DNA from: Candidatus Hodarchaeaceae archaeon
GTDB taxonomy: Archaea > Hadarchaeota > Hadarchaeia > Hadarchaeales > Hadarchaeaceae
Length of the DNA stretch: 64,000 bases
Assembly (NCBI GenBank): GCA_030018135.1
Contig: JASEGJ010000001.1
Coordinates: forward strand, 74,991-138,990
Direction: 5' to 3'
Shown: one piece after another, positions 1 through 64,000 of the stretch
How the letters are laid out: every line of letters starts with the position of its first letter
Position numbering within the stretch: position 1 is the first letter of the stretch
Position numbers and translations under genes: made by a program
Notes under the pieces: model-generated
Databases searched by the model: none
What the model was told of the DNA's origin: nothing
The model's input: only the letters and a program-made list of their open reading frames with translations

Positions 1-7
1 GATAGAC

Positions 8-577
8 ATGGGCTATGTTCAAAACGCTGATGTCCTCCACATCTCTGGGTATTCGTTCCTCAGGGATCCCCAGAGGGAAGCCGCTTTGAAGATACTTGAC
101 GGAGCAAAAAAGGCTGGAACCTTCATCTCCTTCGATGCAGGGATCTTGCCAACCATGAAGGTCGCGAATCGTTTACGTGGAGTTCTGCGATCGGTCGATC
201 TGTTGTTCCTAAGCGAGACGGAGGCCGAGTTGTTGATGGGCGTTAAAAATCCTGAAAATGCGGCCAGATGTTCTCTCAAGTTAGGGCCGAAGATCGTTGT
301 GTTGAAATTGGGGGAAAGGGGCTGCCTCGTGTTGACCGAAGGGAAGGAAATCCTTTCACCTGCTTTCGATGTAAAGGTTGTGGACACCACGGGAGCTGGC
401 GATGCCTTTGACGCTGGCTTTCTCATTGGCGTCATTGAGGGGTGGAATCACGAAAAGGTCGCGCGATTCGCCAACGCCGTTGGGGCCCTCTCCGCCATGA
501 AGGTTGGGGCCAGGGCAGCCCTGCCAACCACGGGAGAAGTCGAAGGATTTCTGAGGAGATTTAGAGCAGGGAATTGA
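8..577 (+). CDS. PfkB-family carbohydrate/nucleoside kinase, C-terminal part (5' end outside window)
   Basis: DTTGAGDAFDAGF ribokinase/PfkB signature near C-terminus; ORF runs off the window start. Confidence 0.7.
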   Translation: MGYVQNADVLHISGYSFLRDPQREAALKILDGAKKAGTFISFDAGILPTMKVANRLRGVLRSVDLLFLSETEAELLMGVKNPENAARCSLKLGPKIVVLKLGERGCLVLTEGKEILSPAFDVKVVDTTGAGDAFDAGFLIGVIEGWNHEKVARFANAVGALSAMKVGARAALPTTGEVEGFLRRFRAGN

Positions 578-656
578 TCTAAAAATCAAATGTGGAAACT
601 ACGCCAACACCAACTACTTAATTTACCATCCATCTATAGAGTGAAGGGGCCTAAAC

Positions 657-917
657 ATGAGCACGGTTGAAATTGAAATACTTGGAATTGTCGCCGCCAT
701 TTTGGTAAACGCGGCCTCAATTCCGCAGGTGTTAAAAACGGCCACGACGAAGCAGGTGAGAGACATTTCCTTACCCTTTTGGATGATATTGCTCATGGGC
801 GCCTTCCTCTGGGCTATCTATGGGATTTTGGTTCGCGGGATTGCCCTCATCCTGTCCAGTCTAGTGACCTGTAGCTTGTGCTTGACGATGATAGCATTAA
901 TTTTGAGGTATAGGTGA
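657..917 (+). CDS. semiSWEET / PQ-loop (MtN3-saliva) small membrane transporter
   Basis: 86 aa, three hydrophobic helices; SIPQVLKT...DISL...WAIYG pattern typical of PQ-loop semiSWEETs. Confidence 0.55.
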   Translation: MSTVEIEILGIVAAILVNAASIPQVLKTATTKQVRDISLPFWMILLMGAFLWAIYGILVRGIALILSSLVTCSLCLTMIALILRYR

Positions 918-1675
918 TGACCGTGCGATTGAAAAAGCGAATACAACCGCACATCATGTGCGGCGTGGGTGATGTCGCGAGATACGTCCTCCTTCCGGGC
1001 GATCCAAGGAGGGTGGAGAGGATCGCATCGTTTTTCAAGGAAGCGCGAAAGGTCGCGGAGTACCGGGGATTTGTGACCTATACCGGCAAAGTCGACAGGG
1101 TGGAAATCTCGACCTGCTCGACGGGCATCGGATGCCCGTCCGCAGCCATCGTCGTGGAGGAGCTCGCTAGAATAGGTGCTCAAACTTTGATCAGAGTCGG
1201 CACGACCGGGGCCCTGCAACCAGAGATAGAGGTCGGCGATATAATCATCGCCACCGCGGCCGTGCGCGCGGACGGCACGAGCAAGGTCTATGTACCGGCT
1301 GAGTATCCAGCTGTCGCGGACTTCGGCGTGGTTTCGGCGCTTACCAAAGCCGCGGAAAAATTGGGCACGAAAGCTCACGTCGGAAAGGTCGTGAGCACCG
1401 ATGCCTTTTACGCCGGTCAGCTTGATATCTGGGGCAAGGCGAACGTGCTATCGGCTGAGATGGAGTGCTCGACCATCTTCACCGTCGCTGGACTCAAGGG
1501 GCTTAGGGCCGGGGCAATTTTAGCCGTCGATGGCAACCTTACAAGGGGGGTCAAAAAGGGAGAGTTCGAGCCCGGCGAAAAAACCGGAGAGCTGGATGAG
1601 CGCGTGCAAAGGGCGATCGATAAGGAAATCGAGATCGCGATCGAGGCTGTGAAAATTTTGGAAGGAACTAAATAG
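914..1675 (+). CDS. nucleoside phosphorylase (PNP/UDP family; uridine- or purine-nucleoside phosphorylase)
   Basis: RVGTTGAL...GDIIIATAAVRADGTS and ECSTIFTVA motifs of PNP_UDP_1 family. Confidence 0.75.
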   Translation: MMTVRLKKRIQPHIMCGVGDVARYVLLPGDPRRVERIASFFKEARKVAEYRGFVTYTGKVDRVEISTCSTGIGCPSAAIVVEELARIGAQTLIRVGTTGALQPEIEVGDIIIATAAVRADGTSKVYVPAEYPAVADFGVVSALTKAAEKLGTKAHVGKVVSTDAFYAGQLDIWGKANVLSAEMECSTIFTVAGLKGLRAGAILAVDGNLTRGVKKGEFEPGEKTGELDERVQRAIDKEIEIAIEAVKILEGTK

Positions 1676-1692
1676 CGCACCGTTTCTTGAAT

Positions 1693-2499
1693 TTAGCGCC
1701 TTTGGAGCTGCCGCAGCTTTTTCACCTCCGCCATGAATGCCATCACCCGCGCGCCATCGACCGGATTCTCGACGATCCCGCCCGCCTTAAAGCTCGTGCC
1801 AACGATTGCGCCGTCCGCATGCTCGAGTAGTTTTGCTACGTTCTGCCTTGTCGTCCCGCTCCCGATCAAGACGGGTTTCTCGGGCACCGCTTTCTTCACC
1901 TTTAAGAGGCTCTGCAGTTCCGGCGCCTCACCAGTCCTGGCGCCCGTAATTATCAGGGCATCGGCGAAGCCTCTGTACGCCGCGTCCTTTGCGGACTCCT
2001 CGATCGGCCTCGCGCTCAAAAGCGCCCCGTGCTTCACGTGAACATCTGCGAAGATCTTGATCCCCTCGGCCCCCAGGCGGCGGCGGTACCTGATCAACTC
2101 GGGCGCACATGCCTCGATGATTCCTTGATCGCTGACGATGGCCTCCGTGAAGACATTTACGCGTATGAACTCGCCGCCCGCGGCGTTTGCTATGGCCAGC
2201 GCCGCCTTGGCATCGTTTCTGAGCACATTGATGCCAACGGGCACATCCACCGCGTCTACCACCTCTTTGGCTATCGAAGCCATTGCTGAAACCGTCTCCG
2301 GGCCGACGTTCGCCTTCAGGTATGGGGCGTCCCCAAAGTTCTCAATCGTCAGGCCGTCGATGCCCCCCGCCTTTAAGGCTTTGGCGTCCTGAAGGGCGCG
2401 CTCGACGATATCGTGGACGTCTCGACCATCGTATCTTGGGGAGCTGGGTAGCGGGGGGAGGTGAACCATGCCGATGATCGGCTTTTCCGCCCCAAACAT
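1693..2499 (-). CDS. BtpA/SgcQ family TIM-barrel protein
   Basis: N-terminal IIGMVHLPPLPSSPRYDG matches BtpA family start; about 268 aa. Confidence 0.6.
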   Translation of the reverse strand: MFGAEKPIIGMVHLPPLPSSPRYDGRDVHDIVERALQDAKALKAGGIDGLTIENFGDAPYLKANVGPETVSAMASIAKEVVDAVDVPVGINVLRNDAKAALAIANAAGGEFIRVNVFTEAIVSDQGIIEACAPELIRYRRRLGAEGIKIFADVHVKHGALLSARPIEESAKDAAYRGFADALIITGARTGEAPELQSLLKVKKAVPEKPVLIGSGTTRQNVAKLLEHADGAIVGTSFKAGGIVENPVDGARVMAFMAEVKKLRQLQRR

Positions 2500-2655
2500 T
2501 CCCCTCAGGATTTTATCCCCAGCTGTGGCGATTTTAGGGATTTTCCCACCCGCTTTCTGTAAATTCCTCTTTCCATTTTACCGTTGCCCTGCCCTTTTCA
2601 TGCAACCGCCCAACCTATTGGTTCCAGGTCGCCGACCATATGTCCGGATTAAGGG

Positions 2656-3657
2656 CTATTCCCTAATGTATGGCTTGCCTAGAGCTTTGGGGAAGGGTCT
2701 CCTGCCGATGAAAATTGTGACAATCACGAGAGGGACGATGTAAGGGACCATCTTGAGGAAATATGGCAAAAATGGGTATACCTTGGCGCCCGGCGTGATC
2801 GCCACTGTGTAAGCGAGGGCTTCGGCGAAACCAAAGATAAAGGCACCAGCGAGGGCGAGCAGTGGCGAGAGCCCCGCGAACACCACGCAGGCCAAGGCGA
2901 TGAAGCCCCTGCCCGCAGCTATTTCCTTCACGATGCCGTCGAACCAAGCAAGAGACATGAAGACCCCGCCCAAACCTGCCATCGCTCCCCCTAGGGTACA
3001 AGTGAACATTCGGATGTGGTCAACCCTTTGGCCTGCGACATCGGCCGCCTCGGGTTTCTCCCCAGCGGCCTTTATTTTGATGCCGAGGAACGTTCGGTTC
3101 AAGATGATATGGGCTATGATGGGTACTGCTATGGCGACGAAAATTACCGGACTCAAGAGCCCTATGGGGGTTAATATTTTTGGCACCAAAAACTCCTTAC
3201 GAACCAAGTGGATTCCAGGAAATGCCCAAATGGCCATCAGGAGGAAGGGGAGGAATCCTATCCCAAATACATTGATGCCCATCCCCGCCACGACTTGGTT
3301 CGCCCTCGCGTAAACGCTCATCAAGCCAAAGATAAACCCGATAAAAGCACCCACCAGCGACCCCACTAAAAGTCCGGCTATCCCACTCCCTAAGCGCTCA
3401 GCTCCGAAAACTCCAATAACGCAGCTTACGAGGAAAATCCCCTCCAGCCCGATGTTAACGACCCCAGCCTTTTCGTTGATACACTCCCCCGTAGCTGCGA
3501 GAGCCAATGGTGTCATCGCGAACAAGCCACTCCTGATTATATCCTTCGGTGGAACGCCAGCCCGATCCAGCAAATAAAGGAAGACGGTGATGGCGATCAA
3601 ACTAATGGCGTACGCAAGAACCCTCTTAGAGAGACGTATGCGACCTATAGTAATCAT
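2656..3657 (-). CDS. ABC transporter permease (BMP-family nucleoside/simple-sugar ABC system)
   Basis: polytopic membrane protein; same operon as BMP lipoprotein and tandem-NBD ATPase. Confidence 0.75.
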   Translation of the reverse strand: MITIGRIRLSKRVLAYAISLIAITVFLYLLDRAGVPPKDIIRSGLFAMTPLALAATGECINEKAGVVNIGLEGIFLVSCVIGVFGAERLGSGIAGLLVGSLVGAFIGFIFGLMSVYARANQVVAGMGINVFGIGFLPFLLMAIWAFPGIHLVRKEFLVPKILTPIGLLSPVIFVAIAVPIIAHIILNRTFLGIKIKAAGEKPEAADVAGQRVDHIRMFTCTLGGAMAGLGGVFMSLAWFDGIVKEIAAGRGFIALACVVFAGLSPLLALAGAFIFGFAEALAYTVAITPGAKVYPFLPYFLKMVPYIVPLVIVTIFIGRRPFPKALGKPYIRE

Positions 3658-4796
3658 TTGGCCTTCCTCCTTATTAATGCTAGAAGTCCAGGCAAAGCCA
3701 TAGCTATGATGATGACTCCTTGGATGGCCCCCACGAGCTCAGAACTTATTCTTATATCGAATTCCATGAACCTGCCCGAGTGCGCTAACCCTCCGAAGAA
3801 TATCGCCGCAGGTATTATGCCTATTGGGTGGTTTCTACCCACTAAAGCCACCCCTATCCCGGCGAACCCATAACCCATCAAATCGCCCAGGGTCGCATGG
3901 AACCCCCATTTTTCCGGCCTTACCGCCAAACTGGCCCCAGCGAGCCCAGCTACCAGCCCGCCGATGATGAAGCTGAGGAATATCGCACGTGAAATACTCA
4001 TCCCAGCGTATCGGGCAGCATCCGGGTTATCTCCGACCAACCTGAGCTCGTATCCCGGGTGCATGCGCCACAAAAATATGTAAACTCCGATGCAGACGAG
4101 GAGAGCGATAAATATCACGGCCGTCAGGCTACCCGCAAGCACGGGGTAGCGTGCAGTGGGCAGAGCCTCCTTGGTTATGTGCGCCCAAATCCCCCTGAGA
4201 TGATAAATTGCTAGGTACATAACGAGGTAGAAGGCCATCCAATTGAGCATGATGGTAGATATGACCTCGTGAACCCCTTTCCATATTTTAAGTAAAGCCG
4301 GTAGGACGGCCCAAAGGGCACCTGCTAACATCGCGAAAACCGTGACTGCGAACACGTGAAAGCCTGAGGGTAAGGCAACATGCGCCGCCATCCAAGATGC
4401 GGCCGCTGCCCCTATGTATAATTGCCCCTCGGCACCGATGTTAAAGAGCCCCGCCCTCACGCCGACCGCAAAGGTAAGCGCCGTTAGCATGTAAGGTGTC
4501 GCAAACGCAAGTGCAAACATGAATTCCCTTGTCATAAAAGTCCTTTTTGCGATGAATATACCATATCCCTTGAGCATCGAAATATACCCTTCTATCGGGT
4601 CGTGACGAAATATGATCATAATCAGGGCTCCGACGATCAATCCTACAAATATAGCAAACGCGGATTCAATCAATGGGCGTTTAAGTCCCCGGATGTAGCC
4701 CATGAAAAGGTTCGGCAACTTAGAAATCATAGATTGAGAGAGGCGCAGGCGCACGAATTCACCCACATCCATTGGTTTTAACCAAGTATTTAACAT
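3654..4796 (-). CDS. ABC transporter permease (second permease of BMP-family system)
   Basis: polytopic membrane protein; 4-nt overlap with downstream permease. Confidence 0.75.
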   Translation of the reverse strand: MLNTWLKPMDVGEFVRLRLSQSMISKLPNLFMGYIRGLKRPLIESAFAIFVGLIVGALIMIIFRHDPIEGYISMLKGYGIFIAKRTFMTREFMFALAFATPYMLTALTFAVGVRAGLFNIGAEGQLYIGAAAASWMAAHVALPSGFHVFAVTVFAMLAGALWAVLPALLKIWKGVHEVISTIMLNWMAFYLVMYLAIYHLRGIWAHITKEALPTARYPVLAGSLTAVIFIALLVCIGVYIFLWRMHPGYELRLVGDNPDAARYAGMSISRAIFLSFIIGGLVAGLAGASLAVRPEKWGFHATLGDLMGYGFAGIGVALVGRNHPIGIIPAAIFFGGLAHSGRFMEFDIRISSELVGAIQGVIIIAMALPGLLALIRRKAK

Positions 4797-4888
4797 TCAG
4801 TTCTATAGTTCTTATAATTGGGAACAAACTTAGAAACAAGTTCGTTTTTTTAAAGGTAAGGCAAAAAATAAAAAGAGAAAGGAGTGGG

Positions 4889-6181
4889 TTAGCCAAGGAT
4901 GGCTCGCCACTCCTTAACCGCGTTCTCAGTTACCGCCAGTGGAACTTCGACTGCGCCAGTACGTATCTTGCTCTCCAACTCCGCGACCGCTCCCCATATC
5001 CAAGCGGGTTGGTTGTCCCTCATCTCCGCTACTTTTTCCTTGATCCACTCGGGCGGCCCGGGAAGTACCGGCTCTCCGGTCAGTTCCTCCGCCTTCACGC
5101 CCATCTTGATGAACTCATCTAGGTCCGCGAGGGTGCTGACGGATATCCCCTCCATCGGTATTCCAAGTACGGTGGTGCCGATCCCGAGCACTATCTCATT
5201 GCCGTACTCCGCCACAGCCTCTCTGAATTTGTTTTCCAGAACCAGCTTGGTGGCGTAGTAGACGCCGTAGTCGACCCTCTTCATCATGCTGGCGATGACG
5301 AACCCGGGGTTTATCCAGTCCTGATTCGCGTCCACGCCTATCCAGAAGGGCGGCCCCGCTTTCAGCCTATCCCTAGTGGCGATGTCCTTCACCGCGCTGT
5401 TTATCCCAAGCCCGAGCGGCCCCGCTATGTTGTAGACAGCGACGGCACCCTTCTCGTACATCGGCACGGCGGTTAGGTAACCCTTCGTGATGTCGCTGAA
5501 TGTTCCGGTGTAATCATATAGGACCCTCTTATCCCTGGGCGTGTTATAGATGCCCCGCTTCATCTCGGGCTTGTTGTTCTCGATCCAGCCCATGGCCCAG
5601 TCGCATCCCCACTTGTAGCCTATTTCGAACTTCCAAAGGACGGGGATCTCAATTCCAAAAACGCCACCGATGTAAGGTTTGTCGTAGTAGGCTGCAAGCA
5701 GGCCGCCGAGCGCGCCGACTAAGGCACTTCCCTTGTGCTCCTCGTACACCACATCAAGCAAGTTCGGCTGTGGATCCACCCACTTGGTAAATGTGTCGAT
5801 GCCCACGAAATTTTTATCCGGGAACTCCTTGGCCACCTCGATGAGGGCGTGGGTCAATAGGAACCCAACCCCGACGATAAGCTTCACATCTGGATCTAAA
5901 GCAGCTGTCCTCAGGTTCGGAACGTAGTCGGCTTCAACCATACTAATAATTTCCTTCATCTCAACGCCGAAATCTCTCTCGGCGTCGTCACCGCCCTTGA
6001 ACGCCATATCGTTAAAGCTCAGGTCCCCTCTCCCGCCGATGTCGGAGACCACGGCTATCTTGAACACCGCTGGCGGCTTCACCGGAGGCCTTGTAGCGAC
6101 ATATGCACCAATTACAGCTGCGGCGATGATTATGATTACTATAGCAATAGCTGTAGTCTTGGCAACTCCCTCATTGTCCAA
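4889..6181 (-). CDS. BMP-family (Med/PnrA-like) ABC substrate-binding lipoprotein
   Basis: N-terminal membrane anchor, IAVVSDIGGRGDLSFND motif of basic membrane protein family. Confidence 0.75.
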   Translation of the reverse strand: MDNEGVAKTTAIAIVIIIIAAAVIGAYVATRPPVKPPAVFKIAVVSDIGGRGDLSFNDMAFKGGDDAERDFGVEMKEIISMVEADYVPNLRTAALDPDVKLIVGVGFLLTHALIEVAKEFPDKNFVGIDTFTKWVDPQPNLLDVVYEEHKGSALVGALGGLLAAYYDKPYIGGVFGIEIPVLWKFEIGYKWGCDWAMGWIENNKPEMKRGIYNTPRDKRVLYDYTGTFSDITKGYLTAVPMYEKGAVAVYNIAGPLGLGINSAVKDIATRDRLKAGPPFWIGVDANQDWINPGFVIASMMKRVDYGVYYATKLVLENKFREAVAEYGNEIVLGIGTTVLGIPMEGISVSTLADLDEFIKMGVKAEELTGEPVLPGPPEWIKEKVAEMRDNQPAWIWGAVAELESKIRTGAVEVPLAVTENAVKEWRAILG

Positions 6182-6281
6182 AAGCCTTCTTATCTTATCA
6201 CCTCCTTTTTAGTTGTAAAGCATTTTTAATAATAAGGCTTTCGGATATCGAATCTATCAACTTTCGTCCCCTTTGTGGCTA

Positions 6282-7883
6282 TCAAACCTTCGAGCCGGCC
6301 ATCATCAGCCCTATCTTCTCCACCTTTGCCCTCGCCGCATCCACCGTGCCAACGATCTTACCCTCAAAAATTACGGCGATGCGGTCGCTCAGGGACATCA
6401 CCTCGTCTAGGTCCTCCGAGACGAGTAGAATTGCCGTACCCTTTTCCTTCAGCCTCAGGAATAGGTCGTGAGTATGTCTGAGCGCCTTGAGGTCGAGCCC
6501 GTAGGTCGGGTGAACCGCGACGATCAAGCGCGGCTCCCGCCAAGTCTCCCTGGCAAGGATGAGCCTCTGGATATTCCCGCCCGAGAGTATCCTCGTCTCA
6601 GTCCGCCAGAGGTCGGGCACCATTATATCGTACTCAGAAACCATCCGCTCGGTGTGTCGAGTTATGAATGAACGATTGAGGAATGTCCACCTTGAAAAAG
6701 GCGAGGTCCTATAGTCCTTCATGATCAGGTTCTCGGCCGAGGTCATGCCTTCGGCAACTCCCATCCTCCTACGCTCCTCGGGGATATGGACCATGCCGGC
6801 CTCCATAAGTTTCTTGGGCGAATGATTCGTCACATCCTTGCCGAAGACGAGCACCTTGCCCTTTATGACCTCCCGCAGACCGGTGATCGCCTCGACGAGT
6901 TCGCTCTGGCCGTTGCCGGCTACGCCGGCTATGCCCAGTATTTCGCCCTCCCTCACCGTCAAGGAGATGCCTTTGACTGCCAGCAGCCCCTTCTCATCGA
7001 GCACATGGAGGTCCTTGACCTCCAACGCTACCTCGCCCAACTTGACGGGTTTCCTCTTCGGGCGGAACGTGACCTCCCGGCCCATCATCATCCTCACCAA
7101 TTCCCGCCTGTTCGTCTCCGAGGTCTTCCTCGTTCCAATCAGCTTGCCCAGCCTGAGCACGGTGACGCGATCGCTTACCTCCATCACCTCCTCGAGCTTG
7201 TGGGTGATGAACACGACCCCGCGTCCCTCCCTCGCCATCGCTCGTAGGATGGAGAAAAGCCTCTTGGACTCCTCCGGCGTCAGCACAGATGTCGGCTCGT
7301 CTAAAATGATCACCTCGGGTTCGTGATAGAGGGTCTTGAGTATCTCGACGCGCTGCTGCTCTCCAGCCGAAAGCTCCTCAACCCTAGCCTTTGGATCCAC
7401 CTTCAACCCATATCTATCGGATAACTCCCTGATCCTCTTCTCAACCTTGGAGAGGGGGAATGAGAAGTTGGATTCCGCTAGACCTAGGGCCACGTTCTCG
7501 GCGACCGTGAGCGGCCGCGCAAGCGTGAATTCCTGATGGACCATCCCTATTCCGTGTTCGAGCGCGTCCTTTGGGGATTTTATAGAGATGGGCTTTCCTC
7601 TGGCGTAAATTCGCCCCTTCGAGAGACTGTAGAATCCGGACAGGATGTTCGCTAGGACCGTCTTACCTGCTCCATTTTCCCCGAGCAGCGCATGAACCTC
7701 GCCTGACTTTACATCAAAGTTTATGCGGTCCAATATGAGGTGTTCCCAGACGCCGGGGAATCCCTTGCAGATTCCCTCCGCCCGCACCAAGATTTCCCCC
7801 AACTTCGGCTTTCGGGCGGCAGCACTCCTAGACCGCTTACTGCTCTCCCTTCGAAGCAGGATTTTTTTTAGAGGATTTAACAT
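6282..7883 (-). CDS. ABC transporter ATP-binding protein with tandem nucleotide-binding domains
   Basis: two Walker A (GENGAGKT, GVAGNGQS) and two signature/Walker B regions; start chosen at internal Met, longest ORF extends to 7982. Confidence 0.8.
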   Translation of the reverse strand: MLNPLKKILLRRESSKRSRSAAARKPKLGEILVRAEGICKGFPGVWEHLILDRINFDVKSGEVHALLGENGAGKTVLANILSGFYSLSKGRIYARGKPISIKSPKDALEHGIGMVHQEFTLARPLTVAENVALGLAESNFSFPLSKVEKRIRELSDRYGLKVDPKARVEELSAGEQQRVEILKTLYHEPEVIILDEPTSVLTPEESKRLFSILRAMAREGRGVVFITHKLEEVMEVSDRVTVLRLGKLIGTRKTSETNRRELVRMMMGREVTFRPKRKPVKLGEVALEVKDLHVLDEKGLLAVKGISLTVREGEILGIAGVAGNGQSELVEAITGLREVIKGKVLVFGKDVTNHSPKKLMEAGMVHIPEERRRMGVAEGMTSAENLIMKDYRTSPFSRWTFLNRSFITRHTERMVSEYDIMVPDLWRTETRILSGGNIQRLILARETWREPRLIVAVHPTYGLDLKALRHTHDLFLRLKEKGTAILLVSEDLDEVMSLSDRIAVIFEGKIVGTVDAARAKVEKIGLMMAGSKV

Positions 7884-8016
7884 CAAAAAGGCCTTCGCGT
7901 ATGACCTCTTAAAAGTGACCATCTTGGAAAAATATTGATTCTCGATAGCGCCGACGAATTTTGTTTCGGGGGCGCAACGCAAATAAATGGAGATGTAAGT
8001 TATCTAAGGGGTGATA

Positions 8017-8921
8017 TGGTGAAGTTCGAAAATATTACCTTTAGGACCGCGGACGGAAAAGCCTATCACTTGGAAATCGACCGCATCAACCCCAACATTC
8101 TGACGGCTGGCTCGCCCGGCCGCATACTCAAGATGGTTGAGTACCTGAAGGATGCCGAGATAATCGAAGGCGACCGAAAGATGACGGTCGTGCACGGCAA
8201 ATATCAAGGACTGCCGGTCTCGGCGTTTGCAACGGGCATGGGGCCGGCCAGCACCGCCGTGGTCCTGCCGGAGGCCCTCGAGGTGGCTGAGGGGCCGATC
8301 ACCATGTTGCGCCTCGGCACCTCCGGCAGCCTGCAGCCATTCGTTAAAGTCGGACATATGGTAATAAGCTCGGGCGTCGTCAGGGATGAGATGGCTACCA
8401 GAGCGGCGGTTGGGCCGGAATATCCAGCTGTTGCCGATCCGGCGCTCGTGCCCATAATGGCGGCGGCGGCGGAAAAACACGGCTACAGGCTGGGCGAAAA
8501 ATTGTGGGTGGGGATAATCCACGCTAAGGACGACCTATACTTCGTGGAGACGCCGCAGTTCTCACCCTCGACTGAACTCATGACCGCCAAGCTAGCGTCC
8601 TACAGGCGGATGGGCGTGCTCGCGAGCGAGATGGAGTTCTCGGTGTACTGCATCATGCGCGACTTCTATGAGGGGCGCAGGGACGACCGAGTAATGGTCG
8701 GCAATCTTTTGGCGGTGATAGCGTCCGCTCCCGAGGTTGAAGCGATAACCGTCAGCAAGGAGGACAAAAAGAGGATGGAGCACGATATGATTAAGATCGG
8801 CTTGGACACGCTGCTGTTGGTCAACCGACTCAGAGAGGGAAAAAGCGTAGATATCGACATCGATCAAGTTGTCAGAGGGATGATGCTCGTGCCGCCGCGG
8901 GGCAAGCTCCTCCGATCGTGA
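8017..8921 (+). CDS. nucleoside phosphorylase paralog (PNP/UDP family)
   Basis: LRLGTSGSL...ISSGVVRDE, SEMEFS motifs; second PNP copy flanking the ABC operon; probable start MVKFENITF. Confidence 0.7.
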
Positions 8922-9028
8922 AATAATGAAAAACCTATCCGCTCGAACCTGCAAAAATCGTGATCATTGCACTTGTTGATCCTACATCCGATTTCACCCT
9001 CTGCATAAAAGTCTTGATTCCTAAAAAG

Positions 9029-9113
9029 CGCCGGGGCTGGGATTCGAACCCAGGAGGCCCGAAGGGCCATCGGATCTCAAATCCGACGCCTTACCTGGCT
9101 TGGCTACCCCGGC
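9029..9113 (-). tRNA. tRNA-Ser(TGA), class II, no intron, CCA not encoded
   Basis: hand-folded cloverleaf: acceptor GCCGGGG/CCCCGGC, anticodon loop TTTGAGA, long variable arm GGCCCTTCGGGCC, T-loop TTCGAAT. Confidence 0.85.
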
Positions 9114-9146
9114 ATTAGAAGTATCCACGAGAAAGTAAAAAAGAGG

Positions 9147-9455
9147 TTAGGTCTTGAGTTCGATTTCGATGCTGACTTCCTCGGGCACCTGAACGCGCAT
9201 GATCTGTCGCATCGCCCGCTCGTCCGCCTCCATATCGATTAGGCGCTTGTGAACCCGCAGCTCCCACTTGTCCCAGGTGATCGTACCCTCGCCATCAGGT
9301 GCCTTCTTGGTGGGGATGACTATCCGCCTCGTCGGAAGCGGCACTGGGCCCGACTTTTTGACGCCCGTTCGCTCGGCGATCGCGACTATCTGCTTGCATA
9401 CCTCGTCGAGCTTCTTCGGGTCGGTGCTGGACAGACGTATTCTCGCCTTTTGCAA
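9147..9455 (-). CDS. rps10: 30S ribosomal protein S10 (uS10)
   Basis: 102 aa, typical uS10 sequence, follows EF-1alpha. Confidence 0.9.
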
Positions 9456-9509
9456 GCTGGTCCCAACTATATCTAGGGTTAGTAGTTAGAATAAAAGATT
9501 TCAGCTAGC

Positions 9510-10769
9510 CTATTTCGCGGGCGTTAAGTCTATGCAAACGCCAGCCGCGATGGTCATGCCCATGTCGCGTATCGCAAAGCGGCTTAGCTGCGGGATTTCG
9601 GCCGCCCTTTCTATCACCATGGGCTTGGTCGGCGTAACCTTGATCGTCGCCATGTCGCCGCGCTTTATGAACTCCGGTTTCTCCTCCAGCACAGCGCCCG
9701 TCTTGGGATCGAGCTTCTGTGTTATCTCGCTTATGGTGCACGCCACCTGCGCCGTGTGCGCATGGAAGACCGGCGTGTAACCCGCGGCCACAACGGTCGG
9801 ATGCTGCAGAACCGCGATTCTTGCCGTGAACTCCTTAACCACAGTTGGGGGCGCCTTTGGGTGCCCGGCGACATCGCCGCGCCTTATCGCCGCCCTATCT
9901 ATGCCCCTCACGTTGAAGCCGATATTGTCGCCCGGAACTGCCTGCGGTATGGTCTCATGGTGCATCTCTATCGACTTGACCTCGCCGCTTACGCCCGCTG
10001 GCTCGAAGACCACGGTCTCGCCTGCCTTCAGCACGCCCGTTTCAACCCTGCCGACCGGCACCGTGCCAACGCCCGTGATCGAATATACATCTTGCACTGG
10101 TATCCTCAGTGGCTTGTCCATCGGTTTCTCGGGCACGACGAAGCTATCCAGCGATGAAAAGAAAACCTGCCCTGTGTACCACTTCATCTTTTCGCTGGGC
10201 TTGACGACGTTTTCGCCGTGAAATGCTGAGGCTGGCACGAATACGAACTTTTCCGGGTTTCTGTAGCCTATCCCCCTAAGGAGGTCTATTACCTCTCCCT
10301 TGAGCTTCTCAAATACGTCCTGCTTGTACCCGACTAGATCCATCTTGTTTATGGTCACGACGAGCTGCCCGACGCCGAGCGTGAAGGCAAGCGCGGCATG
10401 CTCTCGGGTTTGAGGCATTATGCCGTCGTCCGCCGCAACGACGAGCACGGCGGCGTCCGCCTGGCTGGCGCCTGTGATCATGTTCTTGACGAAGTCCCTG
10501 TGGCCGGGAGCATCGATGACGGTGAAATAGTACTTATCGGTTTCAAACTTTCGGTGGGCGAGATCGATCGTCAATCCGCGCTCTCGCTCCTCCTTAAGGG
10601 AGTCCATCACCCAGGCAAACTTGAAGGTTTTACCTTTATCACCCATTTCCTCGAATTTTTTGATCACGGATTCCTCAACTAGGCCCTTCTCAAAGAACAT
10701 GCGACCCAGCAGGGTGGACTTACCGTGATCCACATGTCCAATTACCACGAGGTTCATATGCGGCTTCGC
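9510..10769 (-). CDS. tuf: translation elongation factor EF-1 alpha
   Basis: [21 protein letters not shown] GTPase motifs; start at [10 protein letters not shown]. Confidence 0.95.
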
Positions 10770-10833
10770 CATAATTATCTCCCCCATTAGATTATTCAAT
10801 ATAACTCAATAGTCCTATTAAAAAGCATTTCGA

Positions 10834-11439
10834 TTATCTGGCGCCCTTCGCTATTCGCTCGGTTTCTTCCTTCCTCGCTATCGCAAAACTTTTCATGTCG
10901 TAGTTAGCGGCCATTATCAATTCCTCCGCAAGGCATTCCTCGATCGGCTTTTCGCTGTTGAATGATGCCGCAAATGCCCCCGCTGCCAAATTTTTGAGCG
11001 CCACATCGAGCCTCCTCTGGGGGGCGGAATCCACAGCAACGTGATAGGTGATCCCGCCGTAGCTTATCCTAGTTGTTTCCTCCCGCGGGGCGGTATTTTG
11101 TATCGCATCGACCAAAACTTGAATTGGATTCTTCTTCGCTCGCTGCTCGACAATTTCAAGGGCCTTGCGCACTATGTCGTGGGCCTTGTGTTTCTTGCCG
11201 CATGCCCCAGCCCCGCGGATGAATTTGCCTCCCAGTTTTCTGACGCCTGGACCAGAGCGCATCACTTTATTTATCAACCGCTCGACGATTGGGATCTCGG
11301 CCTTACCAAATTGCTTGTCCGCATGTCTTCCGCCAGCATGTAGAACTAAACTGGGTTGTAGACGAATATATCGCCCAAGTCCTCGGTCTTTTATCACGAT
11401 ATCATCCACTCGCCACTTTCCAAAATATTTAAGCTCCAT
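10834..11439 (-). CDS. rps7: 30S ribosomal protein S7 (uS7)
   Basis: 201 aa uS7-like; str operon position. Confidence 0.9.
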   Translation of the reverse strand: MELKYFGKWRVDDIVIKDRGLGRYIRLQPSLVLHAGGRHADKQFGKAEIPIVERLINKVMRSGPGVRKLGGKFIRGAGACGKKHKAHDIVRKALEIVEQRAKKNPIQVLVDAIQNTAPREETTRISYGGITYHVAVDSAPQRRLDVALKNLAAGAFAASFNSEKPIEECLAEELIMAANYDMKSFAIARKEETERIAKGAR

Positions 11440-11443
11440 GCCA

Positions 11444-11881
11444 TCACCGAGTCGGCTTCTCCTTGCGGCCCTTGACCAATTCCTTCAGCGAGACGCCATT
11501 TACTTTTACCACCTTGTATCGCACGCCGGGGATGTCCCCCTTTGCCCCTCCCTTCGCGCCCCCGATGCCCTCGACGACGACCTCATCGTGCTCGTCAATG
11601 AAACTGATCGCGCCATCCCCAGGGGCGAAAGCTGTGACCTGTCTCCCATTTTTGATGATTTGGACCCTCACGCATTTTCTAATCGCGGAGTTCGGTTGCT
11701 TTGCCTCGACCCCCACTTTCTCGAGAACGATGCCTCTGCCCTGCGGGGCCCCCTCCAAGGGGTCTGCCTTCTCGTCCAAGCGCAACACTCGGCGCTTGTA
11801 ATCGGCATCCTTCCACCTGAACCTCTGCCGCCTGTGGCTTATTTTCCGAGCCGCAAACTCGCCCCTAGAACCCTTGCTCAT
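11444..11881 (-). CDS. rps12: 30S ribosomal protein S12 (uS12)
   Basis: 145 aa; conserved uS12 C-terminal region. Confidence 0.9.
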
Positions 11882-11928
11882 TTTACCACCAAGTCTTAGA
11901 TAGCACTTAACCTTGAAACCTTAAAAGC

Positions 11929-12357
11929 TCACGTTAGAAAAACATCCTGAATTCCGTGATGGCGGAGGGCAAGCATCTTTGCGCGCTGGATGTTCCTGCC
12001 GCCGCGACCGACCGCCAATCCTTTGTCTTTAGCCTCAACTTCTACAAATGCCAACTTCTTGCCCTCGCGCTCCACGATGCTGACCCCACTGATCTTTGCT
12101 GGAGCAAGAGCGTTTTTTATTAACTCTGCTGGATCATCCGAATATTCGACGACCTCAATGCTTTTGCCCAGTACCCGCTTGGCCTTTTGAACCCTGCTTC
12201 CTCCCTTGCCTATCGCCAGCCCTATGTCGCCCTGGTTCACTACAAGGATAAGCTTGCCCTCTTTTTCGAAAACCAAACAATCGCGCACGGTCGCACCAGT
12301 TAAGCTCTCAAACAACGCGATGTAGCGCATTTCATCCGCGCCGAGCTTGAAGCCCAT
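11929..12357 (-). CDS. nusA: archaeal NusA-like KH-domain transcription factor
   Basis: two KH motifs (IGKGGSRV, VGRGGRNI); conserved position between L30e and S12. Confidence 0.85.
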   Translation of the reverse strand: MGFKLGADEMRYIALFESLTGATVRDCLVFEKEGKLILVVNQGDIGLAIGKGGSRVQKAKRVLGKSIEVVEYSDDPAELIKNALAPAKISGVSIVEREGKKLAFVEVEAKDKGLAVGRGGRNIQRAKMLALRHHGIQDVFLT

Positions 12358-16473
<4,116 letters not shown>

Positions 16474-19400
16474 CTACGCCCTATCCCTCAGCCGCAAACG
16501 CGGTGACATGCACATCGACCGCAACTCGTCGATTAGCAATTTGAACGCATACGACATCTCCACGCCATATATCTCCGAGTCCTCATCGCACACCGGACAA
16601 TAAACCCGATCGCGGCGCTTATCGTGGACCGCAAAGTTACCGCATTTTCCACACACCAAGCCAGTGTACTTATCAGACCCCTCTAGAAGGCGCTCTTTTA
16701 ACAGCATCGCTGCGCCGTGTCCGATCAAACAATCGCGCTCCATCTCACCGAAACGCAGGCCGCCCTCACGGGCACGGCCCTCGGTCGGCTGATGCGTCAG
16801 GACCTGCATCGGTCCACGCGAACGAGCATGGAGCTTATCGGCCGCCATGTGATGTAGTTTTTGATAGTAACAAACACCGATAAAAATGTCAACCGTGATC
16901 AGCTCACCGGTTACGCCGCTATACATGACTTCCTTGCCCGTGTGTTTGAAACCGTGTTTTTGTAACATTTCACGCAGCTGCTCTTCATGCGTGCCCTCAA
17001 AAGTTGTGCCATCTATTCTCCGCCCAGCCATGGCGCCGACCTTGCCAGCTATCATCTCCAGCAACTGTCCAACTGACATGCGCGAAGGTATCGCATGTGG
17101 ATTTATGATAAGGTCGGGTACTATCCCGTCCTCGGTAAACGGCATATCCGCTCCATCGAGCACGATGCCTATCACCCCCTTTTGACCGTGCCTAGATGCA
17201 AACTTGTCGCCCACCTCTGGGACGCGCATATCGCGGACGCGGACGCGCGCGAGCTTGTTTCCGTCCACGGTCTCGCTCATGAGCACCATGTCGACAATGC
17301 CCTCCTCGCTCGGCCTAACCCTTATAGAACTTTCACGGCGCCCGTGCTCAACCGCGATGCCGAACTCATCCACCTCTTCGAGGAATCTTGGGGGGCTCGT
17401 CCTTCCGATCAAAACGTCCTCTCCGCGGACCTCGGACTCAACCTCAATTATGCCGTCCTCGCCTAGGTTGCGATACAGGCTTGCATCTGCATAACCCCTG
17501 ATCTCTTCGCTAGGGATCTCAAATTTGTCCTCTTGCCCGCCTGGGTAGCGACCTTCCTCCGCCTCGTAAAGCCTGAAGAATGTCGAGCGGCCTAGACCGC
17601 GGTCGATCGAATTCCTGTTGATTATCAATGCATCCTCCATATTGTAGCCGCCGTACGACATAATCGCAACTACCAAATTTTGTCCAGCTGGCCTACGATC
17701 GAATCCTACTTTATCCATGATCTTTGTCCGGACCAAGGAGGTTTGTGGGTAGTGTAGAAAATGAGCGCGGGTATCGACGCGTTTCTGAAAATTCGTGGAC
17801 GTCAAGCCAAGCGCCTGCTTCGCCATGTTGGCACCGTAGGTGTTGCGCGGCGACTGATTATTCTCCGCATACGGAATCAACGCTGCACTTACCCCGAGGA
17901 TCGCGAGCGGGTTGAGTTCTAGGTGAGTATGCTCGGGCGTTAAGGTCTTCGGCGAAACTGCGATGTATGAATTTTCTTCCTCCTCTGCGTCGAGGTACTC
18001 AATTATCCCGCCACTAATCAAATCCGACCATGTGAGTTCGCCAGCCTTGACCTTTTCTATATGCTCCGGTGTCAAGAGCGGCTTTCCGCCCGCCACTACG
18101 ATCAAAGGCCTGCGAACACGGCCGGAGTCGGTGTTGATCACCACTTCATTTGTGTCCTCCTTATAGGCGATGTTCACCTGCTCATCAATGCTGCCCTTGC
18201 GCCGGTACTGCCTCAGCTCTGCTGCTAATACTTGTCCGTTTTCCGTCACCCCGATCAGACGTCCATTGATGTAAACGCTGACCTTGCCTCGGCGCTCGCT
18301 TCCTTTCTGCACCTTCATAACGCCTAGCTTGTACAAAATGCGTTCAACCTTCTCCTCGTCCGTACCAGTTGATATCCCCGCAAGCAGGGCGAGATTTTTT
18401 ACCAACCCGCAGTTCGGACCTTCTGGGGTCTCACACGGACAAATTTTGCCCCAGTGGGTCGGGTGCAGGTCGCGGGCCTCGAAATGCGGTTGACTGCGGC
18501 TTAGCGGCGATACCACGCGACGCAGGTGTGATATGGTGGCGATGTAATTCGTGCGGTCCAGCAGTTGACTAACTCCAGTCCGTCCGCCCGGCCAATTGCC
18601 AGTAGCCAATGCGTGCCTGATCCGCTCCGTGAGTACATCGGCTCGTGCTGCGGTTTTTATATTGGGCTCCCGGCCGCGCGCGTTAGCGCGCTCAAGCTGA
18701 TACTTGATATCGCGGGTTAGGTTGATGAAAGCCAATCTAAACACATTCTCAAGCAAATCGCCGGCCAGCTTCAAGCGCTTGTTGGCATAGTGGTCTTTAT
18801 CGTCAACACTGCGCCGCCCCAACGCTAATTCAATTACCCGCTCCGCCATGCGGCCGAGGTAATGGGCCTTGTAAACGCGATCGGCTGGGCGTGAACCGAT
18901 GTGCGGGAGTAGATATCTATCCAGAACCTCTTGGGCGCGGTGTAGCCGGTACTCCTTAGTCTGCCCAATCGCAACCCTTCGGCCAATCAGATCAAGCGCC
19001 TCTTCCCTCGACTTTACCTCTACCGCCTCCTGCAAATTTTCAAAGAGTTCTTTGGCGATTTCAGGGTCGTCTGAAACCGCATCAACTATTTCGCGATCGC
19101 TCTCGAGCCCGAGCGCGCGCATTAACACCACAAATGGTACATGACCCGGCAGGGCGGGGAAGGAGACGCGTAACAGGCCATCCTTCTTGCGCTCAACGAT
19201 AACCAGTGCTCGAAACCCGTGATGGGTTGAGAATACCTTTGCCACCTCGGTTGCCGTGCGTTCATCGCGTTCTACCAAAATCAGGTTTGATGCCAAGTCC
19301 TCCTGCGTGACGATCACGCGCTCAGAGCCGTTGACTATAAAATAGCCGCCAGGGTCGAGCGGATCCTCACCAGCTGCGATCAACTCCTCCTCGCTCATCT

Positions 19401-19785
19401 TGCTCAACGCGCAGAGCTTCGACTTCAACATCACGGGCATCTCGCCGATATTAACATCAGCTGGCTCGCGCTCGTGTCCCTTGACGACGGGAATCATTTC
19501 CAAGTAAATTGGCGCGGAATACGAAAGATTGCGTAGCCTCGCCTCGTTCGGCAATATTTGCGGGCGTGAACCATCCGCCTCTTTGACCCTTGGTTTTTCG
19601 AGCCTTATCCTGCCAAACTTGATGTAAAGCCCTTCTATCTCAAGCTCGATGCCTCCGGCCTCATCGATTATTTGTTGGAGTTTGTGCTCGATGAAATCAT
19701 TATATGAATCCAAGTGTTGTCTCACGAGCCCCTTTTCCTTGAAGAAAGCTTCAAGCAGGGGCCATGTATCCCACGTTGCTTGCAA
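16474..19785 (-). CDS. rpoB: DNA-directed RNA polymerase subunit B (unsplit B'/B'')
   Basis: 1103 aa single ORF with C-terminal zinc motif CGKCG...CPVC. Confidence 0.95.
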
Positions 19786-19795
19786 TTTATCCCCC

Positions 19796-20035
19796 CTACC
19801 CTTCCGTTACGTATCTGTAAATTATGGCCTTTCCGGCGGTTAAGCTATCGCGCGTGATTTTAACGATATCCCCTAGCTTGGCTCCGATGGCCTTAGCTAC
19901 CGGATCTGATGCCTTGACCAATGGAAGTTGATGGGGCGAGACCCTAAACTTTTCGAGGATCTCACGCGCTTTCTCGGGCGGCATCACTTCATGTTTCGGC
20001 ACGAGCACATGCCTTCTTACGTCGAACTCTACCAT
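19796..20035 (-). CDS. rpoH: DNA-directed RNA polymerase subunit H (Rpb5 homolog)
   Basis: 79 aa, immediately upstream of rpoB. Confidence 0.85.
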
Positions 20036-20072
20036 CCCGCTCCCCCAATAGTGACAACCACGTCCTCCGCAA

Positions 20073-20147
20073 CGGGCCCGGAGGGATTCGAACCCTCGAC
20101 TCCCGGCTTAAAAGGCCGGTGCGCTAGCCAGACTGCGCCACGGGCCC
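20073..20147 (-). tRNA. tRNA-Lys(TTT), no intron, CCA not encoded
   Basis: perfect cloverleaf: GGGCCCG acceptor, D-stem GCGC, anticodon stem CCGGC/GCCGG with loop CTTTTAA, T-loop TTCGAAT. Confidence 0.85.
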
Positions 20148-20246
20148 CACATAGGTAGGAAATGGCTGAAAACTTTTTGTATTTATTTTTTTCGTCATTT
20201 TAAATTCATCACCCCCTGATTTAAGGCTTTCGAGTTTTAAAAAGGA

Positions 20247-20349
20247 GGCGCCCCGGGCGGGATTTGAACCCGCGTCGCCGGCTCGACAGGCCGACATGAT
20301 TGGCCTTCGGGCTCAAAGCTCGAATTAGACCCGACTACACTACCGGGGC
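20247..20349 (-). tRNA. atypical tRNA gene with about 28 extra nt (non-canonical intron(s)); candidate Asp(GTC), isotype unresolved
   Basis: canonical acceptor GCCCCGG/CCGGGGC, T-arm GCGGG-TTCAAAT-CCCGC, U8, A14, G18G19; a clean anticodon arm TCGGC-CTGTCGA-GCCGG lies just 5' of a 4-nt variable loop, but the 5' half carries the extra nt. Confidence 0.5.
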
Positions 20350-20409
20350 ACCGAGTTATTTCTCACCACGGTAGTTATCTGTTTTCCCCCTTTAACTTGA
20401 CGGCTTCGG

Positions 20410-21093
20410 TCACCCAAAAACCTTTAGAATATTCGGGTCGGTAAGGTCCTCGAACAGGTGGTCGGGCTTGTGTTTCATCAATTCCTCCTTTGAGTGAAAG
20501 CCCGTCGCCACCGCGATGGTCATGGCATCATGGGGCTTGCCGCACTCGATATCGTGAGTTGAATCTCCCACTATCACCAAATCCTTCGCTAGAAACTCCC
20601 TGCCGAATCTATATTTTGCCTCCGCCATCGCTTTTCCCACCAGCTCGGCCCTGTCCTTCGCCCCTGAGCCATAGACAAATAAATCAAAATATCCCTCAAG
20701 CCCACTTCCCCTCAAGATGCCCTGCGTTATCCCCTCCGTATTCCCCGTCAATACGCCCAAGCGATGGCCTCTCTTCTTGAGGTTTGCCAGCAGCTCCCTC
20801 ACGCCCGGCAGAACCTTCACTTTCCCCTCTGCGGCGGATTCTTGGAAAAAGGCCTCCAATTTCCTTACGGCGTCTGCCAATTTCCGTTTTACCTCCTTTT
20901 TGGGAATCCCTTTGAGCCCCGCTATTTCCTCAATTATGTTTGGGGTTATCTTTCCCCAAAATTCTATGTCGGTCAGCTTGGCGTTTACGCCGAATACCTC
21001 CCCGAACATCCTTTCGTATGCAACTTCATGGTGAGGTAGCGCATCCACCAGGGTTTGATCCACATCGAACAGGATCAGCTTCATCAAATCCAC
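20410..21093 (-). CDS. HAD-superfamily hydrolase (phosphatase / beta-phosphoglucomutase-like subfamily IA)
   Basis: LILFDVDQTL motif I, HAD motifs II-IV (LTGN, GDSTHD). Confidence 0.75.
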   Translation of the reverse strand: MDLMKLILFDVDQTLVDALPHHEVAYERMFGEVFGVNAKLTDIEFWGKITPNIIEEIAGLKGIPKKEVKRKLADAVRKLEAFFQESAAEGKVKVLPGVRELLANLKKRGHRLGVLTGNTEGITQGILRGSGLEGYFDLFVYGSGAKDRAELVGKAMAEAKYRFGREFLAKDLVIVGDSTHDIECGKPHDAMTIAVATGFHSKEELMKHKPDHLFEDLTDPNILKVFG

Positions 21094-21148
21094 ATAACCC
21101 TACGCCCCGGTTAATAAGGCCTTTGAACTTTGAGCTTGAGCGAAAAGT

Positions 21149-21273
21149 GGGCTGGCAGCGTCCTAGGGCTCCCGCACCCTCTCGGAGTGCAGTACTGCCT
21201 AGATCGCTGGCGGGCTTATCTTCGGCGTTCGGAATGAGAGCCGGAGTTTCCCCGTCGCTATGGCCGCCAACCC
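21149..21273 (-). rRNA. rrf: 5S ribosomal RNA, stand-alone
   Basis: minus-strand sequence GGGTTGGCGGCCATAGCGACGGGGAAACTCCGG...TCATTCCGAACGCCGAAGATAAGCCCGCCAGCG...GTACTGCACTCCGAGAGGGTGCGGGAGCCC...GCTGCCAGCCC matches conserved 5S blocks (helix I end pairing, loop C CCGAAC, loop E AGTACTG). Confidence 0.8.
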
Positions 21274-21380
21274 ATCAAAATTTGGCCCTTATGCTTATAA
21301 AAGGATGAGTAATCCGCAAACGACAATTTTGCAAAATACCCTGTTCGCTGCCGATCCTTGTTGGAACAAAAAGCTTGTGA

Positions 21381-21513
21381 TGGTCCCGCGGGCCGGATTT
21401 TCAGTGGCTCTGCCACGTTTGAACCGGCGACATGTCGGTACCTATCTTTTGGGTCTTTGGCCCGCCTCACGGCGAACAGCCGACCACTCTAACCAGGCTG
21501 AGTTACCGCGGGG
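21381..21513 (-). tRNA. tRNA gene with two putative introns (after anticodon region and in T-loop at 59/60), encoded CCA; anticodon probably GTT (Asn), uncertain
   Basis: acceptor CCCGCGG/CCGCGGG + A + CCA; D-arm ACTC-AGCCTGGTTA-GAGT; anticodon stem GTCGG...CCGAC separated by about 35 nt; T-stem GCCGG/CCGGC with TTCAAA-[20 nt hairpin GTGGC..GCCAC]-T. Confidence 0.5.
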
Positions 21514-21549
21514 ACCGAGTAAAGTTAGGATTTTCAAATTCTTAAACCT

Positions 21550-22656
21550 TCAGAAAAAATCATGTAACCTTCGAATCGCATCGAGCTTTTCCCTTCGCTC
21601 GAGCTTAGCGCCATCGAGCGCTCTCTCTAAAATTTCGGTGGTTCGCTGATACGTCGCCTTGTCGACGGGATAGGGCACGCCGTCCTTGCCCCCGTGCGCG
21701 AAGCTAAAACGAATGGGATCCCGCCAAGAGGGCGGCTTGCCGTAAATCAGGTCCGAAACCAAGGCCAAGGCCCTTATCGTCTTCGGCCCTATTCCCTGGA
21801 TGGCGACCAGTTCCTCGTAATTTGAAGGCTGTAGCTCATAAGCACGCTGCAGCGCGGCCATTGTCCGCTCGGTCAACTCTGTAATTCCGTGCTGAGTTGG
21901 CATGATGAGGGTTAGAACTTGAGGCGAGCGCGCTAGGTATTCATCGAGCGACCGCTGTTCTGCCTCTCGAACGTAAACTACTACCCGCCTCGGATCGTCG
22001 CGCACGAGATCTAAACTGGCCTTTCTCGTTTCCTCGCTCTCATGCGCAGTCATATCAAGCACGAGGTCTTCTCTACGATCTCCAGCGATGCCCGAGTGCG
22101 GCTCCTCGACGAAGCTGCGGACGCCCTCGGAGAGCCAGTGATAGCGCCTCGCCAGCCTATCGTGCATACCCTGTTGCACGACCGCCCAGTCGCCGTCCTC
22201 GCTGAGCACGAAGCAGTGATGGTAGAGCTGGTAGCCGTCCTGCACGCATGCGTTGTCCACCTTGGCCGCCATCCGGCTAGCGTATTTTAGTCTCTCAATC
22301 TTTTGAGAGGATATGGAAAAGACATCGCCGAGCTTCTCTATCTCGCTGGGGGTTCGCCTCGAGACCCTACCCTTCCCCCCGCACACCGCGATGCCCAGCT
22401 CATCCGGCCTTATCGCCTCCTTCAGCGCGCCCATTGTAACGGTGCTCAGTCCCGATGAATGCCAATCATATCCTAACACACAACCAAATGCTTGAAGGAA
22501 AAAAGGGTCGCCCAACCTCCGGAGGAACTCTTGCTTACCGTACTCGTGGACGATAATTTTACTTGTAGCTCCAGCTAGCCTTCTCATTCGGCTGAAAAGC
22601 CACGGGGGGCACCTGCCACCATGCAACGGCAGCTCAGCGATGCCGGTCCTTTTCAT
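21550..22656 (-). CDS. conserved hypothetical protein with C-terminal helix-hairpin-helix (DUF763-like)
   Basis: 368 aa; C-terminal VAIQGIGPKTIRAL HhH motif; family assignment from memory only. Confidence 0.45.
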   Translation of the reverse strand: MKRTGIAELPLHGGRCPPWLFSRMRRLAGATSKIIVHEYGKQEFLRRLGDPFFLQAFGCVLGYDWHSSGLSTVTMGALKEAIRPDELGIAVCGGKGRVSRRTPSEIEKLGDVFSISSQKIERLKYASRMAAKVDNACVQDGYQLYHHCFVLSEDGDWAVVQQGMHDRLARRYHWLSEGVRSFVEEPHSGIAGDRREDLVLDMTAHESEETRKASLDLVRDDPRRVVVYVREAEQRSLDEYLARSPQVLTLIMPTQHGITELTERTMAALQRAYELQPSNYEELVAIQGIGPKTIRALALVSDLIYGKPPSWRDPIRFSFAHGGKDGVPYPVDKATYQRTTEILERALDGAKLERREKLDAIRRLHDFF

Positions 22657-22717
22657 CGTAATCGGTTAAATTTTGATTTTTTGAAGGTAAAAGTATCGCA
22701 CTCAATCGGAAAGTCAA

Positions 22718-22789
22718 ATGTCTTACGTAAGACATCCTAACCCGCTTAGAACGCACCTGATGTAAAACAAGATGTCTGAGTTAGGACAT
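22718..22789. promoter_or_regulatory. two 5-8-5 inverted repeats ATGTC-N8-GACAT (22718-22735 and 22772-22789) in promoter region of the DUF763-like gene
   Basis: ATGTCTTACGTAAGACAT (perfect 18-bp palindrome) and ATGTCTGAGTTAGGACAT, 62-133 bp upstream of the minus-strand ATG at 22656. Confidence 0.4.
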
Positions 22790-22867
22790 CGTGGCCACGA
22801 TTTGGGAACCTACCCCAAAGTAACCCGGCCGAAGAATTTGGCCGAAATGCGGATTTGCCGCCGTCAG

Positions 22868-23092
22868 TCATTTCGTCAGGTAGTAGCCCGCTGCCTTCTG
22901 CCGCGCGACCCTCTTTGCAAAGCCCTTCGCCACGAGCTCCATCAAGGCGTTGTTAGTCATGCCCTTCGGCAGGCCGCTTGCGCGCATGACATCGTCCGCC
23001 GTCTTGAGCGCGTCCGGGCTGGTCGAGCCGAGCTTCTTCAACGCATCGTACACCTTCTTGCCAGCAGGCGTCAGGTCCGCCATTCTTTTCAC
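22868..23092 (-). CDS. small (74 aa) putative winged-helix DNA-binding protein
   Basis: short basic ORF directly upstream of the palindrome-bearing promoter; weak similarity to HTH regulators. Confidence 0.35.
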   Translation of the reverse strand: MKRMADLTPAGKKVYDALKKLGSTSPDALKTADDVMRASGLPKGMTNNALMELVAKGFAKRVARQKAAGYYLTK

Positions 23093-23113
23093 CCAATTTT
23101 CGCTCCTTTTTTG

Positions 23114-23962
23114 TCAGCGCTTGGGTTTAAAACCCTTACCTACTCGAATCTCCAAGCTCATATCCATGGCTGGCGCCCTAAACGTCATGTAGCTGGAGGA
23201 TAATATGTCCACGCCTGTCGCTGCATACTTTGCCACGTTCGCTAAATCAAGCTCGCCGGAGGCCTCGAGCAGCACGCGCTCGCGCAACCCTCGCTCGATC
23301 AACAGCCGCACCGCGCGCTTTATCTCGGCTGGTGTCATGTTGTCGAACATTAAGATGTCTGCTCCTGCCTCCGCTGCCTTGGGTGCATCCCCTGGCTTTC
23401 TCACCTCGATTTCAACCTTCTTCGAAAAGCTAGCACTGCGCGCCCGGCGGATGGCCTCGGCAACTCCGCCGGCGAGCTTGACATGGTTGTCCTTGATCAA
23501 CACACAGTCGTCCAACCTGAATCTGTGGGTATCGCCGCCGCCGAGCCTCACCGCACGTTTGTCGAAGTAGCTGAGCAACGGCATGACCTTGCGGGTCGCG
23601 GCGAGTATGATGTCCGGCTTGACCCGGCGAGCCTTTTCGAGCATTTCGCTGGTCGAGGTCGCCACCCCGCTCATTCGCATCAGTAAGTTCAACGCCGTTC
23701 GCTCGGCAACCAAGATGGATCGGGCTGGGCCCTCCAACTTCATCACGACATCACCGGGTTTGATTGGTTTTCCATCGGATTCCATGGCCTTTATGAGCAC
23801 GCCGACCTCCTCGAAAGCTAGGGCCGCCTCAACCACGCCTGCGAGTATCCCATGTTGCTTCGCAACAATTTCAGCGGTGACCACCGCTTCAGGCGGCACG
23901 ACGGTTTCGGTGGTTATGTCCCCGAAGCCTATATCCTCGGCCAACATCTTCCTAATTTTCAT
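23114..23962 (-). CDS. nadC: nicotinate-nucleotide pyrophosphorylase (quinolinate phosphoribosyltransferase)
   Basis: QPRTase motifs (ILMFDNM); start at internal Met to avoid overlap with nadA. Confidence 0.85.
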   Translation of the reverse strand: MKIRKMLAEDIGFGDITTETVVPPEAVVTAEIVAKQHGILAGVVEAALAFEEVGVLIKAMESDGKPIKPGDVVMKLEGPARSILVAERTALNLLMRMSGVATSTSEMLEKARRVKPDIILAATRKVMPLLSYFDKRAVRLGGGDTHRFRLDDCVLIKDNHVKLAGGVAEAIRRARSASFSKKVEIEVRKPGDAPKAAEAGADILMFDNMTPAEIKRAVRLLIERGLRERVLLEASGELDLANVAKYAATGVDILSSSYMTFRAPAMDMSLEIRVGKGFKPKR

Positions 23963-23975
23963 CTTCGCGAGTACA

Positions 23976-24908
23976 TTAGTCACGCGTTGCCCTCCCGGAT
24001 AACTCAAGCATGCGCTCGATCGCCCCACGGGCGCGATCTGCCAATTTTGGTGGCACGTGCACCTCATTTTTCCTATCTCTAAGGGCTAGGTAAACCTTTT
24101 GCAGGGTATGCTTTTTCATCTGCTCGCAAATCGCGGAGTTGAGCGCGGGCATGAACTCCTTGTCCGGATTTTCGCGCCTTAGCCGCTCGAGCATCCCAAC
24201 CTCAGTTCCGATGATAAATCGCTTGGCTGGCGACGCCCTCGCGCGAAGGAGCATTTGGCTAGTACTGCAGATATGCGTGGCGAGCTGCTGAACCTCGGGG
24301 TCGCATTCGGGGTGGACAATTACCTCGCCGTCAGGATATTTTTCCTTCAGCAGGGCGATGTCGGCGGGCGTGAACATCTTGTGTACGTAGCAATGGCCAT
24401 TTTCCGGGATCGGCACGATCGTCTTGTCCGTGCGACGCTGGGTGAACCAAGCTAGATTGCGATCCGGCCCGAACAAAATTTTTTCCTCGTCGAGCCCATC
24501 CACCACCTGCGGTGCGTTTGCGGAGGTGCAAGCAATATCCGCCTCCGCCTTTGCCTCGGCGAGGGTATTCACATACAACACCACGGCCGCCTGTGGATGT
24601 TTTTTCCTTGCCTCCCGTACCGCACTTGCCGGAAGCTGCGCCGCCATCGGGCACCTCGCCCTTGGATCTGGAATTAATACTGTTTTATCTGGGTTCAGCA
24701 GAGCCGCCGTCTCGGCCATAAAATTCACGCCGCAAAGCAGGATCAAGTCGGCATCCACCTTCGCCGAATACCTCGCCAGGTCCAACGAGTCCCCTATGTA
24801 ATCCGCGATGAGTTGAATCTCGGGGCGTTGATAGTTGTGCGCAAGGATGGCCGCACCCCTCCTCTCCTTCAGCTCCGCTATCCTGCGGTTCAACTCTGCG
24901 ATGTCCAT
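23976..24908 (-). CDS. nadA: quinolinate synthase A
   Basis: 310 aa, AILAHNYQ, FMAETA, three-Cys cluster pattern of NadA. Confidence 0.9.
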   Translation of the reverse strand: MDIAELNRRIAELKERRGAAILAHNYQRPEIQLIADYIGDSLDLARYSAKVDADLILLCGVNFMAETAALLNPDKTVLIPDPRARCPMAAQLPASAVREARKKHPQAAVVLYVNTLAEAKAEADIACTSANAPQVVDGLDEEKILFGPDRNLAWFTQRRTDKTIVPIPENGHCYVHKMFTPADIALLKEKYPDGEVIVHPECDPEVQQLATHICSTSQMLLRARASPAKRFIIGTEVGMLERLRRENPDKEFMPALNSAICEQMKKHTLQKVYLALRDRKNEVHVPPKLADRARGAIERMLELSGRATRD

Positions 24909-24941
24909 CTAAATCCCCAGCAACAGCTTTCGGCGGGCAAA

Positions 24942-25478
24942 TTAAGGTTTTGCCACCATGACTTCCGTGGCTTTTATAACGGCCTCGACGCGGTCGCCTG
25001 TCTTGAGCTCTAGCGCTTCGGCGGCCTCCCTAGTTATGTAAGCAGTTAGTACCGCCGGCCTAACCGCAATTTTTACCTTCGCTCCAATCTCGCCCAGCTC
25101 GACCGCCTCGATCACGCCTTTAAGCCGGTTCCTGGCGGACAACTTCATGGAAATACCCTCCCAAAAGGTTTTTTCCCGCACGATCTCCTCGAGCGCTTCG
25201 TCAATCAGCCTATAATCCTTCACCAACGCCTGTCCCTGCCCAGTCAAACGCATGCCCCCACCGCGCTTGCCTCCGCGAACCGCTTCCACGACCTTGAGGC
25301 CCAGCTTTTGTTCCAGCTTGCGGATGACGCCCCACGCGTGGCGGTATGACATCCCCAGCCTGTGGGCTGCGCGGTTCAGCGATTTCTCCTCCTCGATGGC
25401 GAGCAGGAGTTCCGCCCTCCCCCCGCCAATAATCGGCTCCTCCCCGCTTTGAATCCAAAGCTTTACCTTTGGCTTCAG
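24942..25478 (-). CDS. ModE-like regulator (N-terminal wHTH + C-terminal TOBE/Mop domain); no canonical start codon upstream of conserved N-terminus
   Basis: first ATG at 25352 lies inside the conserved HTH (…LNRAAHR-MSYRHAW); in-frame upstream translation KPKVKLWIQSGEEPIIGGGRAELLLAIEEEKSL matches the ModE N-domain; only a CTG (25476-25478) precedes it. Confidence 0.6.
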   Translation of the reverse strand: MKPKVKLWIQSGEEPIIGGGRAELLLAIEEEKSLNRAAHRLGMSYRHAWGVIRKLEQKLGLKVVEAVRGGKRGGGMRLTGQGQALVKDYRLIDEALEEIVREKTFWEGISMKLSARNRLKGVIEAVELGEIGAKVKIAVRPAVLTAYITREAAEALELKTGDRVEAVIKATEVMVAKP

Positions 25479-25495
25479 CCTGCTCCTGTCGTCCC

Positions 25496-26215
25496 TCAGA
25501 GGAACCCCCCTTCCATCATCCTTTTAATCCTCGCGTCCTCGGGCCGCTTGAGGACCTCCTCCACGGTGCCCTTTGCAATTAAATTGCCATCGAGCAGGTA
25601 CGCGACACGGTCTGATAACCTTCCCGCTTGAAATAAGTTATTTGTCGCAAGGACCACAGCGGATTCCCCCCTTATTTTTTTGATCACCTCTTCTATCGCC
25701 GCAACGCTTGCTGGGTCGAGGTTGGCGGTGGGCTCGTCGAGCAGCAAAAGCTCCGGCTCGAGCGTGAGCGCTCGCGCGAGGGCTACGCGCTGTTGCTCGC
25801 CCCCCGAAAGCTTCTTTGCCGGCCTTTCCGCGTGACCCCCCATACCGACAAGGTCTAGCGCCCATCCAACCCTCCGCCTCCTCTCGCCATCCGGTCGCCC
25901 CTGAAGCTCAAGCCCATAAGCCACATTTTTATAAACAGTTGTGTCGAAGAGGGCCGTCCTCTGGAAAACCATCGTGACCTTCCCTCTCAAAACGCCGGCA
26001 TTGACATCGCCGATCTTCATCCCTTTGTAAAATATCTCCCCGCTCGTCGGTTTGTCGAGAAAGGCCATCAGTCTAAGCAGGGTCGTCTTCCCGGAGCCGT
26101 TTGGCCCGACGATTGTCAGCGCTTCTCCCTCGCGGACATCTAAGTCTACCCCCTTGAGTGCAGATATTCCATCGTACTTCTTGACGACGCCCCTGAGTTC
26201 TTCCAAGGTTGCCAT
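25496..26215 (-). CDS. ABC transporter ATP-binding protein (TupC-like, tungstate/molybdate uptake)
   Basis: Walker A GPNGSGKT, LSGGEQQR signature; in operon with TupA/TupB-like genes. Confidence 0.75.
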   Translation of the reverse strand: MATLEELRGVVKKYDGISALKGVDLDVREGEALTIVGPNGSGKTTLLRLMAFLDKPTSGEIFYKGMKIGDVNAGVLRGKVTMVFQRTALFDTTVYKNVAYGLELQGRPDGERRRRVGWALDLVGMGGHAERPAKKLSGGEQQRVALARALTLEPELLLLDEPTANLDPASVAAIEEVIKKIRGESAVVLATNNLFQAGRLSDRVAYLLDGNLIAKGTVEEVLKRPEDARIKRMMEGGFL

Positions 26216-26842
26216 TTAGTCCCTCCGTAACATATTGACCGCCAGGGTGAGGGCGAAAACTATCGCCATCAAAACGACGGCCAGCCCGATGCATAGCAAT
26301 ATCTCACCCCTCGCCGTTTCTAGGGCGATCGTCGTGGTCATGACGCGCGTGTAGCCGTATATGTTCCCACCCACCATCATCGCCACACCCAGTTCGGAAA
26401 TTGCTCGATTGAATGCGGCGACTACCGCCAGTGTGGCGCCTTTCTTCGCCTCCCTTAAAACTGCGAGGGAGGTTTGCCTCTCGGAGGCACCGAGCGTCCG
26501 CGCCAAGTCCTTGATCTCCGGGTCTACGCCCTCCAACGCGCTCGCCATGAAGCTCACGATAATCGGTGTTATCAGGATCGCCTGCCCGATAATCATCGCC
26601 GCTGGAGTGTACAAAAGGCCCAAGGGGCCGAGCGGGCCTTTCCTCGCAAATAACATGAATAGGATGAGGCCAAGCGCCACCGTCGGGATGCCCAAAAGGG
26701 CGTTAAACATCGCCCTCAGTACGCGCCTACCCACGAAGTCCCGCAGGCCGATGACCGCGGCCAACGGCAGCCCCCAGAGTACCGCCAACAAAGTCGCAGT
26801 GCCTGAAATCCAGAGCGATCGAAGGACGATGTCGAGCAACAT
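26216..26842 (-). CDS. ABC transporter permease (TupB-like)
   Basis: about 210 aa 5-6 TM permease with EAA-like loop; start trimmed to internal Met to avoid overlap with binding-protein gene. Confidence 0.7.
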   Translation of the reverse strand: MLLDIVLRSLWISGTATLLAVLWGLPLAAVIGLRDFVGRRVLRAMFNALLGIPTVALGLILFMLFARKGPLGPLGLLYTPAAMIIGQAILITPIIVSFMASALEGVDPEIKDLARTLGASERQTSLAVLREAKKGATLAVVAAFNRAISELGVAMMVGGNIYGYTRVMTTTIALETARGEILLCIGLAVVLMAIVFALTLAVNMLRRD

Positions 26843-26846
26843 CCCC

Positions 26847-27815
26847 TCACCCATAAAGCTCCTCGTGCCCACCCCTGTAGATCGGTGGACATTCGGTATT
26901 TTCAAAAAACGCGTACTCCCTGATCCAGCCAGCGATCTGCGCGTCCGCGTTCTCCTTGAGCAATTTCACGGCAGGGTAAAACAACGGTTGTCCGTATTCG
27001 TCCTTCCCGTAATCGCCGATCATCGCCTGGCCTTCGGCAGACACCAGAAATTTTATAAATGCGATCGCGCCCTCAAAATTCAGTTCGGGGTAAGTTTTTT
27101 GGCTGACCGCCATGACGCTGTAGACATTTAACAGTTCCTTCCCTTGTCCGACGAGGACACGGAGATCGATCAATCCTCGGTTTGTGTACTGGAGATAAGT
27201 GCCAACGTCAGCTAAGGTGTATGCCCTCTTCTCGCTCGCCATCCGGAGCGCCGCACCCATACCCACACCAAGTTCGATATGCCAAGGTTCCCGGCGCAAC
27301 CGGGATACATCGAATCCGGCCGCGGTCCAGAGATCCTTTTCCTTTATGTGGGTGCCGGAGTTGTCGCCGCGGGAGATCCAAGTTGTTAAACCAGCTCTCC
27401 CGGCCTCGGCTATTTTTCTAAGCGCCTCGATCGGCGGCAAGTCCTTAATGCCAACCGGATCTTCAAGGGGACCAGTTATTGCGAAGAAATTGTAAGCTAT
27501 TATTTTTCGAACCATGCCCAAGTTATCCTCCATGAACTGAAATTCCGCAGATGGCGCGTGTACCAGCAAAACATCGGCCTCCCCCATCTTGGCTTGATAG
27601 ATCGCCTGCCCCGTGCCGACTGGGATTAAAAGGATCTTTGTGTTATACTCCTCTTCGTAATATTTTCCGATGAAATCCAGAAGGCCGGTGTCATACAAGC
27701 TTGTTGTAGTTGCAACTTTTAGCTTCGGTTTTCCCCTCTGCCATAGTTCAACGTACCCGACCGCTGCGATGCTGCATAAAACCAACGCTATTGAAACAAA
27801 GGTAATCTTCTTCAT
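26847..27815 (-). CDS. tungstate/molybdate ABC substrate-binding protein (TupA/WtpA type)
   Basis: signal/anchor peptide, VATTTSLYDTGLLDFI motif characteristic of TupA-family oxyanion-binding proteins. Confidence 0.7.
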   Translation of the reverse strand: MKKITFVSIALVLCSIAAVGYVELWQRGKPKLKVATTTSLYDTGLLDFIGKYYEEEYNTKILLIPVGTGQAIYQAKMGEADVLLVHAPSAEFQFMEDNLGMVRKIIAYNFFAITGPLEDPVGIKDLPPIEALRKIAEAGRAGLTTWISRGDNSGTHIKEKDLWTAAGFDVSRLRREPWHIELGVGMGAALRMASEKRAYTLADVGTYLQYTNRGLIDLRVLVGQGKELLNVYSVMAVSQKTYPELNFEGAIAFIKFLVSAEGQAMIGDYGKDEYGQPLFYPAVKLLKENADAQIAGWIREYAFFENTECPPIYRGGHEELYG

Positions 27816-27884
27816 GTTCCCCGATATTTAAATCGTTATGTCTTTATAAGCATAACGATAAACCAGCGCAAATATCCAGATCCC

Positions 27885-28724
27885 CTAAGTCCCGATTCGA
27901 ACCTTTTCGGTTAGATTGCGCAGCATCCTAACCGCGGATAGGGCCGCGAGGTAGCTTGTCCTCGGGTTATCCGGCGAGGGTACGTTTCGCGCCTCCGTGA
28001 CGAACTCTCCCGCTGTGCCCCGAACCCTGACCTCGTGCACGTTGAGCCTTAGCGATGGATCTGCGACTATCCTCACCTTGGTCTTGTCGAATCCGATCCC
28101 CGCCAAGCTCAAGGTCGCCGCGACGTTGACGCTCTCTGGAAATGCCTTGACCGCCTCTCGCGCTGGCCCCTCGAAGACGACCAGCGGCTCCCGTAGGTTG
28201 GTCAGATCCAAGCCGCGCTCCCGCACGTACGGGCTATAAGTCAAGACGGAGGGAGGTTTTCGCGTCGTCAAAATTGCCTCGTTGATGCCCTCGAGCTGTG
28301 CCGCCTTAACGCCGTCTATGCCCAAGATCGCCCCAGAGGGTACGTGGACCGAGCGCCCAGTTCGTTCGGTGACTTCCCGAACGCCCCTGAGCAGTTCTTC
28401 ATCCCCAAATGCGCCAACACTCATCACCATAAGGTCCTTGCCCGACCTTATGACATCGAGCGCATACTGGGCAACCGCCCCCTGCGAGGCCGCCTCGATG
28501 ACCAGATCGACGGACCCATCGGCACATATCTCGGCTAGGCCCTTTGCTATTCTCGGCCTCGAGCGCAACTTTTCGGAAAGTGCCTTAGATTTCTCAGGCT
28601 TCAGGTCGTACAGCCAAGCTAGTTCCACCTCGCCAGCCCTGCCACTGTCGATGGCCCTTGCCAGTACCGTGCCTATCGCGCCGCAACCGATAAGCGCAGC
28701 CCTCAAGCTTAACGCCCAAACCAT
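27885..28724 (-). CDS. nadX: L-aspartate dehydrogenase
   Basis: Rossmann GCGAIG N-terminus, Asp-DH C-terminal domain (TM1643 family); adjacent to nadA/nadC. Confidence 0.75.
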   Translation of the reverse strand: MVWALSLRAALIGCGAIGTVLARAIDSGRAGEVELAWLYDLKPEKSKALSEKLRSRPRIAKGLAEICADGSVDLVIEAASQGAVAQYALDVIRSGKDLMVMSVGAFGDEELLRGVREVTERTGRSVHVPSGAILGIDGVKAAQLEGINEAILTTRKPPSVLTYSPYVRERGLDLTNLREPLVVFEGPAREAVKAFPESVNVAATLSLAGIGFDKTKVRIVADPSLRLNVHEVRVRGTAGEFVTEARNVPSPDNPRTSYLAALSAVRMLRNLTEKVRIGT

Positions 28725-28779
28725 TTTATGAAGCCTAAAAGTTAAGTTAACTTTTCCCTTGTGGTAGCTTTCGGATTCG

Positions 28780-30208
28780 TTACTCAGATGGATTCTCGCC
28801 CTGCTCCATCAACTGTATGTATGGCTTCAACTTCCTCTCCATCAGCCTGATTATAAAGCCCTTTATCAGAAATCCCTGCAGGGGGTTCTTTCTGAAGTGG
28901 TCGCGCGCGAGCTCGGTGACCCACCTGAAATCGTGCTTCATGCACGCCGCGAGCAACATCCAGTGCTCCGGCAGCATGTCCTTCGCCCTAAAAAATCTCT
29001 CCCCTTGCATGGTCCCTATGGGGACAAAAAACAGCGGGACGATCAGGGATTTATATTCCCTGAGGCTTTCCACTAGCTCTATGGTTTCGACTACATCACT
29101 TGCTGTTTCGTCGGGAAACCCCATGATGAGCGTTGAACACGGGACCCAGTGGTTCTCCCTTAGCAATTTATGGGCTTCCAGCACGAGTTCCGGCCATTCC
29201 TGAGGCCTGAAGGGCGCCGCCTTGCCCCGCATGTATTTTTCCGCAATCCTCCGGGATCCCGTCTCTATCCCAACCTGCCCCGAGACCCAAGGTTTCTGCT
29301 TCGAGCCGAGATTCAGCAGCTCGGAGAGGTCCCTTATTAGGTTCGGTTTTGCCATCGCGGAGGCAAAGGCGAAGTGGGAAAAGCTAACATCCTTCTCCAG
29401 CCTTGAGACTCCCGCGAACAATTTTCAGCACCTTCCTTTCATCGGGGATCGCACCCCTAGCCCCATACCTCAGAACATCCTCGGCATGCAGCAATACGCC
29501 GAGTCCAGCAGCGACGTTTACTTTTACTTCTTCCAATATCCTCTCGATCGGCCTACACCTGAAGTTCAATAGCGTCGGGTTGCAGAATTTACAGCCCCTC
29601 CCGCAACCCCTAGCGATCTCGACGAGGCCGTTGATCGTCGGATTCCTTATTGATGGGATTTGGTCCAGGGGAACGACTTCCCCTTGGACGATCCTCGGAA
29701 GCTCGTCGCCGTTTAATGCTTTTTCGAAAACCTTAACCGCGGTTATCTCGCCCTCCCCCACGACGACGCAATCGATGTCAAATTTCGCGATTATCCTCTC
29801 GTCTGCCAGTTGCCAAGCTCCGGGTCCTCCCACAATGACCTTTAATTTATTTTTTCTGATCACCGGATCCGTAATCAACTTCCTGAAATAAATCGCGGAG
29901 TATGTCTCCCTCCCCGTTAAATCGGCGAAAGTGGTGGATGCGGGGCCTAGCCCGAGAGGGTCATTCGTCGTAATGCCAATGGCCTTCGTTTTCCCGTTTA
30001 TGACTTTATCAAGGTGCTCGGGATGCGCGACGGCAACGTCAAAGTCCTTCTCCAATAAGGCTGCCTCTATCTTTCTGGTCCCGGTCGGTGCGCAGGTCGC
30101 CTCCCCATTTTTTTTGAGGAATTGGCGGGCTGAATATGAGCTTGTAAACCCACCCGGGCACGATTTTTGGGGAACAAGCGGCGAAGCCCAAGAACTCGCT
30201 CCCGCCAT
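28780..30208 (-). pseudogene. B12-binding-domain radical SAM protein disrupted by a frameshift (two overlapping ORFs 29384-30208 and 28780-29421)
   Basis: upstream ORF has B12-binding domain + CGRGCKFC (Cx3Cx2C) and stops about 60 aa later; downstream ORF in another frame carries the rest of the radical SAM barrel (GIETGS, IMGFPDET). Confidence 0.55.
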
Positions 30209-30328
30209 AATCAGACAGGAGAGCGCGATCTGCGGTTAAAACTATCTCGGTCACGGTCCCGCCTCTCAAATTTATATGCAAAAAAATTTACATAAGGGCC
30301 CACAGGAAGGGGCATCCTAGAGTTACTC

Positions 30329-30580
30329 ATGAGGACAAGGGAAAAACTTTCGGTTAGCGAAATAACCGCGTGCATCAATAGGTCAGAGAGAGCCGTCAGA
30401 GCCCACCTAAAAAGTCTTTTCAACTTGGGCCTCGTGTGCAGGGAGGGCAGCGCCACTAAGCACGGAAAGATCGCCCATCGATACTTTGTGCCCAAAACCA
30501 AGGACATGATAAAATCTGCGAGGAAGGAGATGCTCAAGCGCCTGCGCAACTTGGAAAAATTGGTGAGGGGCGCGAAGTGA
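30329..30580 (+). CDS. small winged-helix transcriptional regulator
   Basis: 83 aa, HTH-like core (SVSEITACINRSERAVRAHLKSL), divergent from radical SAM gene. Confidence 0.5.
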   Translation: MRTREKLSVSEITACINRSERAVRAHLKSLFNLGLVCREGSATKHGKIAHRYFVPKTKDMIKSARKEMLKRLRNLEKLVRGAK

Positions 30581-30598
30581 GATCAAGAGCGATCAGCT

Positions 30599-32880
30599 AT
30601 GAACCCCATAGACAAAATTGCTAAACTTTGCGAAAGGAGGCCCCATCTCGTCATCGCTACCGTGGCAATTGTCACTTTGCTCCTCCTTCCGGGAATCCCA
30701 AAAATTACCACCGAAACTAAAATGGAAACGTTCATACCCAAAGACTATCCATCGATAATGGCCCTTTCCGATGTGGAGAAAACATTTGGCGGGATGCGAT
30801 ACGAATCCATCTTGGTTGAGACAAAAAATGGCAAGGTAACAGATGCCGGTGCCATAAAATCGCTACTTGGCCTGCAACGAAAAATCCTTGTAGAACCCGC
30901 TTTGAAAGGGTATGCTGTCGAAGTCGAAAGCTATCTAAATTATCTTTTCCCATATATCATGGAAGATAACCAGCTACTGCCCGATGATGAACTTGAGCTG
31001 GCCGTGCAATCCTTTCTTTCCGGGCCGAGCGGCGCAAGTGTGGTCGGTCGATGGATAACCCCAGATCAAAAAATCTGCTTAATGAATGTAAACGTGGGGG
31101 CACACCTAAAATCGCGCGAAGCTGTGGAGAAAACTCAGTATTTTGAGAACTTGGTCAAAAGCTACGCGGCTGAGCATGGGATTTTTGATGCATCTATTAC
31201 GGGCGGGTACTCGACCTCCAGAGATATGCAAAAAATTATCGAAGAGGACAACCGAGTCTTGTTGCCCGCTGCTGTGGCAATGATCATCGCAATTTTGGCG
31301 TTAGCATTTCGTCGCGTTACCGATGTCGTTTTACCGTTTGTAGTCATTGCCCTAGCGGCGATATGAGTCCTCGGTATGATGGGCCATTTAGGCATCGTAT
31401 TCACGACCGTAGCCGTCGCGGTCCTCCCCCTCTTAATGGGGATAAGCATTGCCTACACTATACACATCATCAGCCGCTACAACGAGGAGAGGTCGAATGG
31501 TAAAAATGCGGGCGAGGCCGCCGTATCGAGCATAAAGAACATGGGCACTGCCGTATTCCTAACGGCTGCGACGACCGCCATAGGCTTTGCCTCCTGGCTT
31601 ATCTCGGACCTGCCGCCGCTCCGCGATTTCGGCCTGCTCTGCATGTTGGGTATAATGTTCAGCTTTGCCCTCACCGTAACGCTACTGCCGGCGTTTTTGG
31701 TCATTCGAGACGGGAAAAAAGGGACCAAGAAAACCAAGGGGACGCAAAGGCTGGGCAGGTCGGCGCTGGACAGGGGATTAGTGAGGATCGCGACAATGAC
31801 CAAACTTCACCCCAAGGGGGTTGTCGCAGTAGCTGGCGCGCTCACGGCAGTTGCGCTGGTCCTGACAACTCAAACTACTACTGCCATCTCATTTGAGGAA
31901 CTCCTGCCAAGCGGGGTCGAATCAATCAGGACCAGCGATGAAATCAGGCAAAATTTCGGCGGTCAGGATCTCATCATGGTTCTGGTCAGGGGCGACGCGA
32001 CCGATCCCAAAGTCCTCGAGACGATGGTATGGCTGGAACAGCATGTTCGCTTGGATAACAGAAATGTTAAAGGCGAGAGGGTTTACATAACGCGCGCGTA
32101 CAGCGTTGCCGACATGGTGTTGATGGCCAGCGCAGGCGCCATACCGCGGACCTCGCAGGAGGTGGCAGCGATCCTTGAAAACCTCAGGCACCAAACACCC
32201 CACGTCGACAGGCTCGTGACCTCCGATAATAACAAAACCATCGCGCTGTTCCACTGCGACGCCCGAAGCGATGCGGAGCTTAAGCTCACCGCCGACATCG
32301 TCAGAGATTGGATCGGCCAGTTGCCTGATAACAGAGCCGAATTCGTGGCCACCGGGACGCCAGTCGTGGCCGCGGATCTGCTCTCGAAAATACCGCAGGA
32401 TGCCCTTAACACCACTATGATGGCGCTCGCCCTATGCGCGGTGGTGCTGTGCATCGTGTTTAAGAGCATTGGAATGGGCTTAATTGCCATGGTGCCGATG
32501 GGTTTGGCACTGACGTGGCAGTTCGGCACATTTTACCTGCTCGATGTCCCCCTTAACGTGATCACGGTGCTGATCTCCGCTCTCCTCGTAGGCATCGGCA
32601 TAGACTTCTCAATCCATACTACCCACCGCTATCTGGAGGGGGTGAGAGATCGCCAGCTTAAACCGGAGGGGGCTGTGCACGCTACCGTGCTCCACGTTGG
32701 CAGGGCGCTCCTAGCAGCTGCTGCGACCACCTGCGGTGCCTTCGGTTTGCTTGCGCTCTCGAGGGTGCCAATAATGAGACCTTCGGCAGCATGACAGCGC
32801 TCGCGATACTCTACTGCATGCTCGCGGCGCTGCTGGTTTTGCCCTCGCTACTTGTCGCCTATGCGGGACGGAGGATGGTT
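30599..32880 (+). pseudogene. MMPL/RND-superfamily transporter interrupted by in-frame TGA (31367-31369) and a frameshift near 32780
   Basis: ORFs 30599-31366 and 31376-32794 share one frame and read through TM helices (…VVIALAAI*VLGMMGHLGIVF…); the authentic C-terminal TM helix (FGSMTALAILYCMLAALLVLPSLLVAYAGRRMVN) is encoded in a different frame after 32784. Confidence 0.55.
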
Positions 32881-33338
32881 AACTAATAGAATGGAAGCAA
32901 AGTAATCGGCGATGCTATTAAGAAGATCAAGAGTGCTCCCATAACTACCATGGCCACTCGTATGGACTTTTCTATATTCTTGTTCACTATCCCGCCACAT
33001 ATCAACATGCCAACGAGAAATACTGTGCCCAGATCGCTAAATACCGTGGACGCCTTCCAAGCTGTTTCCCCTGCCCCCAAATAGAGAAATCAACCTGCCT
33101 ATCCATAGCAAAAATATGCCAAATACTGCGCCTACAGCAATGGCTGTTTCAGAGAACGTCGTTGCAACCATCATTGAAATTAGCGAGGGCGCCTGTTGCA
33201 CCTTCGGCTCACGTCTTCTTTCCACATTTTCAACCCCAAGACTTGATACTTAAACAGTAAAAAGATGGGTATAAATCCTTTGGAGCTTCGGACAAGTGCC
33301 CTACGCCTTATCCTTTCGCGAGTTTTCCTGATTTTTAC

Positions 33339-33461
33339 TGGTGGGGTCGCTGGGATTCGAACCCAGGTCCCTGGCTTTTTTGCCCGACCTTGTCCCATTT
33401 GGCAGACCATTGAGAACTTGATCTTAAGCCAGAAGGATAGGCCAAGCTACCCCACGACCCC
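33339..33461 (-). tRNA. tRNA gene with about 45-nt insertion (intron) in anticodon region and encoded CCA; isotype unresolved
   Basis: acceptor GGGGTCG/CGACCCC + A + CCA, D-loop AGCTTGGCCT, T-arm CTGGG-TTCGAAT-CCCAG, anticodon stem CTGGC...GCCAG separated by about 52 nt; no canonical anticodon loop could be assembled by hand. Confidence 0.5.
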
Positions 33462-33492
33462 AAAAAAACAGGTGATAAAAAGGATAAAAATT

Positions 33493-33807
33493 CTATGGGG
33501 GCCTTGAAATCCTCGCCAAGGGGCCACGCTTGTCGGCGCGCTTGAAGCCATAGCGTTCGTACCGAGCGACTCGTCCCTCGAAAACTTCCGCGACGACCTC
33601 GAAGCCCTTGAAATCGACCAAGATTCGTTCGAGGAGGGCGCTTCCTATCCCCCTGCCCCTCTCGCCGTTGCTCACGTTGATGCTGCGCAGTAGCGCGGTC
33701 CCGTTAGGCCGAAGCGCTACGGTGGCACCAGCTATCACTTTGCTACCGTACTCGTCCCATAGGATGTATTGACACATGCCCCCAGAGTCCATGCGCTCAA
33801 TTCGCAT
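33493..33807 (-). CDS. GNAT-family N-acetyltransferase (small)
   Basis: 104 aa; RGRGIGSALL acetyl-CoA binding motif. Confidence 0.65.
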   Translation of the reverse strand: MRIERMDSGGMCQYILWDEYGSKVIAGATVALRPNGTALLRSINVSNGERGRGIGSALLERILVDFKGFEVVAEVFEGRVARYERYGFKRADKRGPLARISRPP

Positions 33808-33883
33808 TTGGGTTCCCCATTCTAATTGCGAGGCGTCCTATAAACTTTTAGCCGCCAAGCAATGAACTGCCCTGAGGAATTGC

Positions 33884-34486
33884 ATGGGGAGGCTTAGGCA
33901 CATAGCGATCGAACTCAGGGATCACGCGCCTTTTACGGCGTTCGGGGCTTCGTCGGGCGCAGCCATAGCGGGCGCGATGTACTTACCTCGCGCGGAGACC
34001 ATGATCGACCTGTCCTGGAAAGCATTTCACATCTTCCACCCACTCCACTTGCTGTTGAGCGCGATTGTGACGGCGGCGATGTTTAGGCGTCACGGGGGCG
34101 GGATCTTAAGCGCCGTGAGCATTGGTGCTGCCGGCTCCGTGGGGATATGTATGATGAGCGATGTGGTCATTCCGTACCTGGGGGGCTCGTTGTTGGGCGT
34201 GGAGATGACGCTGCACATCGACCTATTGGAGCACCCGCAATTCGTCGTCGTCCCAATCTTGGCAGGTGCGGCAATCGGCGCAGCTACGAGGCTCTGGACC
34301 AGGTGTCCTCATGCTGCGCACGTGATGATAAGCACCCTGGCATCGCTCTTCTATCTCACCGCCTTTGGGGTGGCGGATTGGATCCCCAAGCTCCCATTTG
34401 TGTTTGTGTTGCTGTTCGTGGCGGTTTGGTTGCCGTGTTGCACGAGCGACATAGTCTTCCCCCTTTCATTCGCGAAGAGGTTTTGA
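33884..34486 (+). CDS. hypothetical polytopic membrane protein (possibly frameshifted; C-terminal soluble part may continue in ORF 34147-34731)
   Basis: 200 aa with 5-6 hydrophobic helices; overlapping ORF continues 245 nt past the stop with protein-like sequence. Confidence 0.4.
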   Translation: MGRLRHIAIELRDHAPFTAFGASSGAAIAGAMYLPRAETMIDLSWKAFHIFHPLHLLLSAIVTAAMFRRHGGGILSAVSIGAAGSVGICMMSDVVIPYLGGSLLGVEMTLHIDLLEHPQFVVVPILAGAAIGAATRLWTRCPHAAHVMISTLASLFYLTAFGVADWIPKLPFVFVLLFVAVWLPCCTSDIVFPLSFAKRF

Positions 34487-34817
34487 GGGCGCTGCTGAAG
34501 GAGGGCCTGCCAGATGGATGGGGGATAGATGTATCCATCCTCATCGAGACCAAGATGCTGGGCTTCGCGATCAAGGAGATTTTCCTGGGGTCGAAGCAGC
34601 ACCGCTCCTACCTTGATTACGAGAAGGATGTGGGCGAGCTCGGGCGGATGAGCGAACAGGTGGCGGTCGCTATACTGCAGAAGGCGAAGAAGTACGATAG
34701 GATCGATAACATGGATGAGATACTCACGTAGCTTCGGAACTCCATGGCCGGGGTGTTCCCGTGCCACGACTTCGATCCCCAACAGGATGACCGTTACCGT
34801 TTCTGAACCGTGGGCGA

Positions 34818-34925
34818 TGGAGCCCCGGGTGGGCTTTGAACCCACGACCTACTGATCGCTTGCCGCCTGGTTACAAGTTTCGACAGCTCACCTTCAGTCG
34901 CTCTACCAGGCTGAGCTACCGGGGC
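34818..34925 (-). tRNA. tRNA gene with about 31-nt insertion in anticodon loop region, encoded CCA; isotype unresolved
   Basis: acceptor GCCCCGG/CCGGGGC + T + CCA, D-arm GCTC-AGCCTGGTA-GAGC, anticodon stem ACTGA...TCAGT, variable AGGTC, T-arm GTGGG-TTCAAAG-CCCAC. Confidence 0.55.
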
Positions 34926-35105
34926 CCAAATAATAACTAAATTTTCAAGTTAATTTTCGTTTCCCTCATGCCCTCAAACTGGCGATGCCTCATGCTCACA
35001 AATCTACCGTCCCCCTGGCTCTCAACTTGCCAACAATGAAATTTTTGCACGATCGGCGTGCTATACCGAGCAGCAATAATTGGCGCCAATCGACAAAAGA
35101 CGGGG

Positions 35106-35831
35106 CTACTGCCTCTCCCTTCGCAACCCATACCACCCGAACGACGTCCCAGATGCTGTGAGCACGCCCTCGGCGATGTCGAGCATCGCCGCACGTTGGT
35201 CCTTCGCTTGAACTACGCCGGAGGCTATTATCACGCCCTCGGCGCCGAGCTGGAGCGCCACGCTGACATCCTCGCCTACTGAAATGCCCGCGCCGCAGAG
35301 CACCCGCACATCTGGGTTGACCTTGTGTACCTCCTCAACCGTGTTGCGCACGACATCCGGCTTAACCTTGGAGACGGAGATGCCGCTGCCTATGAGCTCC
35401 GGTGGCTCCACGGCTATCATGTCCGGCCCTAGGGCGGCAACCGACTTGCTTATGCTGACGTTGTCCGCACAGACGATGCTCACCATGCCGAGTTCTTTCA
35501 CGCGCTTGATGATCTGCTCTATGTCAAACAACCTTAGGCGGTGCTCGGAGTGGTTGACAAGCGCGCCTATCGCGCCCGCCTCCTTCGCCGCCTCAGGCAA
35601 AATCCAACCCGTGTGGCCGCCCGGTGAAATCGGATCGACGTGCTGCGCTAGCACCGGGATATCGACAACGCTCGCGACGCGATGGATATCAGCATGCTGC
35701 GGCGCGATTGCAACGCTTATGCCCTTTTCACTCGCAACCTCGACGATGAGCCTCGCGAGCTCCACCGCCCTCTCGCCAGTTGCGCTAGCATATGTTTTGA
35801 AATTCACTATCACGAGCGGTGTCTCGAGCAT
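35106..35831 (-). CDS. tpiA: triosephosphate isomerase (archaeal short type)
   Basis: VIVNFKTY N-terminus and archaeal TIM active-site region NHSEHR. Confidence 0.9.
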   Translation of the reverse strand: MLETPLVIVNFKTYASATGERAVELARLIVEVASEKGISVAIAPQHADIHRVASVVDIPVLAQHVDPISPGGHTGWILPEAAKEAGAIGALVNHSEHRLRLFDIEQIIKRVKELGMVSIVCADNVSISKSVAALGPDMIAVEPPELIGSGISVSKVKPDVVRNTVEEVHKVNPDVRVLCGAGISVGEDVSVALQLGAEGVIIASGVVQAKDQRAAMLDIAEGVLTASGTSFGWYGLRRERQ

Positions 35832-35891
35832 GCTCCACCGAACGAACTTTGCCCTGCGGGCTTTAAAAACCTCCCCACCAAACCTCCGAAT

Positions 35892-36989
35892 ATGCGCCGC
35901 CTGCTAGCTAGCATGTTCATCACCTCATTCGCCATGGGCATCGTCGGGCTAGTCCTCGTACTCTACGCAAAGGACCATCTAAACGCGAGCTATACCGAGA
36001 TTGGGCTGCTCGGGCCAGCGTATGCTACACTCCATGTCCCGCTCTCCGTGCCAGCTGGGCGCCTAGCCGACCGCCACGGCAGGGGGCCGCTTCTCACCCT
36101 CGGCCTCCTGTCGACTGCGTGCACTTTTCTGCTATATTCCCGTGCGAACACCGTGGCTTGGTTGCTTGTGGTGCGCCTGCTGCATGGCGCGGCGGAGGCA
36201 CCGATCTGGGTGAATGCTCAAAGCGCGGTGGTCGAGTTTTCGACTCCCATCAACCGCGGGCGGGCGATGGGTGCATATGGTGTATCTTGGGCGACGGGCT
36301 TTACGTTGGGGCCGTTCATCGGCGGTCTGCTGTCCGGAGCCATGCGTCCGATGTGGTCGTTCCTCATCGGCGCCGCCCTAACCCTCCTCGCAGCCGCGGT
36401 GACAGCAGGCGCCCACTTCCATAAGCCGAAGGTAACCCCTGAGAAAATGGCGCTGCGCGGCCTGCTGCCAGCCTGCTTGATAGGCATGCTCTATTTTGGC
36501 ATAGTCGCCATCGTCTTCACCCTCTTTCCGGCCTACGCCAGACAACTCGACATCTCCGAGCCGCGGATAGGGCTGTTATTGGCGCTATTCGGAGGGATCC
36601 GCATCGTGTTTTTGGTGCCCATGGGCGGGCTCTCAGATAGGTTTGGGAGCCGCCCAATCATCCTGCTGGGGATGCTCGGGCTGGCTGCCTCGCTGGCCAG
36701 CATAGCCGCAACGACGGAATATCTGATGTTCGTCGTCGCGGTCCTATTCCTCGGGATATCGGAGGGTGCGACCTACCCAGCGGTGATGAGCATGGTGTCA
36801 AAGGTAGGGGGGAATGAAAATCGCGGCTACGTGCTCGGTGTATTCAATGCTGTCGCCACGGTTGGCTGGGGCCTGCTACCCGGCGTCGGCGGGCTCACCG
36901 CGGACGTTCTCGGTCCGACGGCACCCTACCTGATGTGTGCACTCATAGCGCTGTCCATGTTTGCCTTCGTGTGGAGGTCCTCGCTGTGA
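35892..36989 (+). CDS. MFS-family transporter
   Basis: 12 predicted TM helices, GRLADRHGRGP MFS motif A; start at MRRLLASMF chosen to avoid overlap with tpiA. Confidence 0.75.
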   Translation: MRRLLASMFITSFAMGIVGLVLVLYAKDHLNASYTEIGLLGPAYATLHVPLSVPAGRLADRHGRGPLLTLGLLSTACTFLLYSRANTVAWLLVVRLLHGAAEAPIWVNAQSAVVEFSTPINRGRAMGAYGVSWATGFTLGPFIGGLLSGAMRPMWSFLIGAALTLLAAAVTAGAHFHKPKVTPEKMALRGLLPACLIGMLYFGIVAIVFTLFPAYARQLDISEPRIGLLLALFGGIRIVFLVPMGGLSDRFGSRPIILLGMLGLAASLASIAATTEYLMFVVAVLFLGISEGATYPAVMSMVSKVGGNENRGYVLGVFNAVATVGWGLLPGVGGLTADVLGPTAPYLMCALIALSMFAFVWRSSL

Positions 36990-37094
36990 AAGCGTGGGTT
37001 GGCGATCACCGCTTAGATCCGATCCCAGTGTGCTTCGATTTGCCCTAGCTCAGAAAATGGATATGCGTGCCATCAAAAGCTCATGAGTCCAATG

Positions 37095-37213
37095 TGCCGG
37101 GGGCGGGACTCGAACCCGCGATCTCAGGATTTCTCACATCATGGTTGATCAGCACTCACAGCCAGTGGTTTGGGCTATGAGTCCTGCGCTTTAACCAGCT
37201 AAGCTACCCCGGC
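37095..37213 (-). tRNA. tRNA-Met(CAT) elongator-type with 46-nt intron at canonical 37/38
   Basis: acceptor GCCGGGG/CCCCGGC, D-arm GCTT-AGCTGGTTA-AAGC, anticodon stem CAGGA/TCCTG, exon loop CTCATA|…|A gives CUCAUAA; intron 3' TGAG pairs with C32-A35 and leaves an AAA bulge (BHB-like). Confidence 0.8.
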
Positions 37214-37453
37214 TGGTTGATTATTTATTTTTCGATTTTATTTTAACTTGTCGTAAAGGGTCCCACAAACGTTTGGCGCCGGGTCTATGAAATTCACGAG
37301 ACCTGTTCAAAGCCCCATTGGGGAACCCGCACCTAAGCTCTTAAAAAAAGTAATAGACGGGTGAGATGTACCGACCGAGAGGACGGAGAGATCGTCGAAA
37401 GTATTTAAAACCTTTTCTATTGCTGGGGGCTTCTCAAATTACTTCTGAAAAAT

Positions 37454-38146
37454 CTATCTAAGCTTTGACGACCGCATGAATCTTAAGAAATCTTTTTTTG
37501 ACCTCAGGACAACGCAGCCGCCCTCGTAGCCCACGAATACTATGTCGGCAGAATTGACAAACAGGCCATTCTCCACGGCACCCGGCACGTGGTCGAGGGC
37601 TTCCTCGAGTTCAGCTGGATGGGGGATCGAGTCGAATTTAACATCGACGATATAATTCCCGTTGTCGGTTACGAACGGCATGCGCTCCCTAGTCATGCGC
37701 AGCACTGGCTTGCCATTGAGTTCGGCCAGCCTCCGCATGGTGTACTTTTGCACGAACGGCAATATCTCGACGGGCACCGGCCTGCGCTCGCCCAATCGCC
37801 TCACGAGCTTGGTGCGATCGACGATTATCGCGATCCTCTTCGACGCACTCATCAGTATTTTCTCCCGCGTATGGGCTCCTCCGCGCCCCTTTATCATGTT
37901 AAAGTTCGGATCTATCTCGTCGGCGCCGTCGATCATCAGGTCGAGCTTGGGATACTCGTCCGACGTGCTCAAGCGCAATCCCCTGCCCGCCGCGAACTTT
38001 TGAATTGCGAACGAGCTCGGCACGAAGGTGGCGTTAATCTCGCGCTCGGCTAGGATGCGGACGACATGAGCAACCGTCGTGCCAGAACCCAAGCCGACGA
38101 CCATTCTTCCTCTAACAAGCTTCGCTGCAGCCTTCGCGGCCGCCAT
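37454..38146 (-). CDS. rpiA: ribose-5-phosphate isomerase A
   Basis: GLGSGTTV, DGADEID, KGRGGAHTREK motifs; longest ORF extends to 38242. Confidence 0.85.
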   Translation of the reverse strand: MAAAKAAAKLVRGRMVVGLGSGTTVAHVVRILAEREINATFVPSSFAIQKFAAGRGLRLSTSDEYPKLDLMIDGADEIDPNFNMIKGRGGAHTREKILMSASKRIAIIVDRTKLVRRLGERRPVPVEILPFVQKYTMRRLAELNGKPVLRMTRERMPFVTDNGNYIVDVKFDSIPHPAELEEALDHVPGAVENGLFVNSADIVFVGYEGGCVVLRSKKDFLRFMRSSKLR

Positions 38147-38235
38147 CTTCCATTCCTCGACCACCAAAGCAAGCCCAAGTGAAGCTTCTAACGCTGGGGG
38201 CTTAATAATTTCCTCTACGACATTATTAAATAGCG

Positions 38236-38796
38236 TTGACAATATTTGAAAATGGTGAGGCTGTGAAACGCGTCATACCAGTTAGGGCTGCGATGACCGA
38301 AAAAGTTCTCACGGCTGGCCCTAGGACAACAGTTGCCAAGGCCGCTAAGCTCATGAGCGAGCGCGGCGTCGGTAGCATCATTATCACTCAAGGCAAGAAG
38401 CCGGTGGGCATCCTAACGGAGCGAGACCTGCTCATGAAAGTCGTTTCCGTGGACCTACGACCCAGCAAGGTACTCGTCAGCAAGGTGATGTCGAGTCCGG
38501 TCTTAACTGTCGGTCCCGAGACGGAAGTTGCCGAGGCTGCCCGAGTCATGATCCGCAATAGGATCAGGCGCCTGCCCGTCGTTGACCGCGGGCGCCTCGT
38601 CGGAATCGTAACAGCGAGCGATATCACTGCGATCTCGCCGGAACTTATAGAGGTGTTACCGGAGCGCCCGGAACTGCCACCCCGTGAGGAGATAGATGAG
38701 AGCGTCTGCGAGGTCTGCGGCGAGGTGACCGCCTCACTTCACGAAGTAAATGGCATGTGGGTTTGTGAAAATTGTCGCGACTTTTTGGGCGGGTAG
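38236..38796 (+). CDS. CBS-domain pair protein with C-terminal zinc ribbon
   Basis: two CBS motifs then CEVCGEV…CENC. Confidence 0.7.
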   Translation: MTIFENGEAVKRVIPVRAAMTEKVLTAGPRTTVAKAAKLMSERGVGSIIITQGKKPVGILTERDLLMKVVSVDLRPSKVLVSKVMSSPVLTVGPETEVAEAARVMIRNRIRRLPVVDRGRLVGIVTASDITAISPELIEVLPERPELPPREEIDESVCEVCGEVTASLHEVNGMWVCENCRDFLGG

Positions 38797-38804
38797 ATGA
38801 TGTC

Positions 38805-39620
38805 ATGGCCTGCCGCGATATGCTCATGCGAACTCGCGTTAGCGAAGTGATGCAACCCTGCTCGTGCTTCGTCAGTTCGCGCGACTTGGTGACCAAGGCC
38901 CGCTCACTTATGCGCACCAGCGGCCTTCGAACGTTGCCCGTCGTCGACGATGGCAAGCTGACAGGCATCATAACCGCGCGGCAAATGCTTCGCGTTACCT
39001 CAACCCGCTCAAACATCCCGGTGGCGGGTTTGATGTTCCCCCCTAGGCTTGTGGCTACGCCAGACGACACCATCGGGAAGCTCGTCAAGGATATGATCGA
39101 ACTCGAGATTTCGGCCGTGCCCGTCGTCAAAAGCGTTAGCGACCGAACGATATCCGGCATCGTTGGGCTCGATGACATACTAAGACATATCTCCAAGTCT
39201 TCAAAGCCAAAACTAACGGTGGAGAGAATAATGAAAAGGAAGGTCGCCACATGCACCCCCACGGATGAAATCTCGCGGGTATGGGACATTATGGAGGAAG
39301 CCCACTTCTCCGGCCTGCCTGTCGTGCGTTACGACAAGCGCAAGCGTGCGCTAGAGGTCATAGGCATGATAACCCGCTCGGACATCATTCGCTCGGGAGC
39401 GACGAGGCTGGCCGAGGAGTCCGACAAGGGGCGCTTCCGGAGCCCGCCTCGCGTAAAGAGCCTCATGCGAACCCCCGCTATAACGGCATCCCCTAACATG
39501 TCCCTCTCCGATGCCGTTGAGCTGATGCTGAAGCGCAACATCGGTCGCTTGCCAGTTGTTGAGGACGGCAAGCTAGTTGGGATCGTCAGCCGCGGCGATG
39601 TGATAAAAGCCTGCCTGTAG
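38805..39620 (+). CDS. CBS-domain protein (four CBS repeats)
   Basis: repeated hxxxGhhT/S…RLPVV CBS signatures. Confidence 0.7.
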   Translation: MACRDMLMRTRVSEVMQPCSCFVSSRDLVTKARSLMRTSGLRTLPVVDDGKLTGIITARQMLRVTSTRSNIPVAGLMFPPRLVATPDDTIGKLVKDMIELEISAVPVVKSVSDRTISGIVGLDDILRHISKSSKPKLTVERIMKRKVATCTPTDEISRVWDIMEEAHFSGLPVVRYDKRKRALEVIGMITRSDIIRSGATRLAEESDKGRFRSPPRVKSLMRTPAITASPNMSLSDAVELMLKRNIGRLPVVEDGKLVGIVSRGDVIKACL

Positions 39621-39718
39621 GCGAGCGAATGCGAAGGTTACCCCACGTTGGCTATAAGTCGCGCGACCGGGGCCCGCTGGAGTTCAAATCTAGGCTGAGG
39701 AGGGAGGAGGGCAACATC

Positions 39719-40534
39719 ATGCCGATCGCGCGGCGGAATGTTTTAACCATTCCTCCAACCGTGCGGATAAAAGATGCGGCGGAGTTGATGGTCAAAAATA
39801 AGGTCCGAAGGCTCCCCATAACGGACCCCGGTACGAAACGACTGATCGGCATCGTTACAACGCGCGATATAATAGATTTCCTCGGCGGGGGCGAGCGATC
39901 TAAAATCATCCAAAATAAGTTCAAGGGCAATTTCCTCGCTGCGGTGAACGACCCCATTCGCACGATAATGTCGGAGAAAGTTGTTCATGGAACATTTGAC
40001 ATGTCGATCAAGGATGTTGCAAAGCTTTTGTTGAGAACGGGCGTTGGGGGCGCGCCCATCCTCGACGAACGGGCGCACGTCGTTGGCATGGTATCGGAGC
40101 GAGATTTTGTCCCATACGTACCGATTGCCGCAGGGATTCTAGTGGGCTATCACATGACTCGAAAAGTTGTGACCGCCGAGCCCGAGCTGCAGATCAAAGA
40201 AGCCGCTCGGCGGATGGTTTCCAGGGGCGTACGCCGCCTGCCGGTCGTCTGCGACCGGGAGCTCGTTGGGATCGTCACGAGCGTCGATATCCTCCGGTAC
40301 TTTGGTACGAGCGAGATGTTTGAGCACATGGCCCATGGAAGGGTGGACGAGGCAATGTCGGTTGGGGTCGATAGGATAATGACGAGCAAGGTACTCACGG
40401 TAACGCCGCAAACTGACATAGGCGAGGCGGCTGCGCTGATGGTCGAGCGCGGCTGCGGCGGCTTACCTGTTGTAGAAAGGGATGAACTCGTGGGCATAAT
40501 GACCGAGCGCAACGTGCTGGAGTTGTTAATTTGA
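39719..40534 (+). CDS. CBS-domain protein (four CBS repeats)
   Basis: CBS signatures; start at internal Met MPIARRNV. Confidence 0.7.
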   Translation: MPIARRNVLTIPPTVRIKDAAELMVKNKVRRLPITDPGTKRLIGIVTTRDIIDFLGGGERSKIIQNKFKGNFLAAVNDPIRTIMSEKVVHGTFDMSIKDVAKLLLRTGVGGAPILDERAHVVGMVSERDFVPYVPIAAGILVGYHMTRKVVTAEPELQIKEAARRMVSRGVRRLPVVCDRELVGIVTSVDILRYFGTSEMFEHMAHGRVDEAMSVGVDRIMTSKVLTVTPQTDIGEAAALMVERGCGGLPVVERDELVGIMTERNVLELLI

Positions 40535-41397
40535 AGGTTGTCGACGTTATGAGCTCGCCCGTGGTTGCGATAGGGTCTACGGGGCCAATAGCACATGCAA
40601 AGAACCTGATGTTGCGCCACGACATAAAACGTCTTGTTGTGGTCGAGCGAGGGGGCCCGGTCGGAATAGTTTCAATGAGCGATCTCGCGGAGCGCCTTGA
40701 CAGCGGAACCTCAGCTTGGCGACGACGCCCCATCGATCGCATTCCGATCGCGCGGGTGATGAGCAAAAACTTGATTACGGTGTCACCAGGCACCGATTTG
40801 AGCGAGGCCGCCAGGTTGCTGCTGAAGCACGGCATTAGTAGCTTGGTAATAACCGAGGGCAAAAAACTTATCGGTATCCTGACAAAGACGGATTTGGCGC
40901 GCTTCTTCGCTAAAAATTTGAGAGGTCGAGCGATGGTTCGAGAGCTGATGAGCACAAGTGTAATAACCGTGAACCGTCGACACTCGCTCGCTCACGTCGT
41001 CGAACTCATGGAAAGAAATAACGTGGGTCGTGTGGTGGTCGTGGATGGCGCTAAGCCGATAGGCACAGTGACTGCAAGCGATGTAGCATTCGCGCAGCTC
41101 GAAAGACCAGTCGAGGGCATAGCTCGACGCGAACTCAAATTCACGAGAAAACCTGCGCGAGCCGATAGGCCAAAATATAGATACGTGAAGTATGTCGCCC
41201 TGCTTACCGCTGAGGATATGATGAGGTCTGAGCTGCTCACCGTCGAAGCGGGCGAAGATGCCGCAATGGCGGCTGAGCGAATGCTCAAGTATGGGAAAAG
41301 CGGTCTGCCGGTCGTCGAGCGTGGCGAGTTGGTGGGCATCCTGACGAAGACCGACTTCACTAAAGGAATCGCGAGGCTTGGACGAAATGCGCGTTAG
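40531..41397 (+). CDS. CBS-domain protein (four CBS repeats)
   Basis: CBS signatures; 4-nt overlap with upstream paralog. Confidence 0.7.
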   Translation: MKVVDVMSSPVVAIGSTGPIAHAKNLMLRHDIKRLVVVERGGPVGIVSMSDLAERLDSGTSAWRRRPIDRIPIARVMSKNLITVSPGTDLSEAARLLLKHGISSLVITEGKKLIGILTKTDLARFFAKNLRGRAMVRELMSTSVITVNRRHSLAHVVELMERNNVGRVVVVDGAKPIGTVTASDVAFAQLERPVEGIARRELKFTRKPARADRPKYRYVKYVALLTAEDMMRSELLTVEAGEDAAMAAERMLKYGKSGLPVVERGELVGILTKTDFTKGIARLGRNAR

Positions 41398-42181
41398 TCA
41401 AATAATGACCCCAAATGTCATTACCATAGACAAGGATATATCGCTGGCCGAGGCGATAGGACAAATGCGACGCCACGAGATATCGCGCCTAGTGGTCACG
41501 GATGCTGGAAAGATCGATGGAATCGTCACGGAGCGGGATATTGCTCGAGAATTGGGCTCGACGCGCAGCTACCGTTTGCCCCCTGGTAGGATGCACGTTT
41601 CAAACGTCATGACTGCCAATCCGGTGACGGTCGCACCCGACATCACGGCAAAGCGCGCCGCCGAACTCATGCTCGATAACGACATCAGTGGGTTGCCGGT
41701 AGTTGAGGATGACAAACTGGCCGGCATCGTCACGAAAATGGATTTCGCAAAGGTATGCATGGGTTTTGATGATATTTTCGCGGGGCAGATTATGCAGTCC
41801 AGCCCGCGAACCGCCACGCCAAGCGACCGCGTGATACATGCACGCAGGTTGCTGTTTGAAGAGGACCTAATTAGCCTGCCCGTGGTCGAGGCGGGCGAAC
41901 TCGTGGGCATCGTAACGGTGCGGGATATTGCGATGTGCCTCGCCGCGTTTCAGGAGGTGGTGCCGGACAGGCACAAGAGCGAGCGCATCCGCAATTTGTT
42001 GGTCGAGGACATCATGACCCAGCCGGCGACAACCACGCATACCGACGCAAAGCTTTCCGACATCGCACGCGTCATGTTCGAGCGACGCTTTTCCAGCTTG
42101 CCGGTGCTCAACTTGGAGGACGAGCTCGTCGGTTTGGTCACGAGGACCGAGCTGACCGAGGTCGCGCGGGAGCGCCTTTGA
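41378..42181 (+). CDS. CBS-domain protein (four CBS repeats)
   Basis: CBS signatures; fifth tandem paralog. Confidence 0.7.
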   Translation: MDEMRVSQIMTPNVITIDKDISLAEAIGQMRRHEISRLVVTDAGKIDGIVTERDIARELGSTRSYRLPPGRMHVSNVMTANPVTVAPDITAKRAAELMLDNDISGLPVVEDDKLAGIVTKMDFAKVCMGFDDIFAGQIMQSSPRTATPSDRVIHARRLLFEEDLISLPVVEAGELVGIVTVRDIAMCLAAFQEVVPDRHKSERIRNLLVEDIMTQPATTTHTDAKLSDIARVMFERRFSSLPVLNLEDELVGLVTRTELTEVARERL

Positions 42182-42273
42182 TGTCTCGAGCGGGCTAGTT
42201 TTCGTACCGGTGACGAAGCTGAACGTTAAGATTAAGTCGACATGGTCGTTATGAGCCAAGCGCCGGAGGGGGC

Positions 42274-42849
42274 ATGCCGATGAAGATAAAGCTCACGCGC
42301 ACGTTGCTACTGAAGGCCTTCCTTGCACAAGTGGTACTTTTCATCACGCTGGCCTTAGCAATCGCTTGGTGGCGAGGGTGGCTCAAGGATCTAGGACTGA
42401 ACCTCCAAAATCCAACCTTCGGCGTAGCGGCGGGCTTGATCGTGGGCGCAGCCATGGGCGCCGCTTCGATCGCATGCGATGAAGTGGGGCTCAAAAACCC
42501 ACTTGCTGATGAGATCTCCCGCACCCTAACCTTGAGCGACATCCTGTTTGTAAATCTCGTGCTGATTGCGCCCAGCGAGGAAATCTTCTTCAGGGGGCTG
42601 CTCATCCCCAGGATAGGTTTAGCGCCGTCTGCAATCACGTTCGGCTTGGCGCATGTGGTTGGCTACCGCGCACTGAGCGAGGTCGTGGTGGCGACGGTTT
42701 TTGGGCTGGCGCTTGGCTGGCTCTTTCTATCATCTGGCAGTTTGCTTGGCCCGTGGCTGGCGCATGCTCTGGCGAATGTTGTAGCAATGGAGCATATCCA
42801 TCGGCGGGCCGGAAAAGGTCCCAAGCGATCGTCCGCGCGCGCTGGGTGA
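42274..42849 (+). CDS. CPBP-family intramembrane metalloprotease (CAAX protease / Abi family)
   Basis: EEIFFRGLL (EExxxR) and FGLAHV motifs, multiple TM helices. Confidence 0.75.
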   Translation: MPMKIKLTRTLLLKAFLAQVVLFITLALAIAWWRGWLKDLGLNLQNPTFGVAAGLIVGAAMGAASIACDEVGLKNPLADEISRTLTLSDILFVNLVLIAPSEEIFFRGLLIPRIGLAPSAITFGLAHVVGYRALSEVVVATVFGLALGWLFLSSGSLLGPWLAHALANVVAMEHIHRRAGKGPKRSSARAG

Positions 42850-42950
42850 GGCGAGCGGAATCAAAATTTTTGTGCTCGACTAAACGACCGAGCTGAATCT
42901 TCGCCCAGAATAGAATAAATAACCAAGTTCTAAATAAATTGAAGTTAAGT

Positions 42951-43047
42951 GCGGCCGTGGTCCAGCCTGGTTAGGGCGTTAAGCGCCGCCAAAGGACCCA
43001 GGCTCCCCAAGCCTGTGGCGCGGGTTCGAATCCCGCCGGCCGCACCA
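42951..43047 (+). tRNA. tRNA gene with about 20-nt insertion near the D-arm/anticodon-stem junction, encoded CCA; probable Gly(CCC)
   Basis: acceptor GCGGCCG/CGGCCGC + A + CCA; D-stem GTCC with two candidate 3' partners (GGGC before, GGAC after the insertion); anticodon arm CAGGC-TCCCCAA-GCCTG (C at position 33); T-arm GCGGG-TTCGAAT-CCCGC. Confidence 0.55.
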
Positions 43048-43094
43048 CTAACTTTAAATCCAAACCATCAATCAAATGTGGGTAGTGAATTCTG

Positions 43095-44023
43095 ATGAAG
43101 ATGAGCATGCTATTCATGGTAGTACTTCCGCTTGCCATCTTGCCGTGCGTCCTAGCTGGCGTCCAAACTACTGGGGCCTCGTCGGTTGCGCAAGCGGCGG
43201 AGCCAAGCACGGTTAAAGCTGGCGTGTGGGTCATCTCGTTGACCCCGCTGGCGGGACTTTCACGATCGATTTTTACCTCTGGTTCAAGTACGGTGAGATA
43301 GAGCCAAATATCGAGTTTCTAAACGGGTCTCCATCGAGGTTCGAAAAGATAACCGAAAGGGAAAATTACATAGAATACCGCGTCAAGGGCATATTCGTAA
43401 AACCCCTTGATTTTAGGAACTTTCCGTTCGATGAGCACACTTTAACCGTCGAGCTGGAGGACAAGGAGTTCGATGCTTCCGAACTCGTATTTGAACCTGA
43501 TCTGGACGAAAGCGGGATGGACCCAGAATTGGCGATCGTTGGCTGGAGCGCCGAGGATTTTCGGATAAAATAAGAAAGATCACGCGTACCCGGGCGAAAA
43601 TTTCTCCCGGCTTATATTTGGGGTAAGAATTTACCGATCGAAGCTCTCGGCCATGTTCAAGAACTTTCTCCCCATTATCGTCATCACGTTGATATCCCTC
43701 TTGACCTTCGCGATCTCCGTTAAAAACTTCGGGCAGAGGGTTGGTATATGTGTGACGACTTTGATGTCCGCGGTTGCCTATCACCTAGCGGCACTCGGTG
43801 CGCTGCCGCCCTTAGGATACCTCACATTGCTTGATAGGGTCATGCTCGTCGTTTACACCCTGTTCTTGTACAATTTGGCGGTCTCCGTTCAAGCGATGAG
43901 ACTCGTGGAGGGGGAAAGGTGGCGGCGGCTGAAAAGTTTGAAACGAGGATGCAGAACTTCATCCCAGCATTGGTCGCGGTGCTATGTTTGGTTTACATAG
44001 GGTTTATCGGCTTTTTCGCCTGA
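43095..44023 (+). pseudogene. pentameric ligand-gated ion channel (prokaryotic Cys-loop / GLIC-ELIC-like), split over four frames by at least three frameshifts
   Basis: signal peptide (43095-, frame 0); ECD with TFTIDFYLW and Cys-loop-equivalent FPFDEHTL (frame 2, 43226-43573); M1-M3 with PIIVITLISLL and YLTLLDRVMLVVYTLFLYNL (frame 0, 43569-44000); M4 EKFETRMQNFIPALVAVLCLVYIGFIGFFA* (frame 2, ends 44023). Confidence 0.55.
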
Positions 44024-44058
44024 AGTCGTGGGGCTGCATTCTCTTATTGGGTTGCGGC

Positions 44059-44430
44059 TCATCCGCTGCTCAGGAACCTAAACTGGGGCAAGGGGGCCTG
44101 AAAGACGAGCATCTCTACATCCTCTGCCGCAAGGTTAACTGCGGAGTGCGGCACACCCTCGGACGCGACGATGATATCGCCGGGGCCGACCTCAAATTTT
44201 TCCTTGCCAACCGTAAAAGTTGCTCGACCCCTCAGGATGTATATCACATCGTCGGAATTCGAGTGAAGATGTCTTGGGAATTCGTGGCCCGGCAAGATCC
44301 GAAGCAGAGTTAGCTGGCAGTGTTTATTGCCGATTTTCGCTGGATGCACTAGCAAGCGCAGGCGGTTGTCTCCCGCAGCGGTTGTTTCCTCGACTTCATC
44401 TACGACAATCCTGGTCAGATAACCCACCAC
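44059..44430 (-). CDS. cupin-domain protein
   Basis: 123 aa, two-motif cupin pattern (HxH…E and PxG…H region: HLHSNSDDVIYIL…GPGDIIV). Confidence 0.7.
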   Translation of the reverse strand: MVGYLTRIVVDEVEETTAAGDNRLRLLVHPAKIGNKHCQLTLLRILPGHEFPRHLHSNSDDVIYILRGRATFTVGKEKFEVGPGDIIVASEGVPHSAVNLAAEDVEMLVFQAPLPQFRFLSSG

Positions 44431-44587
44431 TAATCAGTTGAGATGGTGGACGAAAAAAAGCTTGCAATCCCCCCCATTGTGTGGCAGACTCGCTCCAAAT
44501 GACTCAATGTCGAGCGCCCCCATGAAGGTTTATGCCGACACCGTTTTCTCTTTATAAAGTGCTTTCGGCCAACGGCCCGGCGGGGTT

Positions 44588-44983
44588 ATGAACGAAAGCG
44601 GCCAACTGATGGGTGTCCCTATAAAGCTCGTGATGGCGCTCGTCATAGGCACCATGACGATGGGCATATTGATGCAGTTTGTCGGCACGGCCGAGCGAAC
44701 TATACTCAGGGACATGAAGGTGACATTTCCTCGCACAACCAGCGACAATCTGACGGTTAAGGTCTTCGATGCCCAAAGCGGGGATGCCTTAGGCGATGCA
44801 ACTATTGTGGTCAAGTACCCCGGAGGCATGAAGGCCCACACTTGCGGCGAGAGCTCAAATCAGAACAGGTTTAGCATACCTATGAATGGCGCCGATTGCG
44901 TCGTCGTGACCGTGCGGGTAACCCGCCACGGCTACATCCCGTGGGAAGGGGAGGTCGCGGTGACGGCAGCCAAGAAGAAGTAG
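44588..44983 (+). CDS. pilin-like protein with class-III-like signal peptide (first gene of putative operon)
   Basis: MNESG/QLMGVPIKLVMALVIGTMTMGIL: short polar N-terminus then about 22 hydrophobic residues; TATA-like TTTATAAAG about 40 bp upstream. Confidence 0.45.
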   Translation: MNESGQLMGVPIKLVMALVIGTMTMGILMQFVGTAERTILRDMKVTFPRTTSDNLTVKVFDAQSGDALGDATIVVKYPGGMKAHTCGESSNQNRFSIPMNGADCVVVTVRVTRHGYIPWEGEVAVTAAKKK

Positions 44984-44990
44984 TGATAGC

Positions 44991-45413
44991 ATGGAACTGC
45001 GGTGCGATATCGTGGGCATCGAGACCTTACCAGTGACATTGTTGCTCGGCACGATAATCGGCGCTTGTGCGCTCGGGCTCGGGGCCAGATGCCTAACCAA
45101 CTTGCAAAGCCTGACGGAGAAACAGCGAGCGACCGAGAGCTTTGATGCCCTTGTGGAGCGGGCAACGGCAGTCGGCATGGGCGGTGCTGGTGGCAGGCAG
45201 CGGGTCGAACTTGACCTGCCCAACAGCAAGATAGTCTGCCGCGGAAGGCTCCTACAGCTTGTTTTGGACGATGAGATACGAAGGAGCAAAATCATGCCCC
45301 TGCCGATCCTCGTCGATGGCAACGATGCATGGGAAATCAATACCGGGTACTACGAGATCGAACTCCGCCGAGATAATTTTGGCAATTGTCTCCTAAAGCT
45401 GCGGAGGCTTTGA
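44991..45413 (+). CDS. pilin-like protein (N-terminal hydrophobic helix)
   Basis: MELRCDIVG/IETLPVTLLLGTIIGACALGLGA. Confidence 0.4.
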   Translation: MELRCDIVGIETLPVTLLLGTIIGACALGLGARCLTNLQSLTEKQRATESFDALVERATAVGMGGAGGRQRVELDLPNSKIVCRGRLLQLVLDDEIRRSKIMPLPILVDGNDAWEINTGYYEIELRRDNFGNCLLKLRRL

Positions 45414-45841
45414 CGATGAACCAGCATGGATTGCTCATGGATTTTCTATTTTGCAAGATCGGCGTGGCGCTCGCGGCGATATCGTTGATCGGCGCTTCCA
45501 TGGCAATGTCATCAAGCTTTCAACGCGAGACAGGACGGGATGAGCTAGCGGCGGTGGGAGATACTATTGCACGCGCAATTTTTGCGGCTGATGCCATGCC
45601 CGGCGAGGTGCAACTTGTGCGCGAACTTCCACCCCTTCGACAACAGTTTAGGATTACAATCGTTGGCGCTCGCAGCGACGGCATGCAAGTTGTCCACGTA
45701 CTCGTGGACGGTCGAAGTCAGGATAGACGCGTAATAATGGTGGGGAACAAGGTCAACGGCGGCGAGTTTGAGTTCAGCTACAGCAACCCCTCGATTGTTA
45801 TGGTGAGCAAAAATGAGCAAATTTTCTTGGGGTTGGTCTAA
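45386..45841 (+). CDS. pilin-like protein (N-terminal hydrophobic helix)
   Basis: …NQHG/LLMDFLFCKIGVALAAISLIGASMA; overlaps upstream gene end. Confidence 0.4.
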   Translation: MSPKAAEALTMNQHGLLMDFLFCKIGVALAAISLIGASMAMSSSFQRETGRDELAAVGDTIARAIFAADAMPGEVQLVRELPPLRQQFRITIVGARSDGMQVVHVLVDGRSQDRRVIMVGNKVNGGEFEFSYSNPSIVMVSKNEQIFLGLV

Positions 45842-46294
45842 TTGGATCAACTTTCGGTTGGCGAGGACCTTTTCGCGACGCTCATCGTTGCCAGCCTAGC
45901 AGTACTGTTCGTTGCGGCGCTAGTGCACTCCTACCATGTGTACGCTGAGCGAAAAAATGCCCAAGAGGGCTTAAGCCTAGCGCTCGACATCGCGAACCAG
46001 CTTAAAAATGAAGTCTTAGCCAAGCACGAGAACTATGTATGCCCCGGACTCATCAACCTAAAGACATTCGACAAGGAACTTTCAAGATACCACCAACTGC
46101 TCTTTAAACAGGGGATAAAGCTACGCGTCGAGGTTAGAAAGCTAGACGGTGAGCTCGCCCTAGCTTATGGCGCCAAAGCCAGCCAGCTCGGTCGATATTT
46201 CTCGCCCCCATGCTCCGTGAGCCTTCCTGTCACCATTGCCGAAACGCCCGCATCCCGCTCGCTCGGTGAGCTGATAGTGTGGGTTTGGAGGTAG
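45842..46294 (+). CDS. pilin-like protein (N-terminal hydrophobic helix)
   Basis: MDQLSVG/EDLFATLIVASLAVLFVAALV. Confidence 0.4.
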   Translation: MDQLSVGEDLFATLIVASLAVLFVAALVHSYHVYAERKNAQEGLSLALDIANQLKNEVLAKHENYVCPGLINLKTFDKELSRYHQLLFKQGIKLRVEVRKLDGELALAYGAKASQLGRYFSPPCSVSLPVTIAETPASRSLGELIVWVWR

Positions 46295-46298
46295 CAAA

Positions 46299-46958
46299 AT
46301 GGACAGACGCGGTCAAGGGCATGTGGTCGACATGTTGGTTTTTGCGTTGATGGTAACTCTCGCGTGCTCGCTCTTAGTTAAGGCAAGCCCGGTTGAGTCT
46401 CGGGCGATAAACGATCGCTACGCCGCCAACCTCGCACAAAGTATATTGTTGACGCTTCAAAACGCGACTGCGGACGAGTTCGGGGGCCTTGAATATTCGC
46501 TTGATCTTCGGACGGCTTGGGGGCCTAGCGAGCGCAAGTTAAAACACAAAACACTGGCACAGCTGTTGGTTGAGGATGCGCTTTGCAACCTGCGCGCAGA
46601 GATCAACGGTCGTGAAGTCGCGGGGCTTAGGTCGAGCCAAGATCTAGACAATAAAGTCCACAAGTTCTTGACTGACGTACTAAGCAAGCTGATCGGCGGG
46701 CGTTTTGACTACAGCTTGACGGCGAGGGCGGAATCCTTAAAAATCTCGTCAACTGTTCGAGTTTATTTTGAGACCTCGATCAAAAGCTTGAGCGGCGAGG
46801 AGCAGCGGCAGCAAATTTGTTCAGAAACGATCGCGATGAGTTTGCCCATCCCCAAGCAGGAGTTAGTTGTGCGCCTCCTGAGCATAAATCCGATCGAGCT
46901 CTTTCAACTTGAGCCGGAAATTGCCGTTGAAATAACTCTCAGCTTGTGGTCGAGATGA
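46299..46958 (+). CDS. pilin-like protein with canonical class-III signal (RRG/Q)
   Basis: MDRRGQGHVVDMLVFALMVTLACSLLV: KR-G-Q followed by hydrophobic stretch, the archetypal prepilin peptidase (PibD/FlaK) substrate pattern. Confidence 0.5.
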   Translation: MDRRGQGHVVDMLVFALMVTLACSLLVKASPVESRAINDRYAANLAQSILLTLQNATADEFGGLEYSLDLRTAWGPSERKLKHKTLAQLLVEDALCNLRAEINGREVAGLRSSQDLDNKVHKFLTDVLSKLIGGRFDYSLTARAESLKISSTVRVYFETSIKSLSGEEQRQQICSETIAMSLPIPKQELVVRLLSINPIELFQLEPEIAVEITLSLWSR

Positions 46959-48214
46959 TGGAAAAGCACGGCTTCATGCCGTTCAGCGCAGCGGGTTTTC
47001 TCATTGTGATGCTAGTTGTCGCGATGATCGGGCGTGCGGCGTGGTCGCAACATCATCAAACCATGAACGCGATCGATGACATCAACAGCATGTCGCTTTT
47101 AACCGTTACCGCGGGCGTTCAAAACGATCTTCGACATGTGGCGCGCTACGCGGTTTACAGGGCGCTCTGGCAGGTCTGCAAGCATGCTGATGACTACAAA
47201 AACGATGAGGCGCGTGTACAAGCGATTGAAAAGCTTGCAGCTGAGTACTTCCTCAAACATGCCGAAGGGCTACCGCAGGCCTACATTAGTGCGCGCGTCA
47301 GGCTTGAGCTTCCCGACGGCCAGCCATCCTTTAATCTGCGGCAGGCAGAAAACGGATATGTGCTCGCCAGGGTTGAATTGCCCGGGCAGGCACGCATAGG
47401 GATCAGTTCCCTCGACAACGGTACCAAGCTCACGCTTTCCTGCACTGGTTTCGAGGTTTGGGTTGATTGCCGCTATTTCCTGTTGCAGGAACGCATGCGC
47501 AAGTTTGTCGATGATATCGATGAAGTTTGCTCAAGTTGGATGCGCGCCGAGTATGCTGCGGCCTGGGGACAGGCGTTGATGGGCCAGGTTTGGCTAAACG
47601 ACAAACGCAGCAGGGCCCTTTTCGAGCTGGCTTGGAAGAATCACGAGCTTAATACCTTTGGGTCGGCCGACTATCTTGAAATGCCCACATCGGCGGAGTT
47701 TAACATGAGCGCACCTTCGGACATCAACTTTAACTCAAACATTGATATCGCGCCGGTGAGCGTTGCCGACGCACAAAGGATAGAGGGCCATATCGACCGC
47801 GCCCTCGCAGCCCTTCGCCGTGCGGAGGTGGGGTTGAAAAATGCCGAGGGATCGATCGAGGTGGCGCTCGACATCGTTCGAAAAAATTCCATTCTGTCAG
47901 AAAACTTGGATGCCAAAAGCGCCATGCTCGGCAACGTGAAAAAGGAGCTAAACAAGGCCATTGAAACGCTAGAAAAGGCTGGGAGCGACGTTCGAGAAGT
48001 TGGCATGGAGTTTGAGCAACTCGTCGCATTCGTAAAAGGTAAGGCCGAGGGTAACCTGTTGATGAAATTGCTCTATCGTGGCTTGACCTCCTCCGACGGC
48101 AACTACCCGCCGCTGGCGCAACGCGTCTCTTTGGGCCTTGCGGGGGTTGAGGACAAATTAATGGGACTGTCGGTGGCAAATGAACAATATGCAGAAGCTC
48201 AGCGCATCGGATAA
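46946..48214 (+). CDS. large (422 aa) pilin-like / pilus-associated protein with class-III-like N-terminus and C-terminal coiled coil
   Basis: …EKHG/FMPFSAAGFLIVMLVVAMIG then about 390 aa soluble region ending in heptad-rich segment. Confidence 0.4.
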   Translation: MVEMMEKHGFMPFSAAGFLIVMLVVAMIGRAAWSQHHQTMNAIDDINSMSLLTVTAGVQNDLRHVARYAVYRALWQVCKHADDYKNDEARVQAIEKLAAEYFLKHAEGLPQAYISARVRLELPDGQPSFNLRQAENGYVLARVELPGQARIGISSLDNGTKLTLSCTGFEVWVDCRYFLLQERMRKFVDDIDEVCSSWMRAEYAAAWGQALMGQVWLNDKRSRALFELAWKNHELNTFGSADYLEMPTSAEFNMSAPSDINFNSNIDIAPVSVADAQRIEGHIDRALAALRRAEVGLKNAEGSIEVALDIVRKNSILSENLDAKSAMLGNVKKELNKAIETLEKAGSDVREVGMEFEQLVAFVKGKAEGNLLMKLLYRGLTSSDGNYPPLAQRVSLGLAGVEDKLMGLSVANEQYAEAQRIG

Positions 48215-48986
48215 CTTGGGCTCGCTCGAAGACCACCTCGTCGAGCTTCACGAGGACGTCAAATTTCAAGTGTGGAGCTTGCTGGTCTCGCCCTCGCCAA
48301 AATACTGCGAGGAATATCAAGAATACCCTGACCCAGAAGTTTACAACTATGAAAGGGATGGTCCATCGTCGATCGTCCGAAGCGCCAATGTTTACATCCT
48401 CAGCGAGCCGGATGGTACGATAAGCGCATTAAGAGCAACCTTGTTGGATACAAGGAACAATTTGGAAAAAGTGGAAAGCGTAGCTAAAAACCTCGAACGA
48501 AAGCAAGAGGACTTTAAAGGCGCAGAGATAAGCGAGGAGTTAAGACAATCCCCCGTGGGTTCAGACCCAAGGTTCCTCGATGGGCTCGACCGCGAGTGGG
48601 TGTACGAAACCATACCGCCGCCCCCGATTCGAAAACAACCCGGGCTTTCGGTGTTTCATGATTTTAGCATCAAAGAAGTAAGATACGAAAGAAGGGACCC
48701 GCTGGGTTGGCTCGATGCGGGCGCGCCACCGACGCCGATACCCCTTTGGTTTATAGGCGTGACCCTGTACTGGGCACAGTGGGAGGTTACGCTCGAGCTA
48801 GAGGACAAGCCTGTCGAGGAGATATTTGACTTCGAAAATCCAGTGCTGCCCAGGTCGCTGCTTGAAGGGTCCAACGGTTTAACAATCGTTCATAAGCCGT
48901 TGGGGTACCGCTTTGAGGTGCCCCGCGAGCGGTTCAGCTTTACCTTGTTGATCGTCAGCCCGACGCCATTTGAAATCGATGCCTAA
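48180..48986 (+). CDS. hypothetical soluble protein, last gene of pilin-like operon
   Basis: 268 aa, no N-terminal TM; overlaps upstream gene by 35 nt. Confidence 0.35.
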   Translation: MNNMQKLSASDNLGSLEDHLVELHEDVKFQVWSLLVSPSPKYCEEYQEYPDPEVYNYERDGPSSIVRSANVYILSEPDGTISALRATLLDTRNNLEKVESVAKNLERKQEDFKGAEISEELRQSPVGSDPRFLDGLDREWVYETIPPPPIRKQPGLSVFHDFSIKEVRYERRDPLGWLDAGAPPTPIPLWFIGVTLYWAQWEVTLELEDKPVEEIFDFENPVLPRSLLEGSNGLTIVHKPLGYRFEVPRERFSFTLLIVSPTPFEIDA

Positions 48987-49011
48987 AAGTGCGCGCAAGA
49001 TCTCGAGGCCC

Positions 49012-49470
49012 TCAGAAGCCGGTTGCCCGCTTTCTACTACGGGCTTTTGTCTCAACCTGAACCATAAGCGCCTGGAGCTCCACGACACGTTCGTTGAGCT
49101 TTTCGAGTTCGTTTCCGACGAGTTGCAGTTCCCGCGAAAGCGCATCGATCCGGGCGAGCAGCGCAAAACGTGCGTCATCAAGCGCTTCTCTGAAGATTTC
49201 CCTAACTTCGGCTCCCAACCGTGATGTTCGCGGCTCAAGCTTGGCCTCTTGAAATTCGGCCGAAACGCGATCGATGAGCAAGTGAACCTGCTCGCCGGGC
49301 AGGCCTATGCCGGTCAGCGTGTCATATACCTCATCGTCGGCGAAGCCCAAGCGTTTCATGGACCTGATTACGTCCGAAGCTGCTACACCGCCATTTGATT
49401 TTGGCACACTTCCCGTTGAGCCTTTAGTCTGGAAAGGTTTAAAAACGGAAAACTTGCGGCGAGGCAACAA
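49012..49470 (-). CDS. hypothetical coiled-coil protein (convergent to pilin-like operon)
   Basis: 152 aa, C-terminal heptad-rich segment (LSRELQLVGNELEKLNERVVELQALMVQVE). Confidence 0.3.
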   Translation of the reverse strand: MLPRRKFSVFKPFQTKGSTGSVPKSNGGVAASDVIRSMKRLGFADDEVYDTLTGIGLPGEQVHLLIDRVSAEFQEAKLEPRTSRLGAEVREIFREALDDARFALLARIDALSRELQLVGNELEKLNERVVELQALMVQVETKARSRKRATGF

Positions 49471-49536
49471 CCTCGGTTAAGTTTTAGGATGTGAGTGCGT
49501 AGAAAATGGTGGGTCAAAAAATTGGTGGGTCAAAAA

Positions 49537-50055
49537 ATGATTAAGTTTGATAACATAACGGTCAGGATCAAACGCGGAGATCTAACTAAGGAAAGGGTCG
49601 ATGCCATCTGTAACCCCGCAAACAGCCTGATGTTGATGGGCGGGGGTGCAGCGGGCGCGATAAAGCGGGCAGGAGGCAAGGGAATAGAGGAGGAGGCATT
49701 GAAGCACGCGCCAGTTTCCATTGGAAAGGCGGTCGCGACTGCCGCTGGCAGGCTCAGGGCACGATGGGTAATCCATGCGCCCACGATGGCCAAGCCAGCG
49801 ATGCGCACTTCGAGCGAAAGCGTCTACCTCGCCACCAAAGCCGCGCTCGAGTGCGCCGAAAAAATGGGAGCTAAAAATTTCGCCATCCCCGGTATGGAGA
49901 CGGGGATAGGTGGGGTCTCATTCGATGCCGCTGCTGGCGCGATGGTCAAAGCGCTCAGGGATTTCGGCCCAATATCGAGGTCGCTGAAGGAAATCGTTTT
50001 ATGCGATTTGAGCGAGGAGATGGTCGGCGCTTGGGCGAGGGAGTTGACCAAATGA
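49537..50055 (+). CDS. macro-domain protein (ADP-ribose binding / O-acetyl-ADP-ribose deacetylase family)
   Basis: GDLTKERVDAICNPANSLMLMGGGAAGAI macro-domain signature; start at MIKFDNITV. Confidence 0.8.
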   Translation: MIKFDNITVRIKRGDLTKERVDAICNPANSLMLMGGGAAGAIKRAGGKGIEEEALKHAPVSIGKAVATAAGRLRARWVIHAPTMAKPAMRTSSESVYLATKAALECAEKMGAKNFAIPGMETGIGGVSFDAAAGAMVKALRDFGPISRSLKEIVLCDLSEEMVGAWARELTK

Positions 50056-50972
50056 TAAAGCTTCAGGGTTTAACCCGCAAGTTTAACGGGCTCGTCGCGG
50101 TCGATGGCTTGACGTTCGAAGTTGGGGAGGGAGAGATCTTCGGCCTGCTGGGCCCCAATGGTGCTGGCAAGACCACGACGGTTCGGATGCTGTGCTGCCT
50201 CATCAAGCCGACCGGGGGTAAAGCGTTCGTCGGTGGGTACGAGGTAGGCAAGGACGCGCTAAGGGTGAGGGAAATCGTCGGCCTGCTCCCCGAGGCGCCC
50301 GGGCTCTACGGCGAGCTAAGCGCGTACCGAAACCTAGAATTCTATGCCAAGCTTTACGGCGTACCCAAGCGGAGGCGCGAGGAAAATATTGAACGATTTC
50401 TGAAAATGCTCGGCCTTTGGGGGCGGAGGGACGACCCCGTTGCGACGTTTTCTAGGGGAATGCAGCAGAAGCTCGCGATCGTGCGGGCGATGGTCCACGA
50501 GCCCAAGGTCCTCTTCCTCGACGAACCGACCGCGGCCCTCGCACCCGAGTCCGCCAAGACCGTGCGCGATTTCATCCTGGAGCTTAAGCAGGAGCGGCGG
50601 ACGATCTTCCTCTGCACCCACAACCTCCACGAGGCTGAGCGACTTTGCGACCGCGTGGCGATTACAAACAGCAAGTTAATAGCGATTGGCTCGCCGAGCG
50701 AACTCGAGCAGAAGTTCGGCCCGAGCAGGACCGAAATCCGCCTCGAGCGGGTGAGCAGAAAAATAGTGGATGCGGTCAGAAGGCTAAAGCACGTGAAGGG
50801 CGTCGAGGTGGTCGGGGACAAGCTAATGGTCGAGGTTGAGGACCCAGAGGCTGCAAACCCGGTGATAGTCGAGGCCGTAGTCAAGCATGGCGGAAGGGTG
50901 CGTTACGTGGCGCGCGCCGTCCATGCGCTCGAGGAAACCTACTTGAGGTTGGTGAGGGAAAGTGAGGCCTGA
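50055..50972 (+). CDS. ABC transporter ATP-binding protein (ABC-2 type exporter)
   Basis: GPNGAGKTT Walker A, ABC signature FSRGMQQKL, Walker B FLDEPT. Confidence 0.8.
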   Translation: MKLQGLTRKFNGLVAVDGLTFEVGEGEIFGLLGPNGAGKTTTVRMLCCLIKPTGGKAFVGGYEVGKDALRVREIVGLLPEAPGLYGELSAYRNLEFYAKLYGVPKRRREENIERFLKMLGLWGRRDDPVATFSRGMQQKLAIVRAMVHEPKVLFLDEPTAALAPESAKTVRDFILELKQERRTIFLCTHNLHEAERLCDRVAITNSKLIAIGSPSELEQKFGPSRTEIRLERVSRKIVDAVRRLKHVKGVEVVGDKLMVEVEDPEAANPVIVEAVVKHGGRVRYVARAVHALEETYLRLVRESEA

Positions 50973-51744
50973 TAGGGTTTGGGAAATCGCGCGCAAGGAC
51001 ATGGCGAGCGTTAGAAGGCATAAGTACGTGCTCTACGGGCTTATAGGCATACCTTTAATTTTCGCTATATTTATCCCGATGGCCTCGATTTATCCGGTCG
51101 TGACTAGCGAGGAACCCTTGGATAACAAGCTGCCACCCTTTGCCCAGCCCGGGATGGCGCCGAAGCAGGCGGTGGTGACGGGATTGGCCAACATGGCCGT
51201 GCTCATGTTCATGTTTCTGCCTGCTGCAATCCCTTCGACGATAGCATCCTACACCTTCGTCGGCGAGAAGGTGAATCGGCAGCTCGAGCCATTGCTCGCG
51301 ACCCCCACGACAGATCTCGAACTCCTGATCGGCAAGGGGTTGGGCGCGTTTGTGCCCGCGATGGCCGCGACCTTCGCGTCATTTGCGGGTTTGGTGGCGA
51401 TCGTCGACGTGCTCACCTTCCCGCTATTTGGTTACCTCTTGCTGCCCAACCTGATTTCAGCGGTCGTCCTGCTGGTTTACGCCCCGCTGGTGTGCCTTCT
51501 GTCGGTCTCCTGGAGCATTTTCATCTCATCAAAAGTAAGCGATGTTAGGGCGGCAATGCAGTTGGGGATAGTGGGGATCGCCCCGGTTCTATTGTTCTAC
51601 TTCCTGTTCATGGGCGGGATTGTTTCGCTTGAGTGGATGACGCTCGTGGCCTTCGGGCTGGTGCTGGCCTCCGCAAGCGCTGGTTTATTCGCCCTGAGCA
51701 AGGCGACTTTTCAGAGGGAGGAGATTTTGACCAAGTGGAGGTGA
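50962..51744 (+). CDS. ABC-2 type transporter permease
   Basis: six hydrophobic helices; overlaps ATPase gene stop. Confidence 0.65.
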   Translation: MRPDRVWEIARKDMASVRRHKYVLYGLIGIPLIFAIFIPMASIYPVVTSEEPLDNKLPPFAQPGMAPKQAVVTGLANMAVLMFMFLPAAIPSTIASYTFVGEKVNRQLEPLLATPTTDLELLIGKGLGAFVPAMAATFASFAGLVAIVDVLTFPLFGYLLLPNLISAVVLLVYAPLVCLLSVSWSIFISSKVSDVRAAMQLGIVGIAPVLLFYFLFMGGIVSLEWMTLVAFGLVLASASAGLFALSKATFQREEILTKWR

Positions 51745-52031
51745 TCGCCCTGGGATACGCGGAGTTTAAGGCCCCAAAGGGCTTGATAAAGGTCGAGGTT
51801 GAGCTGGCGGGCGATAAAATTTCACGCGTATCAATCAGCGGGGATTTTTTTATGTACCCGGAGGAAGCGCTCGAGCGGCTTGAGGAGGAGTTGATCGGCG
51901 TTAGGGCAGAAAGGGAAAGCCTGCTAGCGGCGGTCCATAGATTTTACGGTTCGACCAGCATTCGGACTCCCATGGTCGAACCGGAGCACTGGGTGGAAGC
52001 AATTTTGCGCGCGTCAGGTGGGTCGCAATGA
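51743..52031 (+). CDS. lplB: lipoate-protein ligase A C-terminal-domain protein (LplB-like, stand-alone)
   Basis: about 95 aa matching LplA C-terminal domain (…ISISGDFFMYPEEALERLEEELIGV…); probable GTG start overlapping permease stop. Confidence 0.55.
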
Positions 52032-52834
52032 ATCCGTCAGTTGTTATAAATATAACAAAAGAAAGGGAAGGGCCGTGCAGCAGGTGGCGGCTGCTTCCGC
52101 TGAGGGTCGATGACGCTTCCACAGCGATGGCGATCGATGAGGCGCTACTGAGGTTGAACGCGGAAGGCAAGTCACCAAATACGATTCGTTTCTGGCGCTG
52201 GCTGCCCTCTGCGGTCTCCATAGGCTGCTTTCAGAGCGTCGAGCGAGAGGTGGATCTCGAGGTGGCTAAAAAATATGGTGTAGATGTCGTGCGCCGCATC
52301 ACGGGAGGCGGCGCTGTCTTCCATGATCACGACGGGGAGCTGACCTACAGCGTCGTTTGCGGGCAGGAGGACGTGCCGGCGGATATCGTGGAGTCCTATC
52401 GACTGATATGCGGCGGTTTGGTGCGGGGATTTGAGCGCTTGGGGATTCACGCCGAGTTCAAGCCGGTCAACGACGTTCAGGTCAACGGCAGAAAAATCTC
52501 GGGTAGCGCCCAGACCCGGCGATGGGGCTCGGTGCTCCAGCATGGCACGGTGCTCATCTCGCCGGATGTGCGGCGGATGTTCGAGCTGCTCAAGGTCAGC
52601 CCCGAAAAGATCTCAGATAAGTTCATCGCCCCGGTGTTCGAGCGGGTGACGACGGTCGAAAGGGAGCTTGGGCGGAGGCCAGCTTTTGAGGAGGTTAGAG
52701 ACGAGATGAGCGGAGGCCTCGCCGACGCCTTTGGCGTTGAACTCGTTGAGGCCGCGCTCTCGCGGGAGGAACTCGAGCTTGCAGCGGACCTTAGGTCAAA
52801 ATATACTTCACGGGAATGGCTGATGAAACGCTAG
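52028..52834 (+). CDS. lplA: lipoate-protein ligase A, catalytic (BPL/LPL) domain
   Basis: RITGGGAVFHD and KISGSAQ catalytic-domain motifs; 4-nt overlap with lplB. Confidence 0.8.
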   Translation: MNPSVVINITKEREGPCSRWRLLPLRVDDASTAMAIDEALLRLNAEGKSPNTIRFWRWLPSAVSIGCFQSVEREVDLEVAKKYGVDVVRRITGGGAVFHDHDGELTYSVVCGQEDVPADIVESYRLICGGLVRGFERLGIHAEFKPVNDVQVNGRKISGSAQTRRWGSVLQHGTVLISPDVRRMFELLKVSPEKISDKFIAPVFERVTTVERELGRRPAFEEVRDEMSGGLADAFGVELVEAALSREELELAADLRSKYTSREWLMKR

Positions 52835-52896
52835 GTTTTCAAGGGATTTTTCCACCCGCGAATTACCTGCATGCTTTTTTCGACGAGTGATTAAAA

Positions 52897-53820
52897 GTGG
52901 GAGATGGTGAGGGTGGGATGCTAGGCGAACTCCAACGGCAAGCATTTGAAACTAAGGTGAGACGAGATCCCACTTTTTGGGCCTGCTACCCCCATCCGCA
53001 CTTCCCTACGCTTTCCATCACCGGCGACACCTGTGCTTTACGATGTAAGCAATGCGGCCGCCGCTACCTGCAACACATGTTCGCTTGTCCGACACCAGAT
53101 GTCTTACGTGAGACATGCCTTGAGTTAGCTTCAAATGGCGCCCGAGGGGTCTTGATCAGCGGTGGCTACAACGACGAGGGGTACGTGCCATTTGAACCCT
53201 TCCTCGATTCGATCGCAAGCATAAAACGCGAAACCGGGCTCTTCTTGAACGTTCACACTGGTTTGATGCCCGCTTGGCTTGCGCGAGAACTCGGTCATGT
53301 TGGCGTCGATATGGCGAGCATCGATGTGGTGGGCAGTGATGAAACTATAAAACTCGTGCTCGGCCTAGATCGAACGACGCAAGACTACGAGCGGGCGCTA
53401 ACGACCCTCCGCTCGGCCATCCCCCACGTAGTGCCGCACATTTGCATCGGCTTGCACGCGGGCAAACTCAGGGGCGAACGAGCGGCGCTTGAATTTGTCG
53501 CGAAGATCAACCCACGGGCACTGGTCATGCTCGTGCTCGTGCCCACGCCCGGCACCGAGTTTGAACATGTCACCGGGCCGAGTCCAGCGGAGGTTGGCAA
53601 ACTCATCACTGAGGCTCGACTCAAGTTCCCTAGCGCAGTGCTGGCGCTGGGTTGTATGCGGCCGCGCGATGCTGGGCGAGCCGAGCTTCAGGCCTTACGC
53701 TCAGGCGTCGACAGGGTGGAGATCCCAGGTAAGCGAACCATCGAGGCCGCGCGCGAACTCGGGCTTAGGGTGCGGAGGCTTGACGCGTGTTGTGCGGTGC
53801 CTTGGGATGAGGAGGTTTGA
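52897..53820 (+). CDS. radical SAM protein, candidate LipS1/LipS2-type lipoyl synthase subunit
   Basis: CALRCKQC Cx3Cx2C motif; between lplA and gcvH; adjacent to second radical SAM. Confidence 0.55.
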   Translation: MGDGEGGMLGELQRQAFETKVRRDPTFWACYPHPHFPTLSITGDTCALRCKQCGRRYLQHMFACPTPDVLRETCLELASNGARGVLISGGYNDEGYVPFEPFLDSIASIKRETGLFLNVHTGLMPAWLARELGHVGVDMASIDVVGSDETIKLVLGLDRTTQDYERALTTLRSAIPHVVPHICIGLHAGKLRGERAALEFVAKINPRALVMLVLVPTPGTEFEHVTGPSPAEVGKLITEARLKFPSAVLALGCMRPRDAGRAELQALRSGVDRVEIPGKRTIEAARELGLRVRRLDACCAVPWDEEV

Positions 53821-54797
53821 GATTGGTTGACCAAGTTAGGATTGCGTTCGGCACGGGCATCGTGCTTGGACTCTGGCGGGGGCAGCTCGCCGTAGCCCCA
53901 ACGACCGCGCACCTTTTGACGTATTATGAAGGCAGATGCAACGCAAACTGCAAATTCTGCCCACAAGCCAAAGGGAGCAGGGCGGACTTAAGGATGCTCT
54001 CCCGCGTAGTCTGGCCGAGGTGCGAGTTCGAGCGGGTAATAGCTGCGCTCCGGAGAAACGGCGGCAAGTTCCATAGGCTGTGTGTTCAAGCGGTAAACCA
54101 CCCAAATGTCATCGACGATATTTGCGAGATAGTCACAAGGGTGAAGGAAGCTTGCCGACTGCCAATCTCAGTTTCGTGCCAGCCCCTGAAAAGGCCCGAC
54201 ATCGAAAAACTCGCCAGCTCAGGAGCCGAGAGAATCAGCATAGCCCTAGATGCCGCGACGCCCGAGATCTTCGACCGCATCAAGGGTTCGGCGGCAGGGG
54301 GGCCCTACAGGTGGCATGAACACCTCCGGGCGCTGGACGACGCCAAGAGAGTATTTGGGGACAGGGTCTCCACTCATTTGATCGTTGGACTCGGCGAGAC
54401 TGAACAGGAAATGATAGAGGCCATCCAATTTTTACACGACCGCGGCATTACCATTGGATTATTTGCGTTCAAGCCCATCCCAAACACGCCCTTGGCCGGG
54501 CGGGCCCAACCAGACGTATTGAGCTACCGCAGGATTCAACTCGCTCAATACTTGATAAAGCAGGACCTAACGGATGTCAAGCATATGCGCTTTAACAATG
54601 GGCTGGTGGTGGATTTCGGGGTGAACCCGGCGACATTGCAAGAGGTTGTAGATTCCCGGGTGCCGTTTATGACATCCGGCTGTCCGAACTGCAATCGCCC
54701 GTTTTATAACGAATCTCCCCTAGGGCCAATGTACAACTACCCCAGAAGGCCAACCCCGTCCGAGATGGCAACCATTAGGGTTCAGCTGGGCTTGTGA
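53817..54797 (+). CDS. radical SAM protein (BioB/LipA-like fold), candidate second LipS subunit
   Basis: CNANCKFC Cx3Cx2C motif, 4-nt overlap with upstream radical SAM gene, C-terminal extra Cys (CPNC). Confidence 0.55.
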   Translation: MRLVDQVRIAFGTGIVLGLWRGQLAVAPTTAHLLTYYEGRCNANCKFCPQAKGSRADLRMLSRVVWPRCEFERVIAALRRNGGKFHRLCVQAVNHPNVIDDICEIVTRVKEACRLPISVSCQPLKRPDIEKLASSGAERISIALDAATPEIFDRIKGSAAGGPYRWHEHLRALDDAKRVFGDRVSTHLIVGLGETEQEMIEAIQFLHDRGITIGLFAFKPIPNTPLAGRAQPDVLSYRRIQLAQYLIKQDLTDVKHMRFNNGLVVDFGVNPATLQEVVDSRVPFMTSGCPNCNRPFYNESPLGPMYNYPRRPTPSEMATIRVQLGL

Positions 54798-54855
54798 GGT
54801 GGCCTGCAACCTTTAAGTTTTGATGGCACTAGTTTTAGCTGTCTGAGGTGGTGAA

Positions 54856-55281
54856 ATGAAAGTCGGTGGTTATGAAGTCCCCGAGGACCTTTACTACAGC
54901 AGGGAACATGAGTGGGTCAGGGTAGAGGGGAAACTCGCACGCGTCGGCGTCACGGACTACGCGCAGAAGCGACTCGGCGATGTCGTCTACGTTGAGCTGC
55001 CAGAGGTGGGCAGGCGGGTTGAGCAAGCGAGTGAAACAAAGAGCAAGGCAATGGAGCTCGGCGCGTTGGAGTCGATTAAAGCGGTGGTCGCGATCTACGC
55101 ACCGTTGAGCGGCGTGGTCGAGGATGTCAACCAAGCGCTTCGGGATAGGCCTGAACTCGTCAACACCGACCCCTACGGCGAGGGCTGGGTGTGCCTAGTT
55201 GAAGCGAGTAACCTCGAAACGGAACTCAAAAATCTGATGAGCGCAAGTGCCTACGCCGAGTTCTTGAAGGGCTTGAAATAG
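54856..55281 (+). CDS. gcvH: glycine cleavage system H protein
   Basis: lipoyl-lysine motif ESIKAV, about 140 aa. Confidence 0.9.
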   Translation: MKVGGYEVPEDLYYSREHEWVRVEGKLARVGVTDYAQKRLGDVVYVELPEVGRRVEQASETKSKAMELGALESIKAVVAIYAPLSGVVEDVNQALRDRPELVNTDPYGEGWVCLVEASNLETELKNLMSASAYAEFLKGLK

Positions 55282-55293
55282 CTCGGTGGTAAC

Positions 55294-56682
55294 GTGGGCC
55301 ACCCATACGTCTCAAACGATGCGAGGACGAGAGAGCAGATGCTTCACGAGATAGGAGTGACAAACATCGATGGCCTGTTCGCTGATGTGCCGAGTGAAAT
55401 TAGGCTGAAACGCCCACTCAATTTGCCCGGCCCGATGTCGGAGTTGGAAACTAGGCGCCATGTGCAAGCGATGCTCGCAAAAAATAAGCCATTCACGCAG
55501 ATGCTATCATTTCTGGGCGGCGGGGTCTGGCCCCATCACGTACCTGCCCACGTTCGCTCGCTCGCGCAGCGCTCGGAGTTTCTGACGGCATATACCCCAT
55601 ATCAACCCGAGATAAGCCAAGGCATGCTCCAAGCGCTTTTCGAGTACCAAAGCATGATTTGCGAACTCACCGGTATGGAGGTGGCAAACGCATCCATGTA
55701 CGACTGGGCGACCTCACTAGGCGAGGCCGCACTTATGTGCGCCAGAGTTACGGGCAGGCGGAAATTTATCGTGCCTGAGCTGATCGGCCCGGAGCGGTTT
55801 GCAACGCTACAAAATTATGCTTTGGGCCCAGCTCTTGAGCTCGTAAAAGTCGGCTACGACCGCCGCACCGGTCAGCTTGACCCATCAAAGCTACGCGCGG
55901 AGCTCGGGCGGGACGTGGCGGGGGTCTACATCGAGAACCCAAGTTATCTGGGTTTTTTGGAGACGCAGGTTGATGAAATAGCCGCCGCAGCGCATGAGGT
56001 TGGAGCACTTTTCGTCGTCGGCGTTAATCCGATTTCGCTGGGGTTGCTCAAGGCGCCGGGCGAATACGGCGCGGACATCGTCATAGGCGAAGGGCAGCCG
56101 CTCGGCAATCCAGTTAGCTTCGGCGGGCCGCTCTTGGGTATCTTCGCTTGTCGGGATGACCAAAAGCTGGTGAGGCAAATGCCGGGGAGGATAATAGGGA
56201 TGACTACGACGCTCGACGGCAAAACGGTGGGCTTTGTCATGGTACTGCAGACGAGGGAGCAGCACATCCGCCGCGAGCGGGCAACTTCCAACATATGCTC
56301 GAACGAGGCCCTGTGCGCAATCAATGTCGCGATTTATTTGGCATCGCTTGGACCAAGGGGGCTCCGCGAACTTGGGGAGATCTGCGCCGCGAATGCTAGC
56401 TATGCCATCGAAAAGCTCAATAAAATAGATGGTTTGTTGGTACCTATTTTCGATTCGCCCCATTTCAACGAGTTCACGCTCAATTGCGATCGCTCCAATT
56501 TATCCATTTCCAGCCTAAACGCCAAGCTGCTCGAGCGTGGCATCCAAGGCGGCAAGCCCATTCGCGAGGAGTTTCCTGAACTCGGTGAAACATCCCTGAT
56601 GTGCACCACGGAGCTGCATTCGGGGGTGGACATCGACCGCCTAGCCGAGGCACTCACAGATGTGGTGAGGGCGAAATCGTGA
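55294..56682 (+). CDS. gcvPA: glycine dehydrogenase (decarboxylating) subunit 1
   Basis: 462 aa N-terminal P-protein half. Confidence 0.9.
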   Translation: MGHPYVSNDARTREQMLHEIGVTNIDGLFADVPSEIRLKRPLNLPGPMSELETRRHVQAMLAKNKPFTQMLSFLGGGVWPHHVPAHVRSLAQRSEFLTAYTPYQPEISQGMLQALFEYQSMICELTGMEVANASMYDWATSLGEAALMCARVTGRRKFIVPELIGPERFATLQNYALGPALELVKVGYDRRTGQLDPSKLRAELGRDVAGVYIENPSYLGFLETQVDEIAAAAHEVGALFVVGVNPISLGLLKAPGEYGADIVIGEGQPLGNPVSFGGPLLGIFACRDDQKLVRQMPGRIIGMTTTLDGKTVGFVMVLQTREQHIRRERATSNICSNEALCAINVAIYLASLGPRGLRELGEICAANASYAIEKLNKIDGLLVPIFDSPHFNEFTLNCDRSNLSISSLNAKLLERGIQGGKPIREEFPELGETSLMCTTELHSGVDIDRLAEALTDVVRAKS

Positions 56683-58193
56683 GCGATTGGTACAGACAGG
56701 CTCGGTGGGATCGAGAGGGGCGCCTAGAACCGCTCGTCTTCGAACTCGGCGGGCCAGGGCACATCGGGTACTCGTTACCTAAACCGCCCGAACATACAAA
56801 TTTGCCCAAACATCTTCTGCGGACCGAACTGCGGCTGCCCGAGCTTTCGGAGGTCGAGGTCGTCAGGCATTACACCCGCCTATCGCAGATGAACTATTGC
56901 GTCGACCTGGGCACATATCCGCTGGGTTCGTGCACCATGAAGTACAACCCGAAGCTATGCGAGGAGCTAGCCTCGCTGGAGACGGCAACTTGCATCCATC
57001 CTTATCAAGCTGAGGGGACTGTGCAGGGGGCACTCGAACTCATGTACAAGCTCGAGCGTTGTCTGGCGGAAATAGCCGGCGTGGCGCGCGTCTGTTTGCA
57101 CCCCTCCGCCGGCGCGCACGGCGAATTCGTGAGCATGCTGATCACCCGAGCGTATCACGAATTCAACGGTGAACAGGACGAGCGCACCCAAGTCATAGTG
57201 CCCGATTCGGCCCACGGCACGAACCCGGCGAGTGCGGCGATGGCGGGCTACGAAGTTCTCATCGTGCCATCGGATGCTCGAGGGCGCGTCGACCTCAGGG
57301 CCTTAGAGGCAGCTGTTTCTGAGCGGACGGCGGCAATGATGCTGACAAATCCTAACACCCTCGGCCTATTCGAGGACAGGGTCGTGGATATCGTCGAACT
57401 CGTCCACGATGTGGGGGGACTGCTTTTTTACGATGGCGCCAATCTGAACGGTATACTCGGCAAGTCCCGCGCAGGGGACATGGGGTTCGACATCGTGCAC
57501 TTCAACCTGCATAAAACCTTCGCCACGCCGCACGGCGGCGGCGGCCCGGGCGCGGGACCGGTGGGCGTGACGCAAGAGCTGGAGAAATTCCTGCCGGTGC
57601 CGGTCGTCGAATACGATGAAAAAAGAGGCGAGTATTATCTGGACTATGATCGACCAAATTCAGTGGGCAAGGTCAGGGCATTTTACGGCAATTTTGGCGT
57701 GCTGGTAAAGGCCTACGCATACATCCTGATGATGGGTGCCCGCGGCCTGGAGGAGGCCGCAGAGGCGGCGGTGCTCAACGCAAATTACGTCATGCGCAAG
57801 CTATCGGGCACGAGGGGATATGAGCTAAAGTTCGATGCGACTGGACCTTGCAAGCACGAGGTGGTCTTCAGCGCTGAGCCCCTGAAGCGCGAGACTGGTA
57901 TCGGTGCACGCGAGGTAGCAAAGCGATTGCTTGATTATGGCATGCATGCCCCCACCTATTACTTTCCGCCCATAGTCAGCGAGGCGCTGATGATCGAACC
58001 CACCGAGAGTGAGTCGAGGGATGAAATAGACCGCCTTATCAACGCTCTAAAGGCAATAGCCGTCGAAGCTAGCACGGACCCCGAAAAGCTCCGCGCCGCG
58101 CCGACGGTCACAGCGATCGGACGATTGGATGAGGTTAAGGCATCGCGCGAACCTATTTTGAGCTGGCGGATGTACAGGAAGCATCGGGCATAG
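56679..58193 (+). CDS. gcvPB: glycine dehydrogenase (decarboxylating) subunit 2
   Basis: PLP-lysine region HFNLHKTFATPHGGGGPG; GTG start overlapping gcvPA stop (GTGA); conserved N-terminus VSDWYRQ…EPLVFELG. Confidence 0.9.
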   Translation: MSDWYRQARWDREGRLEPLVFELGGPGHIGYSLPKPPEHTNLPKHLLRTELRLPELSEVEVVRHYTRLSQMNYCVDLGTYPLGSCTMKYNPKLCEELASLETATCIHPYQAEGTVQGALELMYKLERCLAEIAGVARVCLHPSAGAHGEFVSMLITRAYHEFNGEQDERTQVIVPDSAHGTNPASAAMAGYEVLIVPSDARGRVDLRALEAAVSERTAAMMLTNPNTLGLFEDRVVDIVELVHDVGGLLFYDGANLNGILGKSRAGDMGFDIVHFNLHKTFATPHGGGGPGAGPVGVTQELEKFLPVPVVEYDEKRGEYYLDYDRPNSVGKVRAFYGNFGVLVKAYAYILMMGARGLEEAAEAAVLNANYVMRKLSGTRGYELKFDATGPCKHEVVFSAEPLKRETGIGAREVAKRLLDYGMHAPTYYFPPIVSEALMIEPTESESRDEIDRLINALKAIAVEASTDPEKLRAAPTVTAIGRLDEVKASREPILSWRMYRKHRA

Positions 58194-58195
58194 AC

Positions 58196-59308
58196 ATGCA
58201 AAAATTGGGCCTCATCGTCAACCCAATCGCTGGAATTGGCGGGCGCGTCGGCCTCAAAGGTTCAGATGGAAAGGAGGTCATCAAGAAGGCGATGGCGCTC
58301 GGCGCCAAGCCCGTGTCGCCTCAAAGGGCGGTGGAGGCCCCAAGGGAATTGGTACCCTTAAAGGAAAAAATCCTCCTGGTAACTTACCCGCGTGAGATGG
58401 GCGAAGACGAGGCCAAGAAGGCTGGTTTCGCTCCGAAGGTGATAGGAGAGATAACCTCTGGACAGACCACGGCTGAGGACACAAAACGGGCCGCTAGGGA
58501 AATGCGAGACCTAGGTGTGGACCTTATCTTATTGGCGGGCGGAGATGGGACCGCTCGCGACGTTTATGATGCCATTGGAGTAGACATACCCGTCCTCGGC
58601 GTACCCTCCGGCGTTAAAATGCACTCAGCAGTTTTTGCGATCAACCCTTGGGCGGCCGCAAGAATAGCTATGGAGTTTTTGTGGGAAGAACTGCCGTTGA
58701 AAGAGACAGAAGTCATGGATTTAGATGAAGAAGCCTATAGGCGGGGAAGGCTGTCGGCGAAGCTCTACGGATATTTGTTAACCCCTTACGAGCCAAGTTT
58801 AATTCAAGGCGTAAAGTTTGCTAGTTCAACGACGGAAGTTGAAAGGGATGAACAAGCGGCGATAGCAAAACATGTCGTCGAAGAAATGAAGCCTAACATC
58901 GTTTACATCCTAGGCCCGGGGACGACGACGCGCGCGGTAGCTGAGGAGCTGGGCATTCGCAACTCAACATTGCTCGGCGTTGACCTCCTTGTAGACCGTA
59001 AGCTCGTGGCAGGCGATGTCAATGAACAACAAATTCTCCAAGCAATCGAGGGAAAGCCAGCGACGATCCTCGTCAGCCCCATAGGCAAGCAGGGCTTCAT
59101 CTTCGGGCGCGGCAATCAGCAACTGAGTCCCGAGGTCATCCGCCGCGTCGGGAAAGATAATATTTTGGTGCTCGCGACCCCGCAGAAGCTAGCGCTGACC
59201 CCGGTTCTAAAGGTGGACACGGGCGACGCCAAGCTCGACGACGAGCTCCGCGGATACATCCGCGCGATCACGGGCTACCGTCAGACCCGGGTGGTTAAGG
59301 TCGTCTAG
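58196..59308 (+). CDS. ATP-NAD kinase / diacylglycerol-kinase superfamily protein (COG3199-like)
   Basis: GGDGT motif (LLAGGDGTARDV), 370 aa. Confidence 0.5.
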   Translation: MQKLGLIVNPIAGIGGRVGLKGSDGKEVIKKAMALGAKPVSPQRAVEAPRELVPLKEKILLVTYPREMGEDEAKKAGFAPKVIGEITSGQTTAEDTKRAAREMRDLGVDLILLAGGDGTARDVYDAIGVDIPVLGVPSGVKMHSAVFAINPWAAARIAMEFLWEELPLKETEVMDLDEEAYRRGRLSAKLYGYLLTPYEPSLIQGVKFASSTTEVERDEQAAIAKHVVEEMKPNIVYILGPGTTTRAVAEELGIRNSTLLGVDLLVDRKLVAGDVNEQQILQAIEGKPATILVSPIGKQGFIFGRGNQQLSPEVIRRVGKDNILVLATPQKLALTPVLKVDTGDAKLDDELRGYIRAITGYRQTRVVKVV

Positions 59309-59831
59309 CATGGAGTTTGTTCAAGCATCTTTCACAAAACTTCGCCTTCTTTTCATCGACCTCAAAGATGCTGTTTGAAAACGTCATAACGCACCCAAGA
59401 GCAGAACAATGGTTAAGCCCGAAGGTGTGCCCAAGCTCGTGAACGGCCTCCTTCGTAGCCCGTTTGAGCAAGAGTTCATAGTCAGAGGGTTCGCCGTAGA
59501 ATGCTGGATCTAAGCGACGAAGTGAAACGAGGGCGACAGTTCCAGGACACTGAGCTTGACCGAATACGAAGTTCAACCTTGGCACGTAAAGATCAACGTC
59601 GGTTAGCGCAAGCACCTTGCCTTCGCCTCTCGCCGTGTGCAGCACCCGCTCCAGAACGATGTCGGCGCGATATTGCATACGATGGGGGTCGTAGGCGGCG
59701 ACAGGCAGCTCTAGGGGGGTGCCGACCTGACAGCCCTCGACGAACTTCTCGTACCTTTTTAAAAGCCTCGGCATGAGATCTCGTAGCAACTTATTCGGGA
59801 TCTCGCCGATTTTGATAATATTGATCATCAA
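59295..59831 (-). CDS. amzA: archaemetzincin (zinc metalloprotease)
   Basis: HELGHTFGLNHC zinc-binding motif plus C-terminal CxxC. Confidence 0.85.
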   Translation of the reverse strand: MMINIIKIGEIPNKLLRDLMPRLLKRYEKFVEGCQVGTPLELPVAAYDPHRMQYRADIVLERVLHTARGEGKVLALTDVDLYVPRLNFVFGQAQCPGTVALVSLRRLDPAFYGEPSDYELLLKRATKEAVHELGHTFGLNHCSALGCVMTFSNSIFEVDEKKAKFCERCLNKLHARRP

Positions 59832-59963
59832 ATTATTGCCTCAGACCTGGGTTATCCTACATCCCATTTCTCGGTTTTCTTTGCGCTCAAAGCACTGCTC
59901 ACGATAAACACCGGCGTGATTAAGCATTTTAACTCTAGATGCAAGCTGAATAGTGGTAAGACC

Positions 59964-60452
59964 ATGAGCAAGAAAGCTAAGCGAAGTCAAGCAGCCCGAC
60001 TGGCACCGATGCCCAAGAAACTTCTGATGAAAATGAAGGTTAAGGATGTCATGAATCCCAGGCCTAGGTCGATCTCCCCAGAAGCCTCGATAGATGACAT
60101 GATAGAGCGGCTTCGACAGCAAATAGAGGACTGCTTCCCGGTCGTCGATAAAGGGGGCAAGCTTGTCGGCATCATCACGGAGAGCGATATCTTGGGCGCC
60201 CTGCAGACTCCCGCGCGCCAAGCGACGGTCGGCGGCGCGATGGTTAGAAATGTAATGAAGCGCATGGCGAGCAACGTCGGCGAGATGATGACCAAGTACC
60301 CGATCACCGCAACACCGGAGATGACCATCCAGGAAACCCTAGACGTAATGGTGGCCCACAAGCTTCGCCACCTGCCAGTCGTCAAGGGCGAAAAATTGGT
60401 AGGACTGATCTGCATACGGGACATTTTGAACATATATCACTTAGTTAGGTAG
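59964..60452 (+). CDS. CBS-domain pair protein with Lys-rich N-terminal tail
   Basis: two CBS motifs; several possible Met starts (59964/60009/60033). Confidence 0.7.
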   Translation: MSKKAKRSQAARLAPMPKKLLMKMKVKDVMNPRPRSISPEASIDDMIERLRQQIEDCFPVVDKGGKLVGIITESDILGALQTPARQATVGGAMVRNVMKRMASNVGEMMTKYPITATPEMTIQETLDVMVAHKLRHLPVVKGEKLVGLICIRDILNIYHLVR

Positions 60453-60460
60453 GGATAAGC

Positions 60461-61666
60461 ATGACGGTCGAATTTTCGTCCGTGTTGTTATATTTGGCTA
60501 TCTTCCTTATAGCCGCAAAGCTCAGCGCGCTGCTGGCGGCTAAGTTAAAGCAACCGGGCGTATTCGGGGAGCTTTTAGCCGGTATACTCATCGGACCGTC
60601 CATAGCTGGATGGATGTCGGAACAACTCGGTTTGCCTCCCCTCGTGGAACCCGCTTCCGAAGCCGGTGCGTTCATCGGTGTATTTGCAGATATCGGCATA
60701 GTTTTACTCCTATTTCTGGCCGGTTTATCGGTAGATGTCGACCAACTGAGGGCGGCTGGCAAGGCGGCCATATATGTGGCAATCAGCGGCATCCTTATGG
60801 CATTTGGGCTGGGTTTTGGCGTGGCAAGCCTTTGCGGCTGGTCTAGCCTGCAGGCAGCATTCGTCGGCGCGGTGCTTGCCGCGACGAGCGTCGGCATCAC
60901 GGTCAGGACGTTGATGGACGTTCATCAGCTGCATACCCGAGTGGGCATGACAATCTTGGGCGCCGCGGTGTTGGACGACATAATAGGCATATTCATCTTG
61001 GCCGCGTTGGCTGGCATTAGCCTTGGGGGCTTCTCGCTCGGCGGGTTCGGCAAGCTTGCCGGCTTGGTGGCAATTTTCCTCGTGCTGAGCATTTATGTCG
61101 GTTTCAAGGCGATGCCCCGCCTGCTCACGCGTGCTGCAAAATTGCCGGTGGAGGAGATGACCCTGTCGGTCGCTTTAGCGTTTGTTTTCTTAATGAGCAT
61201 GTTCGCGGAAAAGGTTGAGCTTGCGGCGATCACGGGCGCATTTGTGGCCGGCATCGTGTTAAGCAGGGCACCCGTAGCCGACGCGTTGACCAACAAGCTC
61301 TCGACGATCGGCTACGGCCTATTTATTCCGCTATTTTTTGTGGAGATGGGCGTGCGCACGAATCTGCAGGCACTTTGGGGCGTTAGCGTTTTGGCACTTG
61401 GGATAGTGGGCGTCGCGATTTTCGACAAGGTGGCGGGATGCGGAATTGGCGCCCTCATCGGCGGGTTTGGACCTCGCGACTCCGTGCGCATCGGCGTTGG
61501 TATGATGCCACGTGCAGAGGTGGCATTGATCATCGCATCCTTCGGCGCCAAGGCTGGGATCGTCACCTCAGAGTTGTTCTCGATCACGGTTATGATAGTA
61601 CTGGTGACGTCCCTTCTCAGCCCAGTGATGACCAGACAAGCGTTTAGGGGGAGGCAAGCGGCTTGA
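60461..61666 (+). CDS. monovalent cation:proton antiporter (CPA family Na+/H+ exchanger)
   Basis: 401 aa, 11-12 TM helices, Na_H_Exchanger-type pattern. Confidence 0.8.
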   Translation: MTVEFSSVLLYLAIFLIAAKLSALLAAKLKQPGVFGELLAGILIGPSIAGWMSEQLGLPPLVEPASEAGAFIGVFADIGIVLLLFLAGLSVDVDQLRAAGKAAIYVAISGILMAFGLGFGVASLCGWSSLQAAFVGAVLAATSVGITVRTLMDVHQLHTRVGMTILGAAVLDDIIGIFILAALAGISLGGFSLGGFGKLAGLVAIFLVLSIYVGFKAMPRLLTRAAKLPVEEMTLSVALAFVFLMSMFAEKVELAAITGAFVAGIVLSRAPVADALTNKLSTIGYGLFIPLFFVEMGVRTNLQALWGVSVLALGIVGVAIFDKVAGCGIGALIGGFGPRDSVRIGVGMMPRAEVALIIASFGAKAGIVTSELFSITVMIVLVTSLLSPVMTRQAFRGRQAA

Positions 61667-61704
61667 TGCACATAAACACAAAATAGACGCACGGGGTCAA
61701 ACAA

Positions 61705-63168
61705 TTGTTTCGAGCCAAATACGGTACTAACTTGCGTTGGATTTTACAAATACTTCTGTTGATCACGTTTCTGTACAGCACGATAAACGCACAGCAGGAG
61801 CCATCGGCCAATCGAGCATACGCACATGTACAATTTTTGACCGGCCTTGGACCGCGTCTTGCTGGCACCACGACCGAAGCCATCGCCGCAGGTTACATTG
61901 AGAACGAGTTTCGTTCGTATGGCATGGATACGTGGATTGAGAGCTTTGTGATCGAGAATTCGTATGTGGTAGAGGAAAGTCGCCTGTCCGTGCTGCAGCC
62001 AATACAAGTGGATTTGACGTGCGTTCCGGTGATACATTCACCGTCTCGTACAGTGACCGGACAACTCGCATACGTGAGCGATGTCCCCGAGAATAGAGAT
62101 CAGCTGCGCGAGCATATCGTGTTAATTGAGAAAACCAAGCTCTCCCGCGAACTCGTCGACTTGCCCCCTCTGGCCATATTAACGTATTTGGAGAACATGC
62201 CAGCCATATCGGAGATGTGGCCAAATCCGCCAAAAGTGCCAATAGTCTGGATCTCCGGCCGCGATGCACTGGAGTTGATAAAACTTCTTGAACAAGACCA
62301 AGTCGTGGTGGGGCTTCGGGTGGCGGCGAGGACGGAGAGGCGCGCATCCTACAATGCTGTAGCGCGCCTACCAGGTGAAAGCAGCGAAGCAGTAGTCGTG
62401 AACGCACATCACGACTCTATGTTGACGCCTGGAGCAGTTGATGACGCGTCTGGCGTTGCGGTCGTGCTCGAAATCGCCCGCGTGCTTTCCTCGGAGAGGT
62501 TAAAAAGAACCGTAATTTTTGCGACATTTGGCGGGGAGGAGTTCGGCTTGTTTGGTAGCGCGGATTTCGTGATTAAACATAAAGATGACGAAATCGCTGC
62601 GGCAATCACCTTCGATTGCATCGGCGCCGGTCCGGAAAATGGATTGCGCATCGGCCTTGAGGATTCGCCGCAATACGCAACTACTGAATGGCTGGACGTT
62701 TGTGTTCAAAGGATCGCGGAAAATCTCGGATTTTATGTGCAATCCGAGCACTTGAATGCAGTCGGCGGCTATAGCGATCATGTGAGCTTTGTTAAAGCGG
62801 GGATTCCGGCAACTTGGGTATATTGGATAAATCCCGAATACGGGTACGATGTCCTCGGGCCAGTTCATACCCTCGACGACGACCTTGACGCCATCGATAA
62901 AATCAGACTACAGCAGGTCGCATCGATCGGCGTTGAGGTGGTCCGCTGGCTCGCTGGCGAGAATTTAGAAGCCTGGCTTCGTGCGCACGAGTTCCCGGTC
63001 AGGGCGGCGGCATTTACTGTCGTCAGCGTGGGGGCTATAATTCTCGCAATTGGCGTCTGTTGCTTTGCTCGCTATAGACGAGGTTGGACATGGGGGCGGG
63101 CGGCTTGGGTACTCTCGCTGGTGGCAGGTGCCGCCATAGTTTTAGCTTACTTGTTGATACTTGTTTAA
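61705..63168 (+). CDS. M28-family zinc aminopeptidase, secreted with C-terminal membrane anchor
   Basis: signal peptide, HHDSML…DDASGVAVVLE…GGEEFGLFGS metal-binding motifs, C-terminal TM helix. Confidence 0.75.
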   Translation: MFRAKYGTNLRWILQILLLITFLYSTINAQQEPSANRAYAHVQFLTGLGPRLAGTTTEAIAAGYIENEFRSYGMDTWIESFVIENSYVVEESRLSVLQPIQVDLTCVPVIHSPSRTVTGQLAYVSDVPENRDQLREHIVLIEKTKLSRELVDLPPLAILTYLENMPAISEMWPNPPKVPIVWISGRDALELIKLLEQDQVVVGLRVAARTERRASYNAVARLPGESSEAVVVNAHHDSMLTPGAVDDASGVAVVLEIARVLSSERLKRTVIFATFGGEEFGLFGSADFVIKHKDDEIAAAITFDCIGAGPENGLRIGLEDSPQYATTEWLDVCVQRIAENLGFYVQSEHLNAVGGYSDHVSFVKAGIPATWVYWINPEYGYDVLGPVHTLDDDLDAIDKIRLQQVASIGVEVVRWLAGENLEAWLRAHEFPVRAAAFTVVSVGAIILAIGVCCFARYRRGWTWGRAAWVLSLVAGAAIVLAYLLILV

Positions 63169-63218
63169 ATGTTGAACATTTAAGGGTGCAGGTGAAATAA
63201 TTTTGCGAAGGTGCGGGG

Positions 63219-64000
63219 ATGTTTGAGGAGATCTTCGAGGAGGAGTTGGCACGCGAGTCCGTTTTCAGGGATGTCAGCAAACTCCTGCCGGATTACGTGC
63301 CGAAGGTCCTAGTGCATCGCGAGGAGGAGTTCCGCTGGCTGACGCGCATATTCAAGCCCGTCATCGAAAACAGGACCAGCCAAAAAGTCTTGATCACGGG
63401 CAGCGTCGGCGTCGGGAAAACTGCGCTCGCTCAAAAGTTCGGCGAGAAGCTGGTTCCGGCGGCAAAGGGGCGCGGTATGCAGCTAGACTACGTTCACGTG
63501 AACTGCCGCAAACAGAAGACCCCTTACGCAGTCCTGGTGGAACTCGTGCAGCACTACAACCCTAGATGGCCCTGCCGCGGGCTCGGCCCGGAGAAGCTCC
63601 TGCGCATGGTCACCGATTGGCTGAACAAGCACGATGGTTACCTAACGCTCACGCTCGACGAGGTGGATTTCTTCGTCCAGTTGAACGGGCCAAACCTAAT
63701 TTACTCGCTTACCAGGGCAGTTGAGGAGTTCGGCGAGCCGAACCGCATAAGCATCATAGCGATCTCGCGCGACCCCAACTTCCCACGCCTGCTCGACACC
63801 GCGACGCAGAGCACCTTCATGCACAACGTCCTCGCTTTGGATAAATACACCGCGCCACAGCTCGTCGACATACTGAAATACCGCATCCGAGAGTCCTTCA
63901 AGGCAGGGGCCGTGGACGAGGACACGGTGCGGCTTATCGCCGACATCGCCGCGAGGTGGGGCGACGCTAGGCTGGCACTCGAGTTGCTCTGGCGGGCCGG
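63219..64000 (+). CDS. orc1: Orc1/Cdc6 replication initiator, N-terminal AAA+ part (3' end outside window)
   Basis: Walker A GSVGVGKT, Walker B TLDEVD, sensor region; ORF runs off the window end. Confidence 0.85.
   Translation, partial: MFEEIFEEELARESVFRDVSKLLPDYVPKVLVHREEEFRWLTRIFKPVIENRTSQKVLITGSVGVGKTALAQKFGEKLVPAAKGRGMQLDYVHVNCRKQKTPYAVLVELVQHYNPRWPCRGLGPEKLLRMVTDWLNKHDGYLTLTLDEVDFFVQLNGPNLIYSLTRAVEEFGEPNRISIIAISRDPNFPRLLDTATQSTFMHNVLALDKYTAPQLVDILKYRIRESFKAGAVDEDTVRLIADIAARWGDARLALELLWRA

Follow-up and report, generated by a model that had tools for sequence, protein, structure and literature searches.

The window (the whole 64 kb stretch of DNA that was analysed) carries on its plus strand a gene cluster with the order lplB-lplA-lipS1-lipS2-gcvH-gcvPA-gcvPB (Table 1). 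The spacings from lplB to gcvPB are −4, 83, 2, 58, 12 and −4 nt, overlaps being given as negative values. The start of lplA overlaps the stop of lplB by 4 nt (ATGA), and the stop of gcvPA is overlapped (GTGA) by the GTG start of gcvPB, a start chosen from the sequence and the public gene call. SD-like sequences precede lipS1, lipS2 and gcvH, and the 83 nt gap upstream of lipS1 could contain an internal promoter.

Table 1. Genes of the lipoylation and glycine cleavage cluster (positions are those of the window; functions of LipS1 and LipS2 are predicted).
Gene	Position	Strand	Length	Product and remarks
lplB	51735..52031	+	98 aa	Small subunit (C-terminal domain protein) of bipartite lipoate/octanoate-protein ligase
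lplA	52028..52834	+	268 aa	Catalytic (large) subunit of bipartite ligase
lipS1	52918..53820	+	300 aa	Predicted radical-SAM sulfur insertase, C6 of 8-mercaptooctanoyl-lysine
lipS2	53823..54797	+	324 aa	Predicted radical-SAM sulfur insertase, acts first, C8 of octanoyl-lysine
gcvH	54856..55281	+		Lipoyl-carrier H-protein; presumed substrate of ligase and LipS1/LipS2
gcvPA	55294..56682	+		Glycine dehydrogenase (aminomethyl-transferring) subunit 1; NF001696 601 bits (cutoff 364)
gcvPB	56679..58193	+		Glycine dehydrogenase subunit 2; NF003346 719.6 bits (cutoff 441)

A preliminary description of this DNA had noted two adjacent radical-SAM genes flanked by a split lipoate ligase and the genes for GcvH, GcvPA and GcvPB. 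Two adjoining ORFs are indeed present on the plus strand (52897-53820 and 53817-54797), and profile searches identified all neighbours as described, including the LplB C-domain protein and the LplA catalytic domain. The longest ORF for lipS1 starts with GTG 52897 and encodes 307 amino acids, with the motif CALRCKQC at residue 46. The likely start is ATG 52918, which is preceded by GGTGAGGGTG and yields a protein of 300 amino acids, rather than GTG 52897; among the public gene calls the GenBank record has the 307 amino acid form and the other call the 300 amino acid form. The longest ORF for lipS2 starts with TTG 53817 (326 amino acids, CNANCKFC at residue 41). Here TTG 53823 is the likely start (324 amino acids); it is located 7 nt after GGAGG and is the same in both public gene calls. 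For lplB the start is most likely GTG 51735 (98 amino acids) and not 51633, as judged from the sequence and the public gene call. The two radical-SAM genes had also been described as translationally coupled. Coupling fits either choice of starts, but the overlap of 4 nt is not retained with the likelier ones, which leave 2 nt between lipS1 and lipS2.

Comparison with known families showed that each ORF belongs to a different one. The NCBIfam equivalog model for LipS1 (NF053742) matches the upstream ORF (52897-53820) with 251.7 bits (cutoff 230) over model positions 5-268 of 268, and the model for LipS2 (NF053743) matches the downstream ORF (53817-54797) with 339 bits (cutoff 270) over positions 1-292 of 292. 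The family E-values of 9e-75 and 2.5e-101 for the two ORFs rule out a chance match. TK2109 (LipS1) and TK2248 (LipS2) of Thermococcus kodakarensis have been characterised previously (Jin et al., 2020; Neti et al., 2022; PMC9585515), and their sequences were taken from the supplementary information of PMC9585515. In BLASTP the upstream ORF is 38.5% identical to TK2109 over its full length (273 columns, E 2e-55), while the downstream ORF is 37% identical to TK2248, likewise over its full length (322 columns, E 5e-74); both matches are reciprocal. The cross pairs have E-values above 1 (upstream ORF with TK2248, 4.6; downstream ORF with TK2109, 1.8 or more). The preliminary description had considered the assignment of the two ORFs to LipS1 and LipS2 undecidable; HMM and BLASTP results now settle it, the upstream ORF being LipS1 and the downstream ORF LipS2.

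The residues that experiments in T. kodakarensis have identified as ligands of the radical-SAM and auxiliary [4Fe-4S] clusters are all conserved as well. In LipS1 (300 amino acid numbering) the radical-SAM motif CX3CX2C is formed by C39, C43 and C46, and the auxiliary cluster residues are H174, C246, C291 and C292, which align to H159, C230, C276 and C277 of TK2109. In LipS2 (324 amino acid numbering) the CX3CX2C motif is likewise C39, C43 and C46, and the auxiliary cluster cysteines are C87, C287 and C290, equivalent to C85, C276 and C279 of TK2248. Mutation of these T. kodakarensis residues (LipS1 C230, C276, C277 and H159; LipS2 C85, C276 and C279) abolishes activity (PMC9585515), and every one of them is conserved in the window ORFs. 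The ligand residues of both proteins are invariant across alignments of 36 and 60 sequences; those of LipS1 are invariant in 60 homologues and also present in TK2109, those of LipS2 in 60 homologues and also in TK2248. AF2 models have a BioB/HydE-like fold for LipS1 (pLDDT 92) and a HydE/BioB-like fold for LipS2 (pLDDT 89). Neither sequence nor fold searches of the PDB found a solved structure of a LipS1 or LipS2 protein, only BioB and HydE being matched. Thus, the earlier reading of the pair as LipS1/LipS2 is supported by equivalog models that each pass their cutoff on one ORF, by specific BLASTP matches and by conserved ligands. From their sequences we can state with confidence that the upstream ORF belongs to the LipS1 family and the downstream ORF to the LipS2 family, the corresponding activities being predicted.

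The neighbouring genes could be assigned with similar searches. LplB passes the NCBIfam equivalog NF053749 with 73.6 bits (cutoff 65) and is also matched by Pfam Lip_prot_lig_C; its best sequence match in the PDB is subunit 2 of the Thermoplasma acidophilum LplA (3r07_C, E 2.8e-15). LplA matches Pfam LplA-B_cat with 178 bits (cutoff 27); it stays under the cutoffs of two other models, with 225.9 bits for NCBIfam LplA_large (narrow "exception" cutoff 480) and 146.7 bits for the full-length model TIGR00545 (cutoff 280). Its best PDB matches are T. acidophilum LplA 2ars and 3r07_A (E 1e-29), and the lysine motif KISGSA aligns with KIMGAA of 2ars. The adjoining LplB and the PDB matches are what favours a putative ligase activity of LplA over a LipM-like transferase activity. 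GcvH matches TIGR00527 with 149.8 bits (cutoff 115.85). Its lipoyl-lysine is K75 in the motif ESIK, and ESIKA aligns on ESVKA of the T. maritima GcvH 2ka7. Neither a LipT-like reductase nor a ferredoxin is encoded in the cluster, and gcvT and a gene for the L-protein were not found in the 64 kb window.

The NCBI label of the window MAG, Hodarchaeaceae, looks wrong. The RpoB of the window is 87% identical to that of Hadesarchaea DG-33-1, and RpoB together with multi-gene synteny places the window in the Hadarchaeota; therefore, we rejected the label. The Hodarchaeum genomes (Asgard) in the table of Tanabe et al. (2023) have LipA and are without LipS1/LipS2 (PMC10332631). The Hadarchaeota in the same survey have LipS1/LipS2, Lpl and GcvH and lack LipA, LipB and LipM; for Hadarchaeum and B75-G9 the rows are positive for LipS1, LipS2, Lpl and GcvH and 0 for LipB, LipA and LipM (PMC10332631). 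About 23 species representatives of the Hadarchaeota share the gene order lplB-lplA-lipS1-lipS2-gcvH-gcvPA-gcvPB. These Hadarchaeota clusters, for example that of Candidatus Hadarchaeum yellowstonense LQMQ01000002 (Tanabe dataset, PMC10332631), have the same gene content and order, with protein identities of 56-84%, and by RpoB they belong to the lineage of the window. In a scan of genome contigs, which did not return the genome of the window itself, the best match had 66% identity. The literature was also searched for glycine cleavage in Hadesarchaea, and no specific paper came up.

Compared with T. kodakarensis, the proteins are alike in the CX3CX2C motif, in all auxiliary cluster ligands and in the absence of the LipA motifs CX4CX5C and RSSY, at 37-38% identity, and in both organisms the partners are a split LplA/LplB-type ligase and GcvH. 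In T. kodakarensis more than 130 genes lie between those for LipS1 and LipS2 (PMC9585515), whereas the two are separated by 2 nt in one operon here. In addition, the N-terminus of LipS1 is longer in the window protein than in TK2109, and a tail of eight residues extends beyond its C-terminal CC pair. The locus had been described as matching the published archaeal arrangement. This holds for the gene set but not for the order, which is that of the Hadarchaeota, while the order typical of archaea in the literature is lipS2-lplA-lplB-lipS1 (PMC10332631). The bacterial sLpl(AB)-LipS1/S2 systems of Hyphomicrobium denitrificans and Thioalkalivibrio (Tanabe et al., 2023) follow the same logic, in which octanoate or lipoate is loaded by a ligase and the two sulfurs are inserted by a pair of radical-SAM proteins. 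However, they use a fused Lpl(AB) that often occurs together with LipT and serves LbpA/sHdr (PMC10332631), whereas the cluster of the window encodes a split ligase and no LipT, with GcvH as presumed client.

Family membership, conserved ligands, intact ORFs and conserved synteny are all observed at this locus. On the basis of sequence, the cluster is very probably a Hadarchaeota operon for de novo protein lipoylation joined to its client, the H- and P-proteins of glycine cleavage. By homology, LplA and LplB would use ATP to activate octanoate in its free form (or lipoate that has been scavenged) and load it onto the ESIK lysine of GcvH. LipS2 would then cleave SAM at the [4Fe-4S] cluster bound by CX3CX2C and remove a hydrogen from the octanoyl chain at C8; the sulfur for this carbon would be provided by the auxiliary [4Fe-4S] cluster of LipS2 (C87, C287 and C290). 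LipS1 would act on 8-mercaptooctanoyl-GcvH and insert the second sulfur at C6 from the auxiliary cluster held by C246, C291, C292 and probably H174. The resulting lipoyl-GcvH would serve GcvPA/PB. In the published scheme LipS2 acts first, at C8, and LipS1 second, at C6 (PMC9585515). For the window proteins we infer the activity, which sulfur is inserted first, where the octanoate comes from and what donates the electrons.

LipS1/LipS2 were first noticed in sulfur oxidisers with sHdr and LbpA (PMC10332631), and the pair might accordingly serve another lipoyl carrier than GcvH, for example LbpA of sHdr sulfur oxidation. This is very unlikely here, as the window has no LbpA or sHdr genes, the Hadarchaeum and B75-G9 rows of the table of Tanabe et al. 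have 0 for LbpA and sHdr and 1 for GcvH (PMC10332631), and gcvH is located directly 3′ of lipS2 in about 20 Hadarchaeota loci. We give just as little weight to the view that the operon serves, by way of LplAB, for nothing but the salvage of free lipoate, with a radical-SAM pair that is inactive or has an unrelated substrate. Bipartite LplAB ligases are able to use lipoate directly, and T. acidophilum has a ligase and no synthase (PMC10332631); against this, both radical-SAM ORFs of the window are intact, span their family models from end to end and have lost none of the catalytic ligands. A function in common with lplAB and gcvH is also suggested by the close linkage of these genes, which is conserved.

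The canonical lipoyl synthase LipA carries out the same net reaction and is also a radical-SAM protein with a sacrificial auxiliary [4Fe-4S] cluster; it differs from the LipS pair in being a single protein with CX4CX5C and RSSY that inserts the C6 sulfur first (PMC9585515). The preliminary description had reported that no LipA-type gene is present, and within the 64 kb window this was borne out. A search of all six frames for the motifs CX4CX5C, RSSY and CX3CX2C and a Pfam search of about 55 ORFs found no LipA-like ORF, and none of the window ORFs with CX3CX2C contains CX4CX5C or RSSY; the two LipS ORFs each have a single CX3CX2C motif. For the genome as a whole, an absence of lipA and lipB is supported at the level of the lineage, by the entries of the Tanabe survey given above. 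The canonical LipA model TIGR00510 reaches 17.2 bits on lipS2 (cutoff 310) and has no match on lipS1; with the motifs missing too, LipA was rejected for both. When the LipS1 and LipS2 models were used for the fold search, LipA structures also came out much lower in the ranking than BioB and HydE. Two further radical-SAM signals in the window were discarded: 28780-30208 on the minus strand is a split B12-binding radical-SAM gene unrelated to lipoylation, and the CX3CX2C segment at 40786-41397 on the minus strand is antisense to a CBS-domain gene and is attributed to chance.

BioB (1r30; type II 8vdw and 8vcw) and HydE are the nearest solved folds, with TM values of 0.55-0.71, and BioB, like the LipS pair, puts sulfur on the terminal carbon first (PMC9585515). 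Identity to BioB/HydE is, however, 14-22%, the bioB HMM stays far under its cutoff, and auxiliary cluster ligands and substrate differ. That both proteins are BioB-type biotin synthases, a reading suggested by older automatic names ("biotin synthase-related radical SAM"), by the JGI name "biotin synthase" of some homologues and by BioB and HydE being the closest solved sequences and folds, is effectively refuted and has next to no probability: TIGR00433 (bioB) gives 30.6 and 62 bits (cutoff 225) where the models for LipS1 and LipS2 exceed their cutoffs, the T. kodakarensis proteins that carry this annotation produce lipoyl and not biotin (Neti et al., PMC9585515), and the surroundings of the genes are a lipoate ligase on one side and GcvH on the other, bio genes being absent from the neighbourhood. 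Taken together, the bioB and lipA HMMs score 17-62 bits on the two ORFs against cutoffs of 225-310.

The LipS1/LipS2 pair of the window therefore consists of ordinary members of a known system in an operon typical of the Hadarchaeota, and there is nothing new in it; the understanding of lipoate biosynthesis is unchanged. The practical value lies in annotation. MDI6819452.1 and MDI6819453.1, named "hypothetical protein" and "radical SAM protein" in GenBank, can be named LipS1 and LipS2, respectively, and by homology the operon would provide the entire route from octanoate to lipoyl-GcvH. Furthermore, one more lineage of the Hadarchaeota is added to the published distribution of LplAB-LipS1/S2.

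The cluster is flanked by further conserved genes. Upstream of lplB lies an ABC-2 permease gene that is part of an ABC-2 transporter pair, and the stop of the permease gene overlaps the start of lplB. A NAD-kinase-like gene starts 2 nt after gcvPB. The closest relatives of the window (L004, L022, L023 and L038) also have this gene after gcvPB, whereas the Hadarchaeum loci that we read have convergent genes at this position. A PDB sequence search with the NAD-kinase-like protein returned no match, and a literature search via "AcoX" returned only unrelated mammalian ACOX papers. We consider it improbable that the ABC-2 pair or the NAD-kinase-like protein is an accessory part of the lipoylation and glycine decarboxylase module. 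If this were the case, the flanking genes might function in octanoate or lipoate transport or have a regulatory or redox-support function. In the survey of Tanabe et al., GcvH is the sole lipoyl protein of the Hadarchaeota lineage except for one E2 call in H. yellowstonense, and the lineage has no dihydrolipoyl dehydrogenase (PMC10332631), which hints at a non-canonical recycling of the lipoyl group. Accessory functions of the flanking genes would matter most in such a GcvH-only lineage without dihydrolipoyl dehydrogenase.

The two radical-SAM ORFs belong to different families according to the curated equivalog models of NCBIfam release 20. ORF1, the upstream one, matches NF053742 ('LipS1 family lipoyl synthase') with 251.7 bits (cutoff 230) and ORF2 matches NF053743 ('LipS2 family lipoyl synthase') with 339 bits (cutoff 270), both over the whole model. 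The next-best models stayed well under threshold: bioB scored 30.6 bits on ORF1 and 62 bits on ORF2 (cutoff 225), and lipA scored 17 bits, on ORF2 only (cutoff 310). The sequences of Thermococcus kodakarensis LipS1 (TK2109) and LipS2 (TK2248) were obtained from the supplement to Neti et al. (2022; PMC9585515), with obvious errors of extraction corrected against the printed DNA; as a check, the published residue numbers were reproduced. In BLASTP, ORF1 pairs with TK2109 (38.5% identity, E 2e-55) and ORF2 with TK2248 (37% identity, E 5e-74). The pairing is reciprocal and specific, with E>1 for the cross pairs (ORF1-TK2248, ORF2-TK2109), and BLASTP detected no similarity between the two window proteins. 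The candidate LipS1/LipS2 pair of the preliminary description is thus supported and refined: each ORF matches one family and not the other, which settles the assignment left undecided there. By homology, the upstream ORF is LipS1 and the downstream ORF is LipS2. A motif search found the LipA-type CX4CX5C or RSSY motif in neither ORF and, as described before, the 64-kb window contains no lipA.

Genes of the lip-gcv region with likely starts and junctions.
Feature	Position or likely start	Strand	Remarks
ORF1 (lipS1), longest form	52897-53820	+	307 aa, one CX3CX2C motif (CALRCKQC)
ORF2 (lipS2), longest form	53817-54797	+	326 aa, one CX3CX2C motif (CNANCKFC)
lplB	GTG 51735	+	98 aa; overlaps stop of preceding ABC-2 permease gene
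lplA	ATGA overlap with lplB stop	+	junction read from sequence
lipS1	ATG 52918	+	300 aa; preceded by GGTGAGGGTG
lipS2	TTG 53823	+	324 aa; GGAGG 7 nt before, lipS1 stop 2 nt before
gcvH	54856-55281	+	58 nt downstream of lipS2
gcvPA	12 nt downstream of gcvH	+	junction read from sequence
gcvPB	GTGA overlap with gcvPA stop	+	junction read from sequence

Both ORFs were found where they had been reported, and Pfam and NCBIfam confirm the neighbours named with them: LplB-type C-domain and LplA catalytic-domain proteins upstream, GcvH, GcvPA and GcvPB downstream. The lipS2 ribosome-binding site lies inside the 3′ end of lipS1 under either start choice (4-nt overlap or 2-nt gap); calling the two genes translationally coupled, as was done initially, is therefore fair.

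Mutagenesis in T. kodakarensis identified the radical-SAM cysteines as C27/C31/C34 in LipS1 and C39/C43/C46 in LipS2; the auxiliary [4Fe-4S] ligands are C230, C276, C277 and probably H159 in LipS1, and C85, C276 and C279 in LipS2 (Neti et al., 2022; PMC9585515). Every one of these aligns to an identical residue in the window proteins, where the predicted ligands are C39/C43/C46, H174, C246 and C291/C292 of LipS1 (300-aa numbering) and C39/C43/C46, C87 and C287/C290 of LipS2 (324-aa numbering). They are invariant in the 36-sequence alignments, T. kodakarensis proteins included, and in 60 database homologues. The AlphaFold2 models are confident (pLDDT 92.2 for LipS1 and 89.4 for LipS2). The closest solved folds to both are biotin synthases (8vdw, 8vcw, 1r30) and HydE, with LipA structures far lower, which agrees with the literature, where the family is BioB-like and not LipA-like. 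A LipS1 or LipS2 structure was not found in the PDB, either by sequence or by fold.

LplB scored 73.6 bits on its equivalog model (cutoff 65) and is similar in sequence to chain C of 3r07, the T. acidophilum LplA-LplB complex. The LplA-type protein scored 178 bits against Pfam LplA-B_cat; among solved structures its closest relatives are those of T. acidophilum LplA (2ars, 3r07_A), and its conserved lysine motif, KISGSA, lines up with the motif there. It falls below the narrow NCBIfam 'exception' cutoff and the full-length TIGR00545 cutoff, and it is tentatively read as a ligase, not as a LipM-like transferase, mainly because LplB is adjacent. GcvH scored above its equivalog cutoff. In the alignment with T. 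maritima GcvH (2ka7), its ESIKA falls on the lipoyl-lysine motif ESVKA, and just N-terminal of this motif it has a 7-residue insertion (ETKSKAM, residues ~60-66).

LipS1/LipS2 is established as a two-protein lipoyl synthase (Jin et al., 2020; Neti et al., 2022, PMC9585515). LipS2 acts first, adding sulfur at C8 of octanoyl-lysine, and LipS1 follows at C6; each uses an auxiliary [4Fe-4S] cluster, and in archaea both cluster with lipoate ligase and LipS1 also with H-protein (PMC9585515). The pathway was mapped across GTDB by Tanabe et al. (2023; PMC10332631), whose S3/S4 tables give LipA in 0 Hadarchaeota genomes, which at lineage level supports the initial remark that lipA is missing. Hadarchaeum and B75-G9 are positive there for LipS1, LipS2, Lpl and GcvH and are without LipB, LipM, LipT, LbpA, sHdr and dihydrolipoyl dehydrogenase; H. 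yellowstonense additionally has an E2 call, and its lip cluster is already in that dataset. In view of this biochemistry and these table rows the system is already known, and the window operon is an instance of it in a lineage already catalogued for it.

In this operon, LplAB would load GcvH with octanoate (or with scavenged lipoate), LipS2 would insert the first sulfur and LipS1 the second, each consuming its own auxiliary cluster, and lipoyl-GcvH would serve the P-protein. Homology is the basis on which the activities, the order in which the enzymes act, the source of octanoate and the electron donor are inferred here. Pfam/NCBIfam annotation of the 64-kb window revealed none of LipT, ferredoxin, gcvT and lpd (dihydrolipoyl dehydrogenase); the last is also 0 in the Hadarchaeum, B75-G9, DG-33 and WYZ-LMO6 rows of the published table (PMC10332631).

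A scan with the LipS2 alignment, using one genome per prokaryotic species, returned 80 loci, which were annotated by tblastn with the window proteins. The order lplB-lplA-lipS1-lipS2-gcvH-gcvPA-gcvPB is found in ~23 Hadarchaeota (Hadesarchaea) loci at 56-84% protein identity, often preceded by the ABC-2 transporter pair that the window has. The analysis thus shows that the window proteins belong to their families, that the ligands are conserved, that the ORFs are intact and full-length, and that the operon structure is conserved. In most Bathyarchaeia loci lipS1 lies upstream of lipS2 on the opposite strand, whereas in the window both are on one strand. In the Synergistota, an Acetomicrobium MAG has lplB-lplA-lipS1-lipS2 (locus L019; 48-70% identity), which fits the LplAB transfer from Hadarchaeota to Synergistota inferred by Tanabe et al. 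(PMC10332631).

That the ORF pair serves LbpA/sHdr is unlikely, since neither the window nor the Hadarchaeota table rows examined contain the respective genes, and gcvH lies immediately next to the pair. It is likewise improbable that the operon serves salvage only and that the radical-SAM pair is unrelated, given the complete ligand conservation and the strict synteny. A BioB function is excluded by the HMM scores, the genomic context and the published biochemistry of the orthologues.

The exact window proteins are deposited in GenBank as MDI6819452.1 (LipS1, 'hypothetical protein') and MDI6819453.1 (LipS2, 'radical SAM protein'). Both come from a 142-kb contig of a MAG that bears the name 'Candidatus Hodarchaeaceae archaeon', which NCBI puts among Asgard archaea. 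The window RpoB is 87% identical to that of Hadesarchaea DG-33-1, 70-80% to other Hadarchaeum and Hadesarchaea, 72% to MSBL1 and only ~63% to Asgard, Thermococcus or methanogens, and identical LipS proteins occur in a MAG labelled Hadesarchaea. Judged by RpoB, ten-gene synteny and these identical LipS proteins, the organism is a member of the Hadarchaeota, and its label probably confuses the names Hadarchaeaceae and Hodarchaeaceae. Since the DG-33 genomes in Tanabe's table have 0 for all lipoate genes (PMC10332631), the window may fill this gap for the DG-33 lineage.

There is a small chance that the conserved ABC-2 pair, the NAD-kinase-like gene and the reported L-protein lack in the listed Hadarchaeota represent something new, which would concern the neighbours and not lipS1/lipS2 themselves. 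The ABC-2 type transporter pair (ATPase, then permease; 50001-51744, +) lies directly upstream, the permease stop overlapping the lplB GTG. Besides the window, six loci of relatives have the pair before lplB (L002, L012, L014, L016, L021 and, with a gap, L024); L008, L017, L020 and the Acetomicrobium locus lack it. The NAD-kinase-like protein (58196-59308, +; 370 aa, NAD_kinase N- and C-terminal domains) is encoded 2 nt after the gcvPB stop and has neither an NCBIfam equivalog nor a PDB sequence match. It presumably resembles COG3199/AcoX; AcoX sits in operons of acetoin dehydrogenase, another lipoate-dependent enzyme. In the four closest Hadarchaeota loci (L004, L022, L023, L038) the gene also comes after gcvPB; in L013, L014, L016 and L021, which extend past gcvPB, it was not found there, and in L013 and L021 convergent genes follow.

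Elsewhere in the window, a B12-binding radical SAM gene (28780-30208, -) appears to be broken into two ORFs that overlap. One, 29384-30208, has a weak, below-cutoff B12-binding match and CGRGCKFC; the other, 28780-29421, corresponds to the C-terminal portion of the Radical_SAM model with a score just under cutoff. The pattern suggests a frameshift near 29400, due either to a pseudogene or to faulty assembly. Rfam found four tRNA matches of unusual length (94-120 nt; 33342-33461, 34821-34925, 37095-37213, 42951-43044), of which ARAGORN missed three and gave the fourth no identity; they are probably intron-containing archaeal tRNAs. Five consecutive genes (38236-42181, +) encode products with little besides CBS domains (two to four repeats apiece). 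Five same-strand ORFs at 45386-48986 (+) have no Pfam match; some have hydrophobic N-termini, and the block is possibly an operon for a pilus or another surface structure.
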